Shown: one piece after another, positions 1-41,305 of the stretch
How the letters are laid out: each line of letters starts with the position of its first letter
Numbering within the stretch: position 1 is the stretch's first letter
Source of the DNA: a virus
IMG/VR virus record: IMGVR_UViG_3300021400_000038
Location: 1 to 41,305 of that record
Length of the DNA: 41,305 nucleotides
Reading direction: 5' to 3' (one strand)
Made by a program: the position numbers and the translations under genes
The notes under the pieces: model-generated
Told to the model about the DNA's origin: nothing
What the model saw: only the letters and a program-made list of their open reading frames with translations
The model's database searches: none

Positions 1-107
1 AAAAAGTTGCTTAAACTGTATATCGGCTCCTTTCTCGCTTCCGTTCTCCCGCTCCTGCTCCTGCTCATCTTCCGTTTGGACGCTTACGTCAAGAGCGTCC
101 CGGCGGG
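1..107. repeat. Terminal direct duplication, identical to nt 41199-41305. Most likely the assembly overlap of a circular or circularly permuted genome (unique length about 41,198 bp).
   Basis: Both contig ends read aaaaagttgcttaaactgtatatcgg...aagagcgtcccggcggg base for base. Confidence 0.95.
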
Positions 108-402
108 TGCGCTTCGGCTCACGATCGCCGGGGTCATCGCGGTCGTCGTCCTGCTGTTCAAGATCACCGGGCATCTGCATATCAAGTCGCATTTTGTGTG
201 GTACGTCGGCCTCGCGCTGTTCTTCTGGCTGATCAAGTCGCTTGCAAACGACCTGTCGCTGGTGTTCATCTGCGCGGCCATCGGGGAAGGCATCGACGAG
301 ATTTTCTTCCAGACGGCCATCAAGAAGGAGCGGAAGCAGCGTGACATGGAGAAGCAGGCGCAGATCATCATTGACCAAATGGGAAAGGCTGGTAACACGT
401 AA
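1..402 (+). CDS. Multi-pass membrane protein of about 135 aa with holin-like topology (3-4 hydrophobic helices, Lys/Arg/Glu-rich C-terminus). Its 5' end lies across the circular junction.
   Basis: The ORF-track entry 7..402 begins at an internal TTG. At the other contig end, GAGGT-N8-ATG (41193) ACG AAA AAG TTG CTT continues in frame into nt 1. Hydrophobic stretches: SFLASVLPLLLLLIF, IAGVIAVVVLLF, VWYVGLALFFWLI. Confidence 0.7.
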   Translation, partial: KKLLKLYIGSFLASVLPLLLLLIFRLDAYVKSVPAGALRLTIAGVIAVVVLLFKITGHLHIKSHFVWYVGLALFFWLIKSLANDLSLVFICAAIGEGIDEIFFQTAIKKERKQRDMEKQAQIIIDQMGKAGNT

Positions 403-1259
403 TGAACGAGAAGTTCAAGGGCTTTGTCCGCAACTACTTCTATACGCTTGTAGCGTTCGGCGTTGCGGTCGCATATATCTTTGTCGGCTTTGTGACCATC
501 GACAGCACCGGGAAAACGGTGTGGCAGATATTCGCGGACGGCATTGTCATTATGATCCTGGGGATCATTATTGATATGCTGTTCGGCGCGCAGGGCATCC
601 AGAGCGGGCGGCAGACGGACGCTGTTCAGCAGAGCGAGAAATGGCACGAGGAGATCATTCGGAAGGTCCGGCCGTATTCGGACAGGATGCGGGATTTCTG
701 CGAGCGCAAGAACGCGGAGGCACTTGCCACCGCGCGGCAACAGATCCTCATGGAGTACGGGTACCGCTACCCGGACTATTTTGAGGAAGACGGAACGCTC
801 AAACAGTTCCCGGAGATCGACGGCGAGGATAAGAAGGACAGGAAACGGAGATACCGCGCCTACAAAAAGGCGCGGGATTTCAAGGTGACCATGCTGACCG
901 TGTCCCTGCTGACCTCGGACGGGAACGCAACGAAAGACCCGAACGCAATGGGCCGGAGCGTGTCGCGGTTCATGGCCTCGCAGACGCGCAAGGATGTGTC
1001 GTCCAAAATCTTCTTCTCCATGTTCTGGGGCCTTTACGGCATCAAGATTTTGCAGGACATCTCTTGGGAGAACCTGATCGGAACGACCTTGCAGGTCGCC
1101 ATGCTGTTGGGCATCGGCACCATGAAATTCATCACGAGCAAAATGTATATCACGGGCGAGTACCGCGACCGCATCGAAACGAAAAACCGGCTCTTGGAAG
1201 AATTTGCTTTGAGCCTTGAAACGGAGGGGAAAGAAGATGGCACTGAACAGAGGGAATAA
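402..1259 (+). CDS. Membrane protein, 285 aa. Two N-terminal and two C-terminal TM-like helices flank a charged central region. Function unknown (ejection or lysis-associated candidate).
   Basis: TAATG stop/start overlap with the upstream gene. Hydrophobic stretches: LVAFGVAVAYIFVGFV, GIVIMILGIIIDMLF, IFFSMFWGLYGI, LQVAMLLGIGT. Confidence 0.7.
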   Translation: MNEKFKGFVRNYFYTLVAFGVAVAYIFVGFVTIDSTGKTVWQIFADGIVIMILGIIIDMLFGAQGIQSGRQTDAVQQSEKWHEEIIRKVRPYSDRMRDFCERKNAEALATARQQILMEYGYRYPDYFEEDGTLKQFPEIDGEDKKDRKRRYRAYKKARDFKVTMLTVSLLTSDGNATKDPNAMGRSVSRFMASQTRKDVSSKIFFSMFWGLYGIKILQDISWENLIGTTLQVAMLLGIGTMKFITSKMYITGEYRDRIETKNRLLEEFALSLETEGKEDGTEQRE

Positions 1260-2244
1260 ACGGTATTCCGATGTTTTGAGCAAAGACGAATATATCAAGT
1301 CTCTGCAACCGCAGGGGCCAACGGCGGATGACGAACTTGTTGAGCAACTGAAACAACGGACGATCGGGAATGCGCAGACCGCCGGTTTGCTTTCCGATTA
1401 CCTTGTCAACAAAGGAACCGGGTTGAGCAATGAAACGCTCAATCAATATATTCGGAATACGTTTACAAGGCCGCAGACGGTACCGAACACGACCAACACC
1501 ACGAACCCCGTTCCAACGGCCACCACGGTGCAGCAGGAGCAGACGGCGATGAGCGAGGAACAACGCCGGGCGAACCTTGCCGCGAACGCTTCCTACCAGC
1601 GGATGCTGAAATACCTTCCGCAACTGCAAAAGGAAAACGGATATGCAGGGCTTGGCATCAGCGAAGCGGGGAAGGCCGAGGCGTGGAACGACCTGCAAAC
1701 CCGTCTGGCACAGATCGCTATGAACTATGGGGCCATGGAAGATCAGAAAGCAGATGCCACAAGCCAGGCAGCCATGAATGCGGCGTATTCCGAATTGCAG
1801 GAAGCGACGACTGCGGACGAGGCGAGCGAAATTCTGAACCGCTATCGTAAATTTCTGTCCCCGTCGGATGCGGAACTGCTTTCCGCTATGAGCGAAAGCA
1901 ACTCTCAAAAGGCGATCTATCAGCAGTACGCAGACCAGGCAGCCGGGTATAACGGCTCCGTCGGGGCGACCTTTGACAGCAACGGACAGAACAAGGGCCT
2001 TTCGGCCGGAGATAACTTCCGTATCAAAGGGCCGGACGGGACGATCTACTACATTGAGAGCGGCGGCAAGGTGAATGACGCGGATATTGTCAATACCGCA
2101 AAGCGGCACAACGACGGCGATGTTTTCAAATACGGAAACAACCTTTACATGGTAAAGGACGGCGGCGTGTATCTGGTGCAGAGAAGAAAGAACTCGGAGG
2201 CAAAGTCCTATCAAGCGTTGTTAAGTCTGTATTCTGGAATGTAA
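1237..2244 (+). CDS. Hypothetical protein, 335 aa. Probable virion or internal protein; no family recognised.
   Basis: GGAGGGG-N7-ATG at 1237 is preferred over the TTG at 1216 in the ORF track. Lies in the + strand late gene chain. Confidence 0.65.
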   Translation: MALNRGNKRYSDVLSKDEYIKSLQPQGPTADDELVEQLKQRTIGNAQTAGLLSDYLVNKGTGLSNETLNQYIRNTFTRPQTVPNTTNTTNPVPTATTVQQEQTAMSEEQRRANLAANASYQRMLKYLPQLQKENGYAGLGISEAGKAEAWNDLQTRLAQIAMNYGAMEDQKADATSQAAMNAAYSELQEATTADEASEILNRYRKFLSPSDAELLSAMSESNSQKAIYQQYADQAAGYNGSVGATFDSNGQNKGLSAGDNFRIKGPDGTIYYIESGGKVNDADIVNTAKRHNDGDVFKYGNNLYMVKDGGVYLVQRRKNSEAKSYQALLSLYSGM

Positions 2245-2253
2245 GGAGCAACT

Positions 2254-5200
2254 ATGGCTACGAACAAAAAGAAACAAGAAAACGATTTGTCCATTGAGGA
2301 CTACCTTGCGGCTCTCAAAGAAGGAAACTCGGATTTGAACGGACAGCAGGAACAGGTGGTTACTCCGCCTATGGCACAGGTTCTTCCAACGGTTCAGGCG
2401 ACAATACCCGATCACCTGACGCCAACCCCGCTGATGACCGAAGAAGAAAAAGCACGGGCTAGAGATGCGCTTGTTCGCCAACTGCGTCCTATTGCAAATG
2501 CAATCGGGGTTCCTCTTGATAACCTTCTTTACGGTTATATGTCCCGCGCAGAAGGCATTGGAGACGCGCTTGCAAACATCACCGGCATTTTCGGCAACGA
2601 TGATTACAAGAGAAAGTTGCAGGATTTTGTCGCGGTTGACTCTACAAAGGATATGTTCGGAGGTGTGCCGGAAGCACCGTTTAAGAGCCAGTTCCTGCAA
2701 GGTGTTATCCAATCCATCGGCGGTATGGGATTGGATGCGGTAGCAAACGTTGTCGCTCCCGGAGCCGGTCTTGCCTCTCTCGGCGTAGGAGCCGCTGGCA
2801 AAGCGACCGAGGAAGCATACAACGACGGCGCGGACTACGGTCGCGGTACGCTTTACGGTATTGCCCAGGGAGCAACCGAGGTCGCAACGGAGAAACTGAC
2901 CGGCGGTATGCTGGACGCTGTTTATGGGCGCGGTCTGCTTGATGGCGTTACCAAATCCATTGCAAGAAATACCGTTGGTCGTGCCGCAAAAAACATGATC
3001 GAGGAAGGTGCCGAGGAGGTTCTTTCGGAACTTGCAAGCCCGCTTGAAAAGGCAATCTATAAAGGCGGGGACGCTCTTTCGGAGTATGGAACCGGCGACT
3101 ACTGGAAAGGCGTTGCCCTTGCAGGCGCGGCGGGAGCCGTTACTTCCGGCATTGTCGGCGGTGCAACCGGGCAGATCAGCAATTCCAGAACCGCGGCTGA
3201 ACTGACAAACGATGCGGTCACCAACATCCAAAAGAGGGCAACGAAGGATGCCAACGGGAAACTGACCGCAAAAGGGGAAGCAGGTTTGACCGCTGAAATC
3301 AAGGCTGATCTGGAAGCGGCGCAGAAGTATCTTTCCAAAATGTCGGACAGCAAGCGCGCCGACTTCTTTGCAAAGAATACGGGTGCTTCCGCCATCTTCA
3401 CAGAGGACGGCAAAATCCGCCCGGAATTTGCGCGGAAAACGTGGGGCGGTCAATCTGCCGCAGAAACCGCGAACGGCGCACAGGCGCAGAATGCGGGGCT
3501 GTCCGAGGGGCAAAAACGGTATGTGCCCGTCAATGCCCGTTATGACGGCGAGAGAGCGACGAACGCGGTCAAGGCGTTGCAGGATGCGCTTGACAAGCAA
3601 GGGAAGGGCGAGACCGCCGAAATCTATTCCGGCGAACTGTCGAGCGAGCAGGAAGAAACCTATGCCGTTGCAAAGCGCATTGTCAACAACCTCAACCAAA
3701 CGACGGGCGACGACATGGCTTTGGTCGTAGTTGGCGGCGAAAACGACTTCAACGCGCTGAACGAGAAGAACGGGAACGCTATCCTGATCTCCGAGAAAAC
3801 GCTTGCAAAGACGCACGGTGCGGTCGATGCGCTCGCAAAAATCCTGTTTGAGGAAGCGACCCACTCCACGCAGTCCCGGAACGCGATCGGGCAGTACACG
3901 AGCGCGTGGTATGCCGCGCTTGTCCATGAACTTGCAACCGGCAACAGCGCAACGATGGAAGCCATCACCGCGCGCCTTCTGGCGGACGGGAACGGCTACG
4001 GCTTTACGCAGGAGATGCTGGAAGGGCTTGAAAGCAAACTTGACAGCAAAGAGAGTATGACCGCAAAGGAACAGGAACTCCTGGACGAGATCGGCGCGCA
4101 GACCGTTGGTGAAATTCTCGGCGGAAACAAAGAGATCGTCGAGAAGTATGCGAGCAACAAGAACGCCGCAGAGAAGATCCTCGGCGTTTTCGGAAAAATC
4201 AAAAAAGCCCTCTCCCGCGCGACGAACAAGACGGCGAGAGCCGAACGCGCCCGCGTGGAGAGAGTGGAAGGGATGCTCTTGAACGCCCTTGCCGAAAAAG
4301 GTTTTACCTACCAAAACGGCAAGGTCATTTCCGCGCGCCCGCCGGAGGAAAAAGAAAACACCGCAGAGGCGGGGGAGAATGAGGCGGGGGAGAATGATGA
4401 AGCCGTGCGGTTTTCCCGGAATGTTTCTCTTTCGGAGCAGATCGACCAGTTGCTTGACGGAACGTTTAACAGCGAGAATACCCATATCATGGTTGATAAT
4501 CACACGCCGTCTATTTTCTTGGAGGCGGGGCTTTCCGACAAACCTATTCTGATGGCGGCGAACAAGGCAAAGACTGCTATGGGAATTGAAGTGAAGGGAA
4601 AGAACCTGCACGAAGTTTCTGCGGAAACGCTGAAACAACTTCCGAAACTTCTGGAAAAGCCCGTTATGATGATGGATTCCACACAGAAAGGGCGCGCGGT
4701 TGTGTTTGTCAACGCGAAAGACGCGAGCGGAAATCCTGTTCTTTGCGCCATTCAAATTGACGGGCATGGGAACTACAATGACGTTGAAATTGATTCCAAC
4801 ATTGTTTTGAGCGTATATGGGAAAGATGTAAACCCGATCGGCTATATTGAAAGAGCGGTTGACGAAGGTCGCATGGTGTATTGGAACAAAAAAATGAGCC
4901 AAGAGTTGTTTGAAACCCCTGGGCTCCAATTGCCCAACAACCTCAAACAACTTGACTCTAATACTATTATACACAAGTTTGGCGAGAATGTCAACCCCAA
5001 AAACGAAAAAAGTTCGGAAGAAAATTCTGGTGTTCGGTTCTCTCTCTCCATTGGCAACGACACCGTTTCCGGTCAAGTCGAGGAAACGAAAAATCTTGTT
5101 GCACTTCATAATCTTTCGGAAGATAAACTGCTTAAAGTTCTTGATCTTGGCGGTTTTCCGATGCCATCTATTGCCGTAACAAAACCGTCCATACCGCACA

Positions 5201-8200
5201 CAGGATATGGAGATATTACGGTTGTGTTTGGAAAGGAAACTGTTGATCCGAGTAAAGACTACCGAAACAAGGTTTATCAAAGGGATGCCTGGACTCCGAC
5301 GACACCGTTGGTTGAAGTCAAACTCAACGAACAAAAAGTGCAAAATGCTGAAAGCAAATTGCGTCAGTCAGTAGAAGAGGTTGGCGTTTTTGGCGATGAT
5401 ATTTCAAGGTTTTTTGATCAGTTCAGAAACAACTCCGGAGAATATGTGATTTCCGACTATGATTTTGACGCAAATAATCTTGCGAACAAAGCATTGAACA
5501 ATGCAGGGATGATGGCTGCGTATTTATCTGAAAAAGGTGAAAGGATTTCCCCTGTCTACAAAGATAAAGTGTATTTTGTTGGAAATATCGTTATGACAAG
5601 AGATGAACTCCTTTCCGTGGCAGAAAAGATCGGTGTCAATAAGGACAACATCAAAGTATTTCAAAACGCTTACGATGAATCAACTCCGGAAGAATCTGAA
5701 CTTTACAAAAAAGCAAAAAATGAAATAAAAAGATTCTACGAAGAAAAAATGCAAAAGAAATATGAAAAATTTGGAATTGATAAAAAAGGCATCAAAGAAA
5801 TTGATGTTGGATTCCATGAGTTTGTAGATTTTGCAGATGGTCTTTTCAGAGAATATCGCAACGGCGAGCAAAAAGAATACGACCGATACGAAACAGCGGA
5901 TGCCCTTAAAAATCGAATAACGGATCGAATCGATTTTGAAAACTGGATAATGAACGAACTAACCGATCTCGAAGAACAACGCGGCATTAGAAATGATCGA
6001 GATATTTTTACATCATCCGGAAATCGTAGAAACTTTGATCAATTACACGATTCTTATAATATTCAGAATATTATCAAAAATATGCTGAAAGGAACGCAAG
6101 TTGGAAAAGGATCTTTTCTTGGTCAAAATGCAAGTAGCCTTGCTGCTCGCCTATCCGATGAATTTGATAGCATTAAAAGCATAAAAGAAGCAAGCGGTTT
6201 ACTTTCCGACATTTCAGAAGAACAATATAAAGAAGCGACTGACAAAGCCTATGACATGATCAAGGAAGTCGTCGCCGAAATTGAAGCAGGTAAAGCATCC
6301 GAATTTAGCGATTTTATGACAAGGCAAAATGACATAATGGAAATGGTCGGTGAATGTGCGTTGGTTCGACCATTAACAGCGAAAGGAATTTTGGAATCTT
6401 GGAAGAAACAAATTCGCGGTTACGAAAGTTTAGGCTATCAATTCGATTTGAATACTGCAAAAAAATTACTTGACCTGTTTTCCGTTTTACAAGAATTGCC
6501 AACAAGATACTTTGAGGCAAAACCGCGTCGTGCTGTAACTTTTGACGAAATCAAAATGGTGTTGCTTTCGGCTGATACTTCCGATAAACTAATCAACGCT
6601 TTGGAAGAAAAAAATATCCCTTATGAGATTTACGGAAGCACGGATGAAGAACGCTCGTCTGTGTTGCAGGGGATGGATGATATTCGGTTCTCCCGCGCTC
6701 CGCAGACTGACACCGAGCAATTCAAGCGTTGGTTCGGTGATAGCAAGGTCGTAAACGAGGACGGAACGCCGAAGGTCATGTATCACGGAACAAAAGGCGA
6801 CTTTACCGTGTTTGACAGATCCCGATCCGGGGAGAACTACGGCGGGTACAATGCCGCCGGTGGAGGCTTTGACTTTACGGACAGCGAAAGACGCGCAAGA
6901 CTTTGGGGTGCAAAGGCAAAGGGAACAGGCCCGGTTCGAGTAATCCCAGTTTACCTGAAAGCAGAAAAAACTTTCTATTCCTATAATGGTGCGGTTGATC
7001 CCGCGCTTGAAGCAATTCTGCCAGAAGACCTTACTGAAAAAGAGCGTACGGATGCCATGAGCAATGGGGCAACATTCCACAAAGTTGTAAGCGAAAGTGG
7101 GATTGATTTTGCAAAAGAAATTCAAAAGTTTGGTTATGACTCCTATGCCATGTATCCGGGTGATGAGAATATCGCTGTCTATTCTCCCACGCAGATCAAA
7201 TCCGCCACCGACAACATCGGCACCTTTGATCCTTCAAATCCTGATATTCGGTTCTCCCGCGGTCTGAATGCCCGCGTTGCGGCGAACAACACCGGCGAGC
7301 ACGTGTTCTCCAAAAAGGTGGCAAAAGCCGCTATCGAAACCATTATGGAGTCCAACCTCGTGTTCGGGGACGAGTATTCCACCCTGCGCGGCACCATTCG
7401 CGGCAAGGGCAGGATCATTGACGAACTGTTCTACAAACTGAACAGAACGCAAAACAAGGACTATCAGCGCGCCGTGGCGAACAGCATTGCCGACCAGATC
7501 ATTGACAGCACGGTGCTGACCGAAACCTATTCTGCGTTTGCCGAGCAGGACGCCGCGAACATCGAACAGGCAAAGCGCATTGCCGAGATGATGAGCGGTT
7601 ACCGCCACGGGATCAAGTTCAAGAACATTGAAGGCGACGTCAAGTACGCAAAGGATGATCGGTGGGCAGGGTACAAACTCCAATGGGCGGCGAAAGAAGG
7701 CGACCCGATCGCCATTTCCGCGGATCAACTTGTCGATGCGTTTGACGAGATCGGTGTTAAGATCGACGCTGTGAACGACGCTGAAATCTTCATGGAAGCA
7801 ATGCGGCTTTATGAGAACGCGCGCGAAACGATCAACAACGCGGTCTATAAGGTCAAACTGTCCGAGTACGGCTCCGAGGAAGAACTTGCCCGGCTGAAAA
7901 AGACCATCTCCGACGAGATCATGTCGGTGTTCGAGAACGGCGGCGAGCGGAGCAAATTCAGCAAGATGGTTTCCAGGTACACCGACCAGATCAAGTTCAT
8001 GCGCGAGATGTGGAAGGTGTCGAAGAAGGTCAGCGAGATCAAACTGGAAGGCAAACGGTTCGCATCGGATACCAGAAGCCCGCAACTGAACGCCGCAACC
8101 TCTCTGCTGAAAGGCATGACGAGAGGTTCCAACCTGATCCCCGGCCGGGCGCGTGAAGTCTGCCGGAACCTTGCCGCATGGTATTCGCCGGAAAACAATC

Positions 8201-11200
8201 TGTTCAAGGCCGCCGAAGGCCAGACGGACGAGAAGGGCGAGGAGATCAAGACAAACAGATTTTTCAATCCGCAGATCCGCGAGATGATGGAAACCATTGG
8301 GAACGGAGAAGGCGGGCTGACCGCCGCGGAGATCACCGACCTGTCCCATATCATGGACTTCATGGCGAACTTTGCCAAGACCTACAAGCGCGTTTTCCAG
8401 AACGGACGGTACGTGGACGCAGATACCATTGTGGAAGCGGACATCTCGCTCGCAAGAAGGGCAAAGCACGGTTACGCCAGAAACGCTGTCGTCCGCTTTG
8501 TTCAAAAGACGGCGGAGGACTACGGGATGTTTGTGTTCGATCCCGCAACGGTTGCGAGAATGGCTGACGGCTACCGCAACGGGTTCTTCACGCACTTGCA
8601 CGAAGAGATGCGCGAGGCGGCTCTCCAAATGGCGGCGGTAAGATACGAACTGCAAACCGCGCAAAGCGAGTTCTACAAAGAGCATAAGGGCTACGCTCCC
8701 GAAAAGCGCATGGTGAAAGTCCGCGGCGTGGAAATGCCCGCCGATTTTGCCATCTCGCTCTACATGACCGCAAAGCGCAAGCAGTCCTGGCTCGGTCTTG
8801 TCCAGTCCGGCTATCGTTTGTTCCTGGAAGACGGCGAGGTGAGCGCAAAGGCCCTCGGAGAAAAGGATGTAGATTATTCCGACGAACAGTTGGCGGACAT
8901 CGTAAAAGGGTTCCGCTCCGAGATCGACCGAGTGCTGACGGATACCGACCGCGCGTATATCGCAACGGTAGAGGGCGTTCTGAAACGCGCCGGTGAGTTG
9001 AAGATGGAGCGCGACATCCAGCGCATGGGCTTTACGAACGCGACCGAGGACTACTACTACCCGATCCTGCGCGCACACATGGCAAAGAATTTCGACGCTA
9101 ACCTTACGCTTGGGAAGTCGGGATACTTTGATACGGTCACCAACCTCTCCATGAACAAGGATACGGTGAAAAACAATGCTGAACTCGGCATCCAGTCTGT
9201 CAACCAGGTTATCTCCCGCCATATTGACCAGACCGCCATGTATTATGGGCTTTCCAATATGGTGGACAACTTCAATATGCTTTCCAACCTGAACCTTTCC
9301 GACAATCCCGGCAAGCCGGAAACGATGTTGAGAACGGCAAATGAGTCGATCTTTGGAAAGAAGGCAATGCAATACTTCCAAAAGATGCTGAAAGACCTGG
9401 AAGGGGTTTACTACGCAGACCCATCGGAGAAAAGGGGAATCCGTCTGATTGACAAACTGCGGTCGAACGCCGCTGTCGCCGCGATTGCCGCAAACCCGAA
9501 AGTCATTGCCACGCAGTTCTCCTCGCTGTTTGCCGGTACCGCGATCCTCTCCCCGCGCGATCTTGCAAAGGGAATTACGCTCACGAAGGTCGGCAAGTAT
9601 TCCGATGTGGACAAGTACAGCGAAGTCGCCCGTCTGCGTAACGCGAACCTGGAAGCCGCCCGCGCGGAAACGATCACCGATAAGGTCGGGAAGATCGGCG
9701 AGTTCGGAATGCGCCCGGTTGCCGCGACAGACCGCCTCGTGGTGCAAATCGAGTTTGGTGCTTGTCAAGCCTATGTTGAAAGAACGCAGGGGCTTGCCAT
9801 CGGTACCGAGGAAAACCTGGTAGCCGCGGGGAAACTGCTTAACCGCGTGATCAATGAGACGCAGCAGGGAGCGAGCCTGACCGAGAGATCGGCAATGGCG
9901 CGTTCCAGCAACCCGATCTACAAAGGACTTGCAATGTTCCGCAACGACGCGGTCAAGCAGATCGGGCGCGTGATCGACGGCTTCGGAGAACTCGGCGCGA
10001 TCAAAGAGGACCTGCGGACGGAAACGGACTCCGCAAAGATCGAAGAACTCAAAGGACGGCAGAAAACCGTTCGCCGGAAGACGGCAAAGGCGGTCGGCGC
10101 GCTCGTCGGTGCGTCCATGTATCAGGCGTTGATCGGATTGCTCTTTGCCGCGTTCCTCAACCGCTTGAAGGACAAAGACGACGATGAGATTGCCCGCGAC
10201 GTGGTTGTGGACAGCGTTGCCGGTATGTTTACGGGACTTCCGATCATCAGCCAGTCGATCGAGTTCTTCACCGACGGTTACGGCGTTGAAGATTTTACGA
10301 TCTCCTCTTTCAACGACTTGCTGCAATCCACGCAGGACATGGGGAAGGTTATCGGCGGAAAGGCAACGGAAGGCGAGGTCAAGAGCGCGATCCGCGGCGC
10401 GATCTACTCCGGCGGGAAACTGCTTGGCATTCCTACCCGTAACGCCTACAACTACTTCTACGGTACGGTCAACACCATCAACGAGTATGCGGGCTATCAG
10501 GTTCACGGACTGCTCTATTCCGACAACTACAAGTCCGAACTCTACAAGGCACTCAACGACGGGAACACAGACCGCGCGCAAATGCTCGGAAGCCTGCTTG
10601 TTGACTCTTCCTTCGGCGGGTACTCCAAAGCGACAAAGGACGCGATCAAGCCACTGGTCGCCGCCGGATACACCGTTCTCCCGCGCACCGTTGGCGACAG
10701 CATCACCTATGACGGGCAGGAATACAAACTGACCTCCCGGCAAAAGGCGCGGTTCCAGAAGGTGTACGGACAGGCAAGCGCGGCGGTTCAGAAGGTGGTC
10801 GCCCTGCAATCCTATCGGAAACTCTCTGATGAAGTCAAGGCAAAGACCATCAAGCGCATCTATGATATGTACTACAACCTTGCGATTGATGATCTGCTCG
10901 GAACGGACACCGAGGACAAGACCGTTCTGTTCTCCTACGCCATCGACCCGGACAAACTCGCGCTGATCGTTGCGCAGGCGCAGTCCTTGCAGGCGGACAC
11001 CGACAAAAACGGAAACGCGATTGCCGGTTCCAAAAAGCAGAAGGTCGTTGCGTATATCAGCGGACTGAAACTGACCGCCGCGCAGAAGTTTATGATCATG
11101 GGGTATCTCGGATACCGAAACGCGAAAGGAGAGGAGCAGGTCAAAGCCTACATCAACAGGCTCGGCGCGCTTTCCAAAGCCGAAAAGAAAACGCTCTTTG

Positions 11201-11223
11201 AATATAGCGGCTATGCGGCATAA
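2254..11223 (+). CDS. Giant 2,989-aa multi-module polyvalent-type protein. Probable packaged or ejected virion effector and structural protein.
   Basis: Uninterrupted 8,970-nt ORF after AAGGAG-N6-ATG. Gly/Ala-rich N-terminus. Four [AVI]RFS[RL] linkers at codons 719, 928, 1478 and 1666. An ART-like module. TM-like segment AVGALVGASMYQALIGLLFAAFL near the C-terminus. Confidence 0.9.
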   Translation: MATNKKKQENDLSIEDYLAALKEGNSDLNGQQEQVVTPPMAQVLPTVQATIPDHLTPTPLMTEEEKARARDALVRQLRPIANAIGVPLDNLLYGYMSRAEGIGDALANITGIFGNDDYKRKLQDFVAVDSTKDMFGGVPEAPFKSQFLQGVIQSIGGMGLDAVANVVAPGAGLASLGVGAAGKATEEAYNDGADYGRGTLYGIAQGATEVATEKLTGGMLDAVYGRGLLDGVTKSIARNTVGRAAKNMIEEGAEEVLSELASPLEKAIYKGGDALSEYGTGDYWKGVALAGAAGAVTSGIVGGATGQISNSRTAAELTNDAVTNIQKRATKDANGKLTAKGEAGLTAEIKADLEAAQKYLSKMSDSKRADFFAKNTGASAIFTEDGKIRPEFARKTWGGQSAAETANGAQAQNAGLSEGQKRYVPVNARYDGERATNAVKALQDALDKQGKGETAEIYSGELSSEQEETYAVAKRIVNNLNQTTGDDMALVVVGGENDFNALNEKNGNAILISEKTLAKTHGAVDALAKILFEEATHSTQSRNAIGQYTSAWYAALVHELATGNSATMEAITARLLADGNGYGFTQEMLEGLESKLDSKESMTAKEQELLDEIGAQTVGEILGGNKEIVEKYASNKNAAEKILGVFGKIKKALSRATNKTARAERARVERVEGMLLNALAEKGFTYQNGKVISARPPEEKENTAEAGENEAGENDEAVRFSRNVSLSEQIDQLLDGTFNSENTHIMVDNHTPSIFLEAGLSDKPILMAANKAKTAMGIEVKGKNLHEVSAETLKQLPKLLEKPVMMMDSTQKGRAVVFVNAKDASGNPVLCAIQIDGHGNYNDVEIDSNIVLSVYGKDVNPIGYIERAVDEGRMVYWNKKMSQELFETPGLQLPNNLKQLDSNTIIHKFGENVNPKNEKSSEENSGVRFSLSIGNDTVSGQVEETKNLVALHNLSEDKLLKVLDLGGFPMPSIAVTKPSIPHTGYGDITVVFGKETVDPSKDYRNKVYQRDAWTPTTPLVEVKLNEQKVQNAESKLRQSVEEVGVFGDDISRFFDQFRNNSGEYVISDYDFDANNLANKALNNAGMMAAYLSEKGERISPVYKDKVYFVGNIVMTRDELLSVAEKIGVNKDNIKVFQNAYDESTPEESELYKKAKNEIKRFYEEKMQKKYEKFGIDKKGIKEIDVGFHEFVDFADGLFREYRNGEQKEYDRYETADALKNRITDRIDFENWIMNELTDLEEQRGIRNDRDIFTSSGNRRNFDQLHDSYNIQNIIKNMLKGTQVGKGSFLGQNASSLAARLSDEFDSIKSIKEASGLLSDISEEQYKEATDKAYDMIKEVVAEIEAGKASEFSDFMTRQNDIMEMVGECALVRPLTAKGILESWKKQIRGYESLGYQFDLNTAKKLLDLFSVLQELPTRYFEAKPRRAVTFDEIKMVLLSADTSDKLINALEEKNIPYEIYGSTDEERSSVLQGMDDIRFSRAPQTDTEQFKRWFGDSKVVNEDGTPKVMYHGTKGDFTVFDRSRSGENYGGYNAAGGGFDFTDSERRARLWGAKAKGTGPVRVIPVYLKAEKTFYSYNGAVDPALEAILPEDLTEKERTDAMSNGATFHKVVSESGIDFAKEIQKFGYDSYAMYPGDENIAVYSPTQIKSATDNIGTFDPSNPDIRFSRGLNARVAANNTGEHVFSKKVAKAAIETIMESNLVFGDEYSTLRGTIRGKGRIIDELFYKLNRTQNKDYQRAVANSIADQIIDSTVLTETYSAFAEQDAANIEQAKRIAEMMSGYRHGIKFKNIEGDVKYAKDDRWAGYKLQWAAKEGDPIAISADQLVDAFDEIGVKIDAVNDAEIFMEAMRLYENARETINNAVYKVKLSEYGSEEELARLKKTISDEIMSVFENGGERSKFSKMVSRYTDQIKFMREMWKVSKKVSEIKLEGKRFASDTRSPQLNAATSLLKGMTRGSNLIPGRAREVCRNLAAWYSPENNLFKAAEGQTDEKGEEIKTNRFFNPQIREMMETIGNGEGGLTAAEITDLSHIMDFMANFAKTYKRVFQNGRYVDADTIVEADISLARRAKHGYARNAVVRFVQKTAEDYGMFVFDPATVARMADGYRNGFFTHLHEEMREAALQMAAVRYELQTAQSEFYKEHKGYAPEKRMVKVRGVEMPADFAISLYMTAKRKQSWLGLVQSGYRLFLEDGEVSAKALGEKDVDYSDEQLADIVKGFRSEIDRVLTDTDRAYIATVEGVLKRAGELKMERDIQRMGFTNATEDYYYPILRAHMAKNFDANLTLGKSGYFDTVTNLSMNKDTVKNNAELGIQSVNQVISRHIDQTAMYYGLSNMVDNFNMLSNLNLSDNPGKPETMLRTANESIFGKKAMQYFQKMLKDLEGVYYADPSEKRGIRLIDKLRSNAAVAAIAANPKVIATQFSSLFAGTAILSPRDLAKGITLTKVGKYSDVDKYSEVARLRNANLEAARAETITDKVGKIGEFGMRPVAATDRLVVQIEFGACQAYVERTQGLAIGTEENLVAAGKLLNRVINETQQGASLTERSAMARSSNPIYKGLAMFRNDAVKQIGRVIDGFGELGAIKEDLRTETDSAKIEELKGRQKTVRRKTAKAVGALVGASMYQALIGLLFAAFLNRLKDKDDDEIARDVVVDSVAGMFTGLPIISQSIEFFTDGYGVEDFTISSFNDLLQSTQDMGKVIGGKATEGEVKSAIRGAIYSGGKLLGIPTRNAYNYFYGTVNTINEYAGYQVHGLLYSDNYKSELYKALNDGNTDRAQMLGSLLVDSSFGGYSKATKDAIKPLVAAGYTVLPRTVGDSITYDGQEYKLTSRQKARFQKVYGQASAAVQKVVALQSYRKLSDEVKAKTIKRIYDMYYNLAIDDLLGTDTEDKTVLFSYAIDPDKLALIVAQAQSLQADTDKNGNAIAGSKKQKVVAYISGLKLTAAQKFMIMGYLGYRNAKGEEQVKAYINRLGALSKAEKKTLFEYSGYAA
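6678..6697 (+). repeat. 20-nt direct repeat tgatattcggttctcccgcg (encodes D-I-R-F-S-R), left boundary of the ART-like module.
   Basis: Identical 20-mer recurs at 7242-7261, exactly 564 nt (188 codons) downstream. Confidence 0.95.
6694..7248 (+). other. ADP-ribosyltransferase-like module (ART-PolyVal-like) inside the giant ORF, aa 1481-1665.
   Basis: FKRWFGDSKVVNEDGTPKVMYHGT..DFTVFD, then GGGFDFT, then DENIAVYSPTQIKSATDNIGTF. This fits the H / aromatic-x-T / E arrangement I recall for this family. No search was run. Confidence 0.5.
7242..7261 (+). repeat. 20-nt direct repeat tgatattcggttctcccgcg, right boundary of the ART-like module.
   Basis: Identical to 6678-6697. Confidence 0.95.
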
Positions 11224-11234
11224 AGAGGTGTCCT

Positions 11235-11456
11235 ATGAAAAAGGACTATTCTTTCCGATGCCGTGACGATTGGCTGTATCTGATCGAGCAATGGATTTTG
11301 AACGAGCGGCACCGAATGATCATCAAACGCAGGATCATAGACGGCGTAACGCTGGAAGAACTTGCGGGAGAATTTGATTATTCGGTGTCGAATATAAAGA
11401 ACATTGTGTATGCCTGTGAAAAGAAACTCATCGAAGAAGCAATGAAATTGAAATAA
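11235..11456 (+). CDS. Small DNA-binding protein of 73 aa with a sigma-70 region-4-like HTH. Possible late-gene regulator.
   Basis: AGAGGTG RBS. ...IIDGVTLEELAGEFDYSVSNIKNIVYACEKKL resembles region-4 / UPF0122-type HTH proteins. Confidence 0.55.
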   Translation: MKKDYSFRCRDDWLYLIEQWILNERHRMIIKRRIIDGVTLEELAGEFDYSVSNIKNIVYACEKKLIEEAMKLK

Positions 11457-11461
11457 GCCTT

Positions 11462-11489
11462 GGGGCTGTCATTTGACAGCCCCTTTTTT
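11462..11489 (+). terminator. Rho-independent terminator ending the late operon.
   Basis: 9-bp stem GGGGCTGTC/GACAGCCCC, 4-nt loop, followed by TTTTTT. Confidence 0.85.
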
Positions 11490-11516
11490 ATGTCCAAAAA
11501 CTGTCCAAAAGATAGC

Positions 11517-11548
11517 CGGAACCTGACTTTTGAAAGGTTCCGTTTTTT
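11517..11548 (+). terminator. Second, tandem rho-independent terminator.
   Basis: 8-bp stem CGGAACCT/AGGTTCCG, 10-nt loop, followed by TTTTTT. Confidence 0.7.
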
Positions 11549-11564
11549 GGTATCATGGTATCAG
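11548..11564 (+). promoter_or_regulatory. Candidate extended -10 promoter(s) for the 11589-14344 module.
   Basis: TGGTATCAT immediately followed by TGGTATCAG (duplicated TGnTATCA- motif). The TTGAAA upstream has only 15-nt spacing. Confidence 0.3.
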
Positions 11565-11588
11565 AAAAGGGAAAGCGGGTGATAGACC

Positions 11589-11975
11589 ATGTGGCAAGCA
11601 TACAACCCGAACCCCGTAGGGCGTTCGGTTGGAGATTGTGCCGTCCGCGCGTTGGCAAAGGCGTTGGATACAGATTGGGAAACTGCCTATGCAAAGATCG
11701 CGGCGGCAGGGTTCAATATGGGAGATATGCCGTCGAGCAATTCCGTCTGGGGCGCGGTTCTTCGGCAGAATGGATTTTATCGGGAGAATATTCCTAACGA
11801 ATGCCCTGACTGCTATACCGCCGAAGATTTTTTGAACGATCACCCGAAAGGCACGTATGTTCTTTCGTTCGATGGACACGCAGCCACTGCGATAGATGGC
11901 ATCCTTTACGACAGTTGGGACTCCAGCGGGGAAATACCCCAATTTTATTGGTATAGAAAGGAAGAAGAAAGATGA
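11589..11975 (+). CDS. 128-aa protein with a possible papain-fold cysteine-peptidase signature (Cys-His-Asp). Function uncertain.
   Basis: GDC(17)AVRALA early, then FDGH(96)AATAIDG..YDSWD late. First gene after the tandem terminators. Confidence 0.6.
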   Translation: MWQAYNPNPVGRSVGDCAVRALAKALDTDWETAYAKIAAAGFNMGDMPSSNSVWGAVLRQNGFYRENIPNECPDCYTAEDFLNDHPKGTYVLSFDGHAATAIDGILYDSWDSSGEIPQFYWYRKEEER

Positions 11976-12316
11976 ACGGTTACTATCAGCAGCCACAGCC
12001 ATTCCAGAACGGAGGCATCGTCCGTGTTCGCAACGAGGCAGAAGCACGGGACTATCCTGTCGCACCGGGCAACAGCGTGATCTTAATTGACAACAGCGTC
12101 CCGTACCTCTACGTCAAGACCATGTCCTACTCCCAACTCGATCCGCCTCGCTTTGAGAAGTTCCGGCTTGTCCGGGAAGAACAGCCCGCACCGCAGGCTC
12201 CGGCACAGCCCGTTGAGTATGTCACGCGGGCGGACTTCGAGGCACTCAAAGCAGAGATCGAGAAACTGAAAGCCCCTGTAAAGGAGGAGCAGACAGATGA
12301 ACAACGCACCGTTTAA
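11972..12316 (+). CDS. Hypothetical protein, 114 aa. Pro/Gln-rich linker and a C-terminal coiled-coil-like tail.
   Basis: ATGA start/stop overlap with the upstream gene, indicating operon packing. Confidence 0.6.
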   Translation: MNGYYQQPQPFQNGGIVRVRNEAEARDYPVAPGNSVILIDNSVPYLYVKTMSYSQLDPPRFEKFRLVREEQPAPQAPAQPVEYVTRADFEALKAEIEKLKAPVKEEQTDEQRTV

Positions 12317-12545
12317 CATCAACGCCATTATGGGACAATTCCAACAGTTCATGCAGAACCCCGCCGGGTTCCTTGCCCAGCATCGACTGAACATTCCCCA
12401 GGGGTTGCAGAACAACCCGGCAGGGGCGATCCAGTATCTGCTCAACAACGGGGCCATGTCCCAGGATCAGTACAACCAACTGCGGCAGATGGCAGAGCAG
12501 GTTCAGCAAAACCCGCAGTTCATGCAGATGTTCGGTCGCAGATAA
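12297..12545 (+). CDS. Hypothetical Gln/Asn-rich 82-aa protein with repeated QNP/NNP motifs.
   Basis: AGGAGGAG-N7-ATG. FQQFMQNPAGF...LQNNPAGA...QQNPQFMQMF. Confidence 0.6.
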   Translation: MNNAPFNINAIMGQFQQFMQNPAGFLAQHRLNIPQGLQNNPAGAIQYLLNNGAMSQDQYNQLRQMAEQVQQNPQFMQMFGRR

Positions 12546-12611
12546 TTTGGTACCAACTTTCCGGCGCGCAGAAAGTTTGTATAAATATTCAAAACAAAGG
12601 AGTACAAAACC

Positions 12612-13415
12612 ATGAATGAAAATGGCACTTCTACCGTGATGCCGGTCGCTCCCGTTGGCTATAACTACGGTTATGGCAATGGCGGTGGGTTTGGCGGTTT
12701 TGGCGGCGATTGGGGCGCATTGATTGTTCTGTTCCTGTTTGCATCTATGTTTGGTGGCGGCATGGGTATGGGCGGTTTCGGTGGCTTTGGGGGCGGTATG
12801 TTCCCCTGGCTCCTCGCCTCAAACGCCAACAACCAGAACGCAACGCAGGCGGGATTTGATCAGGCGGCTACCGCTGGAACGCTCGCCGGTATTCAGAACT
12901 CTATCACGACCGGGTTCTCCAGTGCAGAGGTTGCGGCTTGCAACAGAGCGATGGCTGATCTCAACCGCTCGTTCGACGCGCAGACCGCGACCACACAGGC
13001 TCTCAACGGCATTCAGAGCCAACTCGCCCAATGTTGCTGCGACAACCGGGCGGCGGTTGCGGATCTGAAATACACCGTTGCGACCGAGGCTTGCGCTGAC
13101 CGCAACGCGATCAGCAACGCTCTCCGCGATGTTCTCACCGCGAACACCGCTTCCACCCAGCGCATTCTCGACCAACTCTGCAACGACAAAATCGACGCAA
13201 AGAACGAGAAGATCGCCGATCTGGAACGGCAACTCACGATGGCGAACCTCGCCGCGTCGCAGGGCGCGCAGACCGCCCGCATTCTTGCGGACAACGCCGC
13301 TCAGACTTCCGCTCTGGAACAGTACCTCGCTCCCACGCCTCGTCCGGCCTGGATCGTCCAGAACCCGAACTGCTGCCCTCCGAACTACGGCTGCGGCTGT
13401 GGCGGCGTAGCGTAA
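12612..13415 (+). CDS. Gly-rich membrane-anchored protein of 267 aa with a long Ala/Gln-rich helical region and a Cys-rich C-terminus.
   Basis: AAGGAG RBS. GNGGGFGGFGGDWGALIVLFLFASMFGGGMGMGGFGGFGGG. Internal QCCCDN, EACADRN and QLCNDK. C-terminal NPNCCPPNYGCGCGG. Confidence 0.75.
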   Translation: MNENGTSTVMPVAPVGYNYGYGNGGGFGGFGGDWGALIVLFLFASMFGGGMGMGGFGGFGGGMFPWLLASNANNQNATQAGFDQAATAGTLAGIQNSITTGFSSAEVAACNRAMADLNRSFDAQTATTQALNGIQSQLAQCCCDNRAAVADLKYTVATEACADRNAISNALRDVLTANTASTQRILDQLCNDKIDAKNEKIADLERQLTMANLAASQGAQTARILADNAAQTSALEQYLAPTPRPAWIVQNPNCCPPNYGCGCGGVA

Positions 13416-13427
13416 GGAGGGACGATC

Positions 13428-13886
13428 ATGGCGGAATATCTTGCGAACGCTATTCAGGAAGTGGCACTCAACTCGCCCATCCTGTTCACCGCATCCATCC
13501 CTTGCCTTCGCGGGTTTGTTTACCACGAGGACGAAACCGGGATCTTTATTCTGCGTGGGATCGTCAACAATCCTTCCTGCGGCTTTACTCGCTATCGCGT
13601 CACCTTTAACGGCAACATTGCAATTCCCGAAGGCGGAACCGCCGGTCCGATTGCGGTTGCATTGACCGTGAACGGCGAACCGAGATTGACGAGCAGAGCG
13701 ATCATCACGCCTGCGGCGGTCGATGAATACGGCAACGTCACAAGCACCGCGATCATCACCGTTCCCCGCGGATGTTGTTTCAGCCTCTCCGTGCGCTCGG
13801 TTCCGGCTACGACTGACGCGACCGTTGACCCCGCGCCCGTGATCGAGGTGCAGAACGCGAACCTTGTCATTGACAGGGTTTCGTGA
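13428..13886 (+). CDS. 152-aa protein resembling a stand-alone C1q/TNF-like jelly-roll (BclA C-terminal-domain-like).
   Basis: AAGGAGG RBS. The strand pattern GIFILRG...YRVTFNGNIAIP...IAVALTVNGEP...TSTAIITVP...FSLSVRS...ANLVIDRV recalls BclA-C type domains. Recollection only, no search run. Confidence 0.65.
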   Translation: MAEYLANAIQEVALNSPILFTASIPCLRGFVYHEDETGIFILRGIVNNPSCGFTRYRVTFNGNIAIPEGGTAGPIAVALTVNGEPRLTSRAIITPAAVDEYGNVTSTAIITVPRGCCFSLSVRSVPATTDATVDPAPVIEVQNANLVIDRVS

Positions 13887-13903
13887 GGAAGGAGGAAAAA
13901 ACG

Positions 13904-14344
13904 ATGCACACCGAATTTCTTTACAAACTGAAAGAGAAACTCCTGGAAGAGTTGGAAAAATACTCGAAAGGGGAAATGTCAACCTCTACCTTGCAGTACG
14001 TTGACACTCTTTCCCACGCCGCGAAAAACATCTGCAAACTCATTGAGGCAAGCGAGATGGAAGAATACAGCGGAGCCGACGGCGGGTCTTATGATGGAGA
14101 GTCGTATCGGGGTTCCTACGCGAGAGGAATGTCCAGACGCGGCGGCTCGTATGCTATGAGCCGCGCGGATGGTGGCTCGTCTTACAGACGCAGACGGGAC
14201 AGCATGGGCAGATACTCCCGTGAAGGCGGGTACTCCCGGAACGATGAAATGATCTCCGAGTTGCGCGAAATGATGGAAGGCGCTCCCGACGATCGGACGC
14301 GCGAAGACTTCCAACGCCTGATCTCCAAAATGGAGCAGATGTAA
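13904..14344 (+). CDS. 146-aa protein with helical ends and a central Ser/Arg/Tyr/Gly-rich low-complexity region.
   Basis: AGGAGG-N8-ATG at 13904 is preferred over the upstream GTG at 13883. SYDGESYRGSYARGMSRRGGSYAMSRADGGSSYRRRRDSMGRYSREGGYSR. Confidence 0.65.
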   Translation: MHTEFLYKLKEKLLEELEKYSKGEMSTSTLQYVDTLSHAAKNICKLIEASEMEEYSGADGGSYDGESYRGSYARGMSRRGGSYAMSRADGGSSYRRRRDSMGRYSREGGYSRNDEMISELREMMEGAPDDRTREDFQRLISKMEQM

Positions 14345-14360
14345 CCATCCCGAAAGGGGA

Positions 14361-14390
14361 GAGCCGGGGCAATCGTCCCGGCTCTTTTTT
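14361..14390 (+). terminator. Rho-independent terminator ending the accessory module.
   Basis: Stem GAGCCGGG/CCCGGCTC, 8-nt loop, then TTTTTT. Confidence 0.8.
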
Positions 14391-14401
14391 ATGCTCGGCA
14401 C

Positions 14402-14425
14402 ATTAGGCACAAAATTAGGCACAAA
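14402..14425 (+). repeat. Tandem 12-mer ATTAGGCACAAA x2 (candidate integrase arm-type sites, P arm).
   Basis: Read directly. The same 11-mer core recurs at 14609-14630. Confidence 0.8.
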
Positions 14426-14490
14426 TAACCGTGCTAAATCGTTGCGAAACCGTGCTGTTTCTGTGCTTTATTGTGCAAGTCCTACAAGGC

Positions 14491-14539
14491 GGAAACAAAA
14501 ATAAGGGTAAATTTGTGTATATTATACACAAATTTACCC
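14491..14539 (-). terminator. Perfect 17-bp inverted repeat (1-nt centre, 14505-14539) followed on the - strand by TTATTTTTGTTT. Candidate terminator for the tRNA reconstituted after integration.
   Basis: GGGTAAATTTGTGTATA-T-TATACACAAATTTACCC. The - strand downstream sequence is T-rich. It sits 3 nt from the CCA-like end of the putative core. Confidence 0.5.
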
Positions 14540-14608
14540 TTCTGGCGGAGAAGGAGAGAAATTACAGGATTGCCGTTTCAAGGCTTAAACAAGCCTTTTT
14601 TGGTTTTG

Positions 14609-14630
14609 TTAGGCACAAATTAGGCACAAA
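14609..14630 (+). repeat. Tandem 11-mer TTAGGCACAAA x2 (candidate arm-type sites, P' arm).
   Basis: Read directly. Same orientation as the 14402-14425 pair. Confidence 0.8.
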
Positions 14631-14635
14631 GTTTC

Positions 14636-15712
14636 TCAAAAATGCACCGAATTGAGGGCGTTCATCAGCACGATTTCATCGGTCGGCATCATGTGGGAAT
14701 AGGTCTGCAACGTCTGCTGCACGGTGGAGTGTCCGAGGCGTTTTGATACCGCCGTGATCGGAACACCGTGGGAGATCAGCAGGGAAGCGTGGCTGTGCCG
14801 AAGGTCATGCACCCGGATCTCCTGAACGCCCGCTTTCTTTGCGTCCGAATGAAGGTGCCTTCTGATCGCCTCTGTCAGGATCGGGCGGTCGCCGCCGAAC
14901 ACATAGTCCCCGGCGGCAGTCTTTTTGTACTCTTTCAGTTCGTCCACGAGGATGTCAGGCATCGGGATCGTCCGAACGCTGGATTGGTTTTTCGGGGCCG
15001 TGATGGCGAATTGCTCGGCGGTCTTGACCGTCAGGCTCTTATTGATCCGAACGGTCTTTGTGTTCAGGTCAACGTCGCTCCATTGCAGGGCAAGCCCTTC
15101 TCCCCGGCGGCACCCGGTAAAGTAGAGGAAAATATAGAACATCCGATAGACCGCGTCCGGCTCCTGTTCCATGGCCAGGAAAAACTCGCGCGGCTCCCAG
15201 ACCTTCATTTCCTCTTTGCGCTCGGTGTTGCGCGGCGGCTTGATCTTCCGCATGAAGTCCGAGGTTTCGTAGTAGTCCATACCGTAGTAACAGACGGCTT
15301 TCAGCAGGCGGAACAGCCCTATTTTGTAGTCGAACGACAGACCGTTGATGGACTCCAACCATTTCTGGATGACTGCCGGTTTTGCGTCGGCGATCTTGAC
15401 GGTTTCAAAGAATGGGATGATCCGCTTTTCCGCCTTGCTCTTTTCGGTCAGGAAGGACGACTCGCGGTTCCTGCTCTTTTGGTATTCAAGGTATCTTCGC
15501 GTGAGTTCCGCGACCGTTGTCTGGTCCGGCGCGGCTTTCTGCGCTGCCTTGCGTTCCTCGGCGGACTTGATATAGTCCTCATAGGCGAACTGCGCCTCAC
15601 GTTTTGTCTTATAGCCGGACAGCCGTTTCTGGTGGATCTCATTGTCCGCGCCCATTTCCCGGAACCGGCACGACCACAGCCCGGATGCGGCATTCTTTTC
15701 GTAGGATGGCAT
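14636..15712 (-). CDS. int: Tyrosine recombinase / phage integrase.
   Basis: GCRRGEGLAL (Arg I), IRVHDLRHSHASLLI (H-x-x-R box), LGHSTVQQTLQTYSHM (catalytic Tyr). GGAG-N5-ATG at 15712 is preferred over the TTG at 15736. Confidence 0.9.
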   Translation of the reverse strand: MPSYEKNAASGLWSCRFREMGADNEIHQKRLSGYKTKREAQFAYEDYIKSAEERKAAQKAAPDQTTVAELTRRYLEYQKSRNRESSFLTEKSKAEKRIIPFFETVKIADAKPAVIQKWLESINGLSFDYKIGLFRLLKAVCYYGMDYYETSDFMRKIKPPRNTERKEEMKVWEPREFFLAMEQEPDAVYRMFYIFLYFTGCRRGEGLALQWSDVDLNTKTVRINKSLTVKTAEQFAITAPKNQSSVRTIPMPDILVDELKEYKKTAAGDYVFGGDRPILTEAIRRHLHSDAKKAGVQEIRVHDLRHSHASLLISHGVPITAVSKRLGHSTVQQTLQTYSHMMPTDEIVLMNALNSVHF

Positions 15713-15729
15713 TTCTGCTCCGATCTCTA

Positions 15730-15758
15730 TTGACAAAAGAACCTTTTTGTGCTATCAT
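15730..15758 (+). promoter_or_regulatory. Sigma-70-type promoter for the small toxin-like gene.
   Basis: TTGACA (15730-15735), 17-nt spacer, TATCAT (15753-15758). Confidence 0.55.
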
Positions 15759-15869
15759 AATAGCGGTGGATCTTCCACCCAGAGGAAGCCATAACGGTGG
15801 CGGCTCTCCCTCTTTTATAGAGGGACGATCTTTTTCTCCCTCTATTTCACAATGGAGGGAGGTGATACC

Positions 15870-15956
15870 ATGGTTTACATCACATGGCAGGATGCTTTGC
15901 AGATTGCCACTCTTGTACTTGCCATTATCGCTTGTTTTCGCAACAAAAAGAGATAA
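15870..15956 (+). CDS. 28-aa hydrophobic peptide MVYITWQDALQIATLVLAIIACFRNKKR. Candidate type I toxin (holin-like toxin type).
   Basis: Not in the ORF track because it is under 60 aa. Strong SD GGAGGGAGGTG, then 7 nt, then ATG. One TM helix plus a basic tail. The SD can pair with upstream CTCCCTC (15836-15842). Confidence 0.55.
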   Translation: MVYITWQDALQIATLVLAIIACFRNKKR

Positions 15957-16026
15957 CCGCCCACTCCTTGCCAGGTTAAGCGGTTATCTCGTTTGATCCG
16001 AGGGAGAACCGTCATCGGCTTCCTCT
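15942..16026 (-). ncRNA. Candidate antisense antitoxin sRNA of about 85 nt, convergent with and overlapping the 3' end of the peptide gene.
   Basis: Starts downstream of the consensus - strand promoter at 16033-16061. Ends at an 11-bp hairpin (15990-15950) followed on the - strand by TTTTTGTTG. Contains CUCCCUC (complement of 16000-16006), which is complementary to the toxin SD. Confidence 0.5.
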
Positions 16027-16032
16027 GTCCCT

Positions 16033-16061
16033 ATTATACACCGCTTTTTTTGTTTTGTCAA
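16033..16061 (-). promoter_or_regulatory. Perfect consensus sigma-70 promoter on the - strand.
   Basis: The - strand reads TTGACA (16061-16056), a 17-nt spacer, then TATAAT (16038-16033). Confidence 0.7.
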
Positions 16062-16090
16062 TAGGTATGTAAATATATTTATATAATTTT

Positions 16091-16114
16091 GCGGGGAATT
16101 TCCCCGCCTTTTTT
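16091..16114 (+). terminator. Palindromic hairpin GCGGGGAATTCCCCGC followed by a T-run. + strand terminator, possibly a weak bidirectional one for the lipoprotein operon.
   Basis: 16-nt perfect palindrome followed by CCTTTTTTATTTT on the + strand. Confidence 0.65.
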
Positions 16115-16634
16115 ATTTTAACGCACTTTCTTTTTCCGCTTTTAGGTTTTCTATTCTTTCATACGATGTTTGCATATACCTGTCTAATGAAGAAATACGG
16201 GTGTTATAGGTATTCATAACTTGATTAAGTTGATATTCCAACTCTGAAATTTTCTTCTTTTTGGCTTCAAGAGATTGTTGTGCTTGTAATCTTGTGTCCA
16301 TATATTTTTGATATATCGGCTTATTGTACTCTTGAACATAGTACTGATAATCTGCTTTTGCAACATGAATTTGATCTGAAAAATCTTTTTGAACTGCATC
16401 TCTTTCGATAATTAGTTCGGATCTTTCACGAGACAAGCCATCATAATATCTTTGCTCGTCTGCTATCATGGAATCATATTTTGCAGAAATTTCTGCTTTA
16501 TTATTTGCAGTATTTGACTCGTTTACTGTATTTGGCTCTGTTACATTATTTGACTTGGTTACATTTTTTGAAGAGCAAGATACAAATATAAATGCAATAA
16601 TAAGCAATACAAATAGAATATTTATAGTTTTCAT
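16113..16634 (-). CDS. Lipoprotein of 173 aa, AT-rich moron. Candidate superinfection-exclusion or surface protein.
   Basis: Signal peptide plus lipobox MKTINILFVLLIIAFIFVS-C. Coiled-coil-like mature part. Much lower GC than its surroundings. ATGA overlap with the upstream XRE gene. Confidence 0.8.
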   Translation of the reverse strand: MKTINILFVLLIIAFIFVSCSSKNVTKSNNVTEPNTVNESNTANNKAEISAKYDSMIADEQRYYDGLSRERSELIIERDAVQKDFSDQIHVAKADYQYYVQEYNKPIYQKYMDTRLQAQQSLEAKKKKISELEYQLNQVMNTYNTRISSLDRYMQTSYERIENLKAEKESALK

Positions 16635-16951
16635 TGTTCTATCTCCCTTACAAATTCAATGACCCTCTCCTGCTCGTCCGCGGTCAGCCCGCGGAACAGA
16701 TCGAGCAGGGCTTTTTCTTTTTCGGAAAGTACCACCTTGGGTTCCGCTCCCGGATCGTCCGTGTTGCCCAGAAGATAATCGGCGCTGACACCAAAATAGG
16801 ACGCGATCGCAAGCAGGGAAGAATGGTTTGGCACAGTATTCTTCTTTTCCCAGTAACGAATCTGGTTCTCTCCCATTTTAACATCGGATAAAAATTGCTT
16901 TCTTGTTAAATTTCGTTCTTGCAAAAGAGCGTTTAACCGTTCGATAAACAT
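16631..16951 (-). CDS. XRE-family HTH transcriptional regulator, 106 aa.
   Basis: LTRKQFLSDVKMGENQIRYWEKKNTVPNHSSLLAIASYFGVSADYLLG is a classic Cro/C1-type HTH. GGGAGAAAAA RBS. Confidence 0.85.
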   Translation of the reverse strand: MFIERLNALLQERNLTRKQFLSDVKMGENQIRYWEKKNTVPNHSSLLAIASYFGVSADYLLGNTDDPGAEPKVVLSEKEKALLDLFRGLTADEQERVIEFVREIEQ

Positions 16952-16982
16952 GATATTTTTCTCCCTTTTTTGACAAAATCTA

Positions 16983-17011
16983 TTTACAAACCACTAAATA
17001 GTGGCTATAAT
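16983..17011 (+). promoter_or_regulatory. Sigma-70-type promoter with a palindromic operator-like element in its spacer.
   Basis: TTTACA, 17-nt spacer, TATAAT. The spacer contains CCACTAAATAGTGG (16991-17004). Confidence 0.55.
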
Positions 17012-17065
17012 AGTAACTGTGGTTATCATTATTATAGCAAATAATTAAAGTTTTGGAGCGCAAAT

Positions 17066-17191
17066 ATGACAAAATTCGCAGATTTTGCAACAGAACAGGA
17101 AGCCGCGCGGTGCGTGGAACTCCTCAAAAGCATGGGCGAGAATGCCCGGCAGGACGGTTGTACCGTCTTTGTGGAGTATTCAAAACAGTAA
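17066..17191 (+). CDS. Unlisted 41-aa ORF MTKFADFATEQEAARCVELLKSMGENARQDGCTVFVEYSKQ. Divergent from the XRE gene and convergent with the repressor gene, overlapping its 3' end by 12 nt.
   Basis: GGAG-N7-ATG. Promoter at 16983-17011. Visibly more GC-rich than the flanking AT-rich spacer. Confidence 0.4.
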   Translation: MTKFADFATEQEAARCVELLKSMGENARQDGCTVFVEYSKQ

Positions 17192-17785
17192 CTTTCCCCG
17201 GATCTCCACGGCGATGCCCATGCAACGGACGGGAAGTTTCTCTACCTGCTCCGCGCTGAAATTCATCGGTTCATACTTTGGATTCAGGGCAACGAGCGTG
17301 ACGCCGTTCGGACGGACGATGACGCGCTTTAAGGTTGCTTCTTCTCCGTTCACCATGACGGCGCAGACCTTGCCGGACTCGAACTCCTCGCTTTTTCGCA
17401 GGATCACCACGTCGCCGCTATACATTCTCGGCTCCATGCTATCCCCACGCACTTGCAGGGCGAAGTATTCTCCGCTCTTTGCCATTTGCGCGGGGATTTC
17501 TTCATAGTCGATGATCTCTTGCTCTGCCAGGATCGGAAGCCCGGCGGCGATCACGCCGTAGACGGGGATCTTGACGCTATTAGGAGAAGTCCCATCCAAT
17601 AAGTAGTCCACAGAAACGCCAAAGTATTCTGCAAGTTTCCGCGCGGTTTTCGACGATACTCCTTTTACTCTTCCCATTTTTAATTCTGTTGCAAGACTTG
17701 GAGCAACGCCCGCTGCTTTTAGCGCAACATGAGGCTTTTCGCCTCTTTCCTCGCATAATTTCACTATTCTTTCGTAAATATTCAC
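17180..17785 (-). CDS. cI/LexA-like repressor with an N-terminal XRE HTH and a C-terminal S24 peptidase domain.
   Basis: HTH TARKLAEYFGVSVDYLL. S24 motifs VRGDSMEP and ATLKRV. GGGGG-N7-GTG at 17785 is preferred. The ORF-track extension to 17932 runs through the AT-rich operator region. Confidence 0.85.
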   Translation of the reverse strand: MNIYERIVKLCEERGEKPHVALKAAGVAPSLATELKMGRVKGVSSKTARKLAEYFGVSVDYLLDGTSPNSVKIPVYGVIAAGLPILAEQEIIDYEEIPAQMAKSGEYFALQVRGDSMEPRMYSGDVVILRKSEEFESGKVCAVMVNGEEATLKRVIVRPNGVTLVALNPKYEPMNFSAEQVEKLPVRCMGIAVEIRGKLLF

Positions 17786-17845
17786 AACATAACCCCCAAA
17801 AAATTGTACAAAAGTACCAAAATTACAAAATTTAGTATAAAACAG

Positions 17846-17874
17846 TTGACAACCACAGAATTTAGTGGTAAAAT
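17846..17874 (+). promoter_or_regulatory. Candidate early lytic promoter with an operator-like element in its spacer.
   Basis: TTGACA, 17-nt spacer, TAAAAT. The spacer contains CCACAGAATTTAGTGG and shares the TTTAGTGG half-site with the 16991-17004 palindrome. Confidence 0.5.
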
Positions 17875-18096
17875 TGTATTGCAAAACAGAAATGCGTAAA
17901 AATCGCGTGGTATAATTCAGGTGTACCAACAAATTGTAAATGATTTGTGAATTATACCACGCCCCCGCTTGACAAGCAAGCGGGGGGTGGCAAGTCCAAA
18001 AGAATTATAATGCACTGTTCACCGCTTACATTATAATACAACTTTTGGTGTTTGTCAAGTGGTTTTTACAAAAAATTGTAATAAGGGAGGAGGGAT

Positions 18097-18291
18097 ATGA
18101 TGACGGACTTTGGAAAGGTCATCAAGATCGCGCTTGTAAACCGTGGCGAAAAGCAGGCGTGGCTTGTTGACCAGGTCAAGGAAAAGACGGGGCTTTACTT
18201 CGACGCCTCGTATTTGACCAAGATCATCAATGGCAAGATCAACGCCGCACCGCAGATCATCGCCGCGATCAAAGAGATTTTGAACATTTGA
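18097..18291 (+). CDS. Cro-like small HTH protein, 64 aa.
   Basis: Divergent from the repressor gene. GGGAGGAGGG RBS. Short HTH-like FGKVIKIALVNRGEKQAWLVDQV. Confidence 0.55.
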   Translation: MMTDFGKVIKIALVNRGEKQAWLVDQVKEKTGLYFDASYLTKIINGKINAAPQIIAAIKEILNI

Positions 18292-18389
18292 CCGCGCGAT
18301 GCGACCACATTCGACCAACCGGATGTGGTATCATTAGTTTCCAAATTGCTGTCCCGTCAGCATCATAACCGGGAGAAAAGGAGAAAGAT

Positions 18390-18686
18390 ATGGAAATCAA
18401 AGAAAACCAGTTTTACATCGTAAGAGCCAACAGAGCCGGCGTGTTCTTCGGCAAGATCAAAAACGCAAACCACGATTCTGTCACCATGCAGGACGTTCGC
18501 AAACTGTTCTATTGGGACGGTGCTTGCGCGGTTGAAGAACTCGCTCTCAACGGTACGAACAAGCCTGGAAACTGCAAGTTTACGGTAACGATCCCGGAGA
18601 TGGAGATCGCTGATCCGATCCAGATTATTCCCTGCACGGAAAAGGCTGTTGCAAGCATTCAGGCGGTGGAAGTATGGAAGGCGTGA
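18390..18686 (+). CDS. Hypothetical early protein, 98 aa.
   Basis: AAGGAGAAAG RBS. First gene after cro. Confidence 0.6.
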   Translation: MEIKENQFYIVRANRAGVFFGKIKNANHDSVTMQDVRKLFYWDGACAVEELALNGTNKPGNCKFTVTIPEMEIADPIQIIPCTEKAVASIQAVEVWKA

Positions 18687-19396
18687 GTTTAGAGCAGAAA
18701 ATACAGCGGTTCCTTGCTGTTGAGATAGGCTCCGGCGACGGCTACGGCTCCGGCTCCGGCTACGGCTCCGGCTCCGGCTCCGGCGACGGCTCCGGCTCCG
18801 GCTCCGGCGACGGCTCCGGCTCCGGCTCCGGCTACGGCTACGGCGACGGCGACGGCTACGGCTACGGCGACGGCTACGGCTCCGGCTCCGGCTACGGCTA
18901 CGGCTCCGGCTACGGCGACGGCGACGGCTACGGCTTGAAATCCTTTAATGGGTTGAAAGTCCATTCCATTGATCGTATTGAAACCGTTATCCTGTCGGTT
19001 CATTTGAACCTTGCAAAGGGATTCTCCATCGCAGACGATCTCACAACGCATCCTTGCTATATAGCAAAAGGAAATAATCTTTTTGCTCATGGGGAAACTG
19101 CGAAAGCCGCACAAGAGGCTCTTCGAGAAAAGATTTTTGACAATCTGGACGATGACGAGAAACTGGATGCCTTCCGATCCGAGTTTCAGGACTTTGACAG
19201 AAAATATCCCGCAAAAGTCTTTTTCGATTGGCACCATAGGTTGACGGGCAGTTGCGAGTTCGGAAGAAATCAATTTTGCAGGAACCACGGGATCAACCTT
19301 GAAACGGATGAATATTCCGTCCGGGATTTTGTCCGCATCTGCCAAGATGATTACGGCGGGGAGATCATCAAAAAGATATTGGAGGACGAGCCATGA
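18674..19396 (+). CDS. 240-aa protein with a 69-residue (Gly-X)n tract (X = Ser/Tyr/Asp) followed by a globular Cys/His-containing C-terminal domain.
   Basis: GSGDGYGSGSGYGSGSGSGDGSGSGSGDG...GYGDGDGYG, then ...HHRLTGSCEFGRNQFCRNHG. Confidence 0.7.
   Translation: MEGVSLEQKIQRFLAVEIGSGDGYGSGSGYGSGSGSGDGSGSGSGDGSGSGSGYGYGDGDGYGYGDGYGSGSGYGYGSGYGDGDGYGLKSFNGLKVHSIDRIETVILSVHLNLAKGFSIADDLTTHPCYIAKGNNLFAHGETAKAAQEALREKIFDNLDDDEKLDAFRSEFQDFDRKYPAKVFFDWHHRLTGSCEFGRNQFCRNHGINLETDEYSVRDFVRICQDDYGGEIIKKILEDEP
18728..18934 (+). repeat. Hexanucleotide-type tandem repeat GGC-(TCC/TAC/GAC), 207 nt, in frame inside the CDS.
   Basis: Read directly. About 34 GGCNNC units with no spacers. Confidence 0.95.
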
Positions 19397-19680
19397 CCAG
19401 GGACGAAATCATGAATCGGTTGGAAGCAGGCGGACCGATCATTGCCCCGGATGGGGACGTAAAAATCATTCCGGCTCCTCAATTACAGGACGCGAGAACC
19501 GCGGTGCTGACCTATGAGAACATCATGGAGCGATACTGCTGCGGGATCAACCGGGCGAAAACGATCATCCGCTCCGTCCGTTCCTGCTGCGGCGGCGGGA
19601 AACTTCCGCAAGGAAAAATCCTCGCCTCGGAACTTGCCTACTGGGAGAGCCTACCAATCAAGAAGGAGGTGAGGATATGA
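19393..19680 (+). CDS. 95-aa protein with a C-terminal excisionase / HTH_17-like segment. Possible Xis or DNA-binding protein.
   Basis: ATGA overlap. LTYENIMERYCCGINRAKTIIRSVR...GKILASELAYWE resembles MerR/excisionase-type HTH proteins. Confidence 0.45.
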   Translation: MTRDEIMNRLEAGGPIIAPDGDVKIIPAPQLQDARTAVLTYENIMERYCCGINRAKTIIRSVRSCCGGGKLPQGKILASELAYWESLPIKKEVRI

Positions 19681-19913
19681 ACTACTGCGAAACGCTGGAA
19701 CGGATGCTCCGTTCGATCAACGAAGGGATCGAAGAGTCCTACGAGAACGGACTGCACTTCCTGCCGGAGTTTGGTCTTATGATCCGCCAGAAGCGCGTGA
19801 TCGAGAAGGCTCTCCGCAAGATGCGGAAGATCCAGGCAGAGGCGGAGGAGATGATCGGCGGTCGCCGTACCGAGAAGATCACCTGCGAAGATCCCGACCT
19901 GGAAAAAAGATAG
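19677..19913 (+). CDS. Hypothetical early protein, 78 aa.
   Basis: AAGGAGGTGAGG RBS and ATGA overlap. Confidence 0.6.
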   Translation: MNYCETLERMLRSINEGIEESYENGLHFLPEFGLMIRQKRVIEKALRKMRKIQAEAEEMIGGRRTEKITCEDPDLEKR

Positions 19914-20016
19914 CCCGCCGTTGTAGCAGCAACGACGGGCAGGGAGAAAGGATATATGGTTATACCTTTCTCATTCTACCACAACAAAACAGATTTGTCA
20001 AGGAGAATTTGAAAAA

Positions 20017-20973
20017 ATGCAAAATGAAAAGATCGTCCGGGTGCCGGATATAACCCGCGAGGAATGGCTCGCGTTCCGGCGAACCGGCATCGGCGGGAGC
20101 GACGCCGCCTGCGTGATGGGGTTGAACCCCTGGCGGAGCCGGTTGGAACTCTACGCCGATAAGAAGGGAATGGTGCCGGACAAAGAGGACACCGAGGCAA
20201 TGCGGATCGGGCGCGACCTGGAAGAATACGTTGCCAAGCGGTTCACCGAGGCGACCGGAAAGAAAGTCCGGCGTAACAACTTCATGTACCGTTCCGCAGC
20301 CAATCCGTTTATGATCGCGGATATTGACCGTGAGGTAGACGGCGAAAGCGCGGGTCTGGAATGCAAGACCACCCGCAACTGGGAGCGCAACGATTATGAA
20401 GCCGGGAACATCCCGCTGATCTACTACGTGCAATGCGTCCACTATATGGCGGTTCGGAACTACGATCGGATGTATCTCGCCGTTCTTGTTCTCGGTAAAG
20501 GCTTCTACTGGTTTACCATTGAGCGCAACGCCGAAGAAGAGGCGGCTCTCATCGCGCAGGAACGCGCGTTCTGGGAACTGGTGCAGAACAACACCCCTCC
20601 CGAAGGAGATGGCACAGAGAGCGCGGAAACCGCCTGTAACACGATCTGCGGGCTTGTGAACGAGGAAAAGACCGAGCCGGTCAACCTCTGCGAGTTCGAC
20701 GACGATTTCCGTTCGCTCGATCTTCTGACCGCCGAGGCAAAATACCTCGACCAGAAAATCAACGCGATCAAGGAACGGATCAAGTTGAAAATGGGGGACG
20801 CGCCCGCCGGATGGTCGGCGAACTACTCCATTTCCTACAAGTCGCAGTCCCGGACGACCGTGGATAGCAAGAAACTCCAAAAAGATTTCCCGCAGGCATA
20901 CGCCGCCTGCACCAAACAATCCACCACAAGAATTTTCAAATACAAGGAGAATAAACAAAATGACAACTTCTAA
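20017..20973 (+). CDS. YqaJ-like viral recombinase-domain exonuclease (PD-(D/E)XK, lambda Exo-like).
   Basis: TREEWLAFRRTGIGGSDAACVMGLNPWRSRLELY N-terminal hallmark. Overlaps recT downstream. Confidence 0.8.
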   Translation: MQNEKIVRVPDITREEWLAFRRTGIGGSDAACVMGLNPWRSRLELYADKKGMVPDKEDTEAMRIGRDLEEYVAKRFTEATGKKVRRNNFMYRSAANPFMIADIDREVDGESAGLECKTTRNWERNDYEAGNIPLIYYVQCVHYMAVRNYDRMYLAVLVLGKGFYWFTIERNAEEEAALIAQERAFWELVQNNTPPEGDGTESAETACNTICGLVNEEKTEPVNLCEFDDDFRSLDLLTAEAKYLDQKINAIKERIKLKMGDAPAGWSANYSISYKSQSRTTVDSKKLQKDFPQAYAACTKQSTTRIFKYKENKQNDNF

Positions 20974-21793
20974 CACCACCGGCGCGATCACGAACGCCTC
21001 CGCAAACCTCGCCGCACAGCAGGCGGCACCGAAGAAGCCCAGCCCGGCAAATATGATGAGAAAACTTCTCGATTCAGAAGCAATGCAAAAGTTGATCACA
21101 GAAACTTGCAAAGAAAAAGCCGGTGAATTTACCGCTTCCGTGATCGAACTTTATTCCTCCGATAAGTCATTGCAAAAATACGATCCGAAAGAAGTATTTA
21201 CAGAGTGCATGAAAGCGGCGACTCTGAATCTTCCTCTTAACAAAAATCTCGGATTTTCATGGGTAATTCCATTCAATGATATTCCGACATTTACCATCGG
21301 ATATAAAGGATTTGTTCAGTTAGCCCAAAGAACAGGCGCCTACAAATACATCAACGCCGGGGTCGTCTATGAGGGCGAGTTCAAGGGTATGGACAAACTA
21401 TCCGGCGCGATCGATATTTCCGGCGAGAAACTCTCGGAAGAAGTGGTCGGCTACTTTGCGTACATCGAAACAATCAACGGCTTTTCAAAGCCTGCCTACT
21501 GGACAAAGGAAGATGTAATCAAATTCGCGAGAAAGTATTCAGCCGGGTTCCGTGCAAACAGCAAGTCTTGGAGAGAAGAATTTGACAAAATGGCAATCAA
21601 GACCGTGTTAAAAGACCTTATCTCCAAATGGGGCGTGATGTCCGTGGAGATGGTCAAGGCGATGGACGATGACCGCGCGGACAACGCGGACGCGGTGATC
21701 CGCGGCGAACAGGAACCGGCTCCCGCTTCCGTGTACGAAGGTCAGGCGGAGGACGCCGATTACCCGCCGCTCGATGGTGAGGTGTCCGCATGA
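20960..21793 (+). CDS. recT: RecT-family single-strand annealing protein.
   Basis: ECMKAATLNLPLNKNLGFSWVIPF...IGYKGFVQLAQRTGAYKYINAGVVYEGEF. Paired with the exonuclease. Confidence 0.8.
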   Translation: MTTSNTTGAITNASANLAAQQAAPKKPSPANMMRKLLDSEAMQKLITETCKEKAGEFTASVIELYSSDKSLQKYDPKEVFTECMKAATLNLPLNKNLGFSWVIPFNDIPTFTIGYKGFVQLAQRTGAYKYINAGVVYEGEFKGMDKLSGAIDISGEKLSEEVVGYFAYIETINGFSKPAYWTKEDVIKFARKYSAGFRANSKSWREEFDKMAIKTVLKDLISKWGVMSVEMVKAMDDDRADNADAVIRGEQEPAPASVYEGQAEDADYPPLDGEVSA

Positions 21794-22113
21794 ACAATCC
21801 GACCGAAGAAATGATGGCATCCGCCCTCGAAGTCAAGCACAGGCAACTGTGCTTGGCTCGGAGTGGGCTGTGGATGAGAATGTGCAACCTCGTGGAAAAA
21901 TCCCATGAGGTATTCAAGGCAATGACGCTTGAGGAGCGCGAACGGGAAATCGACAAGATCGTGGAATTGGCGGTCGCGGTCGATTACCTCAAAAGCGAGG
22001 CCGAGGGCATGGAAAAGTCCGCAGATGACGTCGCGCACAAAATGAACACCGCAAAGGCGTTCTTCGATATGCTGTCAGGGTTGAAATCCAGAAGCAGAGA
22101 AAAGGAAGAATGA
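21790..22113 (+). CDS. Hypothetical protein, 107 aa.
   Basis: ATGA overlap with recT. Helical, charged. Confidence 0.55.
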   Translation: MNNPTEEMMASALEVKHRQLCLARSGLWMRMCNLVEKSHEVFKAMTLEEREREIDKIVELAVAVDYLKSEAEGMEKSADDVAHKMNTAKAFFDMLSGLKSRSREKEE

Positions 22114-22116
22114 CCT

Positions 22117-22890
22117 ATGAAACCCGGCATCGACTTTTTCCCGCTCGATGTCGATTTGGATGAAAAATGGGAACTGATAGAGGCAGAGTTCGGACTGAAA
22201 GGGTTTTCGGTAGTCGTTAAGTTGCTCCAAAGGATTTATGGGGGACAAGGTTACTACTGCGAATTTACAAACGAGGTTGCGCTTTTGTTCGCCAAGAGGC
22301 TTGGTTTGGGTGGGAGCGTCGTTTCGCAAATAGTCTCTGCCGCTGTCAACAGGGGTATCTTCGACAAAACACTATATGATAAGTACGCGATCCTGACTTC
22401 CGGGGGAATTCAGAAACGGTACTTTGAGGCTGTCAGCCGCCGTAAAAGTGTGAAAGTCGATCCACGGTACCTCCTTGTTCCCTATACCCAAAAATCGAGC
22501 GATGATGACAAAAACGAAAAAAATGTAAACATTTTTTCGGAAAATGTCAACAATTTTGAACAAAGTAAAGTAAAGGAGAGTAAAGTAAAGAATACACCAC
22601 CTATCGCGCCCGCGCGCGGGGTAAACCAAAACGTCTATTTGACGGACGAGGAATACGCCGACCTGCAAGCGGCTGGCATCCCGGACTCTTACATTGATTA
22701 CTTTTCCCAAAGGATCAGGGAGAGCGGGTACAACTACGACAGCCACTATGACTTCATCAAGAAGTGGTGGGAGAAGGATCGGAAAAAGGCTCCCTGGAAC
22801 GGTCACCCGAAAGAGCATGAAGGCTCTTTCGACACCGACGAATTTTTCCAGGCGGCACTCCGGCGATCTCAAAATCAAAAAAAAGGATAA
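22117..22890 (+). CDS. Replication initiator / organiser with a DUF4373 (Lin1244/Lin1753-like) N-terminal domain.
   Basis: MKPGIDFFPLDVDLDEKWELIEAEFGLKGFSVVVKLLQRIYG is typical of that family. Confidence 0.6.
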   Translation: MKPGIDFFPLDVDLDEKWELIEAEFGLKGFSVVVKLLQRIYGGQGYYCEFTNEVALLFAKRLGLGGSVVSQIVSAAVNRGIFDKTLYDKYAILTSGGIQKRYFEAVSRRKSVKVDPRYLLVPYTQKSSDDDKNEKNVNIFSENVNNFEQSKVKESKVKNTPPIAPARGVNQNVYLTDEEYADLQAAGIPDSYIDYFSQRIRESGYNYDSHYDFIKKWWEKDRKKAPWNGHPKEHEGSFDTDEFFQAALRRSQNQKKG

Positions 22891-22896
22891 TGAACC

Positions 22897-23178
22897 ATGA
22901 CAAACAACTACAATTACAATTTTGATCTCGAAGGTCATTATGTACCTGAATCGGTTAGACGCTTTATAGAGGGGTTTATTCAGCAGTTTATTGCCGATAA
23001 ACGAAAATCCGAAGCGTCAAAGCGTTTCGATAATCCTCGCATTGCAAACACATTGGCGATACAGGATTTTCTTTTCCTGATGCGTGATCGTTACGGCTGT
23101 TACGTCACGATAAATTGGTTATTTGATATAGCCGATTTTAAGGTTACTATTACGTTAAGAAAGGATATTGAACAATGA
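22897..23178 (+). CDS. Hypothetical protein, 93 aa, AT-rich.
   Basis: ORF with an AAAAGGA RBS in the gene chain. Confidence 0.5.
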   Translation: MTNNYNYNFDLEGHYVPESVRRFIEGFIQQFIADKRKSEASKRFDNPRIANTLAIQDFLFLMRDRYGCYVTINWLFDIADFKVTITLRKDIEQ

Positions 23179-23393
23179 GCAACAAACAAACCCAATGCGA
23201 GATGATCCTCGCGTACATGGAAGAAGTGGGGAGCATTACCCCGGCGGAAGCAATGGCGGAGTTCGGCTGTATGAGGCTGGCATCGCGCATTTGCGAGATC
23301 AAGAGAACGCACAAGATCAAGACCGAGCGCGTTTATACCGTAAACAGATATGGAAAGCGCGTACCCTTCGCGCGGTACTCGTTGGAGGCGTGA
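23175..23393 (+). CDS. Small winged-helix / HTH_39-like DNA-binding protein, 72 aa.
   Basis: QCEMILAYMEEVGSITPAEAMAEFGCMRLASRICEIKR pattern. Confidence 0.5.
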   Translation: MSNKQTQCEMILAYMEEVGSITPAEAMAEFGCMRLASRICEIKRTHKIKTERVYTVNRYGKRVPFARYSLEA

Positions 23394-24265
23394 TGAATAA
23401 AGAAAAAGAGAAAACCGCCATTGAGCGGTTGAAAGCCTTTGAGCCATATAGCGAGCCATATCTCCTCTGCTACTCCGGCGGGAAGGACAGCGATTGCATC
23501 CGCATTCTTGCGAGCCTTGCAGGTGTTCGTCACGACATCGTGAACAATCACACTACGGTTGACGCTCCTGAAACCGTGCGTTACATCCGATCAATACCGA
23601 ACATCCACATAGAATACCCCGAAAAGACCATGTGGCAGTTGATCGTTGAGAGTGGAATGCCGCCGACCCGGCTTGTACGCTACTGTTGCGCCGAACTGAA
23701 AGAGCGCGGCGGGAAAGGTCGCGTAAAGGTGACGGGTGTTCGATGGGCTGAAAGCGCAAATCGTGCGAAAAATTCAGGTGTAATAAGGGTTATTGGCAAG
23801 GAAAAGACCATGCGTAAACTTGCGGATGAAATCGGCGCCGATGTCCTTGAAACCGAAAAAGGCGGTCTGATTATGAACGACGACAACGACCGCAACCGCC
23901 GGTTTGTTGAGCATTGCTACCGAACGACCGCGACAATGGTGAATCCGATTGTGGATTGGTCGGACGCGGATGTATGGGAGTTCCTGCGGCACTACGGATG
24001 TCAGAGCAACCCGCTCTATCAATGCGGGTTCAAGCGGATCGGCTGTATTGGATGCCCTATGGGGACCGCAAATGGGATGAAGGCGGAATTTGCGCGTTAT
24101 CCAAAGTATAAAGAGAACTATATCCGCGCGTTTGACAGAATGCTTGAAGAACGGAAGCGTAGAGGCTTGTTTGAGGTTGGTTGGAAAACGGGCAAAGAAG
24201 TCATGGCATGGTGGCTCGGTGAGGACAAAGACCAAATTTCGATGTTTGAGGAGGATGAGAAATGA
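23393..24265 (+). CDS. PAPS-reductase-family PP-loop protein, 290 aa.
   Basis: PP-loop CYSGGKDS. C-terminal Cys cluster GFKRIGCIGCPMG. TGATG coupling at 23391-23395. The ORF-track N-terminal extension from 23168 overlaps the preceding gene and is rejected. Confidence 0.75.
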   Translation: MNKEKEKTAIERLKAFEPYSEPYLLCYSGGKDSDCIRILASLAGVRHDIVNNHTTVDAPETVRYIRSIPNIHIEYPEKTMWQLIVESGMPPTRLVRYCCAELKERGGKGRVKVTGVRWAESANRAKNSGVIRVIGKEKTMRKLADEIGADVLETEKGGLIMNDDNDRNRRFVEHCYRTTATMVNPIVDWSDADVWEFLRHYGCQSNPLYQCGFKRIGCIGCPMGTANGMKAEFARYPKYKENYIRAFDRMLEERKRRGLFEVGWKTGKEVMAWWLGEDKDQISMFEEDEK

Positions 24266-24606
24266 GTTTTGACGATATTATAATTCTTGTAAAAGAGAGC
24301 ATAAATACGCATGGCGATATTTTTCAGAATGATGAAATAATCCTCGACAGCAATGCCGTCGATCATATCGCGGATGACATTGCAACGGCATTGTGCGGTG
24401 CGCGGGACGAACCCGCCGATGTACCCGTGCGGCATGGGCATTGGGAGCAAAAAAAATGGGACAAAGACGCTTATTCCTGTTCATTATGCAAGCATATTTT
24501 TGGTATCAGGGAAATTATGTTTTGGGATCAAAATATTGATGTGTTTGGCTTTGCAAAATACTGCCCGTTCTGCGGCGCAAAGATGGACGGAAAGGAAACG
24601 GAATAA
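24262..24606 (+). CDS. Hypothetical zinc-ribbon protein, 114 aa.
   Basis: CSLCKH...CPFCGAKM. ATGA overlap. Confidence 0.6.
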   Translation: MSFDDIIILVKESINTHGDIFQNDEIILDSNAVDHIADDIATALCGARDEPADVPVRHGHWEQKKWDKDAYSCSLCKHIFGIREIMFWDQNIDVFGFAKYCPFCGAKMDGKETE

Positions 24607-24773
24607 TGAAACTCGGTGATATGACTTTCAAGCAAATAGCAGAGATTTGCGCGTTTCACAGATGCGATCAATGCCCATTTTGTAAAGATGACGGTGGTTG
24701 CATATTGTTAAAACATGTTCCGTCACATCAAGATTTGAACATGGAGGTAAAGATTGATGCTGACACCGTTTAA
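24606..24773 (+). CDS. Unlisted 55-aa Cys-rich ORF MKLGDMTFKQIAEICAFHRCDQCPFCKDDGGCILLKH...
   Basis: TAATG coupling to the upstream stop. Fills an otherwise empty 150-nt gap. CxxCxxC motif. Confidence 0.45.
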   Translation: MKLGDMTFKQIAEICAFHRCDQCPFCKDDGGCILLKHVPSHQDLNMEVKIDADTV

Positions 24774-25119
24774 TCCGGCATACAATAGCCTTCCGCTCCC
24801 GGCGAACCTATACGAGAAAGGGCCGGATGAGAGCGAGGACAAGCCCGTCTGCCGCTGCTCCGAGTGCGGCGAGGGCATCTTCTTCGACGAGCAAGTGTGG
24901 GTGTTCGGGAACAAAGTGTTCTGCGAAGCCTGCACAGAGGCGCACAGCACCTACGCGCGCGACGGAATAACCTACACCGACAAAGAGTGCCGGGACGAAT
25001 ACAACGCGAAAATCCGCGCTTTCTGGGCGCGCGAGGAAAGGATCATCAATTTTGGAGGACAACATGGGGAAGGCAGTAATGTTGAGCATCCACCCGAATG
25101 GGGTGGGAAAGATCGTTGA
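24757..25119 (+). CDS. Hypothetical zinc-ribbon protein, 120 aa.
   Basis: GGAGG-N9-ATG at 24757. CRCSECGE...CEAC. Confidence 0.55.
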   Translation: MLTPFNPAYNSLPLPANLYEKGPDESEDKPVCRCSECGEGIFFDEQVWVFGNKVFCEACTEAHSTYARDGITYTDKECRDEYNAKIRAFWAREERIINFGGQHGEGSNVEHPPEWGGKDR

Positions 25120-25630
25120 CGGGGAAGAGACAATCGATATAAGAAAGACAAAGCCGAAAATCAAAACGCCGTTCAAGTGCTATATCTACCACACATCCGG
25201 CGGGTGGGAGTACAGGGATCACTGGTGTACGGCTGTCATGCCGCCAAACGGAAGCCTGTATGACGGTTCGCAGAGAGTCATCGGGGAGTTCATTTGCGAT
25301 AAGATTTACACGGTCGAAGATCGTGGAAACCGCTTTACAGTTGGAGATTTCGACCGACTTAATAATCTTGTCGCAAAATCATCTTGCCTTGACTTCGACG
25401 ATATGAAAAAGTATGCCGATGGTCGCAAGGTTCTGTACGCTTGGCACATCTCCAACCTAAAAATCTACGATGAGCCGAAAGAGTTGTCCGATTTCCGAAT
25501 ATCTAAAAAGTGCAATTCTTGTAAAGTAAGTGGGTATGAAAACTGCTGTCCGTATGACGAAATGTGTATCGTTCCGGCAGTACTGTCACGTCCCCCTCAA
25601 TCGTGGCAATATGTGGAGGAGTTGAAATGA
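25064..25630 (+). CDS. ASCH (PUA-like fold) domain protein with a Cys-rich C-terminal extension.
   Basis: GGAGGA-N6-ATG at 25064. KAVMLSIHPNGVGKIVDGEETIDIRKTKP...VIGEF...YAWHISNLKIYDEPKELSDF. Confidence 0.55.
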   Translation: MGKAVMLSIHPNGVGKIVDGEETIDIRKTKPKIKTPFKCYIYHTSGGWEYRDHWCTAVMPPNGSLYDGSQRVIGEFICDKIYTVEDRGNRFTVGDFDRLNNLVAKSSCLDFDDMKKYADGRKVLYAWHISNLKIYDEPKELSDFRISKKCNSCKVSGYENCCPYDEMCIVPAVLSRPPQSWQYVEELK

Positions 25631-25830
25631 GCCGTGTAACAGATGTCAAAGAAACGGTCAATCAGGCGATCAAATTTGCGATTGCTTTTCCATGCCATAT
25701 CTGCCAATACGAAAACGAGAAAACGGGCGGATGCAGAGCCGGAGTGAAATACAAAGGCACTTGCCCCGTTTATCTAAACCTAAACAGTGAACTACGGAAA
25801 TTGAGGAAAATTGAGGAGAAGCAGAAATGA
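25627..25830 (+). CDS. Hypothetical Cys-containing protein, 67 aa.
   Basis: ATGA coupling at 25627-25630. Confidence 0.5.
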   Translation: MSRVTDVKETVNQAIKFAIAFPCHICQYENEKTGGCRAGVKYKGTCPVYLNLNSELRKLRKIEEKQK

Positions 25831-25970
25831 ACATCAAAGTAACGATCACGCAAACGAACGGGATGACGACCGAAAAGGTCTTTGAACGCCCGGAAGTCGC
25901 CTTCCGCTGGGCTTTGCTCAAAATTCAATCCGACGGCGTTTCTGCCGTCAACATCGAAAAGGAGAACTGA
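25827..25970 (+). CDS. Unlisted 47-aa ORF MNIKVTITQTNGMTTEKVFERPEVAFRWALLKIQSDGVSAVNIEKEN.
   Basis: ATGA coupling to the upstream stop. Ends 2 nt before the next start. Confidence 0.45.
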   Translation: MNIKVTITQTNGMTTEKVFERPEVAFRWALLKIQSDGVSAVNIEKEN

Positions 25971-25972
25971 TT

Positions 25973-26338
25973 ATGAAAAAGTTTTTGATTTCTTTCGTTC
26001 AGATCATGGGGACTATCTGCGTTGCGGCTGCCATCTGCGTGGGTGCGGTGTTTGCCGCAAAAGCCATCGGGAAGGCCGACGATGAAAAGGACGAGGTCAA
26101 GATGTGCATGGACGAGATCGTGCCGCAGTACGAGTGGCAGAACTACGCCTACACAGCGCAGAAGGCTACGGTCTGGGAGCCGGAGAAAGACTCCTGCTAC
26201 TACGTGATCGTCGTCTATGCCGCGGATGAAACCGAGTCGCTCCACCGCTACGAGTTCCTCTGCCGCGTTCGTTACGAAGGCAAGGAGCCTGATGTGGACG
26301 CCGATCTCGTCCGGGTTGATGTTTGCAAGGAGTATTGA
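25973..26338 (+). CDS. Membrane-anchored protein of 121 aa (single N-terminal TM helix).
   Basis: GGAGA RBS. FVQIMGTICVAAAICVGAVFAA. Confidence 0.6.
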   Translation: MKKFLISFVQIMGTICVAAAICVGAVFAAKAIGKADDEKDEVKMCMDEIVPQYEWQNYAYTAQKATVWEPEKDSCYYVIVVYAADETESLHRYEFLCRVRYEGKEPDVDADLVRVDVCKEY

Positions 26339-26346
26339 GGTGGGAA

Positions 26347-26661
26347 ATGGGAAGATATGTCTTTTACGTTGATTTAGAAAAACTCCCGTATAAATCAATA
26401 GTGTTAGGGGACAAAACAATCGTATGCCTTTTGAAAGAGGATTTAGATGCTTTGCCAATCGTTGCTTCTCCAATTCAAAACCCCAAACACATTGTGTATT
26501 GCAAAGATTGTGTTCACAGAGACCCGGAAGATAAAAGATGTGATGGTGCATTTTGCGGAAGGGGTGGTTTCCTTCCTGTGGATGATTTCGATTTTTGTTC
26601 TTGCGGGAGAAAGAAGGAGAATGTCAATGGTAAAAACGAAGTACCACAACAAAAAGATTAA
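26347..26661 (+). CDS. Hypothetical Cys-rich protein, 104 aa.
   Basis: ATG at 26347 after GGTGGGA. CKDCVH...CDGAFC...CSCG. Confidence 0.5.
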   Translation: MGRYVFYVDLEKLPYKSIVLGDKTIVCLLKEDLDALPIVASPIQNPKHIVYCKDCVHRDPEDKRCDGAFCGRGGFLPVDDFDFCSCGRKKENVNGKNEVPQQKD

Positions 26662-26998
26662 GGGCGCGGACGGCTTCGTTTACGACAGCAAGAGAGAGCG
26701 TTCAAGATATGATCAACTGCTTCTCTTGCAGAGAGCGGGACTTATAACCGAACTGAAACGCCAGGTGCGGTTTGAATTGATCCCAACGCAAAGAGAACAA
26801 CCGACAATCTCCAAAAGAGGAACGCCAAAGGTCGGAAGAGTGATCGAACGCGCCGTTGACTACATCGCGGATTTCGTCTATATCGACAAGAACAAACAAC
26901 TTGTGGTTGAGGATGCAAAGGGCAAGAGAACAAAGGACTACATCATCAAGCGGAAACTCATGCTCTTTTTCCACGGAATACGCGTCAGGGAGGTGTAG
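26627..26998 (+). CDS. DUF1064-like protein (PD-(D/E)XK-type, resolvase-like candidate).
   Basis: KYHNKKIKGADGFVYDSKRERSRYDQLLLLQRAGLITELKRQVRFEL...DFVYID...VEDAKG. GGAGA-N6-ATG. Confidence 0.6.
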   Translation: MVKTKYHNKKIKGADGFVYDSKRERSRYDQLLLLQRAGLITELKRQVRFELIPTQREQPTISKRGTPKVGRVIERAVDYIADFVYIDKNKQLVVEDAKGKRTKDYIIKRKLMLFFHGIRVREV

Positions 26999-27001
26999 CC
27001 T

Positions 27002-27250
27002 ATGGACAATCGGGATCGGAACGTCCGTTGCCCGTTCTATCGTCCGGGGACGCATCACACGACGAAGAATAAAAGGCTCATCGGGCAGAGAAAGCGAACG
27101 ATCAACTGCAAGGGTGCCATTGCTTATCATTCCGTAAGGTTCCAGACCGTGGAGGAGCGCGCGGAATACAGCAAAAGATACTGCAAGATGAACTGCGGTG
27201 CTTGCCCGATTTACAACTGCATTGAACAGATGAACGAGGAGCAGGGTTGA
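27002..27250 (+). CDS. Hypothetical Cys-rich protein, 82 aa.
   Basis: Last ORF before the terminator. CPFY...NCGACPIYNC. Confidence 0.5.
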   Translation: MDNRDRNVRCPFYRPGTHHTTKNKRLIGQRKRTINCKGAIAYHSVRFQTVEERAEYSKRYCKMNCGACPIYNCIEQMNEEQG

Positions 27251-27270
27251 TCCCTGCTCCTTTAATTTTA
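27238..27270 (+). terminator. Rho-independent terminator separating the early and late regions.
   Basis: 9-bp stem GGAGCAGGG/CCCTGCTCC, 5-nt loop, then TTTAATTTTA. Confidence 0.7.
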
Positions 27271-27392
27271 ATTGGGGGTACCACTTTTTTTTATTATTTG
27301 ATAGTATGGTACCAGATGAATTGCGGGGGTGGTATTTATGCCTATTATAAGCGGGCTTATATGGAATATCATCAACGCTATCAAGGCATTGT

Positions 27393-27806
27393 TTGGGGGT
27401 GGAAAGCGTGCCTAAACCTACTGATCCGCAGACTTTGGAAAAGGTGCGCGCATTGCTTGCAAGCGGTGTCGGTGTGAACGAAGTTGCCCGGCAGGTCGGA
27501 ATGTCCTCTGCGGGCGTTTCCGGGTTGAAAAAACGGCTTGAACAGGATAAATCTTTCGAGCAGGAGCGAGCAGATAAAAAACAGGAGTTCATCGAACTGG
27601 CTTGGCAAGCCGCCGCAAAGGGCATTCGGATTGTGAACGCCAAACTGGATGACATCGAGAAAAGCCAGGAACTTGCCGCAAAAACGGATATGCGGGAAAT
27701 CTCCACCGCCGTCGGAACGATGATCGACAAAGCCCGGCTCGCCGCGGGAGAGTCCACGCAGAACGTGAATGGGACTGTATCTCTTTTGAAGTTTGAGGAT
27801 TTCTGA
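27393..27806 (+). CDS. terS: Probable terminase small subunit (HTH protein directly upstream of terL). Start uncertain: TTG at 27393 or GTG at 27408.
   Basis: HTH-like GVGVNEVARQVGMSSAGVSGLKKRL. The stop overlaps the terL start (TGATG). Confidence 0.5.
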   Translation: MGVESVPKPTDPQTLEKVRALLASGVGVNEVARQVGMSSAGVSGLKKRLEQDKSFEQERADKKQEFIELAWQAAAKGIRIVNAKLDDIEKSQELAAKTDMREISTAVGTMIDKARLAAGESTQNVNGTVSLLKFEDF

Positions 27807-29662
27807 TGGTAGTTGCAGATTTGATCGAAAAGCGAAAAGAAATTTGGGAACACGGGAGCGAGAAGCGAGAAAGTCAACCTCACGATCTCAAAACAGATCA
27901 GGATTATGTTAATATGGTTGCCCGCACGATCCGGCAACCCGGCAACGAAGGTCTTATGGAAGAGATCATCGAAAGACCGTATCTGCTGATCGAGGCTTGT
28001 TTCTACGTCGTCGATAAGGAGAAGAACACGATCCCGTTCTTCCTGAACGAGATACAGCAGGCGTTCATCCGCGAGTTTGAAACGCAAGGAACCGAGCGTC
28101 CGTTCTTCATTCTCAAAGGGCGGCAGCAGGGGTTTACCACGCTGATCACGGCGATCCAGTTGTCCTACGCGATCACGCGAAAGAACTTCTCTGGCGCAAC
28201 TCTTGCTGATAATGCGGACAACACCGAGGCGATCTTCACGGATAAGGCAAAGACCGTTTACGAACGATTGCCGGAGCCGCTTAAAAGGCACGAGAAGTAC
28301 AGCAACCGCCGGGAGTATTTCTTCGACGATCTTAATTCCTCATGGCGTATTGCGACCGCTACGCGAGATGCGCTTCGTTCCCGGACGCTGAACTTTGTTC
28401 ATTTCTCCGAGGTGGCGTTCTTCCAATGCTCCCTGGGCGACCTGCAAGCCGCCATCCGTCCCGCCATCGTGCAGGGCGCGTTCGTGGTCTATGAAACGAC
28501 CGCAAACGGCTTCAACGACGCGAAAACGCTGTGGGACAGCGGTTCCTGCGTCAACCTGTTCTATGAGTGGTGGAGATCCCCGGAATACCGCTCCAAACAT
28601 CTGGAACTGCTCAACACGGACGATCCGTGGCTTGCTGACCGTCTTTCGTGGCTCCGTTCCCGCGGGCTGGACGACGAGCAGTTGGCGTGGTACGCCGACA
28701 CCTACAACGGCTATATCGAGAAAGACAAGATCAGGCAGGAATACCCATGCACGCCGGAAGAGGCGTTCCTGTTCTCCGGCGACTCCGTGTTTGACGTGCA
28801 GAAGGTCACCGAGGCGATGAACCGTGCGCTCGCGCATCCGAAACTGACGCGGCGCGGGTACTTCACCTACCGCCCGGTGGAAACGCCGCTTATGGACGAG
28901 CAGGGAAACAAGGTCGGCGGCACATGGACGATCGAGGACATCCAATGGGTGGACGATCGGAACGGCATGATCAAGATCCACGAGGAGCCGCGCGAGCATA
29001 AGGACGCGCAGGAGATCGTGGACGGGCAAGCCCCTTATGTGATCGGCGCGGACACTTCCGGGAGCGGTCAGGACTTCTGGGCGGCGAAGGTAATCGACAA
29101 CATGACCAAAAAGACCGCGGCAACGCTGCACAAGCAGAGCCTTGACGCGGACAAGTTCACGGAGCAGTTGATCTGCCTGGGGCAGATGTACCACAACGCG
29201 CTGATCTCCATTGAGATCAACCTCTCACCGTACCCGATCATCGCGCTGACGCGGAAGTACAACTACACGAACGTCTATATGCGTGAGCGGTACGACAAGA
29301 CCTACGACGAGCGGACGCAGGAGCCGGGCTTTCTCACCAACAAGGCGACAAAGCCAGCCGCTATTGACAATTTGGTCATGCTGTTCCGGGAGTTCCCGGA
29401 TATTGAGTGCGACCCCGAAACGCTCCATGAAATGGCTGTGTTCGTCCGCAAGGAAGGCGGAAAGATGGAAGCCGTGGACGGAGAGCATGACGACCTTGTG
29501 ATGGCTCTTGCGATCGCTCACATGAGCGCGAGCCAACAGACCATCTCCTGGTTGCCGGTGGAGCATAAGATCCCGGACGATCTCAAATGGTTCTTTGGAG
29601 AGAACTACGGGCGCGATGATGACGACAGCCTTTCCGCCGGGATGCGGTGGGACGATTTTTGA
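27806..29662 (+). CDS. terL: Terminase large subunit.
   Basis: ATPase region FILKGRQQGFTTL...FVHFSEVAFF. Nuclease region YVIGADTSGSG...GEHDDLVMALAIA. Confidence 0.85.
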   Translation: MVVADLIEKRKEIWEHGSEKRESQPHDLKTDQDYVNMVARTIRQPGNEGLMEEIIERPYLLIEACFYVVDKEKNTIPFFLNEIQQAFIREFETQGTERPFFILKGRQQGFTTLITAIQLSYAITRKNFSGATLADNADNTEAIFTDKAKTVYERLPEPLKRHEKYSNRREYFFDDLNSSWRIATATRDALRSRTLNFVHFSEVAFFQCSLGDLQAAIRPAIVQGAFVVYETTANGFNDAKTLWDSGSCVNLFYEWWRSPEYRSKHLELLNTDDPWLADRLSWLRSRGLDDEQLAWYADTYNGYIEKDKIRQEYPCTPEEAFLFSGDSVFDVQKVTEAMNRALAHPKLTRRGYFTYRPVETPLMDEQGNKVGGTWTIEDIQWVDDRNGMIKIHEEPREHKDAQEIVDGQAPYVIGADTSGSGQDFWAAKVIDNMTKKTAATLHKQSLDADKFTEQLICLGQMYHNALISIEINLSPYPIIALTRKYNYTNVYMRERYDKTYDERTQEPGFLTNKATKPAAIDNLVMLFREFPDIECDPETLHEMAVFVRKEGGKMEAVDGEHDDLVMALAIAHMSASQQTISWLPVEHKIPDDLKWFFGENYGRDDDDSLSAGMRWDDF

Positions 29663-29674
29663 GGAGGAACGAGG

Positions 29675-29887
29675 ATGTTTTGGAGAGCCGATGTTGAAAC
29701 CAATGAGTTGAAACGCGAGAACGAACGGCTGAAAGCGGAGTTGGAAGAAGCAAGAGCCGAGATCGAACGGCTGAACAAGCAGATTGCGGAAAAGGACGTT
29801 GACAGCAGGACGTTCATTGACGAATACATCAACGGTCCCGAAGATGACAGAACGGAGGTGCAGAGGTGGGCAACGAGCAACAGATGA
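29675..29887 (+). CDS. Small coiled-coil protein, 70 aa.
   Basis: GAGGAGGAACGAGG RBS. ELKRENERLKAELEEARAEIERLNKQIAEK. Confidence 0.5.
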   Translation: MFWRADVETNELKRENERLKAELEEARAEIERLNKQIAEKDVDSRTFIDEYINGPEDDRTEVQRWATSNR

Positions 29888-31857
29888 CTTCTCCCCTGTG
29901 GGAGGACAGAGAACACGCGCGGGAGTATCTCGCGGCGGTCGGGCTTGCAAAGAACCTTCCGCTGTTTGTCCGTTTCTATGACGGCGACCAATGGGCGCGG
30001 GCAACCGATGCCACGCGGAATATGCCGCGACTTGTCACGAACATCATCAAGATGATCTGCCGGAACAAGAAGTCCGCGATCCTCTCCACGCCCGTCCGAA
30101 TCGTCTACAAGAGCGAGGACGACAGGAGCGCGGAGAACTTCACCCGCTTCTCCAACTACATCCAGAAGGAGATCGGGCAGGATGACCTTGACAAGCAGGC
30201 GGTAGGCAGCGGCGTAAAGAAAGGCACCTACATCTTCCACTACTACTGGGACGCGGAGGCACGCGGCAGAAAGGGACAACTCCCCGGCGGGCTTCGGTGT
30301 GAACTGATTGACCCGCTCAACGCCTATTTTGCAAACCCGGCGGAGCCGGACGAGCAAAAACAGAAGTGGATCATGTTTGAGAGCCGCGAGGAGGTCCAGG
30401 CAGTCCGCGAGAAGGCGGACAAGGCCATCAACCCGGATATGATCACAGAGGACGAGCAGGACAGCCTGTATCCCGCGAAAGAGCAGAAGGGAACCCCGAT
30501 GTGTACTGTCCTGACGCGGTACTTCCGCAAGGACGGGGAAGTGTACTGCGAGAAGGCGACGAAATCGGTTATCTTCAACGCCGCGTACCCCATTACGCCG
30601 GACCTGAACCGCGCGTTGGAGGATATTCGGAACGCGGAGCCTTACGCGGACGAAAACACGAAAAAGAAGTCGAAGGAAGATCCAGGCAACAACGCGATGC
30701 CGGATAAGCCCGGAGAGGGCAAGCAGACGATCTCGGACAGCACAAAAGCCTATCTCTACCCGGTCGTTGTGGGGAACTACGAACCGCGCGAGAACAGCAT
30801 CTACGGGCTTGGCGAGGTCGAAGGGCTTGTGAGCAACCAGAAGGCGATCAACCTGATCCTCTCCATGATCGCTTACAACATCGAGCAGACTGCGTGGAGC
30901 AAATATGTCGTTCTTCCCGGCGCGCTGAACGGTCAGCGGATCAACAACGATCCCGGACAGGAACTGACAGACTTTACAAAGACGGGGAACGGCATCAAGC
31001 GGTTGGAGGGACAGCAGATCCCGACCGGCGCGTTTGGCATCATTGACACCATCACGAGCCTGACGCGGACGGTCACCGGCTCTTCCGAGGTTATGACGGG
31101 TGAAACGGCGGGTGCGAATATGTCCGGCGCGGCGATCGCGCAGTTGCAGTCGCAAGCGTTGCTCCCGGTCGAGGAACTCAAAGACACCTTCTGGAACGTC
31201 AAGAAGAAGCAGGGCAAGGTGATGGCGCAGTTCTTCAAACTGTACTACACCGAAACGCCGTTCTTCTATGACGACGAGGAGCCGGACGTGGACGAGCAGG
31301 GAAAACCAAAGACCGACGCGTTCGGTAATCCGATCAAAAAGACCGTCCGCCGCTCCGGCTCGTTCAACAGCGCGGCGTACCGGGAACAGGATATGGATGT
31401 CGTTGTTGAAACAACGGCAGGAACAAAATCCTCTGCCGCCGGTGATATTGCCGCTCTTGATCTGCTTTTGAACCACGGCGACATCAGCGCAAAGACCTAC
31501 ATCGAGATGTACCCGGAAGGCGCGCTCTCCAATAAGACCGAACTCGTCAGAAAACTCGGCGAGCAAGAGGCAAACGCGCTTTCTTCCATGCAACAGCGGG
31601 TGGCGCAGGATCAGCAGATGATCCAGCAGATGCAGGCACAAATCCAGGAGCAGAACGACACCATAAACAAGGTTTACGCTCTGATGAACGAGAACAAGCG
31701 GCTCAACGAGATGCTCGTCACGCTCTATCAGGAAGCGCAGGAAAAGGTGCAGTACGCCAACCGGCAGATCGAGCAGGGCAACCAGAAGATCATGGAGACC
31801 ACGCAGGACGCCACCGCGCTGGCGCAGGATCTTGCACGGGCGCAAGGGCTTTTGTAA
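29866..31857 (+). CDS. Portal protein.
   Basis: 663 aa, directly after terL and before the scaffold and capsid genes. GGAGGTG-N5-GTG start (alternative ATG at 29884). C-terminal coiled coil. Confidence 0.75.
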   Translation: MGNEQQMTSPLWEDREHAREYLAAVGLAKNLPLFVRFYDGDQWARATDATRNMPRLVTNIIKMICRNKKSAILSTPVRIVYKSEDDRSAENFTRFSNYIQKEIGQDDLDKQAVGSGVKKGTYIFHYYWDAEARGRKGQLPGGLRCELIDPLNAYFANPAEPDEQKQKWIMFESREEVQAVREKADKAINPDMITEDEQDSLYPAKEQKGTPMCTVLTRYFRKDGEVYCEKATKSVIFNAAYPITPDLNRALEDIRNAEPYADENTKKKSKEDPGNNAMPDKPGEGKQTISDSTKAYLYPVVVGNYEPRENSIYGLGEVEGLVSNQKAINLILSMIAYNIEQTAWSKYVVLPGALNGQRINNDPGQELTDFTKTGNGIKRLEGQQIPTGAFGIIDTITSLTRTVTGSSEVMTGETAGANMSGAAIAQLQSQALLPVEELKDTFWNVKKKQGKVMAQFFKLYYTETPFFYDDEEPDVDEQGKPKTDAFGNPIKKTVRRSGSFNSAAYREQDMDVVVETTAGTKSSAAGDIAALDLLLNHGDISAKTYIEMYPEGALSNKTELVRKLGEQEANALSSMQQRVAQDQQMIQQMQAQIQEQNDTINKVYALMNENKRLNEMLVTLYQEAQEKVQYANRQIEQGNQKIMETTQDATALAQDLARAQGLL

Positions 31858-31931
31858 CGGTAACGACCGCATAGCGGTATGTTATAAATTCGCAGGAACG
31901 CGCAAAAATCCAAAAAAGAAAGGGACTCTGA

Positions 31932-32762
31932 ATGGACACCGAAGAACTGAAAACAGCGCAAGCAAGCGAAGATACTGCCGGAACGGTCAATCAGGCAGAG
32001 GAGCAGGTCGGCACCGCTGATACCGACAACCAACAGACCGAAACCGATGCGAACACCGAAACCAACGATGCCGACTTTTCCGAAGGAGAAACGGATGGGA
32101 ATGATCAACCCGCCGAAGAACCAAAGAAAGAACCGCAATCGAAGGAACGGAACGCAGAGGAAGCCCGCAAACGCCGCGAGGCTGAAAAGCAAGAGGCGAT
32201 CAAGAAGGCACGGGTCGAAGCCATCATCGAGGCTATGGGCGGGAAGAACCCGTACACCAACGCCGAAATGACCGATGCGGACGATGTTGAGGAATATCTC
32301 AATATGAAGAAGATCGAGAAGGACGGCAAAGACCCGATCGCGGACTACGCCAGTTGGACAAAGCAACAGGCAAAAGCCCGCAAGGCAGAACAGGAAGCGC
32401 AGGAAGCGCAGGAAGCGAAGGCGCGGGACGATATTGAAGCGTTCCGCAAGGCGCATCCCGACGTGGACACCAACGCCCTGTTCAAAGATGAAGCGTTCAC
32501 CGACTACGCCGAAGGCAAGTTGGGGAACAGACCGCTCACGCAGATTTATGACGGCTATCAGAAACTCGTGGGCGGCGCGAGAAAGGCGGAACAGGAAAAA
32601 GCCGCCCAGGCACTCGCAAACAGCCGGGCAACGCCCGGATCTGTTCAAAGCCAGCCAAACGGCGATACGGAATTCTTCACCGTAGATCAGGTGAGAAAGA
32701 TGTCGCCGCAAGAAGTACGACAAAATTACGACAAAATAATGAAATCCATGAAAAAATGGTAG
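31932..32762 (+). CDS. Scaffolding protein (acidic, helical).
   Basis: Lies between the portal and capsid genes. Glu/Asp/Lys/Ala-rich and low complexity. Confidence 0.6.
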   Translation: MDTEELKTAQASEDTAGTVNQAEEQVGTADTDNQQTETDANTETNDADFSEGETDGNDQPAEEPKKEPQSKERNAEEARKRREAEKQEAIKKARVEAIIEAMGGKNPYTNAEMTDADDVEEYLNMKKIEKDGKDPIADYASWTKQQAKARKAEQEAQEAQEAKARDDIEAFRKAHPDVDTNALFKDEAFTDYAEGKLGNRPLTQIYDGYQKLVGGARKAEQEKAAQALANSRATPGSVQSQPNGDTEFFTVDQVRKMSPQEVRQNYDKIMKSMKKW

Positions 32763-32775
32763 AAAGGAGTAGGCT

Positions 32776-33627
32776 ATGGCTTACAGCAATTTTATTCCGA
32801 CCGTATGGGCGGAAGGATTCAATCACGAACTGGAACGCCTCTGTGTCATGCTCGAAGACTGCAACAGAGAGTACGAAGGAAAGGTCAAAGAGCAGGGCGA
32901 CACCGTAAAAATTCTCGGTGTCGGCAGACCGACGATCAAGACTTTGACAAGAGCAAACGCATCAGGCAACATCGACGATCCAGAAGAACTGGAAGATCAG
33001 TCCGCGTTTCTCCAAATCAACCAGATTCGGTACTACAACTACATGGTTGGTGACATCGACAAAGTGCAAGCGAAGGGCGGCATGATGGAGGCGTACAACA
33101 AAGAAGCGGCAGAAGGCATGGCAAACGAGGTCGATAAGTATATCGCCGCTTTTGCAACCGACGCAAATGTCAAGAAACTGAACACAAACCCGGTGAACGC
33201 CGCGGGTGCTTCTACGAATGTCCTCTACATCATCGACGACGCGATCCAGAAACTCCGCGAGAACGATGTTCGGGCGAACACGAAGATCGTGCTGACCGCT
33301 CCGCCTCGGTTCACGAAACTCATCAAGCAGAAGTTGATCGGCACCAGCACGAACAACCCCTCTCTGCTTGAGCACGGCGTTCTGACCACTTATGGAAATG
33401 TGGTGATCAAGGAGTCCAACAACGTCAAGACTACCAGCGACGGCGCGGTTGACAACATCATGATCCGCACGCAGAGAGCAATCGCGTTTGTCAATCAACT
33501 TACCGAAACCGAGGCATATCGTCCGGAAAAGAAGTTTGCCGACGCGGTGAAGGGTCTGATGCTCTTCGACGGCAAGGTCATCCGCCCGAAAGAAATCATC
33601 AACATCAACGTCAAGTACACCGATTGA
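32776..33627 (+). CDS. Major capsid protein (HK97-fold type).
   Basis: Position. N-terminal FIPTVWAEGFNHELERLCVM...EGKVKEQGDTVKILGVG is typical of phage coat proteins. Confidence 0.7.
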   Translation: MAYSNFIPTVWAEGFNHELERLCVMLEDCNREYEGKVKEQGDTVKILGVGRPTIKTLTRANASGNIDDPEELEDQSAFLQINQIRYYNYMVGDIDKVQAKGGMMEAYNKEAAEGMANEVDKYIAAFATDANVKKLNTNPVNAAGASTNVLYIIDDAIQKLRENDVRANTKIVLTAPPRFTKLIKQKLIGTSTNNPSLLEHGVLTTYGNVVIKESNNVKTTSDGAVDNIMIRTQRAIAFVNQLTETEAYRPEKKFADAVKGLMLFDGKVIRPKEIININVKYTD

Positions 33628-33647
33628 CGAAAAGGAGGTAAACTACA

Positions 33648-34019
33648 ATGGCTGCAACTGCTATCACCCCCGTCAAACTGACGGATTTCAACAAGGTATC
33701 GAGCGAGATCACCACGGCAACTATGACGGCGGCGCTTGACGCGACCGACGGCGGGTACATTACCCCGAACGGCGCGGACGAAAAAATGCTCGTTCTCGTG
33801 CAGAACACCAACGGCTCGGCTGCGGCAAAGACGGTGACGTTCAAAGCCGGAACGGGTATTCAGGGCGTCAACGATTACGCCGTGGAGATCGCCGCAGGAA
33901 AGACGGTCATCGTCGCGCTGGAAAGCGGACGCTTCAAGATCATGAGCGGCACGAACAAAGGCAAGATCCATCTGACCGGAGCGGCTGATCTCAAGGTCGC
34001 CGCATTTACTCTTCCGTAA
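33648..34019 (+). CDS. Capsid-associated beta-rich protein of 123 aa (decoration candidate).
   Basis: AAAGGAGG RBS. Immediately follows the capsid gene and precedes a strong terminator. Confidence 0.5.
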   Translation: MAATAITPVKLTDFNKVSSEITTATMTAALDATDGGYITPNGADEKMLVLVQNTNGSAAAKTVTFKAGTGIQGVNDYAVEIAAGKTVIVALESGRFKIMSGTNKGKIHLTGAADLKVAAFTLP

Positions 34020-34063
34020 GTAAATTACGGAACCGTAAAAGGTTTACGGAAAGAACCAACTCC

Positions 34064-34094
34064 GATGGGGCAGGGGTTGCCCTGCCCCATCTTT
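34064..34094 (+). terminator. Strong hairpin terminator or attenuator after the capsid genes.
   Basis: 12-bp stem GATGGGGCAGGG/CCCTGCCCCATC, 4-nt loop, then TTT. Confidence 0.65.
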
Positions 34095-34107
34095 CATGGA
34101 GGGAACT

Positions 34108-34407
34108 ATGATAAAGTCACTTGGAGCGCAACAAACAAAAAGTGCCGACGGGAAAAGGGGTGTGCGCTTCCTTGCAGAAGTGGAGTACCTGCTGACCAAT
34201 ATGTTTATCCGTATAACGGTATCCGGCATTACTCGCAAAATCCAACTGAAACAAGCATACGAAAGAATTATTTCGGGCGGCGAAACCATAACGCCGGAAG
34301 AAGGGTATCAATTTTTCACCGCTTTTACGGTGGAGAATGTGCCGGATACGCTTGCAATCTCTGACTTTGACGTCAGTTACTCATCGCCTGCGGAGGTGGA
34401 AGAATGA
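34108..34407 (+). CDS. Hypothetical virion protein, 99 aa.
   Basis: GGAGGG-N5-ATG at 34108. Confidence 0.55.
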   Translation: MIKSLGAQQTKSADGKRGVRFLAEVEYLLTNMFIRITVSGITRKIQLKQAYERIISGGETITPEEGYQFFTAFTVENVPDTLAISDFDVSYSSPAEVEE

Positions 34408-35069
34408 AACTCGGAACCATCAAGATCGAAGCGTTGAAACTCATGTTCGCCAACAACGAGGACGAACTTTCGATTGATAACCATGACAACAACGACCCGA
34501 ACGGGGTCGCTCCGCTTGACCTGACGGAAGCGGCGGCAGACCCGCAATACCGGGACTACCTCAACAATATGAACGGCTCGATCAACCGTTGCTTTTCCAT
34601 TCTGGAAGCACGGAAGGTCCTGCCGACCAAACGCGCGGTGCTGATCGAGAACGCCGCGCAGAACGAGTACGGAAAGGAAATCAACCTTTCCGCTATTTCT
34701 GACCTTGACGACATCCAGCGCGTGACCGTTCGCAATCGGAACGGCTACGCAACGGCGGTCGATTACGATACAGAGGCGGACACCATGATCCTGCCGACGG
34801 TCTGCGCCGGGGACACCGTTGCGCTGATCTACTATCCGCGCCTTGACCGGCTCACACCGACAACGAGCAACACGCTCGACCTGCCGATCCCCGATAAGAT
34901 CGCAACCATCATCCCGTACTACGTCAAATATGACCTGTTCCGCGAGGATGACGAGAGCGAAGCAAACGTGGCTTTGCGCCGGTTTGAGGAGTCGCTCTCG
35001 GAGATCACGGAGCGGGCGGGATCGTATCAGAGCGCGGTGGATCATGTGGTCGGCTTTTGGGGGGATTGA
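34404..35069 (+). CDS. Head-tail adaptor candidate, 221 aa (T7 gp11-like by size and position only).
   Basis: ATGA overlap. Lies directly upstream of the 843-aa protein. Confidence 0.4.
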   Translation: MKLGTIKIEALKLMFANNEDELSIDNHDNNDPNGVAPLDLTEAAADPQYRDYLNNMNGSINRCFSILEARKVLPTKRAVLIENAAQNEYGKEINLSAISDLDDIQRVTVRNRNGYATAVDYDTEADTMILPTVCAGDTVALIYYPRLDRLTPTTSNTLDLPIPDKIATIIPYYVKYDLFREDDESEANVALRRFEESLSEITERAGSYQSAVDHVVGFWGD

Positions 35070-35071
35070 TA

Positions 35072-37603
35072 ATGGCAAACCTCAAACAATTCAGAATGGG
35101 CGATTTTCGCGGGGTGGATTTTTCATCTTCCCCGCTGAACGCGTCCTATACACGCGCCGTTTCCGGGAAGAACTGGATCAACGAATACGGCGCGAACAAG
35201 AAGCGGAACGGCTGGGAGCAGATCCTCCCGAAACTCGGAGAGCGGATCAACGGTATTTTCCCATACCAAACCAACACAGGCATGGAACTGCTGGTGTTCA
35301 CGGAGAGGCGCGCGTTCCGCGTTTATTTTGCAAACAACGCGTGGACGAGCGCGGATGTTTCCGCGTCCGCCGGGAGCGAAACCTACGCCGCGCAGCGCAC
35401 GAACGGTGACCTGAAAAACCTTGCTGACCGCAAACTGATGGCGGCATACGGGAAGAACGGCATCTACATCCCGGCGGGCGGTTACTACTTTTACAGGACG
35501 AGCGACCACAAACTCTATGAACTGGACGCGTACCAGATCGGCATGACGGCGGCGAAAGCCTACGCGGCGCAGTCCTTCATCACGGTTCCGAGAACAACGA
35601 TCAACATCTCGTCGAACGATCATCGTCCGTCGACCGGCGAAACGCTTGACTCCGCCAACCTGTTGACCCCTTACAGGATCAACGAATTTGTGGGCGAATC
35701 AACGGAAGGAGCAACCTACACCCTGGACGCAACGCCGGATGAAACCGATTACTATTTTCTCGTGGACGGTGTGGCGGCGGACTCTACCTGGTTCAGTATT
35801 TTAGGGAACCAACTCACGTCGCAATATAACCAGAACGGCAAAACCATTTCCGTGGTGTTCAAGCGCGATCTTTCCATTGTCGGCCCGGATCACTGGGACG
35901 TTTCCATTGCCACAGATCAGGCGGTCGGGCAAAACCCCGTCTGCACCACGTTCGGTATTGCCGGGTATTCGGATCGCATCTTCCTCGGCGGGAACAAGAA
36001 CAACCGTGTCTATTTCTCCGAAGAGGACGATTACTCCTATTTCCCGTACAACTTCACGGCGGACATCGGAACGAGCGCAACGAAGATTTCCGCATTCCTG
36101 CGGCTCTCGGACAACACTCTGGCCATCTTCAAGGAGCAGAATGGAAACGACCCGGCCGTGTATTACATGAGCGGCAGGCGGGACGTGGAGTACAACGACG
36201 ACGGCTCGGTCAAAAAGGTAACGCCGGTATTCTCCTTCTCCGCGGGGGCGACCACAGAAACGGCCGTCAATGCCTTCGTAACGGGAACGCTGTTGGGTGA
36301 TAGCATCATCACTTCCCGCCACGGCGTTTACGCCATTGCGCTCACGGAGAACTACGCAACGAACACCAGAACGGCGCGGGAACGCTCCCGGCTCATCAAC
36401 GCCCGCTTGCAGAACATGGATCTTTCAGAGGCGGTCAGCATCGTTTGGCGCGGGAAATACTACCTTGCCGTCGAATCCGAGGTGTTCATCGCGGACGCAA
36501 ACTTCAAATGGCAGCCGAGCGACGGCGAGTGGTGGCAGTACGAATGGTACTACTGGGATCACGTGCCGGTTCGCGTCTGGGCCGTGGTGAACGATACGCT
36601 GATGTTCGGGACTGCGGACGGCCGCCTTTGCGCGTTCGACAATGCCGACCTTTACGAGGACAGGCAGTATGAGCAGACAGTCGCGGGCGATATTACATTG
36701 GACTTTGTAGATAACGGGGACGACACGGACGACGAGGACAAGATCGCGTTCTCGGAAAGTCTGGATGACGTCATTCAGGACGGGAAAAGGGTTTATGTCA
36801 AAAACGATCTTTACCAATTTATTATAGCCACAAACGAAAACGCGCCGCTTAAATTTGTAGGATCGGGAACGTTTGAGTGTGGCGATAACAATGATGATCT
36901 GATAAGCCATATTGAAATCGGGAATATTGTCGAACTGAAAGATACAAACGGGACACATACCGAAGTGTTTGAGGTGGAGTATGTAGATCGGGTTGAAAAA
37001 TATTTTTCGGTAACAGGATTTAATGCAACCGATTTTAATTCGGCCCATTATTACACGGCAAGGTTGTTTGACAGTTTGGAAGGAAAAACGCTTTATATCG
37101 TCAACACCGAAAAAGCACCAGGCGGCGGGGGAACATTCCAACTTGCATGGCATCCGGACGACGAATCTGCGATTGACATTGAGCCGAATCCGCAAAGCAA
37201 CGAAACGGAACCGCAAATGCGGATCTATGACGAGGAAGCGGTTTCCGCCGAGTGGAGAACGCCTGTGTTCGATATGGGAACGAACACACACCGCAAGACG
37301 CTCCTGCGGCTGACCATCAGCGCGGACAACGTTCTGGAAGGCACGTTGCAGTTTGGCTACGAAACGCGGCAGAACGCATCCACAAGGATGGCGAAAGGCA
37401 TTCAGTTCTTTACATTCGACGCGCTCGATTTTGCAAACTTCACGCTTGATCTTCCGTTTGCATCGTCCTACACCGTCCGGGCGCGGGAACGCGGGTTCAA
37501 CTACATTCAATTTTACTTCAAGTCGGAAAGTCCGACAAATTGCGTGGTCAATGATCTGACCGCGACCTACCGCGTCATTGCGGAGAACAGGGGGGTTCGA
37601 TAA
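35072..37603 (+). CDS. Large tail protein of 843 aa. Nozzle / tail tubular B-like candidate by size and position.
   Basis: ATG at 35072, 2 nt after the upstream stop. Beta-rich sequence. Confidence 0.45.
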   Translation: MANLKQFRMGDFRGVDFSSSPLNASYTRAVSGKNWINEYGANKKRNGWEQILPKLGERINGIFPYQTNTGMELLVFTERRAFRVYFANNAWTSADVSASAGSETYAAQRTNGDLKNLADRKLMAAYGKNGIYIPAGGYYFYRTSDHKLYELDAYQIGMTAAKAYAAQSFITVPRTTINISSNDHRPSTGETLDSANLLTPYRINEFVGESTEGATYTLDATPDETDYYFLVDGVAADSTWFSILGNQLTSQYNQNGKTISVVFKRDLSIVGPDHWDVSIATDQAVGQNPVCTTFGIAGYSDRIFLGGNKNNRVYFSEEDDYSYFPYNFTADIGTSATKISAFLRLSDNTLAIFKEQNGNDPAVYYMSGRRDVEYNDDGSVKKVTPVFSFSAGATTETAVNAFVTGTLLGDSIITSRHGVYAIALTENYATNTRTARERSRLINARLQNMDLSEAVSIVWRGKYYLAVESEVFIADANFKWQPSDGEWWQYEWYYWDHVPVRVWAVVNDTLMFGTADGRLCAFDNADLYEDRQYEQTVAGDITLDFVDNGDDTDDEDKIAFSESLDDVIQDGKRVYVKNDLYQFIIATNENAPLKFVGSGTFECGDNNDDLISHIEIGNIVELKDTNGTHTEVFEVEYVDRVEKYFSVTGFNATDFNSAHYYTARLFDSLEGKTLYIVNTEKAPGGGGTFQLAWHPDDESAIDIEPNPQSNETEPQMRIYDEEAVSAEWRTPVFDMGTNTHRKTLLRLTISADNVLEGTLQFGYETRQNASTRMAKGIQFFTFDALDFANFTLDLPFASSYTVRARERGFNYIQFYFKSESPTNCVVNDLTATYRVIAENRGVR

Positions 37604-38958
37604 TGGCAAAAATTCAAAAAACGACCGAAGAGGAGCGGCAAGCCATCATCAGGCGGTCTGTGCTTCAACTTGCGGACAGACCGTCTGAACACGGGCAGAA
37701 GCCGTCGGACATCAAAAACGCGATCGCTATGCCGGTGTTTGGCTCGGTACATTCCGTATTGGCTGAACTCGACCGCGTTGTGGACGAGATCAACGCGGCT
37801 CTGGAAGGGACGAGCGATCCTGCACCTACGCTTGCGACCTTAGCACAAACGCTCATCGGCGCGATCAATGAACTGCGGTCAAAGTTGACGAGCGCGGAGG
37901 CAGGCAGTTATACCGAGTTGCAGACCAACGCGCAAACGGTTCTGGAAGCGATCAACGAACTGCGTTCAAAATTGACGTCTGCCGATCCGGGAGCATATTC
38001 CTCGCTTCCTACTACGGCACAAACGGCTCTGGAAGCGATCGCGGAGTTGGATAATGTAAAAGCCACAAAAGAGGCTTTGACAACTGCTGTTTCCGATCTC
38101 GAATCCTCGATTGTCGGCATGGGCACAAGCCAGCAACTATATACCGATGAGGCGGAGGCCTCTGCAAAACGTTACACCGACGAGGAAGTGCAAACAGGCG
38201 TTGGTCAGGCGAACTCCTATGCCGACGGGCTGTATAACACTCTCAACGGAAAAAAAGTGGATAAGACCGCCTACAACGCCAACAAGGGTTTAACAGACCA
38301 CCGGCTTGACAGCCTCGAAAACGACGTCAGCACGCTTAAAACCAGCACGATCCACATTTGCGGATATGGGGAATACAACCCGGAAACAAAAGTCCCCACC
38401 ATTCAAAACCCCAACCCTCACGTGCTGTATCTTGTTCCGGGAGGTGTCTCTACGCAGACCGGCGGAAATCTTTACACGGAGTTCCGATGGGTCAGCGGAG
38501 ATTCCGACTTTTGGGAACGTATCGGTACAGCGGAATTTGACCTCACAAATTACTACACCAAACCGGAGATCGAAACGCTGCTGAACAGCACCAGGCACAT
38601 CTGCACGTCGTCCGAGGTGGATGCAAGCGGAACGCCGATCCTCGCAAATCCAAACGCCTACACGACCTACCTTGTTCCGATGACGGGTTCCAACTCCGAA
38701 AACTACTACGCGGAATGGATCTGGATTCCTCCCATCGGAACCAGTAACAGCAGGTGGGAGATCGTCGGCATGATCCCGAAAGAACTGCTCCATTACGTCA
38801 GAAACGACGTTACGGCAATCTTCTACGAGGATGTGGTTGTTTCCGGCTCCCTTTCCGTTTACGGCCAGATCTTTAACGACAACAACATTCCGTATCTCAA
38901 CGAATCGGACAGCGCAACGCTTTCCGAGATGGACGAGATTTTTGCGGTTCTATCCTGA
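37603..38958 (+). CDS. Tail fibre protein, 451 aa.
   Basis: Three approximately 30-aa repeats containing AINELRSKLTSA-type motifs common in fibre shafts. Duplicated C-terminal HIC...NPN..YLVP...W..IG domain. Confidence 0.7.
   Translation: MAKIQKTTEEERQAIIRRSVLQLADRPSEHGQKPSDIKNAIAMPVFGSVHSVLAELDRVVDEINAALEGTSDPAPTLATLAQTLIGAINELRSKLTSAEAGSYTELQTNAQTVLEAINELRSKLTSADPGAYSSLPTTAQTALEAIAELDNVKATKEALTTAVSDLESSIVGMGTSQQLYTDEAEASAKRYTDEEVQTGVGQANSYADGLYNTLNGKKVDKTAYNANKGLTDHRLDSLENDVSTLKTSTIHICGYGEYNPETKVPTIQNPNPHVLYLVPGGVSTQTGGNLYTEFRWVSGDSDFWERIGTAEFDLTNYYTKPEIETLLNSTRHICTSSEVDASGTPILANPNAYTTYLVPMTGSNSENYYAEWIWIPPIGTSNSRWEIVGMIPKELLHYVRNDVTAIFYEDVVVSGSLSVYGQIFNDNNIPYLNESDSATLSEMDEIFAVLS
37831..38052 (+). 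repeat. Three tandem repeats of about 90 nt (30 aa) in the fibre shaft.
   Basis: LATLAQTLIGAINELRSKLTSAEAGSYTE / LQTNAQTVLEAINELRSKLTSADPGAYSS / LPTTAQTALEAIAELDNVKATKEAL. Confidence 0.85.
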
Positions 38959-38982
38959 AAGAAAGTGAAGGGGGACTAAAAA

Positions 38983-40572
38983 ATGTCTTATATTTCCGCA
39001 TCACAAGCGAAACAGATCGCAAAGAAAGCGGTCGATAACCTCAAAGACGGTACTCTCGTACCGAAACTTGCCGACAACCTGACGCCTTACGCCGAAGATT
39101 CCGGCACGACACAGACACAGCCCTTCTTCCTCGAAGGAACGGCGACCGGAAACGGGGAGTCCAGAGTTGACGCAAAGCAAGTCCCGGCTTATGCTTTCTT
39201 GCAAGAGAAGCGCGGGAACATGGTTTGCGTGAATCAACTGGTAGATACGAATACGACTTCCGTTACACTTACAAGCGGTCACGTTTACTTTCTCACTCTC
39301 AATGGAGAAAGTGAGATTGTTACAGGCGCAGGAGAGGGTGTTTTGGTAACAGGCGGTATTGATATTGTTTCCGATCTCACACAATGGTTCAACAGCAACA
39401 TTCCTGCGTATCTCCTCTCCCATCCCGAGGCATTCGGTCGGTACTACAAAGGCTCTCTTGCGTATGAGCCTGGCAGACTTGAACCTGCGACCGGCAGATA
39501 CCTTACGAGCGATGGGCGGAATATTTGGGACGAGAAAACTGAAAGTGGATATTGGAATGTTAGAGATGGTTCTGCCGTCGTAGATCCTTCGAGATTGAGA
39601 ACAGAGAATATTGTTGAATTGACTCCGAATACTACCTACTATGTTTACGGATCATTAAGACCTATATATCTCGATTCAGAAGGAAATTATATTGATTCGC
39701 CTTCGTTTGTTACAGATAGAACATTTACGACACCAGCAAATTGTGTAGGTGCGAAATTTAACCTGCCATCCGATTACGGCACCACTTACAAAAACGACAT
39801 CACGATCTCCCTCTACTACCCCGGCGAATCCGGCTACGACAAGTATTATCCGCATGAAGTCCTTGCGACGATTGACACAGGGACGGAATCGCTGTATAGC
39901 GCGGGTTCCGCGTATGACAGCAAAGTTCCAAGCGGCTTGATTACGAGAAGGATCGGAAGCGTGGATTTGGGGACGCTGAATTGGATACAGTTTGGATATG
40001 GCGATAACACTTTTTATACTGTAATTAACGGTATGAAAAAGAGTCTTAACGTTTTAACGTCGAAATATATTATCAATTTATCCGTGGAAAGTGCGTCATT
40101 GTTGAATAATGGAGATTGTTGGGTTTCTATAAATGGGACTGGCGCATTTTTTATCAAAGATTCCGCCTACACAGATGCCGCTTCCTTCAAAGCCGCAATG
40201 TCCGGTGTGATGCTCTACTACGAACTTGCCGAACCCACCACCGAGCAAGGCACACCATTCCAAGAGAACGTCCCGATTGACGACTTTGGTCAACTCTCGT
40301 GGAGCAATACCGACGTCCCGCAAGGCAACCAGATTTTCTATCCTGTTGACTACAAGGCCGCCATTGATACGCTTATCAAGTACATGAATGGAGATATGAC
40401 AGGAATTGCCAAAAGAGGATCGCTTGCTGATACTGACCCGCAGACGTTGAAAGCGCTCGTTGATTATGTAAACGGGAAAATTCCTGCTGCACCATCAATA
40501 GACGGGATTTTTGATCTCATTTGTGAGGTCACAAATGGGCAACCGAGTTATTCTTGGGTTGCGAGAACATAA
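38983..40572 (+). CDS. Tail spike / receptor-binding protein candidate, 529 aa.
   Basis: Follows the fibre gene. Beta-rich with a mosaic GC profile. Confidence 0.55.
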   Translation: MSYISASQAKQIAKKAVDNLKDGTLVPKLADNLTPYAEDSGTTQTQPFFLEGTATGNGESRVDAKQVPAYAFLQEKRGNMVCVNQLVDTNTTSVTLTSGHVYFLTLNGESEIVTGAGEGVLVTGGIDIVSDLTQWFNSNIPAYLLSHPEAFGRYYKGSLAYEPGRLEPATGRYLTSDGRNIWDEKTESGYWNVRDGSAVVDPSRLRTENIVELTPNTTYYVYGSLRPIYLDSEGNYIDSPSFVTDRTFTTPANCVGAKFNLPSDYGTTYKNDITISLYYPGESGYDKYYPHEVLATIDTGTESLYSAGSAYDSKVPSGLITRRIGSVDLGTLNWIQFGYGDNTFYTVINGMKKSLNVLTSKYIINLSVESASLLNNGDCWVSINGTGAFFIKDSAYTDAASFKAAMSGVMLYYELAEPTTEQGTPFQENVPIDDFGQLSWSNTDVPQGNQIFYPVDYKAAIDTLIKYMNGDMTGIAKRGSLADTDPQTLKALVDYVNGKIPAAPSIDGIFDLICEVTNGQPSYSWVART

Positions 40573-40606
40573 CTTATAAAAATCAAACAGAAAGAAGGAC
40601 ACGAAA

Positions 40607-41212
40607 ATGGCAAAAAGAATGTTGATCGTCGTATTTCTGCTTTTGCTTGCAATCGGCGTAACGATTGCGATCCCGACCATCCACGCGCACGCAGATGAGC
40701 CGGAAACGGCTATGGAAGAAACGGTAACCGAAACCACCGCAGAACCCGAAGAGCCTCCCCCCAGCGGGGAGGCCGCAGAAGGCGAAAAGTTTGATACGAT
40801 GGAATGGCTGAAAAAGGAACTCCTGCCGGATGCCGCGTCCGCGATCCTTCTGTTCGTGACCATGTGGATCAGTACGCGCCCGCAGTCTCTCAACAACAAC
40901 GCGCTCGCCCGGCAGATGATCGCATACTCGCAGACGATGGGCGTAAATAAGGAAACCGCAGAGAAGCAGATCGCTGAAATGATGGAAAAATACGAATTGC
41001 TGAAATCCCGGTTTGAGAATGCGGTTTGTGTGATCGAAGCATATAAAGGTGATATTCAGAACCTGATGGAGCAGAACCGCGCTCTCGCGGAAGCGATCTC
41101 GCTTGGCTTTGGAAACAATGCCGAACTCGTCAAGAAAGGGACTGCGGAGACCATCTGCAAACTGCTGGAACCAGCAAAAGAGGTAACGAAAGATGACGAA
41201 AAAGTTGCTTAA
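40607..41212 (+). CDS. Signal-anchored / secreted acidic protein of 201 aa with a second TM-like segment.
   Basis: MAKRMLIVVFLLLLAIGVTIAIPTIHAHA, then an acidic PE-rich linker, then AASAILLFVTMWI. Confidence 0.65.
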   Translation: MAKRMLIVVFLLLLAIGVTIAIPTIHAHADEPETAMEETVTETTAEPEEPPPSGEAAEGEKFDTMEWLKKELLPDAASAILLFVTMWISTRPQSLNNNALARQMIAYSQTMGVNKETAEKQIAEMMEKYELLKSRFENAVCVIEAYKGDIQNLMEQNRALAEAISLGFGNNAELVKKGTAETICKLLEPAKEVTKDDEKVA

Positions 41213-41305
41213 ACTGTATATCGGCTCCTTTCTCGCTTCCGTTCTCCCGCTCCTGCTCCTGCTCATCTTCCGTTTGGACGCTTACGTCAAGAGCGTCCCG
41301 GCGGG
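41193..41305 (+). CDS. True 5' end of the junction-spanning membrane-protein gene (continues at nt 1; nt 41199-41305 duplicate nt 1-107).
   Basis: GAGGT-N8-ATG at 41193. Overlaps the stop of the upstream gene by 20 nt. Confidence 0.7.
   Translation, partial: MTKKLLKLYIGSFLASVLPLLLLLIFRLDAYVKSVPA
41199..41305. repeat. Second copy of the 107-nt terminal duplication.
   Basis: Identical to nt 1-107. Confidence 0.95.

Follow-up and report, generated by a model that had tools for sequence, protein, structure and literature searches.

A conserved six- to seven-gene cassette in tailed phages of gut and rumen Clostridia

A viral genome stretch of 41,305 nucleotides (IMG/VR record IMGVR_UViG_3300021400_000038; hereafter, the window) carries what is almost certainly a conserved cassette of six to seven genes. 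Thousands of phages from the gut and rumen carry the cassette, which behaves as a mobile accessory unit of tailed phages that have unrelated structural modules and infect Clostridia of the gut and rumen. The initial annotation had singled out five ORFs of unusual composition as one module; the ORFs, all on the plus strand, and their compositions are borne out, and so is the view that they form a single unit adjoining the attachment site, but five genes proved too few, given that the preceding gene, pep128, and usually also sig73 belong to it. The features of the region are as follows.

11235-11456, plus strand: sig73, a 73-aa HTH protein of the sigma-70 region 4 type
11462-11556, plus strand: control region, read from the sequence
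11462-11489, plus strand: first hairpin with T-run, read from the sequence and also listed by the hairpin scan
11491-11499 and 11502-11510, plus strand: pair of direct repeats, TGTCCAAAA, at a spacing of 11 nt
11517-11542, plus strand: second hairpin, whose T-run (11543-11548) overlaps the -10-like element
11548-11556, plus strand: extended -10-like element TGGTATCAT
11589-11975, plus strand: pep128, a 128-aa Cys/His protein (phrog_3754), first gene of the operon
11972-12316, plus strand: q114, 114 aa (phrog_21718)
12297-12545, plus strand: qn82, 82 aa (phrog_22984)
12612-13415, plus strand: gc267, 267 aa (phrog_16490)
13428-13886, plus strand: jr152, 152 aa (phrog_20016)
13904-14344, plus strand: syr146, 146 aa (first annotated from GTG 13883)
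14360-14391, plus strand: closing hairpin AGAGCCGGG..CCCGGCTCT with T-run, read from the sequence, absent from the consensus scan
14399-15736: attachment/integration region with repeats, palindrome and integrase gene
14399-14426 and 14616-14643: TTAGGCACAAA-type repeats (repeat family D15)
14503-14541: 39-nt palindrome, from the hairpin scan
14636-15736, minus strand: tyrosine integrase gene (Phage_integrase, E 3e-24)

The genes are closely packed: pep128 and q114 share an ATGA overlap, q114 and qn82 overlap by 20 nt, and the remaining gaps measure 66 nt (qn82-gc267), 12 nt (gc267-jr152) and 17 nt (jr152-syr146). For syr146, the most likely start is ATG 13904 rather than GTG 13883, because it is preceded by a GGAAGGAGG ribosome-binding site and homologues with 95% coverage are about 146 aa long. 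The five ORFs are real genes, not chance ORFs, as follows from the numbers of homologues, the constant gene order, and the conservation of amino acids against near-saturated third codon positions. Examination of synteny, as suggested in the initial annotation, covered the 78 related loci with sufficient flanking sequence, all of which share the same gene order; the complete arrangement is HTH gene, hairpin, pep128, q114, qn82, gc267, jr152, syr146, hairpin. Each of the six core families is found in 75-78 of these loci (pep128, q114, and syr146 in all 78, qn82 in 75), and a homologue of sig73 lies directly upstream in 56. Searches of Pfam, NCBIfam, PADLOC, and PDB sequences yielded no match for the six proteins, whereas PHROGs label pep128 and four of the five flagged proteins, syr146 being the exception, as ‘unknown function’. 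Profile searches placed them in no well-characterised family, and the earlier remark that no described system has such a composition agrees with family databases, PDB sequences, and the literature, where we found none. No signal peptide was apparent in any of the soluble cassette proteins when their sequences were read directly.

Of all the cassette proteins, jr152 is the most conserved, with a median pairwise identity of 76%, compared to 28-53% for its neighbours; among 30 sequences, 59 columns are invariant, and so are C26, C116, and C117. Given that this amino acid identity persists while synonymous sites are near saturation (third-position identity 0.41), jr152 is under very strong purifying selection. 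A predicted model of low confidence (pLDDT 53) consists of nine beta strands and one short helix, and every Foldseek match to it is a jelly-roll, at levels below significance (E of at least 1e-3, TM of at most 0.5). These neighbours include C1q, TNF ligands, Pgp3, and phage ‘BclA’/collagen-repeat proteins, along with Ena3A among the weak matches; the model-based neighbours in PDB and BFVD include tail-fibre and receptor-binding domains and the BC2L-C lectin. Judging from this model, jr152 is probably a C1q/TNF-type jelly-roll, so that the original guess of a C1q/BclA-like fold agrees with the sole structural signal, although that signal falls short of significance. Many of the neighbours (C1q, TNF ligands, Pgp3, phage BclA/collagen-repeat proteins) are heads on trimeric stalks.

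In gc267, runs of GGFGG flank the sole strongly hydrophobic stretch (residues 37-51, the hydropathy peak), which is followed by the motifs QCCCDN, EACADRN, and QLCNDK, and the protein ends in NPNCCPPNYGCGCGG. Overall, a Gly/aromatic-rich N-terminus leads into a helical region that spans about 165 residues and contains CCC141-143, C161, and C190; a Pro-rich hinge and a Cys-rich tail, NPNCC..GCGCG, come after it. Cysteines 141-143, 190, 255, 261, and 263 are retained in 85-89 of 90 loci, and C161 in 74. The only charged residues among the first 75 are E3 and D33 and, because the hydrophobic segment lacks flanking positive charges, its topology is not predictable. The low-confidence predicted model (pLDDT 52) contains helices at 35-46 and 74-239. 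In the helical region, hydrophobic periodicity at 3.6-4.0 exceeds that at 3.5, so that the region need not be a canonical heptad coiled coil and could be a bundle or an amphipathic helix lying on a surface. At 50% identity, the homologues of gc267 fall into 2,158 clusters, with lengths of about 140-360 aa throughout and no fused domain among the best 150, and the family extends to phages of Bacteroides and Vibrio.

In pep128, which matches phrog_3754 with an E value of 6e-30, residues D16, C17, H97, D108, and W110 are invariant, C72-P-D-C75 is nearly so, and the cysteines are retained in 85-89 of 90 loci, making it a candidate thiol peptidase or other thiol enzyme. Because pep128 also occurs alone in unrelated phages of Bacillus, Geobacillus, Pseudomonas, and Prevotella, sometimes annotated as ‘putative peptidase’, it may be an independent passenger of the cassette. 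The least conserved member, q114 (median identity 28%), combines a Q/P/Y-rich N-terminus, a conserved centre, a P/Q linker, and an amphipathic C-terminal helix. The helical, Q/N/M-rich qn82 (21% Q, 15% N) has a core resembling ..NP....IQ.LLN.G..SQ.QYNQ... and sub-threshold Pfam resemblances to TMP_2 (8 of 43 members) and STI1-HOP_DP (5 of 43); its likeness to a tape-measure segment failed direct profile comparison. In syr146, helical ends flank a core that has the motif RRDSMGRYS and whose 60 residues include 12 S, 12 R, 13 G, and 7 Y, and the protein has no match in PHROG, Pfam, or PDB.

The gc267 and jr152 families each have at least about 8,000 matches, from phages and prophages of Clostridia, and syr146 has 2,495 homologues; diverged versions of the cassette are present in phages from other gut samples. 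The carriers differ widely: the genome in the window is podovirus-like, with an SU10-type adaptor and no tape measure; Butyrivibrio phage Ceridwen, which plaques on Butyrivibrio fibrisolvens, was assigned to Siphoviridae by its authors, who observed lytic growth alone and regard the phage as virulent; and a Vescimonas prophage carries the cassette together with tail, holin, and amidase genes. The orientation is always that of the late genes. In 7 of 10 sampled loci, the cassette immediately follows an endolysin gene (of the M15, Amidase_2, ELLD, glucosaminidase, or CHAP type), and most carriers encode both holin and endolysin directly upstream; this position is also a generic slot for unrelated accessory genes. 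Some copies sit away from lysis genes, among head genes or in an early region: bajarodcaudo virus 2 carries the whole cassette between its portal and major capsid genes, and a Bacteroides phage has a partial look-alike amid recombination genes. The statement that tail or lysis genes precede the module does not apply to the window, where a 2,989-aa polyvalent protein of the packaged MuF type takes that place instead, and none of the sampled ORFs is recognisable as an endolysin or holin by Pfam or PHROGs. By contrast, proximity to an attachment site was correctly recognised: the integrase gene lies at 14636-15736 and, in prophage copies, host genes begin about 0.7 kb past the cassette.

The probable regulator of the cassette is sig73, which matches Pfam Sigma70_r4 above the family cut-off (E 9e-7). 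In the window, it starts 12 nt downstream of the giant late gene; in locus L002, the HTH gene starts 29 nt downstream of the endolysin, and the diverged cassettes of L114 and L117 likewise have small HTH genes in front. Among 95 loci, about 40 have a hairpin with a T-run no more than 45 nt upstream of pep128, in many cases with a -10-like box after the T-run, and 63 have one within 170 nt. Six loci share the hairpin-loop sequence TTCATT, exact direct repeats occur in only a few, and Rfam gave no match. From this arrangement, we infer a link between the HTH protein and the promoter; a hairpin and own promoter ahead of the cassette would also fit expression from a prophage.

Taken together, these observations lead us to propose, tentatively and as one possibility among several, that the cassette is an autonomous accessory operon that is expressed late and builds a membrane-tethered rod-and-head complex within the infected cell. 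The HTH gene would be transcribed with the late operon, and its product would then activate the -10-type promoter of the cassette or let the polymerase pass the hairpin, so that expression would fall at the end of the lytic cycle; the location of this gene close behind the giant late gene in the window or the endolysin in L002 was counted for such coupling, and the growth of Ceridwen for use in the lytic cycle. Since only gc267 has a membrane segment and no signal peptides are present, assembly would take place in the cytoplasm, at the inner face of the membrane. The Gly-rich hydrophobic N-terminus would hold gc267 in the membrane, with the helical region projecting as a rod, roughly 25 nm long if straight, and the jelly-roll of jr152, probably trimeric, would dock on the Cys-rich tail through the conserved Cys clusters, for which metal bridging seems likelier than disulfides in strict anaerobes. 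The Q/N-rich and S/R/Y/G-rich proteins could serve as chaperones, adaptors, or scaffold, and pep128 could process or cross-link one of the components. The conservation of Cys clusters in gc267, jr152, and pep128 was counted for this scheme, and the rod-and-head architecture is plausible. What the complex does is a guess: it might affect the cell envelope at a late stage of infection, a link for which the location directly after endolysins was counted, by controlling or completing lysis, blocking superinfection, or preventing the loss of progeny onto cell debris.

Alternatively, although we think it unlikely, the products might be parts of the virion: either gc267 and jr152 build an accessory fibre or a decoration from an anchor, a helical shaft, and a jelly-roll knob, or the whole set is carried inside the particle and ejected along with the DNA. 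The low-complexity proteins would then act as assembly chaperones and pep128 as a maturation peptidase. Virion proteins would likewise lack signal peptides, the anchor-shaft-knob layout resembles that of viral fibres, the neighbours of jr152 include tail-fibre and receptor-binding domains, and the gc267 homologue of the Bacteroides phage is annotated as ‘outer capsid protein/viral fiber’. The copy amid head genes, the constant late orientation, the presence in the reportedly virulent Ceridwen, the packaged-type MuF protein ahead of the cassette in the window, and the sub-threshold resemblance of qn82 to a tape-measure segment point the same way, although this last likeness did not survive profile comparison. 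However, a part docking on the virion would be expected to co-vary with it, whereas jr152 is about 76% identical across unrelated heads and tails, and the cassette is insulated by hairpins, has its own regulator, and usually resides after the lysis genes, not amid the structural ones.

The same extreme conservation of jr152, whatever the phage type, would fit a conserved host target, and the cassette might accordingly be a cytoplasmic counter-defence or host-takeover module, in which jr152 binds a conserved molecule or machine of the host or acts as a sponge for it and the low-complexity proteins form a condensate or scaffold tethered to the membrane by gc267. We regard this as rather improbable. 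Q/N-, G/F-, and S/Y/R/G-rich compositions are known from condensate-forming proteins, and such segments are present in the cassette; the carriers include temperate phages as well as the reportedly virulent one, and in L004 and L005 the slot adjoining the lysis genes holds an anti-defence gene (Acb2/Tad1-hairpin). However, the proteins show no likeness to known defence or anti-defence families, coupling to the late operon would be the wrong timing for a function that is usually early, and six co-conserved genes are many for a sponge.

The cassette may have a lysis-linked role, but it appears quite improbable that it is a self-sufficient, non-canonical lysis system in which gc267 forms holin-like pores and carries a large regulatory domain, pep128 serves as a cysteine peptidase of the cell wall, and the other proteins regulate timing. 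The lack of a recognisable endolysin or holin among the sampled ORFs of the window, the adjacent lysis genes in most carriers, and the Gly-rich membrane segment of gc267 followed by a large Cys-bearing domain are compatible with this idea, and the location after endolysins in 7 of 10 loci speaks for the lysis or membrane-disruption option of the initial annotation. Against that option, most carriers already have a holin and endolysin directly upstream, and the copies in head modules or early regions are not beside lysis genes. Moreover, pep128 lacks a wall-binding domain and resembles none of the CHAP, NlpC/P60, or C39 families and, because Clostridia, the hosts of the main clade, have no outer membrane, a spanin would not be needed.

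Similarly improbable, and argued by analogy, is that the products act outside the cell, as a cross-linkable matrix or coat shielding the progeny, akin to occlusion bodies, or as a C1q/TNF-like lectin or ligand directed at competitors or the animal host; as they are probably expressed very late and lack signal peptides, lysis would release them. Cys-, Tyr-, and Gln-rich compositions next to a Cys/His enzyme are the makings of cross-linked protein matrices, and an extremely conserved jelly-roll with conserved cysteines is reminiscent of polyhedrin-type proteins and of lectins like BC2L-C. However, the analogy is not accompanied by homology, the membrane tether of gc267 is left unexplained, and disulfide or dityrosine chemistry is doubtful in the anoxic gut. 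Finally, a lysogenic-conversion module remodelling the spore or cell surface, the other option raised initially, is highly improbable, and a spore-coat module is not supported: the attachment-site location between two hairpins, the compositional resemblance to CotG-like, Cys-rich, and BclA-like coat proteins, and the BclA-type and Ena3A matches are outweighed by carriers such as the Butyrivibrio phage and Vescimonas prophage and by the Bacteroides and Vibrio phages of the gc267 family, all with hosts that are not known to form spores, as well as by the reportedly virulent carrier, the absence of secretion or sorting signals and of matches to spore-coat or exosporium families in Pfam and NCBIfam, and a regulator gene placed within the late operon.

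Several known systems resemble parts of the cassette. With the morons and lysogenic-conversion cassettes at the junction of lysin genes and attachment site in temperate phages of Firmicutes, it shares the position, hairpin insulation, a promoter-like box of its own, and occurrence in otherwise unrelated phages; unlike these, it comprises six co-conserved genes and a regulator rather than one or two genes, is found also in a reportedly virulent phage and elsewhere in genomes, and has its regulator tied to the late operon. The holin T of T4 (with its antiholins) and the i-spanin Rz combine one N-terminal membrane segment with a large Cys-bearing domain, as does gc267 with its single hydrophobic segment, large helical Cys domain, and lysis-gene neighbours, but no homology is detectable, the charged flanks typical of membrane anchors are missing, the hosts of the main clade are Clostridia, with no outer membrane, and canonical holins are already present upstream. 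The spore-coat set of Bacillus subtilis, with CotG, the Cys-rich CotY/Z, the Gln-rich GerQ, the transglutaminase Tgl, and the 74-aa HTH protein GerE, parallels the cassette in composition and organisation (S/R/Y-rich, Cys-rich, and Gln-rich proteins, a small Cys/His enzyme, and an HTH regulator of about 73 aa), but the cassette proteins have no family matches in Pfam or NCBIfam and lie in a phage late-gene context. The membrane organisers p16.7 and p1 of phage phi29, which pair an N-terminal anchor with a coiled-coil protein inside the infected cell, recall the intracellular, membrane-anchored assembly proposed here but are much smaller, early, and DNA-binding, with no Cys clusters or jelly-roll partner. 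Proteins that carry a C1q/TNF head on a stalk, namely, BclA of Bacillus, complement C1q, TNF-family ligands, and chlamydial Pgp3, differ in that rod and head of the cassette are separate polypeptides, the predicted rod is alpha-helical and Cys-rich rather than collagen-like, and q114, qn82, syr146, and pep128 have no counterpart; nor is there sequence or profile similarity, the structural matches of the low-confidence model being below significance. Nevertheless, the plan of an anchor, a rod, and a jelly-roll head of about 150 residues is alike, and Sf6-type phages have knobbed tail needles of this stalk-plus-head kind, too.

All five open reading frames flagged in the initial annotation are present in the window, its compositional statements about their products were correct when computed, and the packing is indeed tight, with the cassette genes overlapping or lying 12-66 nt apart. 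The conserved unit, however, is larger than a five-gene module. Related loci were drawn from species-representative genomes and IMG/VR with the 152-aa all-beta protein (jr152) as the bait, and family HMMs were scored on the 78 loci with enough flanking sequence which, having been picked through close jr152 relatives, represent one large clade. Across these loci, the synteny of the five genes is conserved, but a gene for a 128-aa Cys/His protein (pep128) and, usually, a helix-turn-helix (HTH) gene also belong to the unit.

Cassette features in the window, with occurrence among the 78 loci (same gene order from pep128 to syr146)
11235-11456, + strand: 73-aa Sigma70_r4-type HTH gene, directly upstream; 56/78 loci
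11589-11975, + strand: pep128, 128-aa Cys/His protein; 78/78 loci
11972-12316, + strand: q114, 114-aa Gln-rich protein; 78/78 loci
12297-12545, + strand: qn82, 82-aa Q/N-rich protein; 75/78 loci
12612-13415, + strand: gc267, 267-aa Gly/Cys-rich protein; 78/78 loci
13428-13886, + strand: jr152, 152-aa all-beta protein; 78/78 loci
13904-14344, + strand: syr146, 146-aa S/R/Y-rich protein; 78/78 loci
14360-14391: operon-closing hairpin

The possibility of chance ORFs or of an antisense reading frame was rejected because conservation tracks the frames of the + strand; G+C content accounts for the long antisense ORF at 12819-13982. The syr146 gene probably starts at the ATG at 13904, after the GGAAGGAGG site, and its homologues at 95% coverage are about as long as the product read from this codon, e.g., 146 aa.

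The families are widespread. Searches for homologues of gc267 and jr152 returned at least 8,000 candidates each, and syr146 has 2,495 homologues. In a profile search of 1.84 billion representatives, gc267 relatives formed 2,158 clusters at 50% identity; the best 150 of these, all about 140-360 aa long, contain no fused or added domain hinting at function. Judging by record titles, the carriers are associated with Ruminococcus, Oscillospiraceae, Lachnospiraceae, and other Clostridia, and the Paludibacteraceae and Spirochaetaceae genome bins among them are probably mis-binned phage contigs. In Butyrivibrio phage Ceridwen, the cassette follows a glucosaminidase endolysin, with a 264-aa gene separating the jr152 and syr146 homologues, and in a prophage of Vescimonas fastidiosa MM35 it follows holin and amidase genes.

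Diverged versions extend beyond this clade. In bajarodcaudo virus 5, the holin and lysin genes are followed by an HTH gene, q114-like and qn82-like genes, and the genes for a gc267 homologue and a small beta protein rich in Cys; the final gene here encodes a 332-aa protein of a different make-up. Dulem virus 40 carries, after the holin, a shorter, Bacteroides-type variant, which comprises the genes for a small HTH protein, a gc267 homologue, a small beta protein bearing Cys, a protein ending in a coiled coil, and a protein rich in R, D, Y, and G. A similar series lies among the recombination genes of Bacteroides phage C3_41T2LP: the gc267 homologue there is clear (E 1e-21), and after it come a beta protein bearing Cys, a protein with a coiled coil at its C-terminus, and one rich in R, D, and Y. 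An N4-like Vibrio phage encodes the gc267 homologue only (E 6.5e-11). In bajarodcaudo virus 2, the whole set, including a clear syr146-like protein, is located between the portal and major capsid genes. Homology between jr152 and the Cys-rich beta proteins occupying the same position was not found by hhalign (probability < 7% for loci L113, L115, and L117), and the only Pfam match obtained with members of the diverged cassettes was DUF7841, in a neighbouring gene. In two loci (L113 5916-6793, L115 5966-6789), the Bacteroides-type cassette is followed by the DUF7841 protein and a small metallopeptidase, annotated as PolyVal-type in the former and containing an HExxH-like motif, recognized by eye, in the latter. 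This metallopeptidase may be an analogue of the Cys/His enzyme of the Clostridia-type cassettes.

The window comprises a complete phage genome, closed into a circle of about 41.2 kb, with an exact 107-nt terminal repeat (bases 1-107 = 41199-41305). A search for close relatives lacking the cassette, sought for a presence/absence comparison, yielded only one near-identical IMG/VR contig (L119, 99% identical to the window phage). The presence of an SU10-type adaptor, along with the absence of a tape measure, makes the phage look podovirus-like. The cassette is lodged between the gene for a giant, 2,989-aa protein and the integrase gene.

Landmarks of the window genome
2254-11223: 2,989-aa polyvalent protein with MuF_C, PBECR5 nuclease, and ART-PolyVal ADP-ribosyltransferase domains, directly upstream of the HTH gene
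14636-15736, - strand: tyrosine integrase
16631-16951, - strand: repressor-like gene
27806-29662: terminase
29866-31857: portal
32776-33627: major head protein

Domains were assigned to less than half the length of the polyvalent protein. Pfam and PHROGs searches recognized no endolysin or holin among ~35 of the larger ORFs of the window. Just before the giant gene are two candidate membrane ORFs, one with multiple hydrophobic segments (MTKKLLKLY.., ~41187 to 402, across the genome join) and the other encoding a 285-aa protein with hydrophobic ends (402-1259). Downstream of the cassette, the probable attP region (14399-14643) is bounded by TTAGGCACAAA-type repeats (14399-14426 and 14616-14643) that may serve as integrase arm sites, and it contains a perfect 39-nt palindrome (14503-14541). 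Elsewhere in the genome, an early-region gene (18674-19396, + strand) encodes a 240-aa protein, the first 90 residues of which form a (G-S/D/Y)n run with 15 in-register copies at 12-nt spacing (repeats at 18704-18977); the only family match of this protein is a weak one, to a PHROG of unknown function. A PAPS-reductase-domain protein in the replication region (23168-24265), adjoining the YqaJ/RecT recombination genes, is possibly a DNA-modification enzyme.

The surroundings of the cassette point to late genes. Among 10 loci sampled at random, 7 have an endolysin gene (M15, Amidase_2, ELLD, glucosaminidase, CHAP, or PG-binding) as the immediately preceding ORF. On the downstream side are an integrase or host genes. 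In two loci (L004 6946-7143, L005 4375-4572), a 65-aa gene of the Acb2/Tad1-hairpin kind (anti-CBASS/Thoeris sponge-type) was found just upstream of the cassette, between holin-region genes and the M15 endolysin, so that the same junction also gathers counter-defence genes. The HTH gene of the window begins 12 nt after the giant late gene. The control region behind it (11462-11556) contains a hairpin with a T-run, then a pair of TGTCCAAAA repeats spaced by 11 nt, and lastly another hairpin with a T-run, which overlaps the -10-like box TGGTATCAT; pep128 starts 33 nt past this box. A hairpin with a T-run is present within 45 nt 5' of pep128 in about 40 of 95 loci, in many cases followed by a -10-like box of the pattern TGnTAnAAT (window and loci L002-L111). 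The hairpin loop TTCATT is common to six loci, and some loci have two direct repeats ~11 nt apart upstream, like those in the window. The conserved hairpin had no match in Rfam, and the exact direct repeats are too sparse for co-variation with the HTH sequence type to show. This architecture is a candidate activator-dependent promoter or antitermination site. The 73-aa HTH protein provided the only curated match, to Sigma70_r4 (28.7 bits against a gathering cut-off of 24.1, E 9e-7); since it consists of region 4 alone, it binds DNA but is not a full sigma factor. The cassette is a candidate moron: it has flanking hairpins and, in many loci, a -10-like box that may be its own promoter, and is found on unrelated phage backbones at differing genome positions. 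We infer that it is an insulated accessory unit, the regulator of which is produced along with the late genes.

Of all cassette members, jr152 is under the strongest constraint by a wide margin, with a median pairwise identity of 0.76, compared with 0.28-0.53 for its neighbours in the same loci, and with invariant C26, C116, and C117. Third positions of identical codons are 0.41 identical, indicating long divergence under strong purifying selection rather than recent transfer. The protein had been likened to the BclA C-terminal and C1q domains. Sequence comparison did not bear this out, with no Pfam, NCBIfam, or PDB sequence match even at E <= 1-10, but the structural neighbours are of the suggested kind: Foldseek searches with the all-beta AlphaFold2 model (pLDDT 53, pTM 0.50) retrieved jelly-rolls exclusively, none significant (E 1e-3 to 5e-2, TM 0.3-0.5). 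The best of these were C1q, the TNF ligands 4-1BBL and OX40L, Pgp3, BC2L-C, and phage BclA/collagen-repeat proteins, and others included viral capsids and Ena3A. The models of both jr152 and gc267 are of low confidence because the retrievable homologues are too similar, so the Foldseek results hint at the fold class only.

The gc267 protein begins with a conserved MPVAP motif followed by Gly/aromatic runs around the sole hydrophobic peak (residues 37-51). The low-confidence model shows a helix from residue 74 to 239, which carries CCC141-143, C161, and C190; a Pro-rich hinge comes next, and then the tail NPNCC..GCGCG. The hydrophobic periodicity peaks more strongly at 3.6-4.0 than at 3.5, so a classical heptad coiled coil is at most a candidate structure. 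Longer homologues (P0037, L002 9062-9982, L114 3695-4537, L117 3737-4333) contain, ahead of the CCC motif, extra copies of a ~11-residue unit of the type GF(G/A)xVQxxLCx, which suggests a hendecad-like repeat rather than heptads. Looked at as a potential holin or spanin, gc267 matched PHROGs of unknown function alone and no Pfam holin family; it has a single hydrophobic peak and zero positive charge in the first 75 residues, and canonical holins are encoded upstream of the cassette in relatives.

In pep128, D16-C17, H97, D108, and W110 do not vary among 23 sequences, and the motif C72-P-D-C75 is almost invariant. With regard to the earlier description of the protein as peptidase-like, the Cys, His, and Asp residues are compatible with a catalytic triad, as in a papain-like or C39-type cysteine peptidase; profile similarity to a known peptidase family is absent: there was no match in Pfam or NCBIfam and nothing relevant in a profile search against PDB. 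The comparison with a C39-like phage lysin was negative (hhalign probability 1.4%). A redox or metal site would suit the CPDC motif as well, and the protein as a whole fits a candidate small thiol enzyme. Stand-alone pep128 genes occur in Bacillus, Geobacillus, Pseudomonas, and Prevotella phages, and their neighbours in Bacillus phage Kirov and Geobacillus phage GBK2 gave no functional clue. In the V. fastidiosa MM35 prophage (L118 5077-6024), the pep128 slot is ~950 nt of sequence with no annotated gene and with stops in the translated frame, next to five intact cassette genes, so the thiol enzyme may be dispensable.

The remaining three proteins, q114, qn82, and syr146, join low-complexity segments to conserved helical or beta segments, and direct reading of the N-termini found no signal peptide in any of the five soluble cassette proteins. 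For qn82, 8 of 43 members resembled Pfam TMP_2 (best E 1.5e-4; the members shown score 17-19 bits, below the cut-off of 30) and 5 of 43 resembled STI1-HOP_DP (best E 0.015). An STI1 or tape-measure segment would be consistent with this sub-threshold resemblance but was rejected as hhalign gave no confirmation, the probability being < 1% against both a 998-aa late protein of locus L002, the presumed tape-measure candidate, and the giant protein of the window. The comparison of syr146 with CotG-like repeat proteins does not hold: there is no match in Pfam, NCBIfam, or PDB, and the core, flanked by two conserved helical domains, is low-complexity sequence and not a tandem repeat.

Overall, sequence and profile searches of the six cassette proteins against Pfam, NCBIfam, PADLOC, and PDB yielded only coiled-coil or low-complexity noise, and five of the six belong to PHROGs labelled as of unknown function. 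Profile searches therefore place none of the flagged proteins in a well-characterised family, and none of them, at E <= 1, matched a PADLOC model of a known anti-phage defence system. The cassette did not come up in searches of the literature, in agreement with the initial annotation, which knew of no described phage system of this composition; the paper on phage Ceridwen gives the genes as hypothetical.

As a tentative reading, we propose that the cassette is an autonomous late operon acting at the envelope. The gc267 protein would be a membrane-tethered rod bearing jr152 as a C1q/TNF-like head, the two being joined via their respective Cys clusters, with the low-complexity proteins and the putative thiol enzyme pep128 serving as assembly factors; the operon would be expressed late, and the complex would work at the envelope at the end of infection. 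A virion-associated part, which we consider rather improbable, would account for the cassette copy in a head module and for the fibre-like layout, but sits poorly with the near invariance of jr152 across phages with unrelated heads and tails and with the insulation of a cassette that has its own regulator. All remaining explanations carry smaller weights than either of these two. The self-sufficient, non-canonical lysis cassette suggested initially is unlikely, since a holin and a lysin are already encoded by the carriers. The spore-surface role can be practically dismissed given the hosts (Butyrivibrio and Vescimonas, neither of which is known to form spores), a carrier reported to be virulent, and the lack of export signals and of any family match.

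It is conceivable, if doubtful, that the cassette builds an undescribed supramolecular structure, a membrane-anchored array of rods and heads, bridged by Cys or metal and organised by prion-like proteins, i.e., the Q/N-rich and S/R/Y/G-rich ones, which its own regulator would switch on at the very end of infection. Such an array could protect or arrange the progeny as the cell lyses, or it could present a C1q/TNF-like ligand or release it.

Whatever the role, six co-inherited genes, with no known family and no solved relative, are shared by thousands of separate phage lineages from gut and rumen, and one of their products, jr152, is conserved like a core cellular protein. Once found, the role of the cassette would supply annotation for a considerable part of gut viral "dark matter", and it could bring to light a stage of phage infection in anaerobic Firmicutes that is unseen in model phages. 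Testable material is available in culture, namely, Butyrivibrio phage Ceridwen with its host DSM 3071 and the lysogen V. fastidiosa MM35. An ordinary virion accessory or lysis helper would still make a useful, albeit unsurprising, annotation. The cassette may prove to be an unfamiliar implementation of an ordinary task; if, instead, it does build a supramolecular array, it would represent a new functional module of tailed phages beside those for lysis, packaging, and morphogenesis.

Follow-up and report, generated by a model that had tools for sequence, protein, structure and literature searches.

Positions 15730-16114 of the window, by which we mean the whole 41,305-nt stretch of viral DNA analyzed (IMG/VR record IMGVR_UViG_3300021400_000038), quite probably constitute a self-contained type I toxin-antitoxin (TA)-like cassette, which sits between the integrase and repressor genes of a temperate gut phage. 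Sequence comparison makes it a member of a conserved cassette family found in Clostridia of the rumen and gut and missing from annotation. Because a DNA profile links this family to the Hol_Tox locus L051, the most fitting reading is that of a divergent branch, as yet unannotated, among the type I TA modules of the Hol_Tox kind with 3'-overlapping antisense RNAs. A sequence-only reading of this DNA had listed the elements of such a locus, and re-inspection of the sequence recovered all of them on both strands at the positions it had given (Table 1). Its type I TA-like interpretation is supported by covariation and by the retention, as one unit, of the peptide, both promoters, the antisense terminator, and the anti-Shine-Dalgarno (anti-SD) and SD boxes across 24 independent loci.

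Table 1. Elements of the cassette by position in the window and strand.
Element	Position	Strand	Remarks
Toxin-mRNA promoter TTGACA-17-(TG)TATCAT	15730-15758	+	11/12; predicted TSS ~15765
Predicted peptide mRNA, ~350 nt	15765-16114	+	ends placed from promoter and terminator
5'-terminal hairpin GGUGGA-UCU-UCCACC	15765-15779	+	predicted fold
Closing helix, 5' arm	15780-15812	+	pairs with 16000-16027 in MFE
Anti-SD box 1, CUCCCUC	15806-15812	+	end of 5' arm
Middle purine box AUAGAGGGA	15817-15825	+	alternative partner of box 1 or box 2
Anti-SD box 2	15835-15845 (CUCCCUC 15836-15842)	+	box 2:SD duplex -18.3 kcal/mol
Shine-Dalgarno GGAGGGAGG, containing GAGGGAG	15854-15862	+	7 nt before ATG
28-codon ORF MVYITWQDALQIATLVLAIIACFRNKKR	15870-15956, stop 15954-15956	+	phmmer relatives, coding tests
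Closing helix, 3' arm (GAGGGAGA-ACCGUCAUC-GGCUUCCUCUG)	16000-16027	+	also target of predicted antisense RNA 5' end
Peptide-mRNA terminator GCGGGGA-AUU-UCCCCGC, then U6	16091-16114	+	
Antisense promoter TTGACA-17-TATAAT	16061-16033	-	12/12; predicted TSS ~16026, outer end of closing helix
Predicted antisense RNA (candidate antitoxin), ~85 nt	15942-16026	-	conserved promoter and terminator
Antisense intrinsic terminator, 11-bp stem, then UUUUUGUUG	15990-15950 (to 15940)	-	stem invariant or compensated

Comparison indicates that these elements are not a product of chance, since 24 loci from genomes of uncultured Clostridia share the ORF, both promoters, the antisense terminator, and the pyrimidine and purine boxes. 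The pattern scan, which covered one genome per species, returned 29 hits, from which L006, L007, L015, L021, and L026 were left out as chance matches with in-frame stop codons; the 24 true loci are all in Clostridia MAGs, mostly from the ruminant gut. Promoter hexamers are kept in the family alignment while the spacers vary. The occurrence of the cassette is patchy (1 of 301 genomes in the order, 4 of 201 in the family, and 7 of 78 in the genus), with one to four copies per genome, and its neighbors are mutually unrelated genes such as IlvD, FBP aldolase, GDPD, GerA, and similar. Most family copies are chromosomal and only 1 of 19 upstream neighbors is an integrase gene, so the prophage-borne character seen in the sequence-only reading does not extend to the family as a whole.

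Related cassettes were found on other phage contigs of IMG/VR with a looser hairpin motif, while two narrow DNA patterns and a strict peptide pattern had no matches in this collection; an alignment-based search matched 81 viral-contig stretches, none of which was confirmed by tblastn. BLAST of the region against GenBank phages gave no matches, and Rfam gave none at the gathering score and only noise at E<=10. In a sister phage (L002), whose int is 97% identical, other cargo occupies the cassette's slot. On the sequence evidence, the cassette fills a swappable moron slot in the present phage. Taken together, the multicopy, patchy, and context-independent spread, the phage copies, and the L002 swap form what, from these comparisons, is a selfish-element signature. 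Such a distribution and phage carriage are typical of addiction-type modules.

The predicted peptide has 28 residues, with one hydrophobic helix (mean Kyte-Doolittle hydropathy of 2.5 over residues 9-23) followed by a basic C-terminal NKKR tail, and by analogy with known systems this membrane peptide is a candidate toxin. Its reading frame is favored by codon-position and synonymous-change tests, the synonymous fraction being 0.39-0.41 in frame versus 0.01-0.14 out of frame; as judged across the family, the ORF evolves as coding sequence. A phmmer search against 1.8e9 proteins yielded 23 cluster representatives at E<1e-3, and the family consensus reads MDYxTWxDLIQIAxLVFAIISCFxNKKR. Database copies of the peptide are all unnamed or labeled "hypothetical protein," and in most of them the ORF has been called too long, extending through the leader. 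An exact look-up of the peptide in the protein collection found no match, a PDB profile search with it found nothing, and neither the 28-aa peptide nor a 34-aa version matched Pfam, NCBIfam, or PHROGs. The 34-aa ORF, which would start from an ATG at 15852, was rejected because its extra residues, EGGD, are the translated SD and because many relatives do not have that ATG.

The predicted peptide mRNA comprises a 105-nt leader, the 28-codon ORF, and a 3' UTR that encloses the promoter of the antisense gene. Of the 25 family loci, 21 have an equivalent plus-strand promoter that matches at least 10 of 12 positions and carries a TG extension, and relatives have GGCG-AAAG-CC(C) where the window has its 5'-terminal hairpin. 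The SD is nearly invariant across the 24 loci, and its spacing and the start codon do not vary. In 9 of 25 loci, a simple scan located a plus-strand terminator that lies past the antisense -35 box by 20-47 nt.

The plus-strand RNA (15765-16116) folds at -146.5 kcal/mol, compared to -89.2 +/- 5.3 kcal/mol for shuffled sequences (z = -10.8). A helix of 27-29 bp, with compensatory changes and strand-specific G-U pairs, joins the 5' end of this RNA to its 3' end, and within the 3' arm of the helix a third purine box, GAGGGAG (16001-16007), pairs in the fold with the first CTCCCTC box. This long-range helix (15780-15812 with 16000-16027), the dominant structure of the locus, had been overlooked by the sequence-only reading. 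Across the family, compensatory changes occur at 10 of the 17 inner pairs of the closing helix, and pairing is kept in 94% of cells. Arms taken from the same locus form stronger duplexes than non-cognate combinations (p<=1e-4; -18.1 vs -11.2, -30.4 vs -26.5, and -15.5 vs -11.8 kcal/mol). Overall, 92.5% of cells are paired versus 43-60% in slid controls, and 20 pairs have changed on both sides versus 7-12 in slid controls, a number reached by none of 500 shuffles. The conserved G-U pairs fit the plus-strand RNA only.

The mRNA thus carries two pyrimidine anti-SD boxes and three purine partners, namely the middle box, the SD, and the box in the 3' arm. The mid:box 2 helix covaries in the family. 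Box 2:SD is a consensus helix in RNAalifold with 95.8% of cells paired, but it varies on one side only, and therefore covariation does not prove it. Folding predictions and covariation suggest that the mRNA fold occludes the SD by the anti-SD elements and/or by the 5'-3' interaction. Two further candidate structures were discarded: a leader hairpin at 15807-15825 as a terminator, the U-run lying 5-8 nt from the stem and inside the mid:box 2 loop, and an RNAalifold pairing of columns 2-7 with 379-384, which is an artefact of the two inverted -35 boxes.

On the minus strand, the antisense promoter is a perfect 12/12 match in 24 of 25 loci, with constant spacing and variable spacer sequence, and the predicted antisense RNA is 83-97 nt long in all 24 loci. 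In the window it is complementary to the last five codons (24-28) with the stop codon and to 70 nt of the 3' UTR, which together take in the hairpin and the entire 3' arm, and it carries a CUCCCUC that is the complement of 16001-16007. The stem of the antisense terminator has 98.8% of cells paired and is invariant or compensated in the 24 loci. Its U-run, the complement of the N-K-K codons, lies on the minus strand only; no U-run follows this stem on the plus strand, and the peptide mRNA is predicted to read through to its own terminator at 16091-16114.

These elements can be assembled into a model of a translational switch. The strong plus-strand promoter would make a ~350-nt mRNA encoding the 28-residue, single-helix membrane peptide, the candidate toxin, and the perfect-consensus convergent promoter in the 3' UTR would make a ~85-nt antisense RNA ending over the stop codon. 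In the free mRNA, the 3' arm would hold box 1, leaving box 2 alone to choose between the middle box and the SD, which would be only weakly occluded. Pairing of the antisense RNA with the 3' arm and the hairpin would shift box 1 to the middle box, upon which box 2 would clamp the SD and turn translation off. The resulting ~85-bp duplex would also be a likely RNase III substrate, such that the mRNA would decay as well.

Co-folding of the window's RNAs pairs box 1 with the 3' arm, the middle box with box 2, and the SD with the coding sequence in the free mRNA, and box 1 with the middle box and box 2 with the SD when the antisense RNA is included (ddG of -86 kcal/mol). In family-wide folding, blocking the 3' part raises SD pairing with an anti-SD box from ~0.40 to ~0.66, and the box 2:SD helix is on average more stable than mid:box 2 (-14.4 and -11.5 kcal/mol, respectively). 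The predicted switch is not uniform, with folding pairing the SD to box 2 already in the free mRNA of ~10 of 24 relatives. In these models, toxin translation would be accounted for only if processing or some other trigger is added. The sequence-only reading had noted that the CUCCCUC of the antisense RNA is complementary to the SD; modeling suggests that freeing box 1 accounts better for the cis effect of antisense binding than does this CUCCCUC acting in trans, although such trans action may also occur.

A more specific proposal is that the long-range helix is an "anti-anti-SD" device. With three purine boxes to two pyrimidine boxes, the SD would be the partner left unpaired in the free, closed mRNA; the antisense RNA would act away from the ribosome-binding site, ~150-200 nt off, by displacing the 5' arm from the 3' arm, and a three-helix relay, with box 1 moving to the middle box and box 2 to the SD, would stop translation. 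The proposal also holds that the antisense promoter, by terminator read-through, may be the sole source of integrase mRNA; if true, integrase expression would be coupled to antitoxin transcription. Taken jointly with this possible coupling, we regard the proposal as tentative and rather doubtful.

By extension from systems already described, a cell losing the cassette, or its antisense transcription, would begin to translate the stable, closed mRNA, leading to post-segregational growth arrest, and arrest upon loss would favor retention of the prophage in this phage. Prophage stabilization or abortive infection, the roles that the sequence-only reading had proposed, may be ascribed to the cassette by analogy, with the mostly chromosomal location of the family counting against prophage stabilization.

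Instead of a toxin, the peptide could be a small membrane protein that does no harm and whose expression is governed by antisense RNA and mRNA structure, the product of a tightly regulated accessory gene such as a modulator of a membrane process or of the phage-host interaction, an explanation that we consider unlikely but deserving of some weight. It fits with the peptide matching no validated toxin model, with the weak toxicity of BsrE-type peptides (PMC6562991), and with the SD being predicted to be occluded in both states in ~40% of relatives, as would suit simple expression dampening. It accounts less well for a perfect-consensus antisense promoter in 24 of 25 loci combined with multilayered SD occlusion, for the multicopy, patchy, context-independent distribution and phage presence, and for the DNA-level link to Hol_Tox loci.

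We consider it very improbable that the minus-strand promoter really serves the integrase gene, the hairpin acting as a 5' attenuator, and that the ORF and structure on the plus strand are secondary. There is no other minus-strand promoter of at least 9/12 between the lipoprotein gene and int, and therefore the int transcript would start at or cross 16061-16033 and read through the 15990-15950 terminator. However, the promoter-terminator unit is kept in 24 loci with unrelated and variously oriented downstream genes, the sister phage L002 expresses its 97%-identical int without this unit, and the ORF is under coding selection. Feeding int is at most a secondary effect in this one phage. Finally, a structured non-coding RNA or a DNA-level inverted-repeat (MITE-like) element with an incidental small ORF is scarcely credible: despite imperfect ~30-nt terminal inverted repeats at the positions of the two arms and very low folding energies on both strands (-146.5 and -136.7 kcal/mol), the conserved G-U pairs would turn into C-A mismatches in DNA or in an RNA of the opposite strand, the synonymous fraction is 0.39 in frame versus 0.01-0.13 out of frame, the start codon and the SD with its spacing do not vary, and the repeats lie inward of the two promoters rather than at the element's ends. 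The G-U pairs, together with the coding signal, led to rejection of a DNA cruciform or MITE.

One close comparison is with the Hol_Tox (PF16935) loci of Clostridia. In 25 such loci, the layout is shared, including a GGAGGTG-type SD and a hairpin over the stop codon; most have an antisense promoter ~80 nt past the stop, and 5'-3' pairing is predicted in 13 of 17 foldable loci. The sequence-only reading had suggested checking the peptide against the Hol_Tox HMM, and the window peptide had no match at E<=10. Likewise, 27 of 28 relatives had no match to this HMM, the remaining one falling below the cut-off at E = 0.018, and a six-frame search with it in 7 genomes or records missed every family locus. 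A link to true Hol_Tox loci does exist at the DNA level and points to a possible remote homology: the family DNA profile matched locus L051 over the whole module in nhmmer (E = 2.4e-33), and five further Hol_Tox loci matched at 1e-5 to 1e-7. The L051 peptide itself scores 31.2 bits against Hol_Tox (cut-off 23.3 bits). Aligning the two peptide alignments with hhalign gave a probability of 79.6% at 7% identity, largely reflecting transmembrane-helix similarity, and the family motif TW.DLIQIA...CF.NKKR differs from the Hol_Tox motif TYEALSLMI.FG.

The cassette also resembles bsrG/SR4, bsrE/SR5, bsrH/as-bsrH, and txpA/RatA of B. subtilis prophage regions in its small one-helix peptide with a basic C-terminus, its convergent predicted antisense RNA over the ORF 3' end and 3' UTR, its SD within a helix, and, for the window's copy, its prophage location. 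When SR4 binds at the 3' end of bsrG mRNA, the distant SD is sequestered more tightly and decay of the mRNA is promoted as well (PMC3834814, PMC6562991). The Bacillus modules encode peptides of 29-59 aa on toxin mRNAs of ~250-300 nt, sizes to which the cassette is broadly similar; their antitoxins are 163-222 nt long, whereas the predicted antisense RNA is about 85-97 nt. Unlike these modules, the present family has a covarying 5'-3' closing helix whose 3' strand is the predicted antitoxin target, as well as two anti-SD boxes and a decoy purine box; it lacks Rfam and Pfam matches, and its hosts are uncultured rumen and gut Clostridia with mostly chromosomal copies.

Long-distance 5'-3' mRNA folding and successive anti-SD elements are shared with hok/Sok of plasmid R1 and aapA1/IsoA1 of Helicobacter pylori, in which anti-SD elements prevent premature translation; 5'-3' interactions, like anti-SD elements, have been described as general determinants of type I TA systems (PMC8594479, PMC6733600). 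With hok/Sok and aapA1/IsoA1, the antisense RNA lies over the 5' region or the site of translation initiation, and the mRNA becomes active through 3' processing, whereas the predicted antisense RNA of the present locus would target the 3' strand of the long-distance helix, which is predicted to tie up an anti-SD box and not the SD. The sequences are unrelated. The type I TAs of Clostridioides difficile prophages (CD0977.1/RCd11 and others) likewise belong to clostridial temperate phages and encode short, hydrophobic, Lys-rich peptides, and they stabilize prophage phiCD630-1 (PMC7699646, PMC6563280). Their toxins are 34-47 aa long, and no sequence similarity to the present module was detected. 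The par (Fst-RNA II) locus of pAD1 has one shared bidirectional terminator and 5' direct repeats, in contrast with the separate terminators of the present locus, where no par-type repeat pair was seen.

Apart from C. difficile, hardly any Clostridia are known to have type I TA systems (PMC6563280), and the family described here suggests that such systems in Clostridia are invisible to annotation pipelines. The locus provides an RNA architecture with clear limits and covariation support for a family that is spread through Clostridia of the rumen and gut and through their phages, and in the mechanism proposed, the relay of anti-SD helices would be switched by an antisense RNA from the 3' end. 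On the practical side, the cassette could serve as a counter-selection or RNA-switch part in hard-to-engineer anaerobes. For phage biology, it points to a moron slot adjoining int that may exchange addiction or exclusion cargo.

The phage record is a complete IMG/VR entry, 41,305 bp long and bounded by direct terminal repeats, and the cassette lies in its lysogeny module, where all surrounding genes are on the minus strand. Every element that the sequence-only reading had named was present in the window, at the coordinates given for it (see table). The two -35 boxes (15730-15735 and 16056-16061) are inverted copies of each other (TTGACA ... TGTCAA) and bracket the cassette in nearly every locus; a helix reported between them by RNAalifold was spurious.

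Features of the cassette and neighboring lysogeny genes in the window
Feature	Position	Strand	Basis
Tyrosine integrase (int)	14636-15712	-	Phage_integrase 3e-24, phrog_1 1e-65
Sense promoter TTGACA-17-TATCAT	15730-15758	+	11/12, TG extension
CTCCCTC boxes 1 and 2	15806-15812, 15836-15842	+	sequence
SD GGAGGGAGG, 7 nt ahead of ATG 15870	15854-15862	+	sequence
Peptide ORF MVYITWQDALQIATLVLAIIACFRNKKR	from ATG 15870	+	sequence
11-bp hairpin, U-run on minus strand only	15990-15950	-	folding
Antisense promoter TTGACA-17-TATAAT	16061-16033	-	12/12
mRNA terminator	16091-16114	+	sequence scan
Lipoprotein-like ORF, 173 aa, AT-rich	16113-16634	-	signal peptide, lipobox-like FVSC
XRE regulator	16631-16951	-	domain/PHROG searches
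CI/LexA-like S24 repressor	17180-17932	-	domain/PHROG searches

The locus had no match in Pfam, NCBIfam, PHROGs or Rfam. A phmmer search with the window ORF against 1.84 billion representatives returned 23 matches at E<1e-3, all unnamed or "hypothetical" and nearly all mis-called as longer ORFs that extend through the leader, an error explained by nucleotide-level conservation there. When one genome per species was scanned with a back-translated pattern, 24 of the 29 matches were true members, all from Clostridia (Eubacteriales, Oscillospiraceae or Lachnospiraceae MAGs) and mostly from the gut of goats, deer, cattle and yaks. The window and 23 of these members gave an alignment of 24 complete loci (A3), with L027, which is cut by a contig end, left out.

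Across A3 the cassette is conserved as a whole, with the SD, start codon, stop-codon-overlapping hairpin and 3' arm nearly invariant. The antisense promoter scored 12/12 in 24 of 25 loci, always with a 17-bp spacer of variable sequence, and 21 of 25 had a sense promoter with a TG extension and a score of at least 10/12. Within the 13 codons unconstrained by the search pattern, second codon positions accounted for 5% of differences, and the synonymous fraction was 0.39 in frame compared to 0.13 and 0.01 out of frame. Judged by these comparisons, the 28-codon ORF evolves as coding sequence and the cassette is a conserved module, rejecting a chance arrangement. Two members, L014 (1059-1405) and L019 (4433-4773), lack a sense promoter at the usual position; an extra hairpin inserted in their 5' arm has probably moved it farther upstream. 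Several copies (L017 at 2749-3093, P0003, P0007, L045 and L051) have lost the stop codon, such that the ORF continues into the terminator hairpin with extensions like ...KKITA... or ...KKDNRPA.... In L017 the boxes are degraded too and the arm and middle box:box 2 energies are weak, so that it looks like a decaying copy.

The plus-strand RNA of the window is predicted to be unusually stable (-146.5 kcal/mol versus -89.2 +/- 5.3 for shuffles; z = -10.8). Its dominant predicted structure, absent from the sequence-only reading, is a 27-bp closing helix between 15780-15812 and 16000-16027, in which a third purine box, GAGGGAG (16001-16007), is the partner of box 1. The outer end of this helix is exactly where the antisense RNA (sRNA) is inferred to start (~16026). 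We scored the closing helix, the box 2:SD helix and the sRNA terminator on A3 as one combined structure: 92.5% of cells were paired and 20 pairs had changed on both sides, compared to 43-60% and 7-12 for slid controls, and none of 500 shuffles matched it on any measure. Ten of 17 pairs in the inner closing helix were compensated, and conserved G-U pairs (A3 columns 83:324 and 86:321) fit the plus-strand RNA rather than DNA or the other strand. Since MAFFT misaligned the variable outer helix, each 5' arm was also tested against its own and foreign 3' arms. Cognate arms paired more stably than non-cognate arms in the outer closing helix (-18.1 versus -11.2 kcal/mol), the inner closing helix (-30.4 versus -26.5) and the middle box:box 2 helix (-15.5 versus -11.8; permutation p <=1e-4 for each). 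Box 2 and the SD were paired in 95.8% of cells, with changes on one side only, as would be expected if the SD cannot vary, which leaves this helix unproven by covariation.

Conservation shows three components: a gene for a peptide; a convergent promoter and terminator that together would yield an antisense RNA of 83-97 nt; and a closed mRNA in which three purine partners are available to two anti-SD boxes. By complementarity the predicted antisense RNA covers the final codons, the hairpin and all of the 3' arm. In computed folds of the window mRNA alone, box 1 is bound by the 3' arm and box 2 by the middle box, and the SD is weakly paired with coding sequence through a G-U-rich helix. In the cofold with the sRNA (ddG -86 kcal/mol), box 1 pairs with the middle box instead, and the SD is clamped by box 2 over 8 bp. 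Family-wide, the computed extent to which the SD pairs with an anti-SD box rose from ~0.40 to ~0.66 once the 3' part was blocked. We propose an anti-SD relay, in which antisense pairing with the 3' arm would shift box 1 to the middle box, whereupon box 2 would clamp the SD; it is a hypothesis rather than a family-wide result, given that roughly ten relatives have a clamped SD even without the sRNA. When SR4 binds bsrG mRNA at its 3' end, the helix that sequesters the SD grows from 4 to 8 bp and decay is promoted (PMC3834814), and B. subtilis antitoxins of the same layout recruit RNase III (PMC6562991); from these precedents, antisense binding would be expected to block translation and the duplex to be cleaved. 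The 5' hairpin and closed ends would lengthen mRNA life, a long-lived mRNA being required for post-segregational killing.

In the sister phage L002, int is 97% identical to that of the window and the XRE gene is near-identical, and 15713-16634 (the cassette and lipoprotein gene) is replaced in the corresponding stretch (L002 1798-3000) by an unrelated 393-aa ORF that matches nothing in Pfam or PHROGs. Homology ends no more than 3 nt from the start codon of int, so the site between int and the XRE gene is an exchangeable moron slot. The 173-aa ORF in this slot has a GC content of 36% (~53% for the phage), a signal peptide, a lipobox-like FVSC, an ATGA overlap with the XRE gene and only a marginal match in PHROGs (E = 0.0056); it could be a moron whose lipoprotein acts in superinfection exclusion. 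Since the antisense-RNA promoter is the only minus-strand promoter scoring at least 9/12 between the lipoprotein gene and int (15713-16061), the integrase mRNA must, on this prediction, traverse the sRNA terminator by read-through and hence be antisense to the entire toxin mRNA, and int expression could be coupled to the cassette.

Genomes carried one to four copies, with a patchy occurrence (1/301 genomes sampled from an order, 4/201 from a family and 7/78 from a genus), and the distribution bears the clear signature of a selfish module. The premise that such loci are common on prophages does not describe this family, given that members adjoin unrelated housekeeping genes and only 1 of 19 upstream neighbors is an integrase. 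On eight further viral contigs, a looser motif identified related cassettes (nhmmer E 1e-14 to 1e-24). These encode other peptides, including a 27-mer, MTWNDFLTLALVVCNIIQIFQNDNKKR, and a 25-mer, MELCYIVLAIVLLVALDNVIKNIKK; three IMG/VR phage contigs (L063, L065 and L066) carry two cassettes each, with different peptides on the same RNA scaffold, and those of L066 adjoin an Amidase_3 endolysin gene and a tail endopeptidase gene. By analogy with phiCD630-1, for which prophage retention has been demonstrated (PMC7699646), retention is the most likely role in the present phage.

The Hol_Tox HMM, proposed earlier as a check, did not match the window peptide; it matched 1 of 28 relatives' peptides (E = 0.018), and a six-frame search with it missed every family locus. 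True Hol_Tox loci occurred in 24 of 301 Clostridia genomes. Most of the 25 examined resemble the cassette in having a stop-codon-overlapping hairpin and an antisense promoter ~80 nt after the stop, and 5'-3' pairing was predicted in 13 of 17 foldable loci. The cassette-family DNA profile matched the Hol_Tox locus L051, whose peptide passes the Pfam cut-off, over the whole module (E = 2.4e-33) and five further Hol_Tox loci at 1e-5 to 1e-7; hhalign of the two peptide alignments gave a probability of 79.6%. Based on this shared layout and these matches, we file the cassette among Hol_Tox-type 3'-overlapping type I toxin-antitoxin modules, as an unannotated branch that has diverged from them and lies outside the curated model. 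As a locus it is real and conserved, and the original type I-like interpretation was correct in kind. Taken together, the cassette, with its predicted toxin and antitoxin, adds a new member at family level to a known kind of module, and its proposed mechanism has a twist that can be tested.
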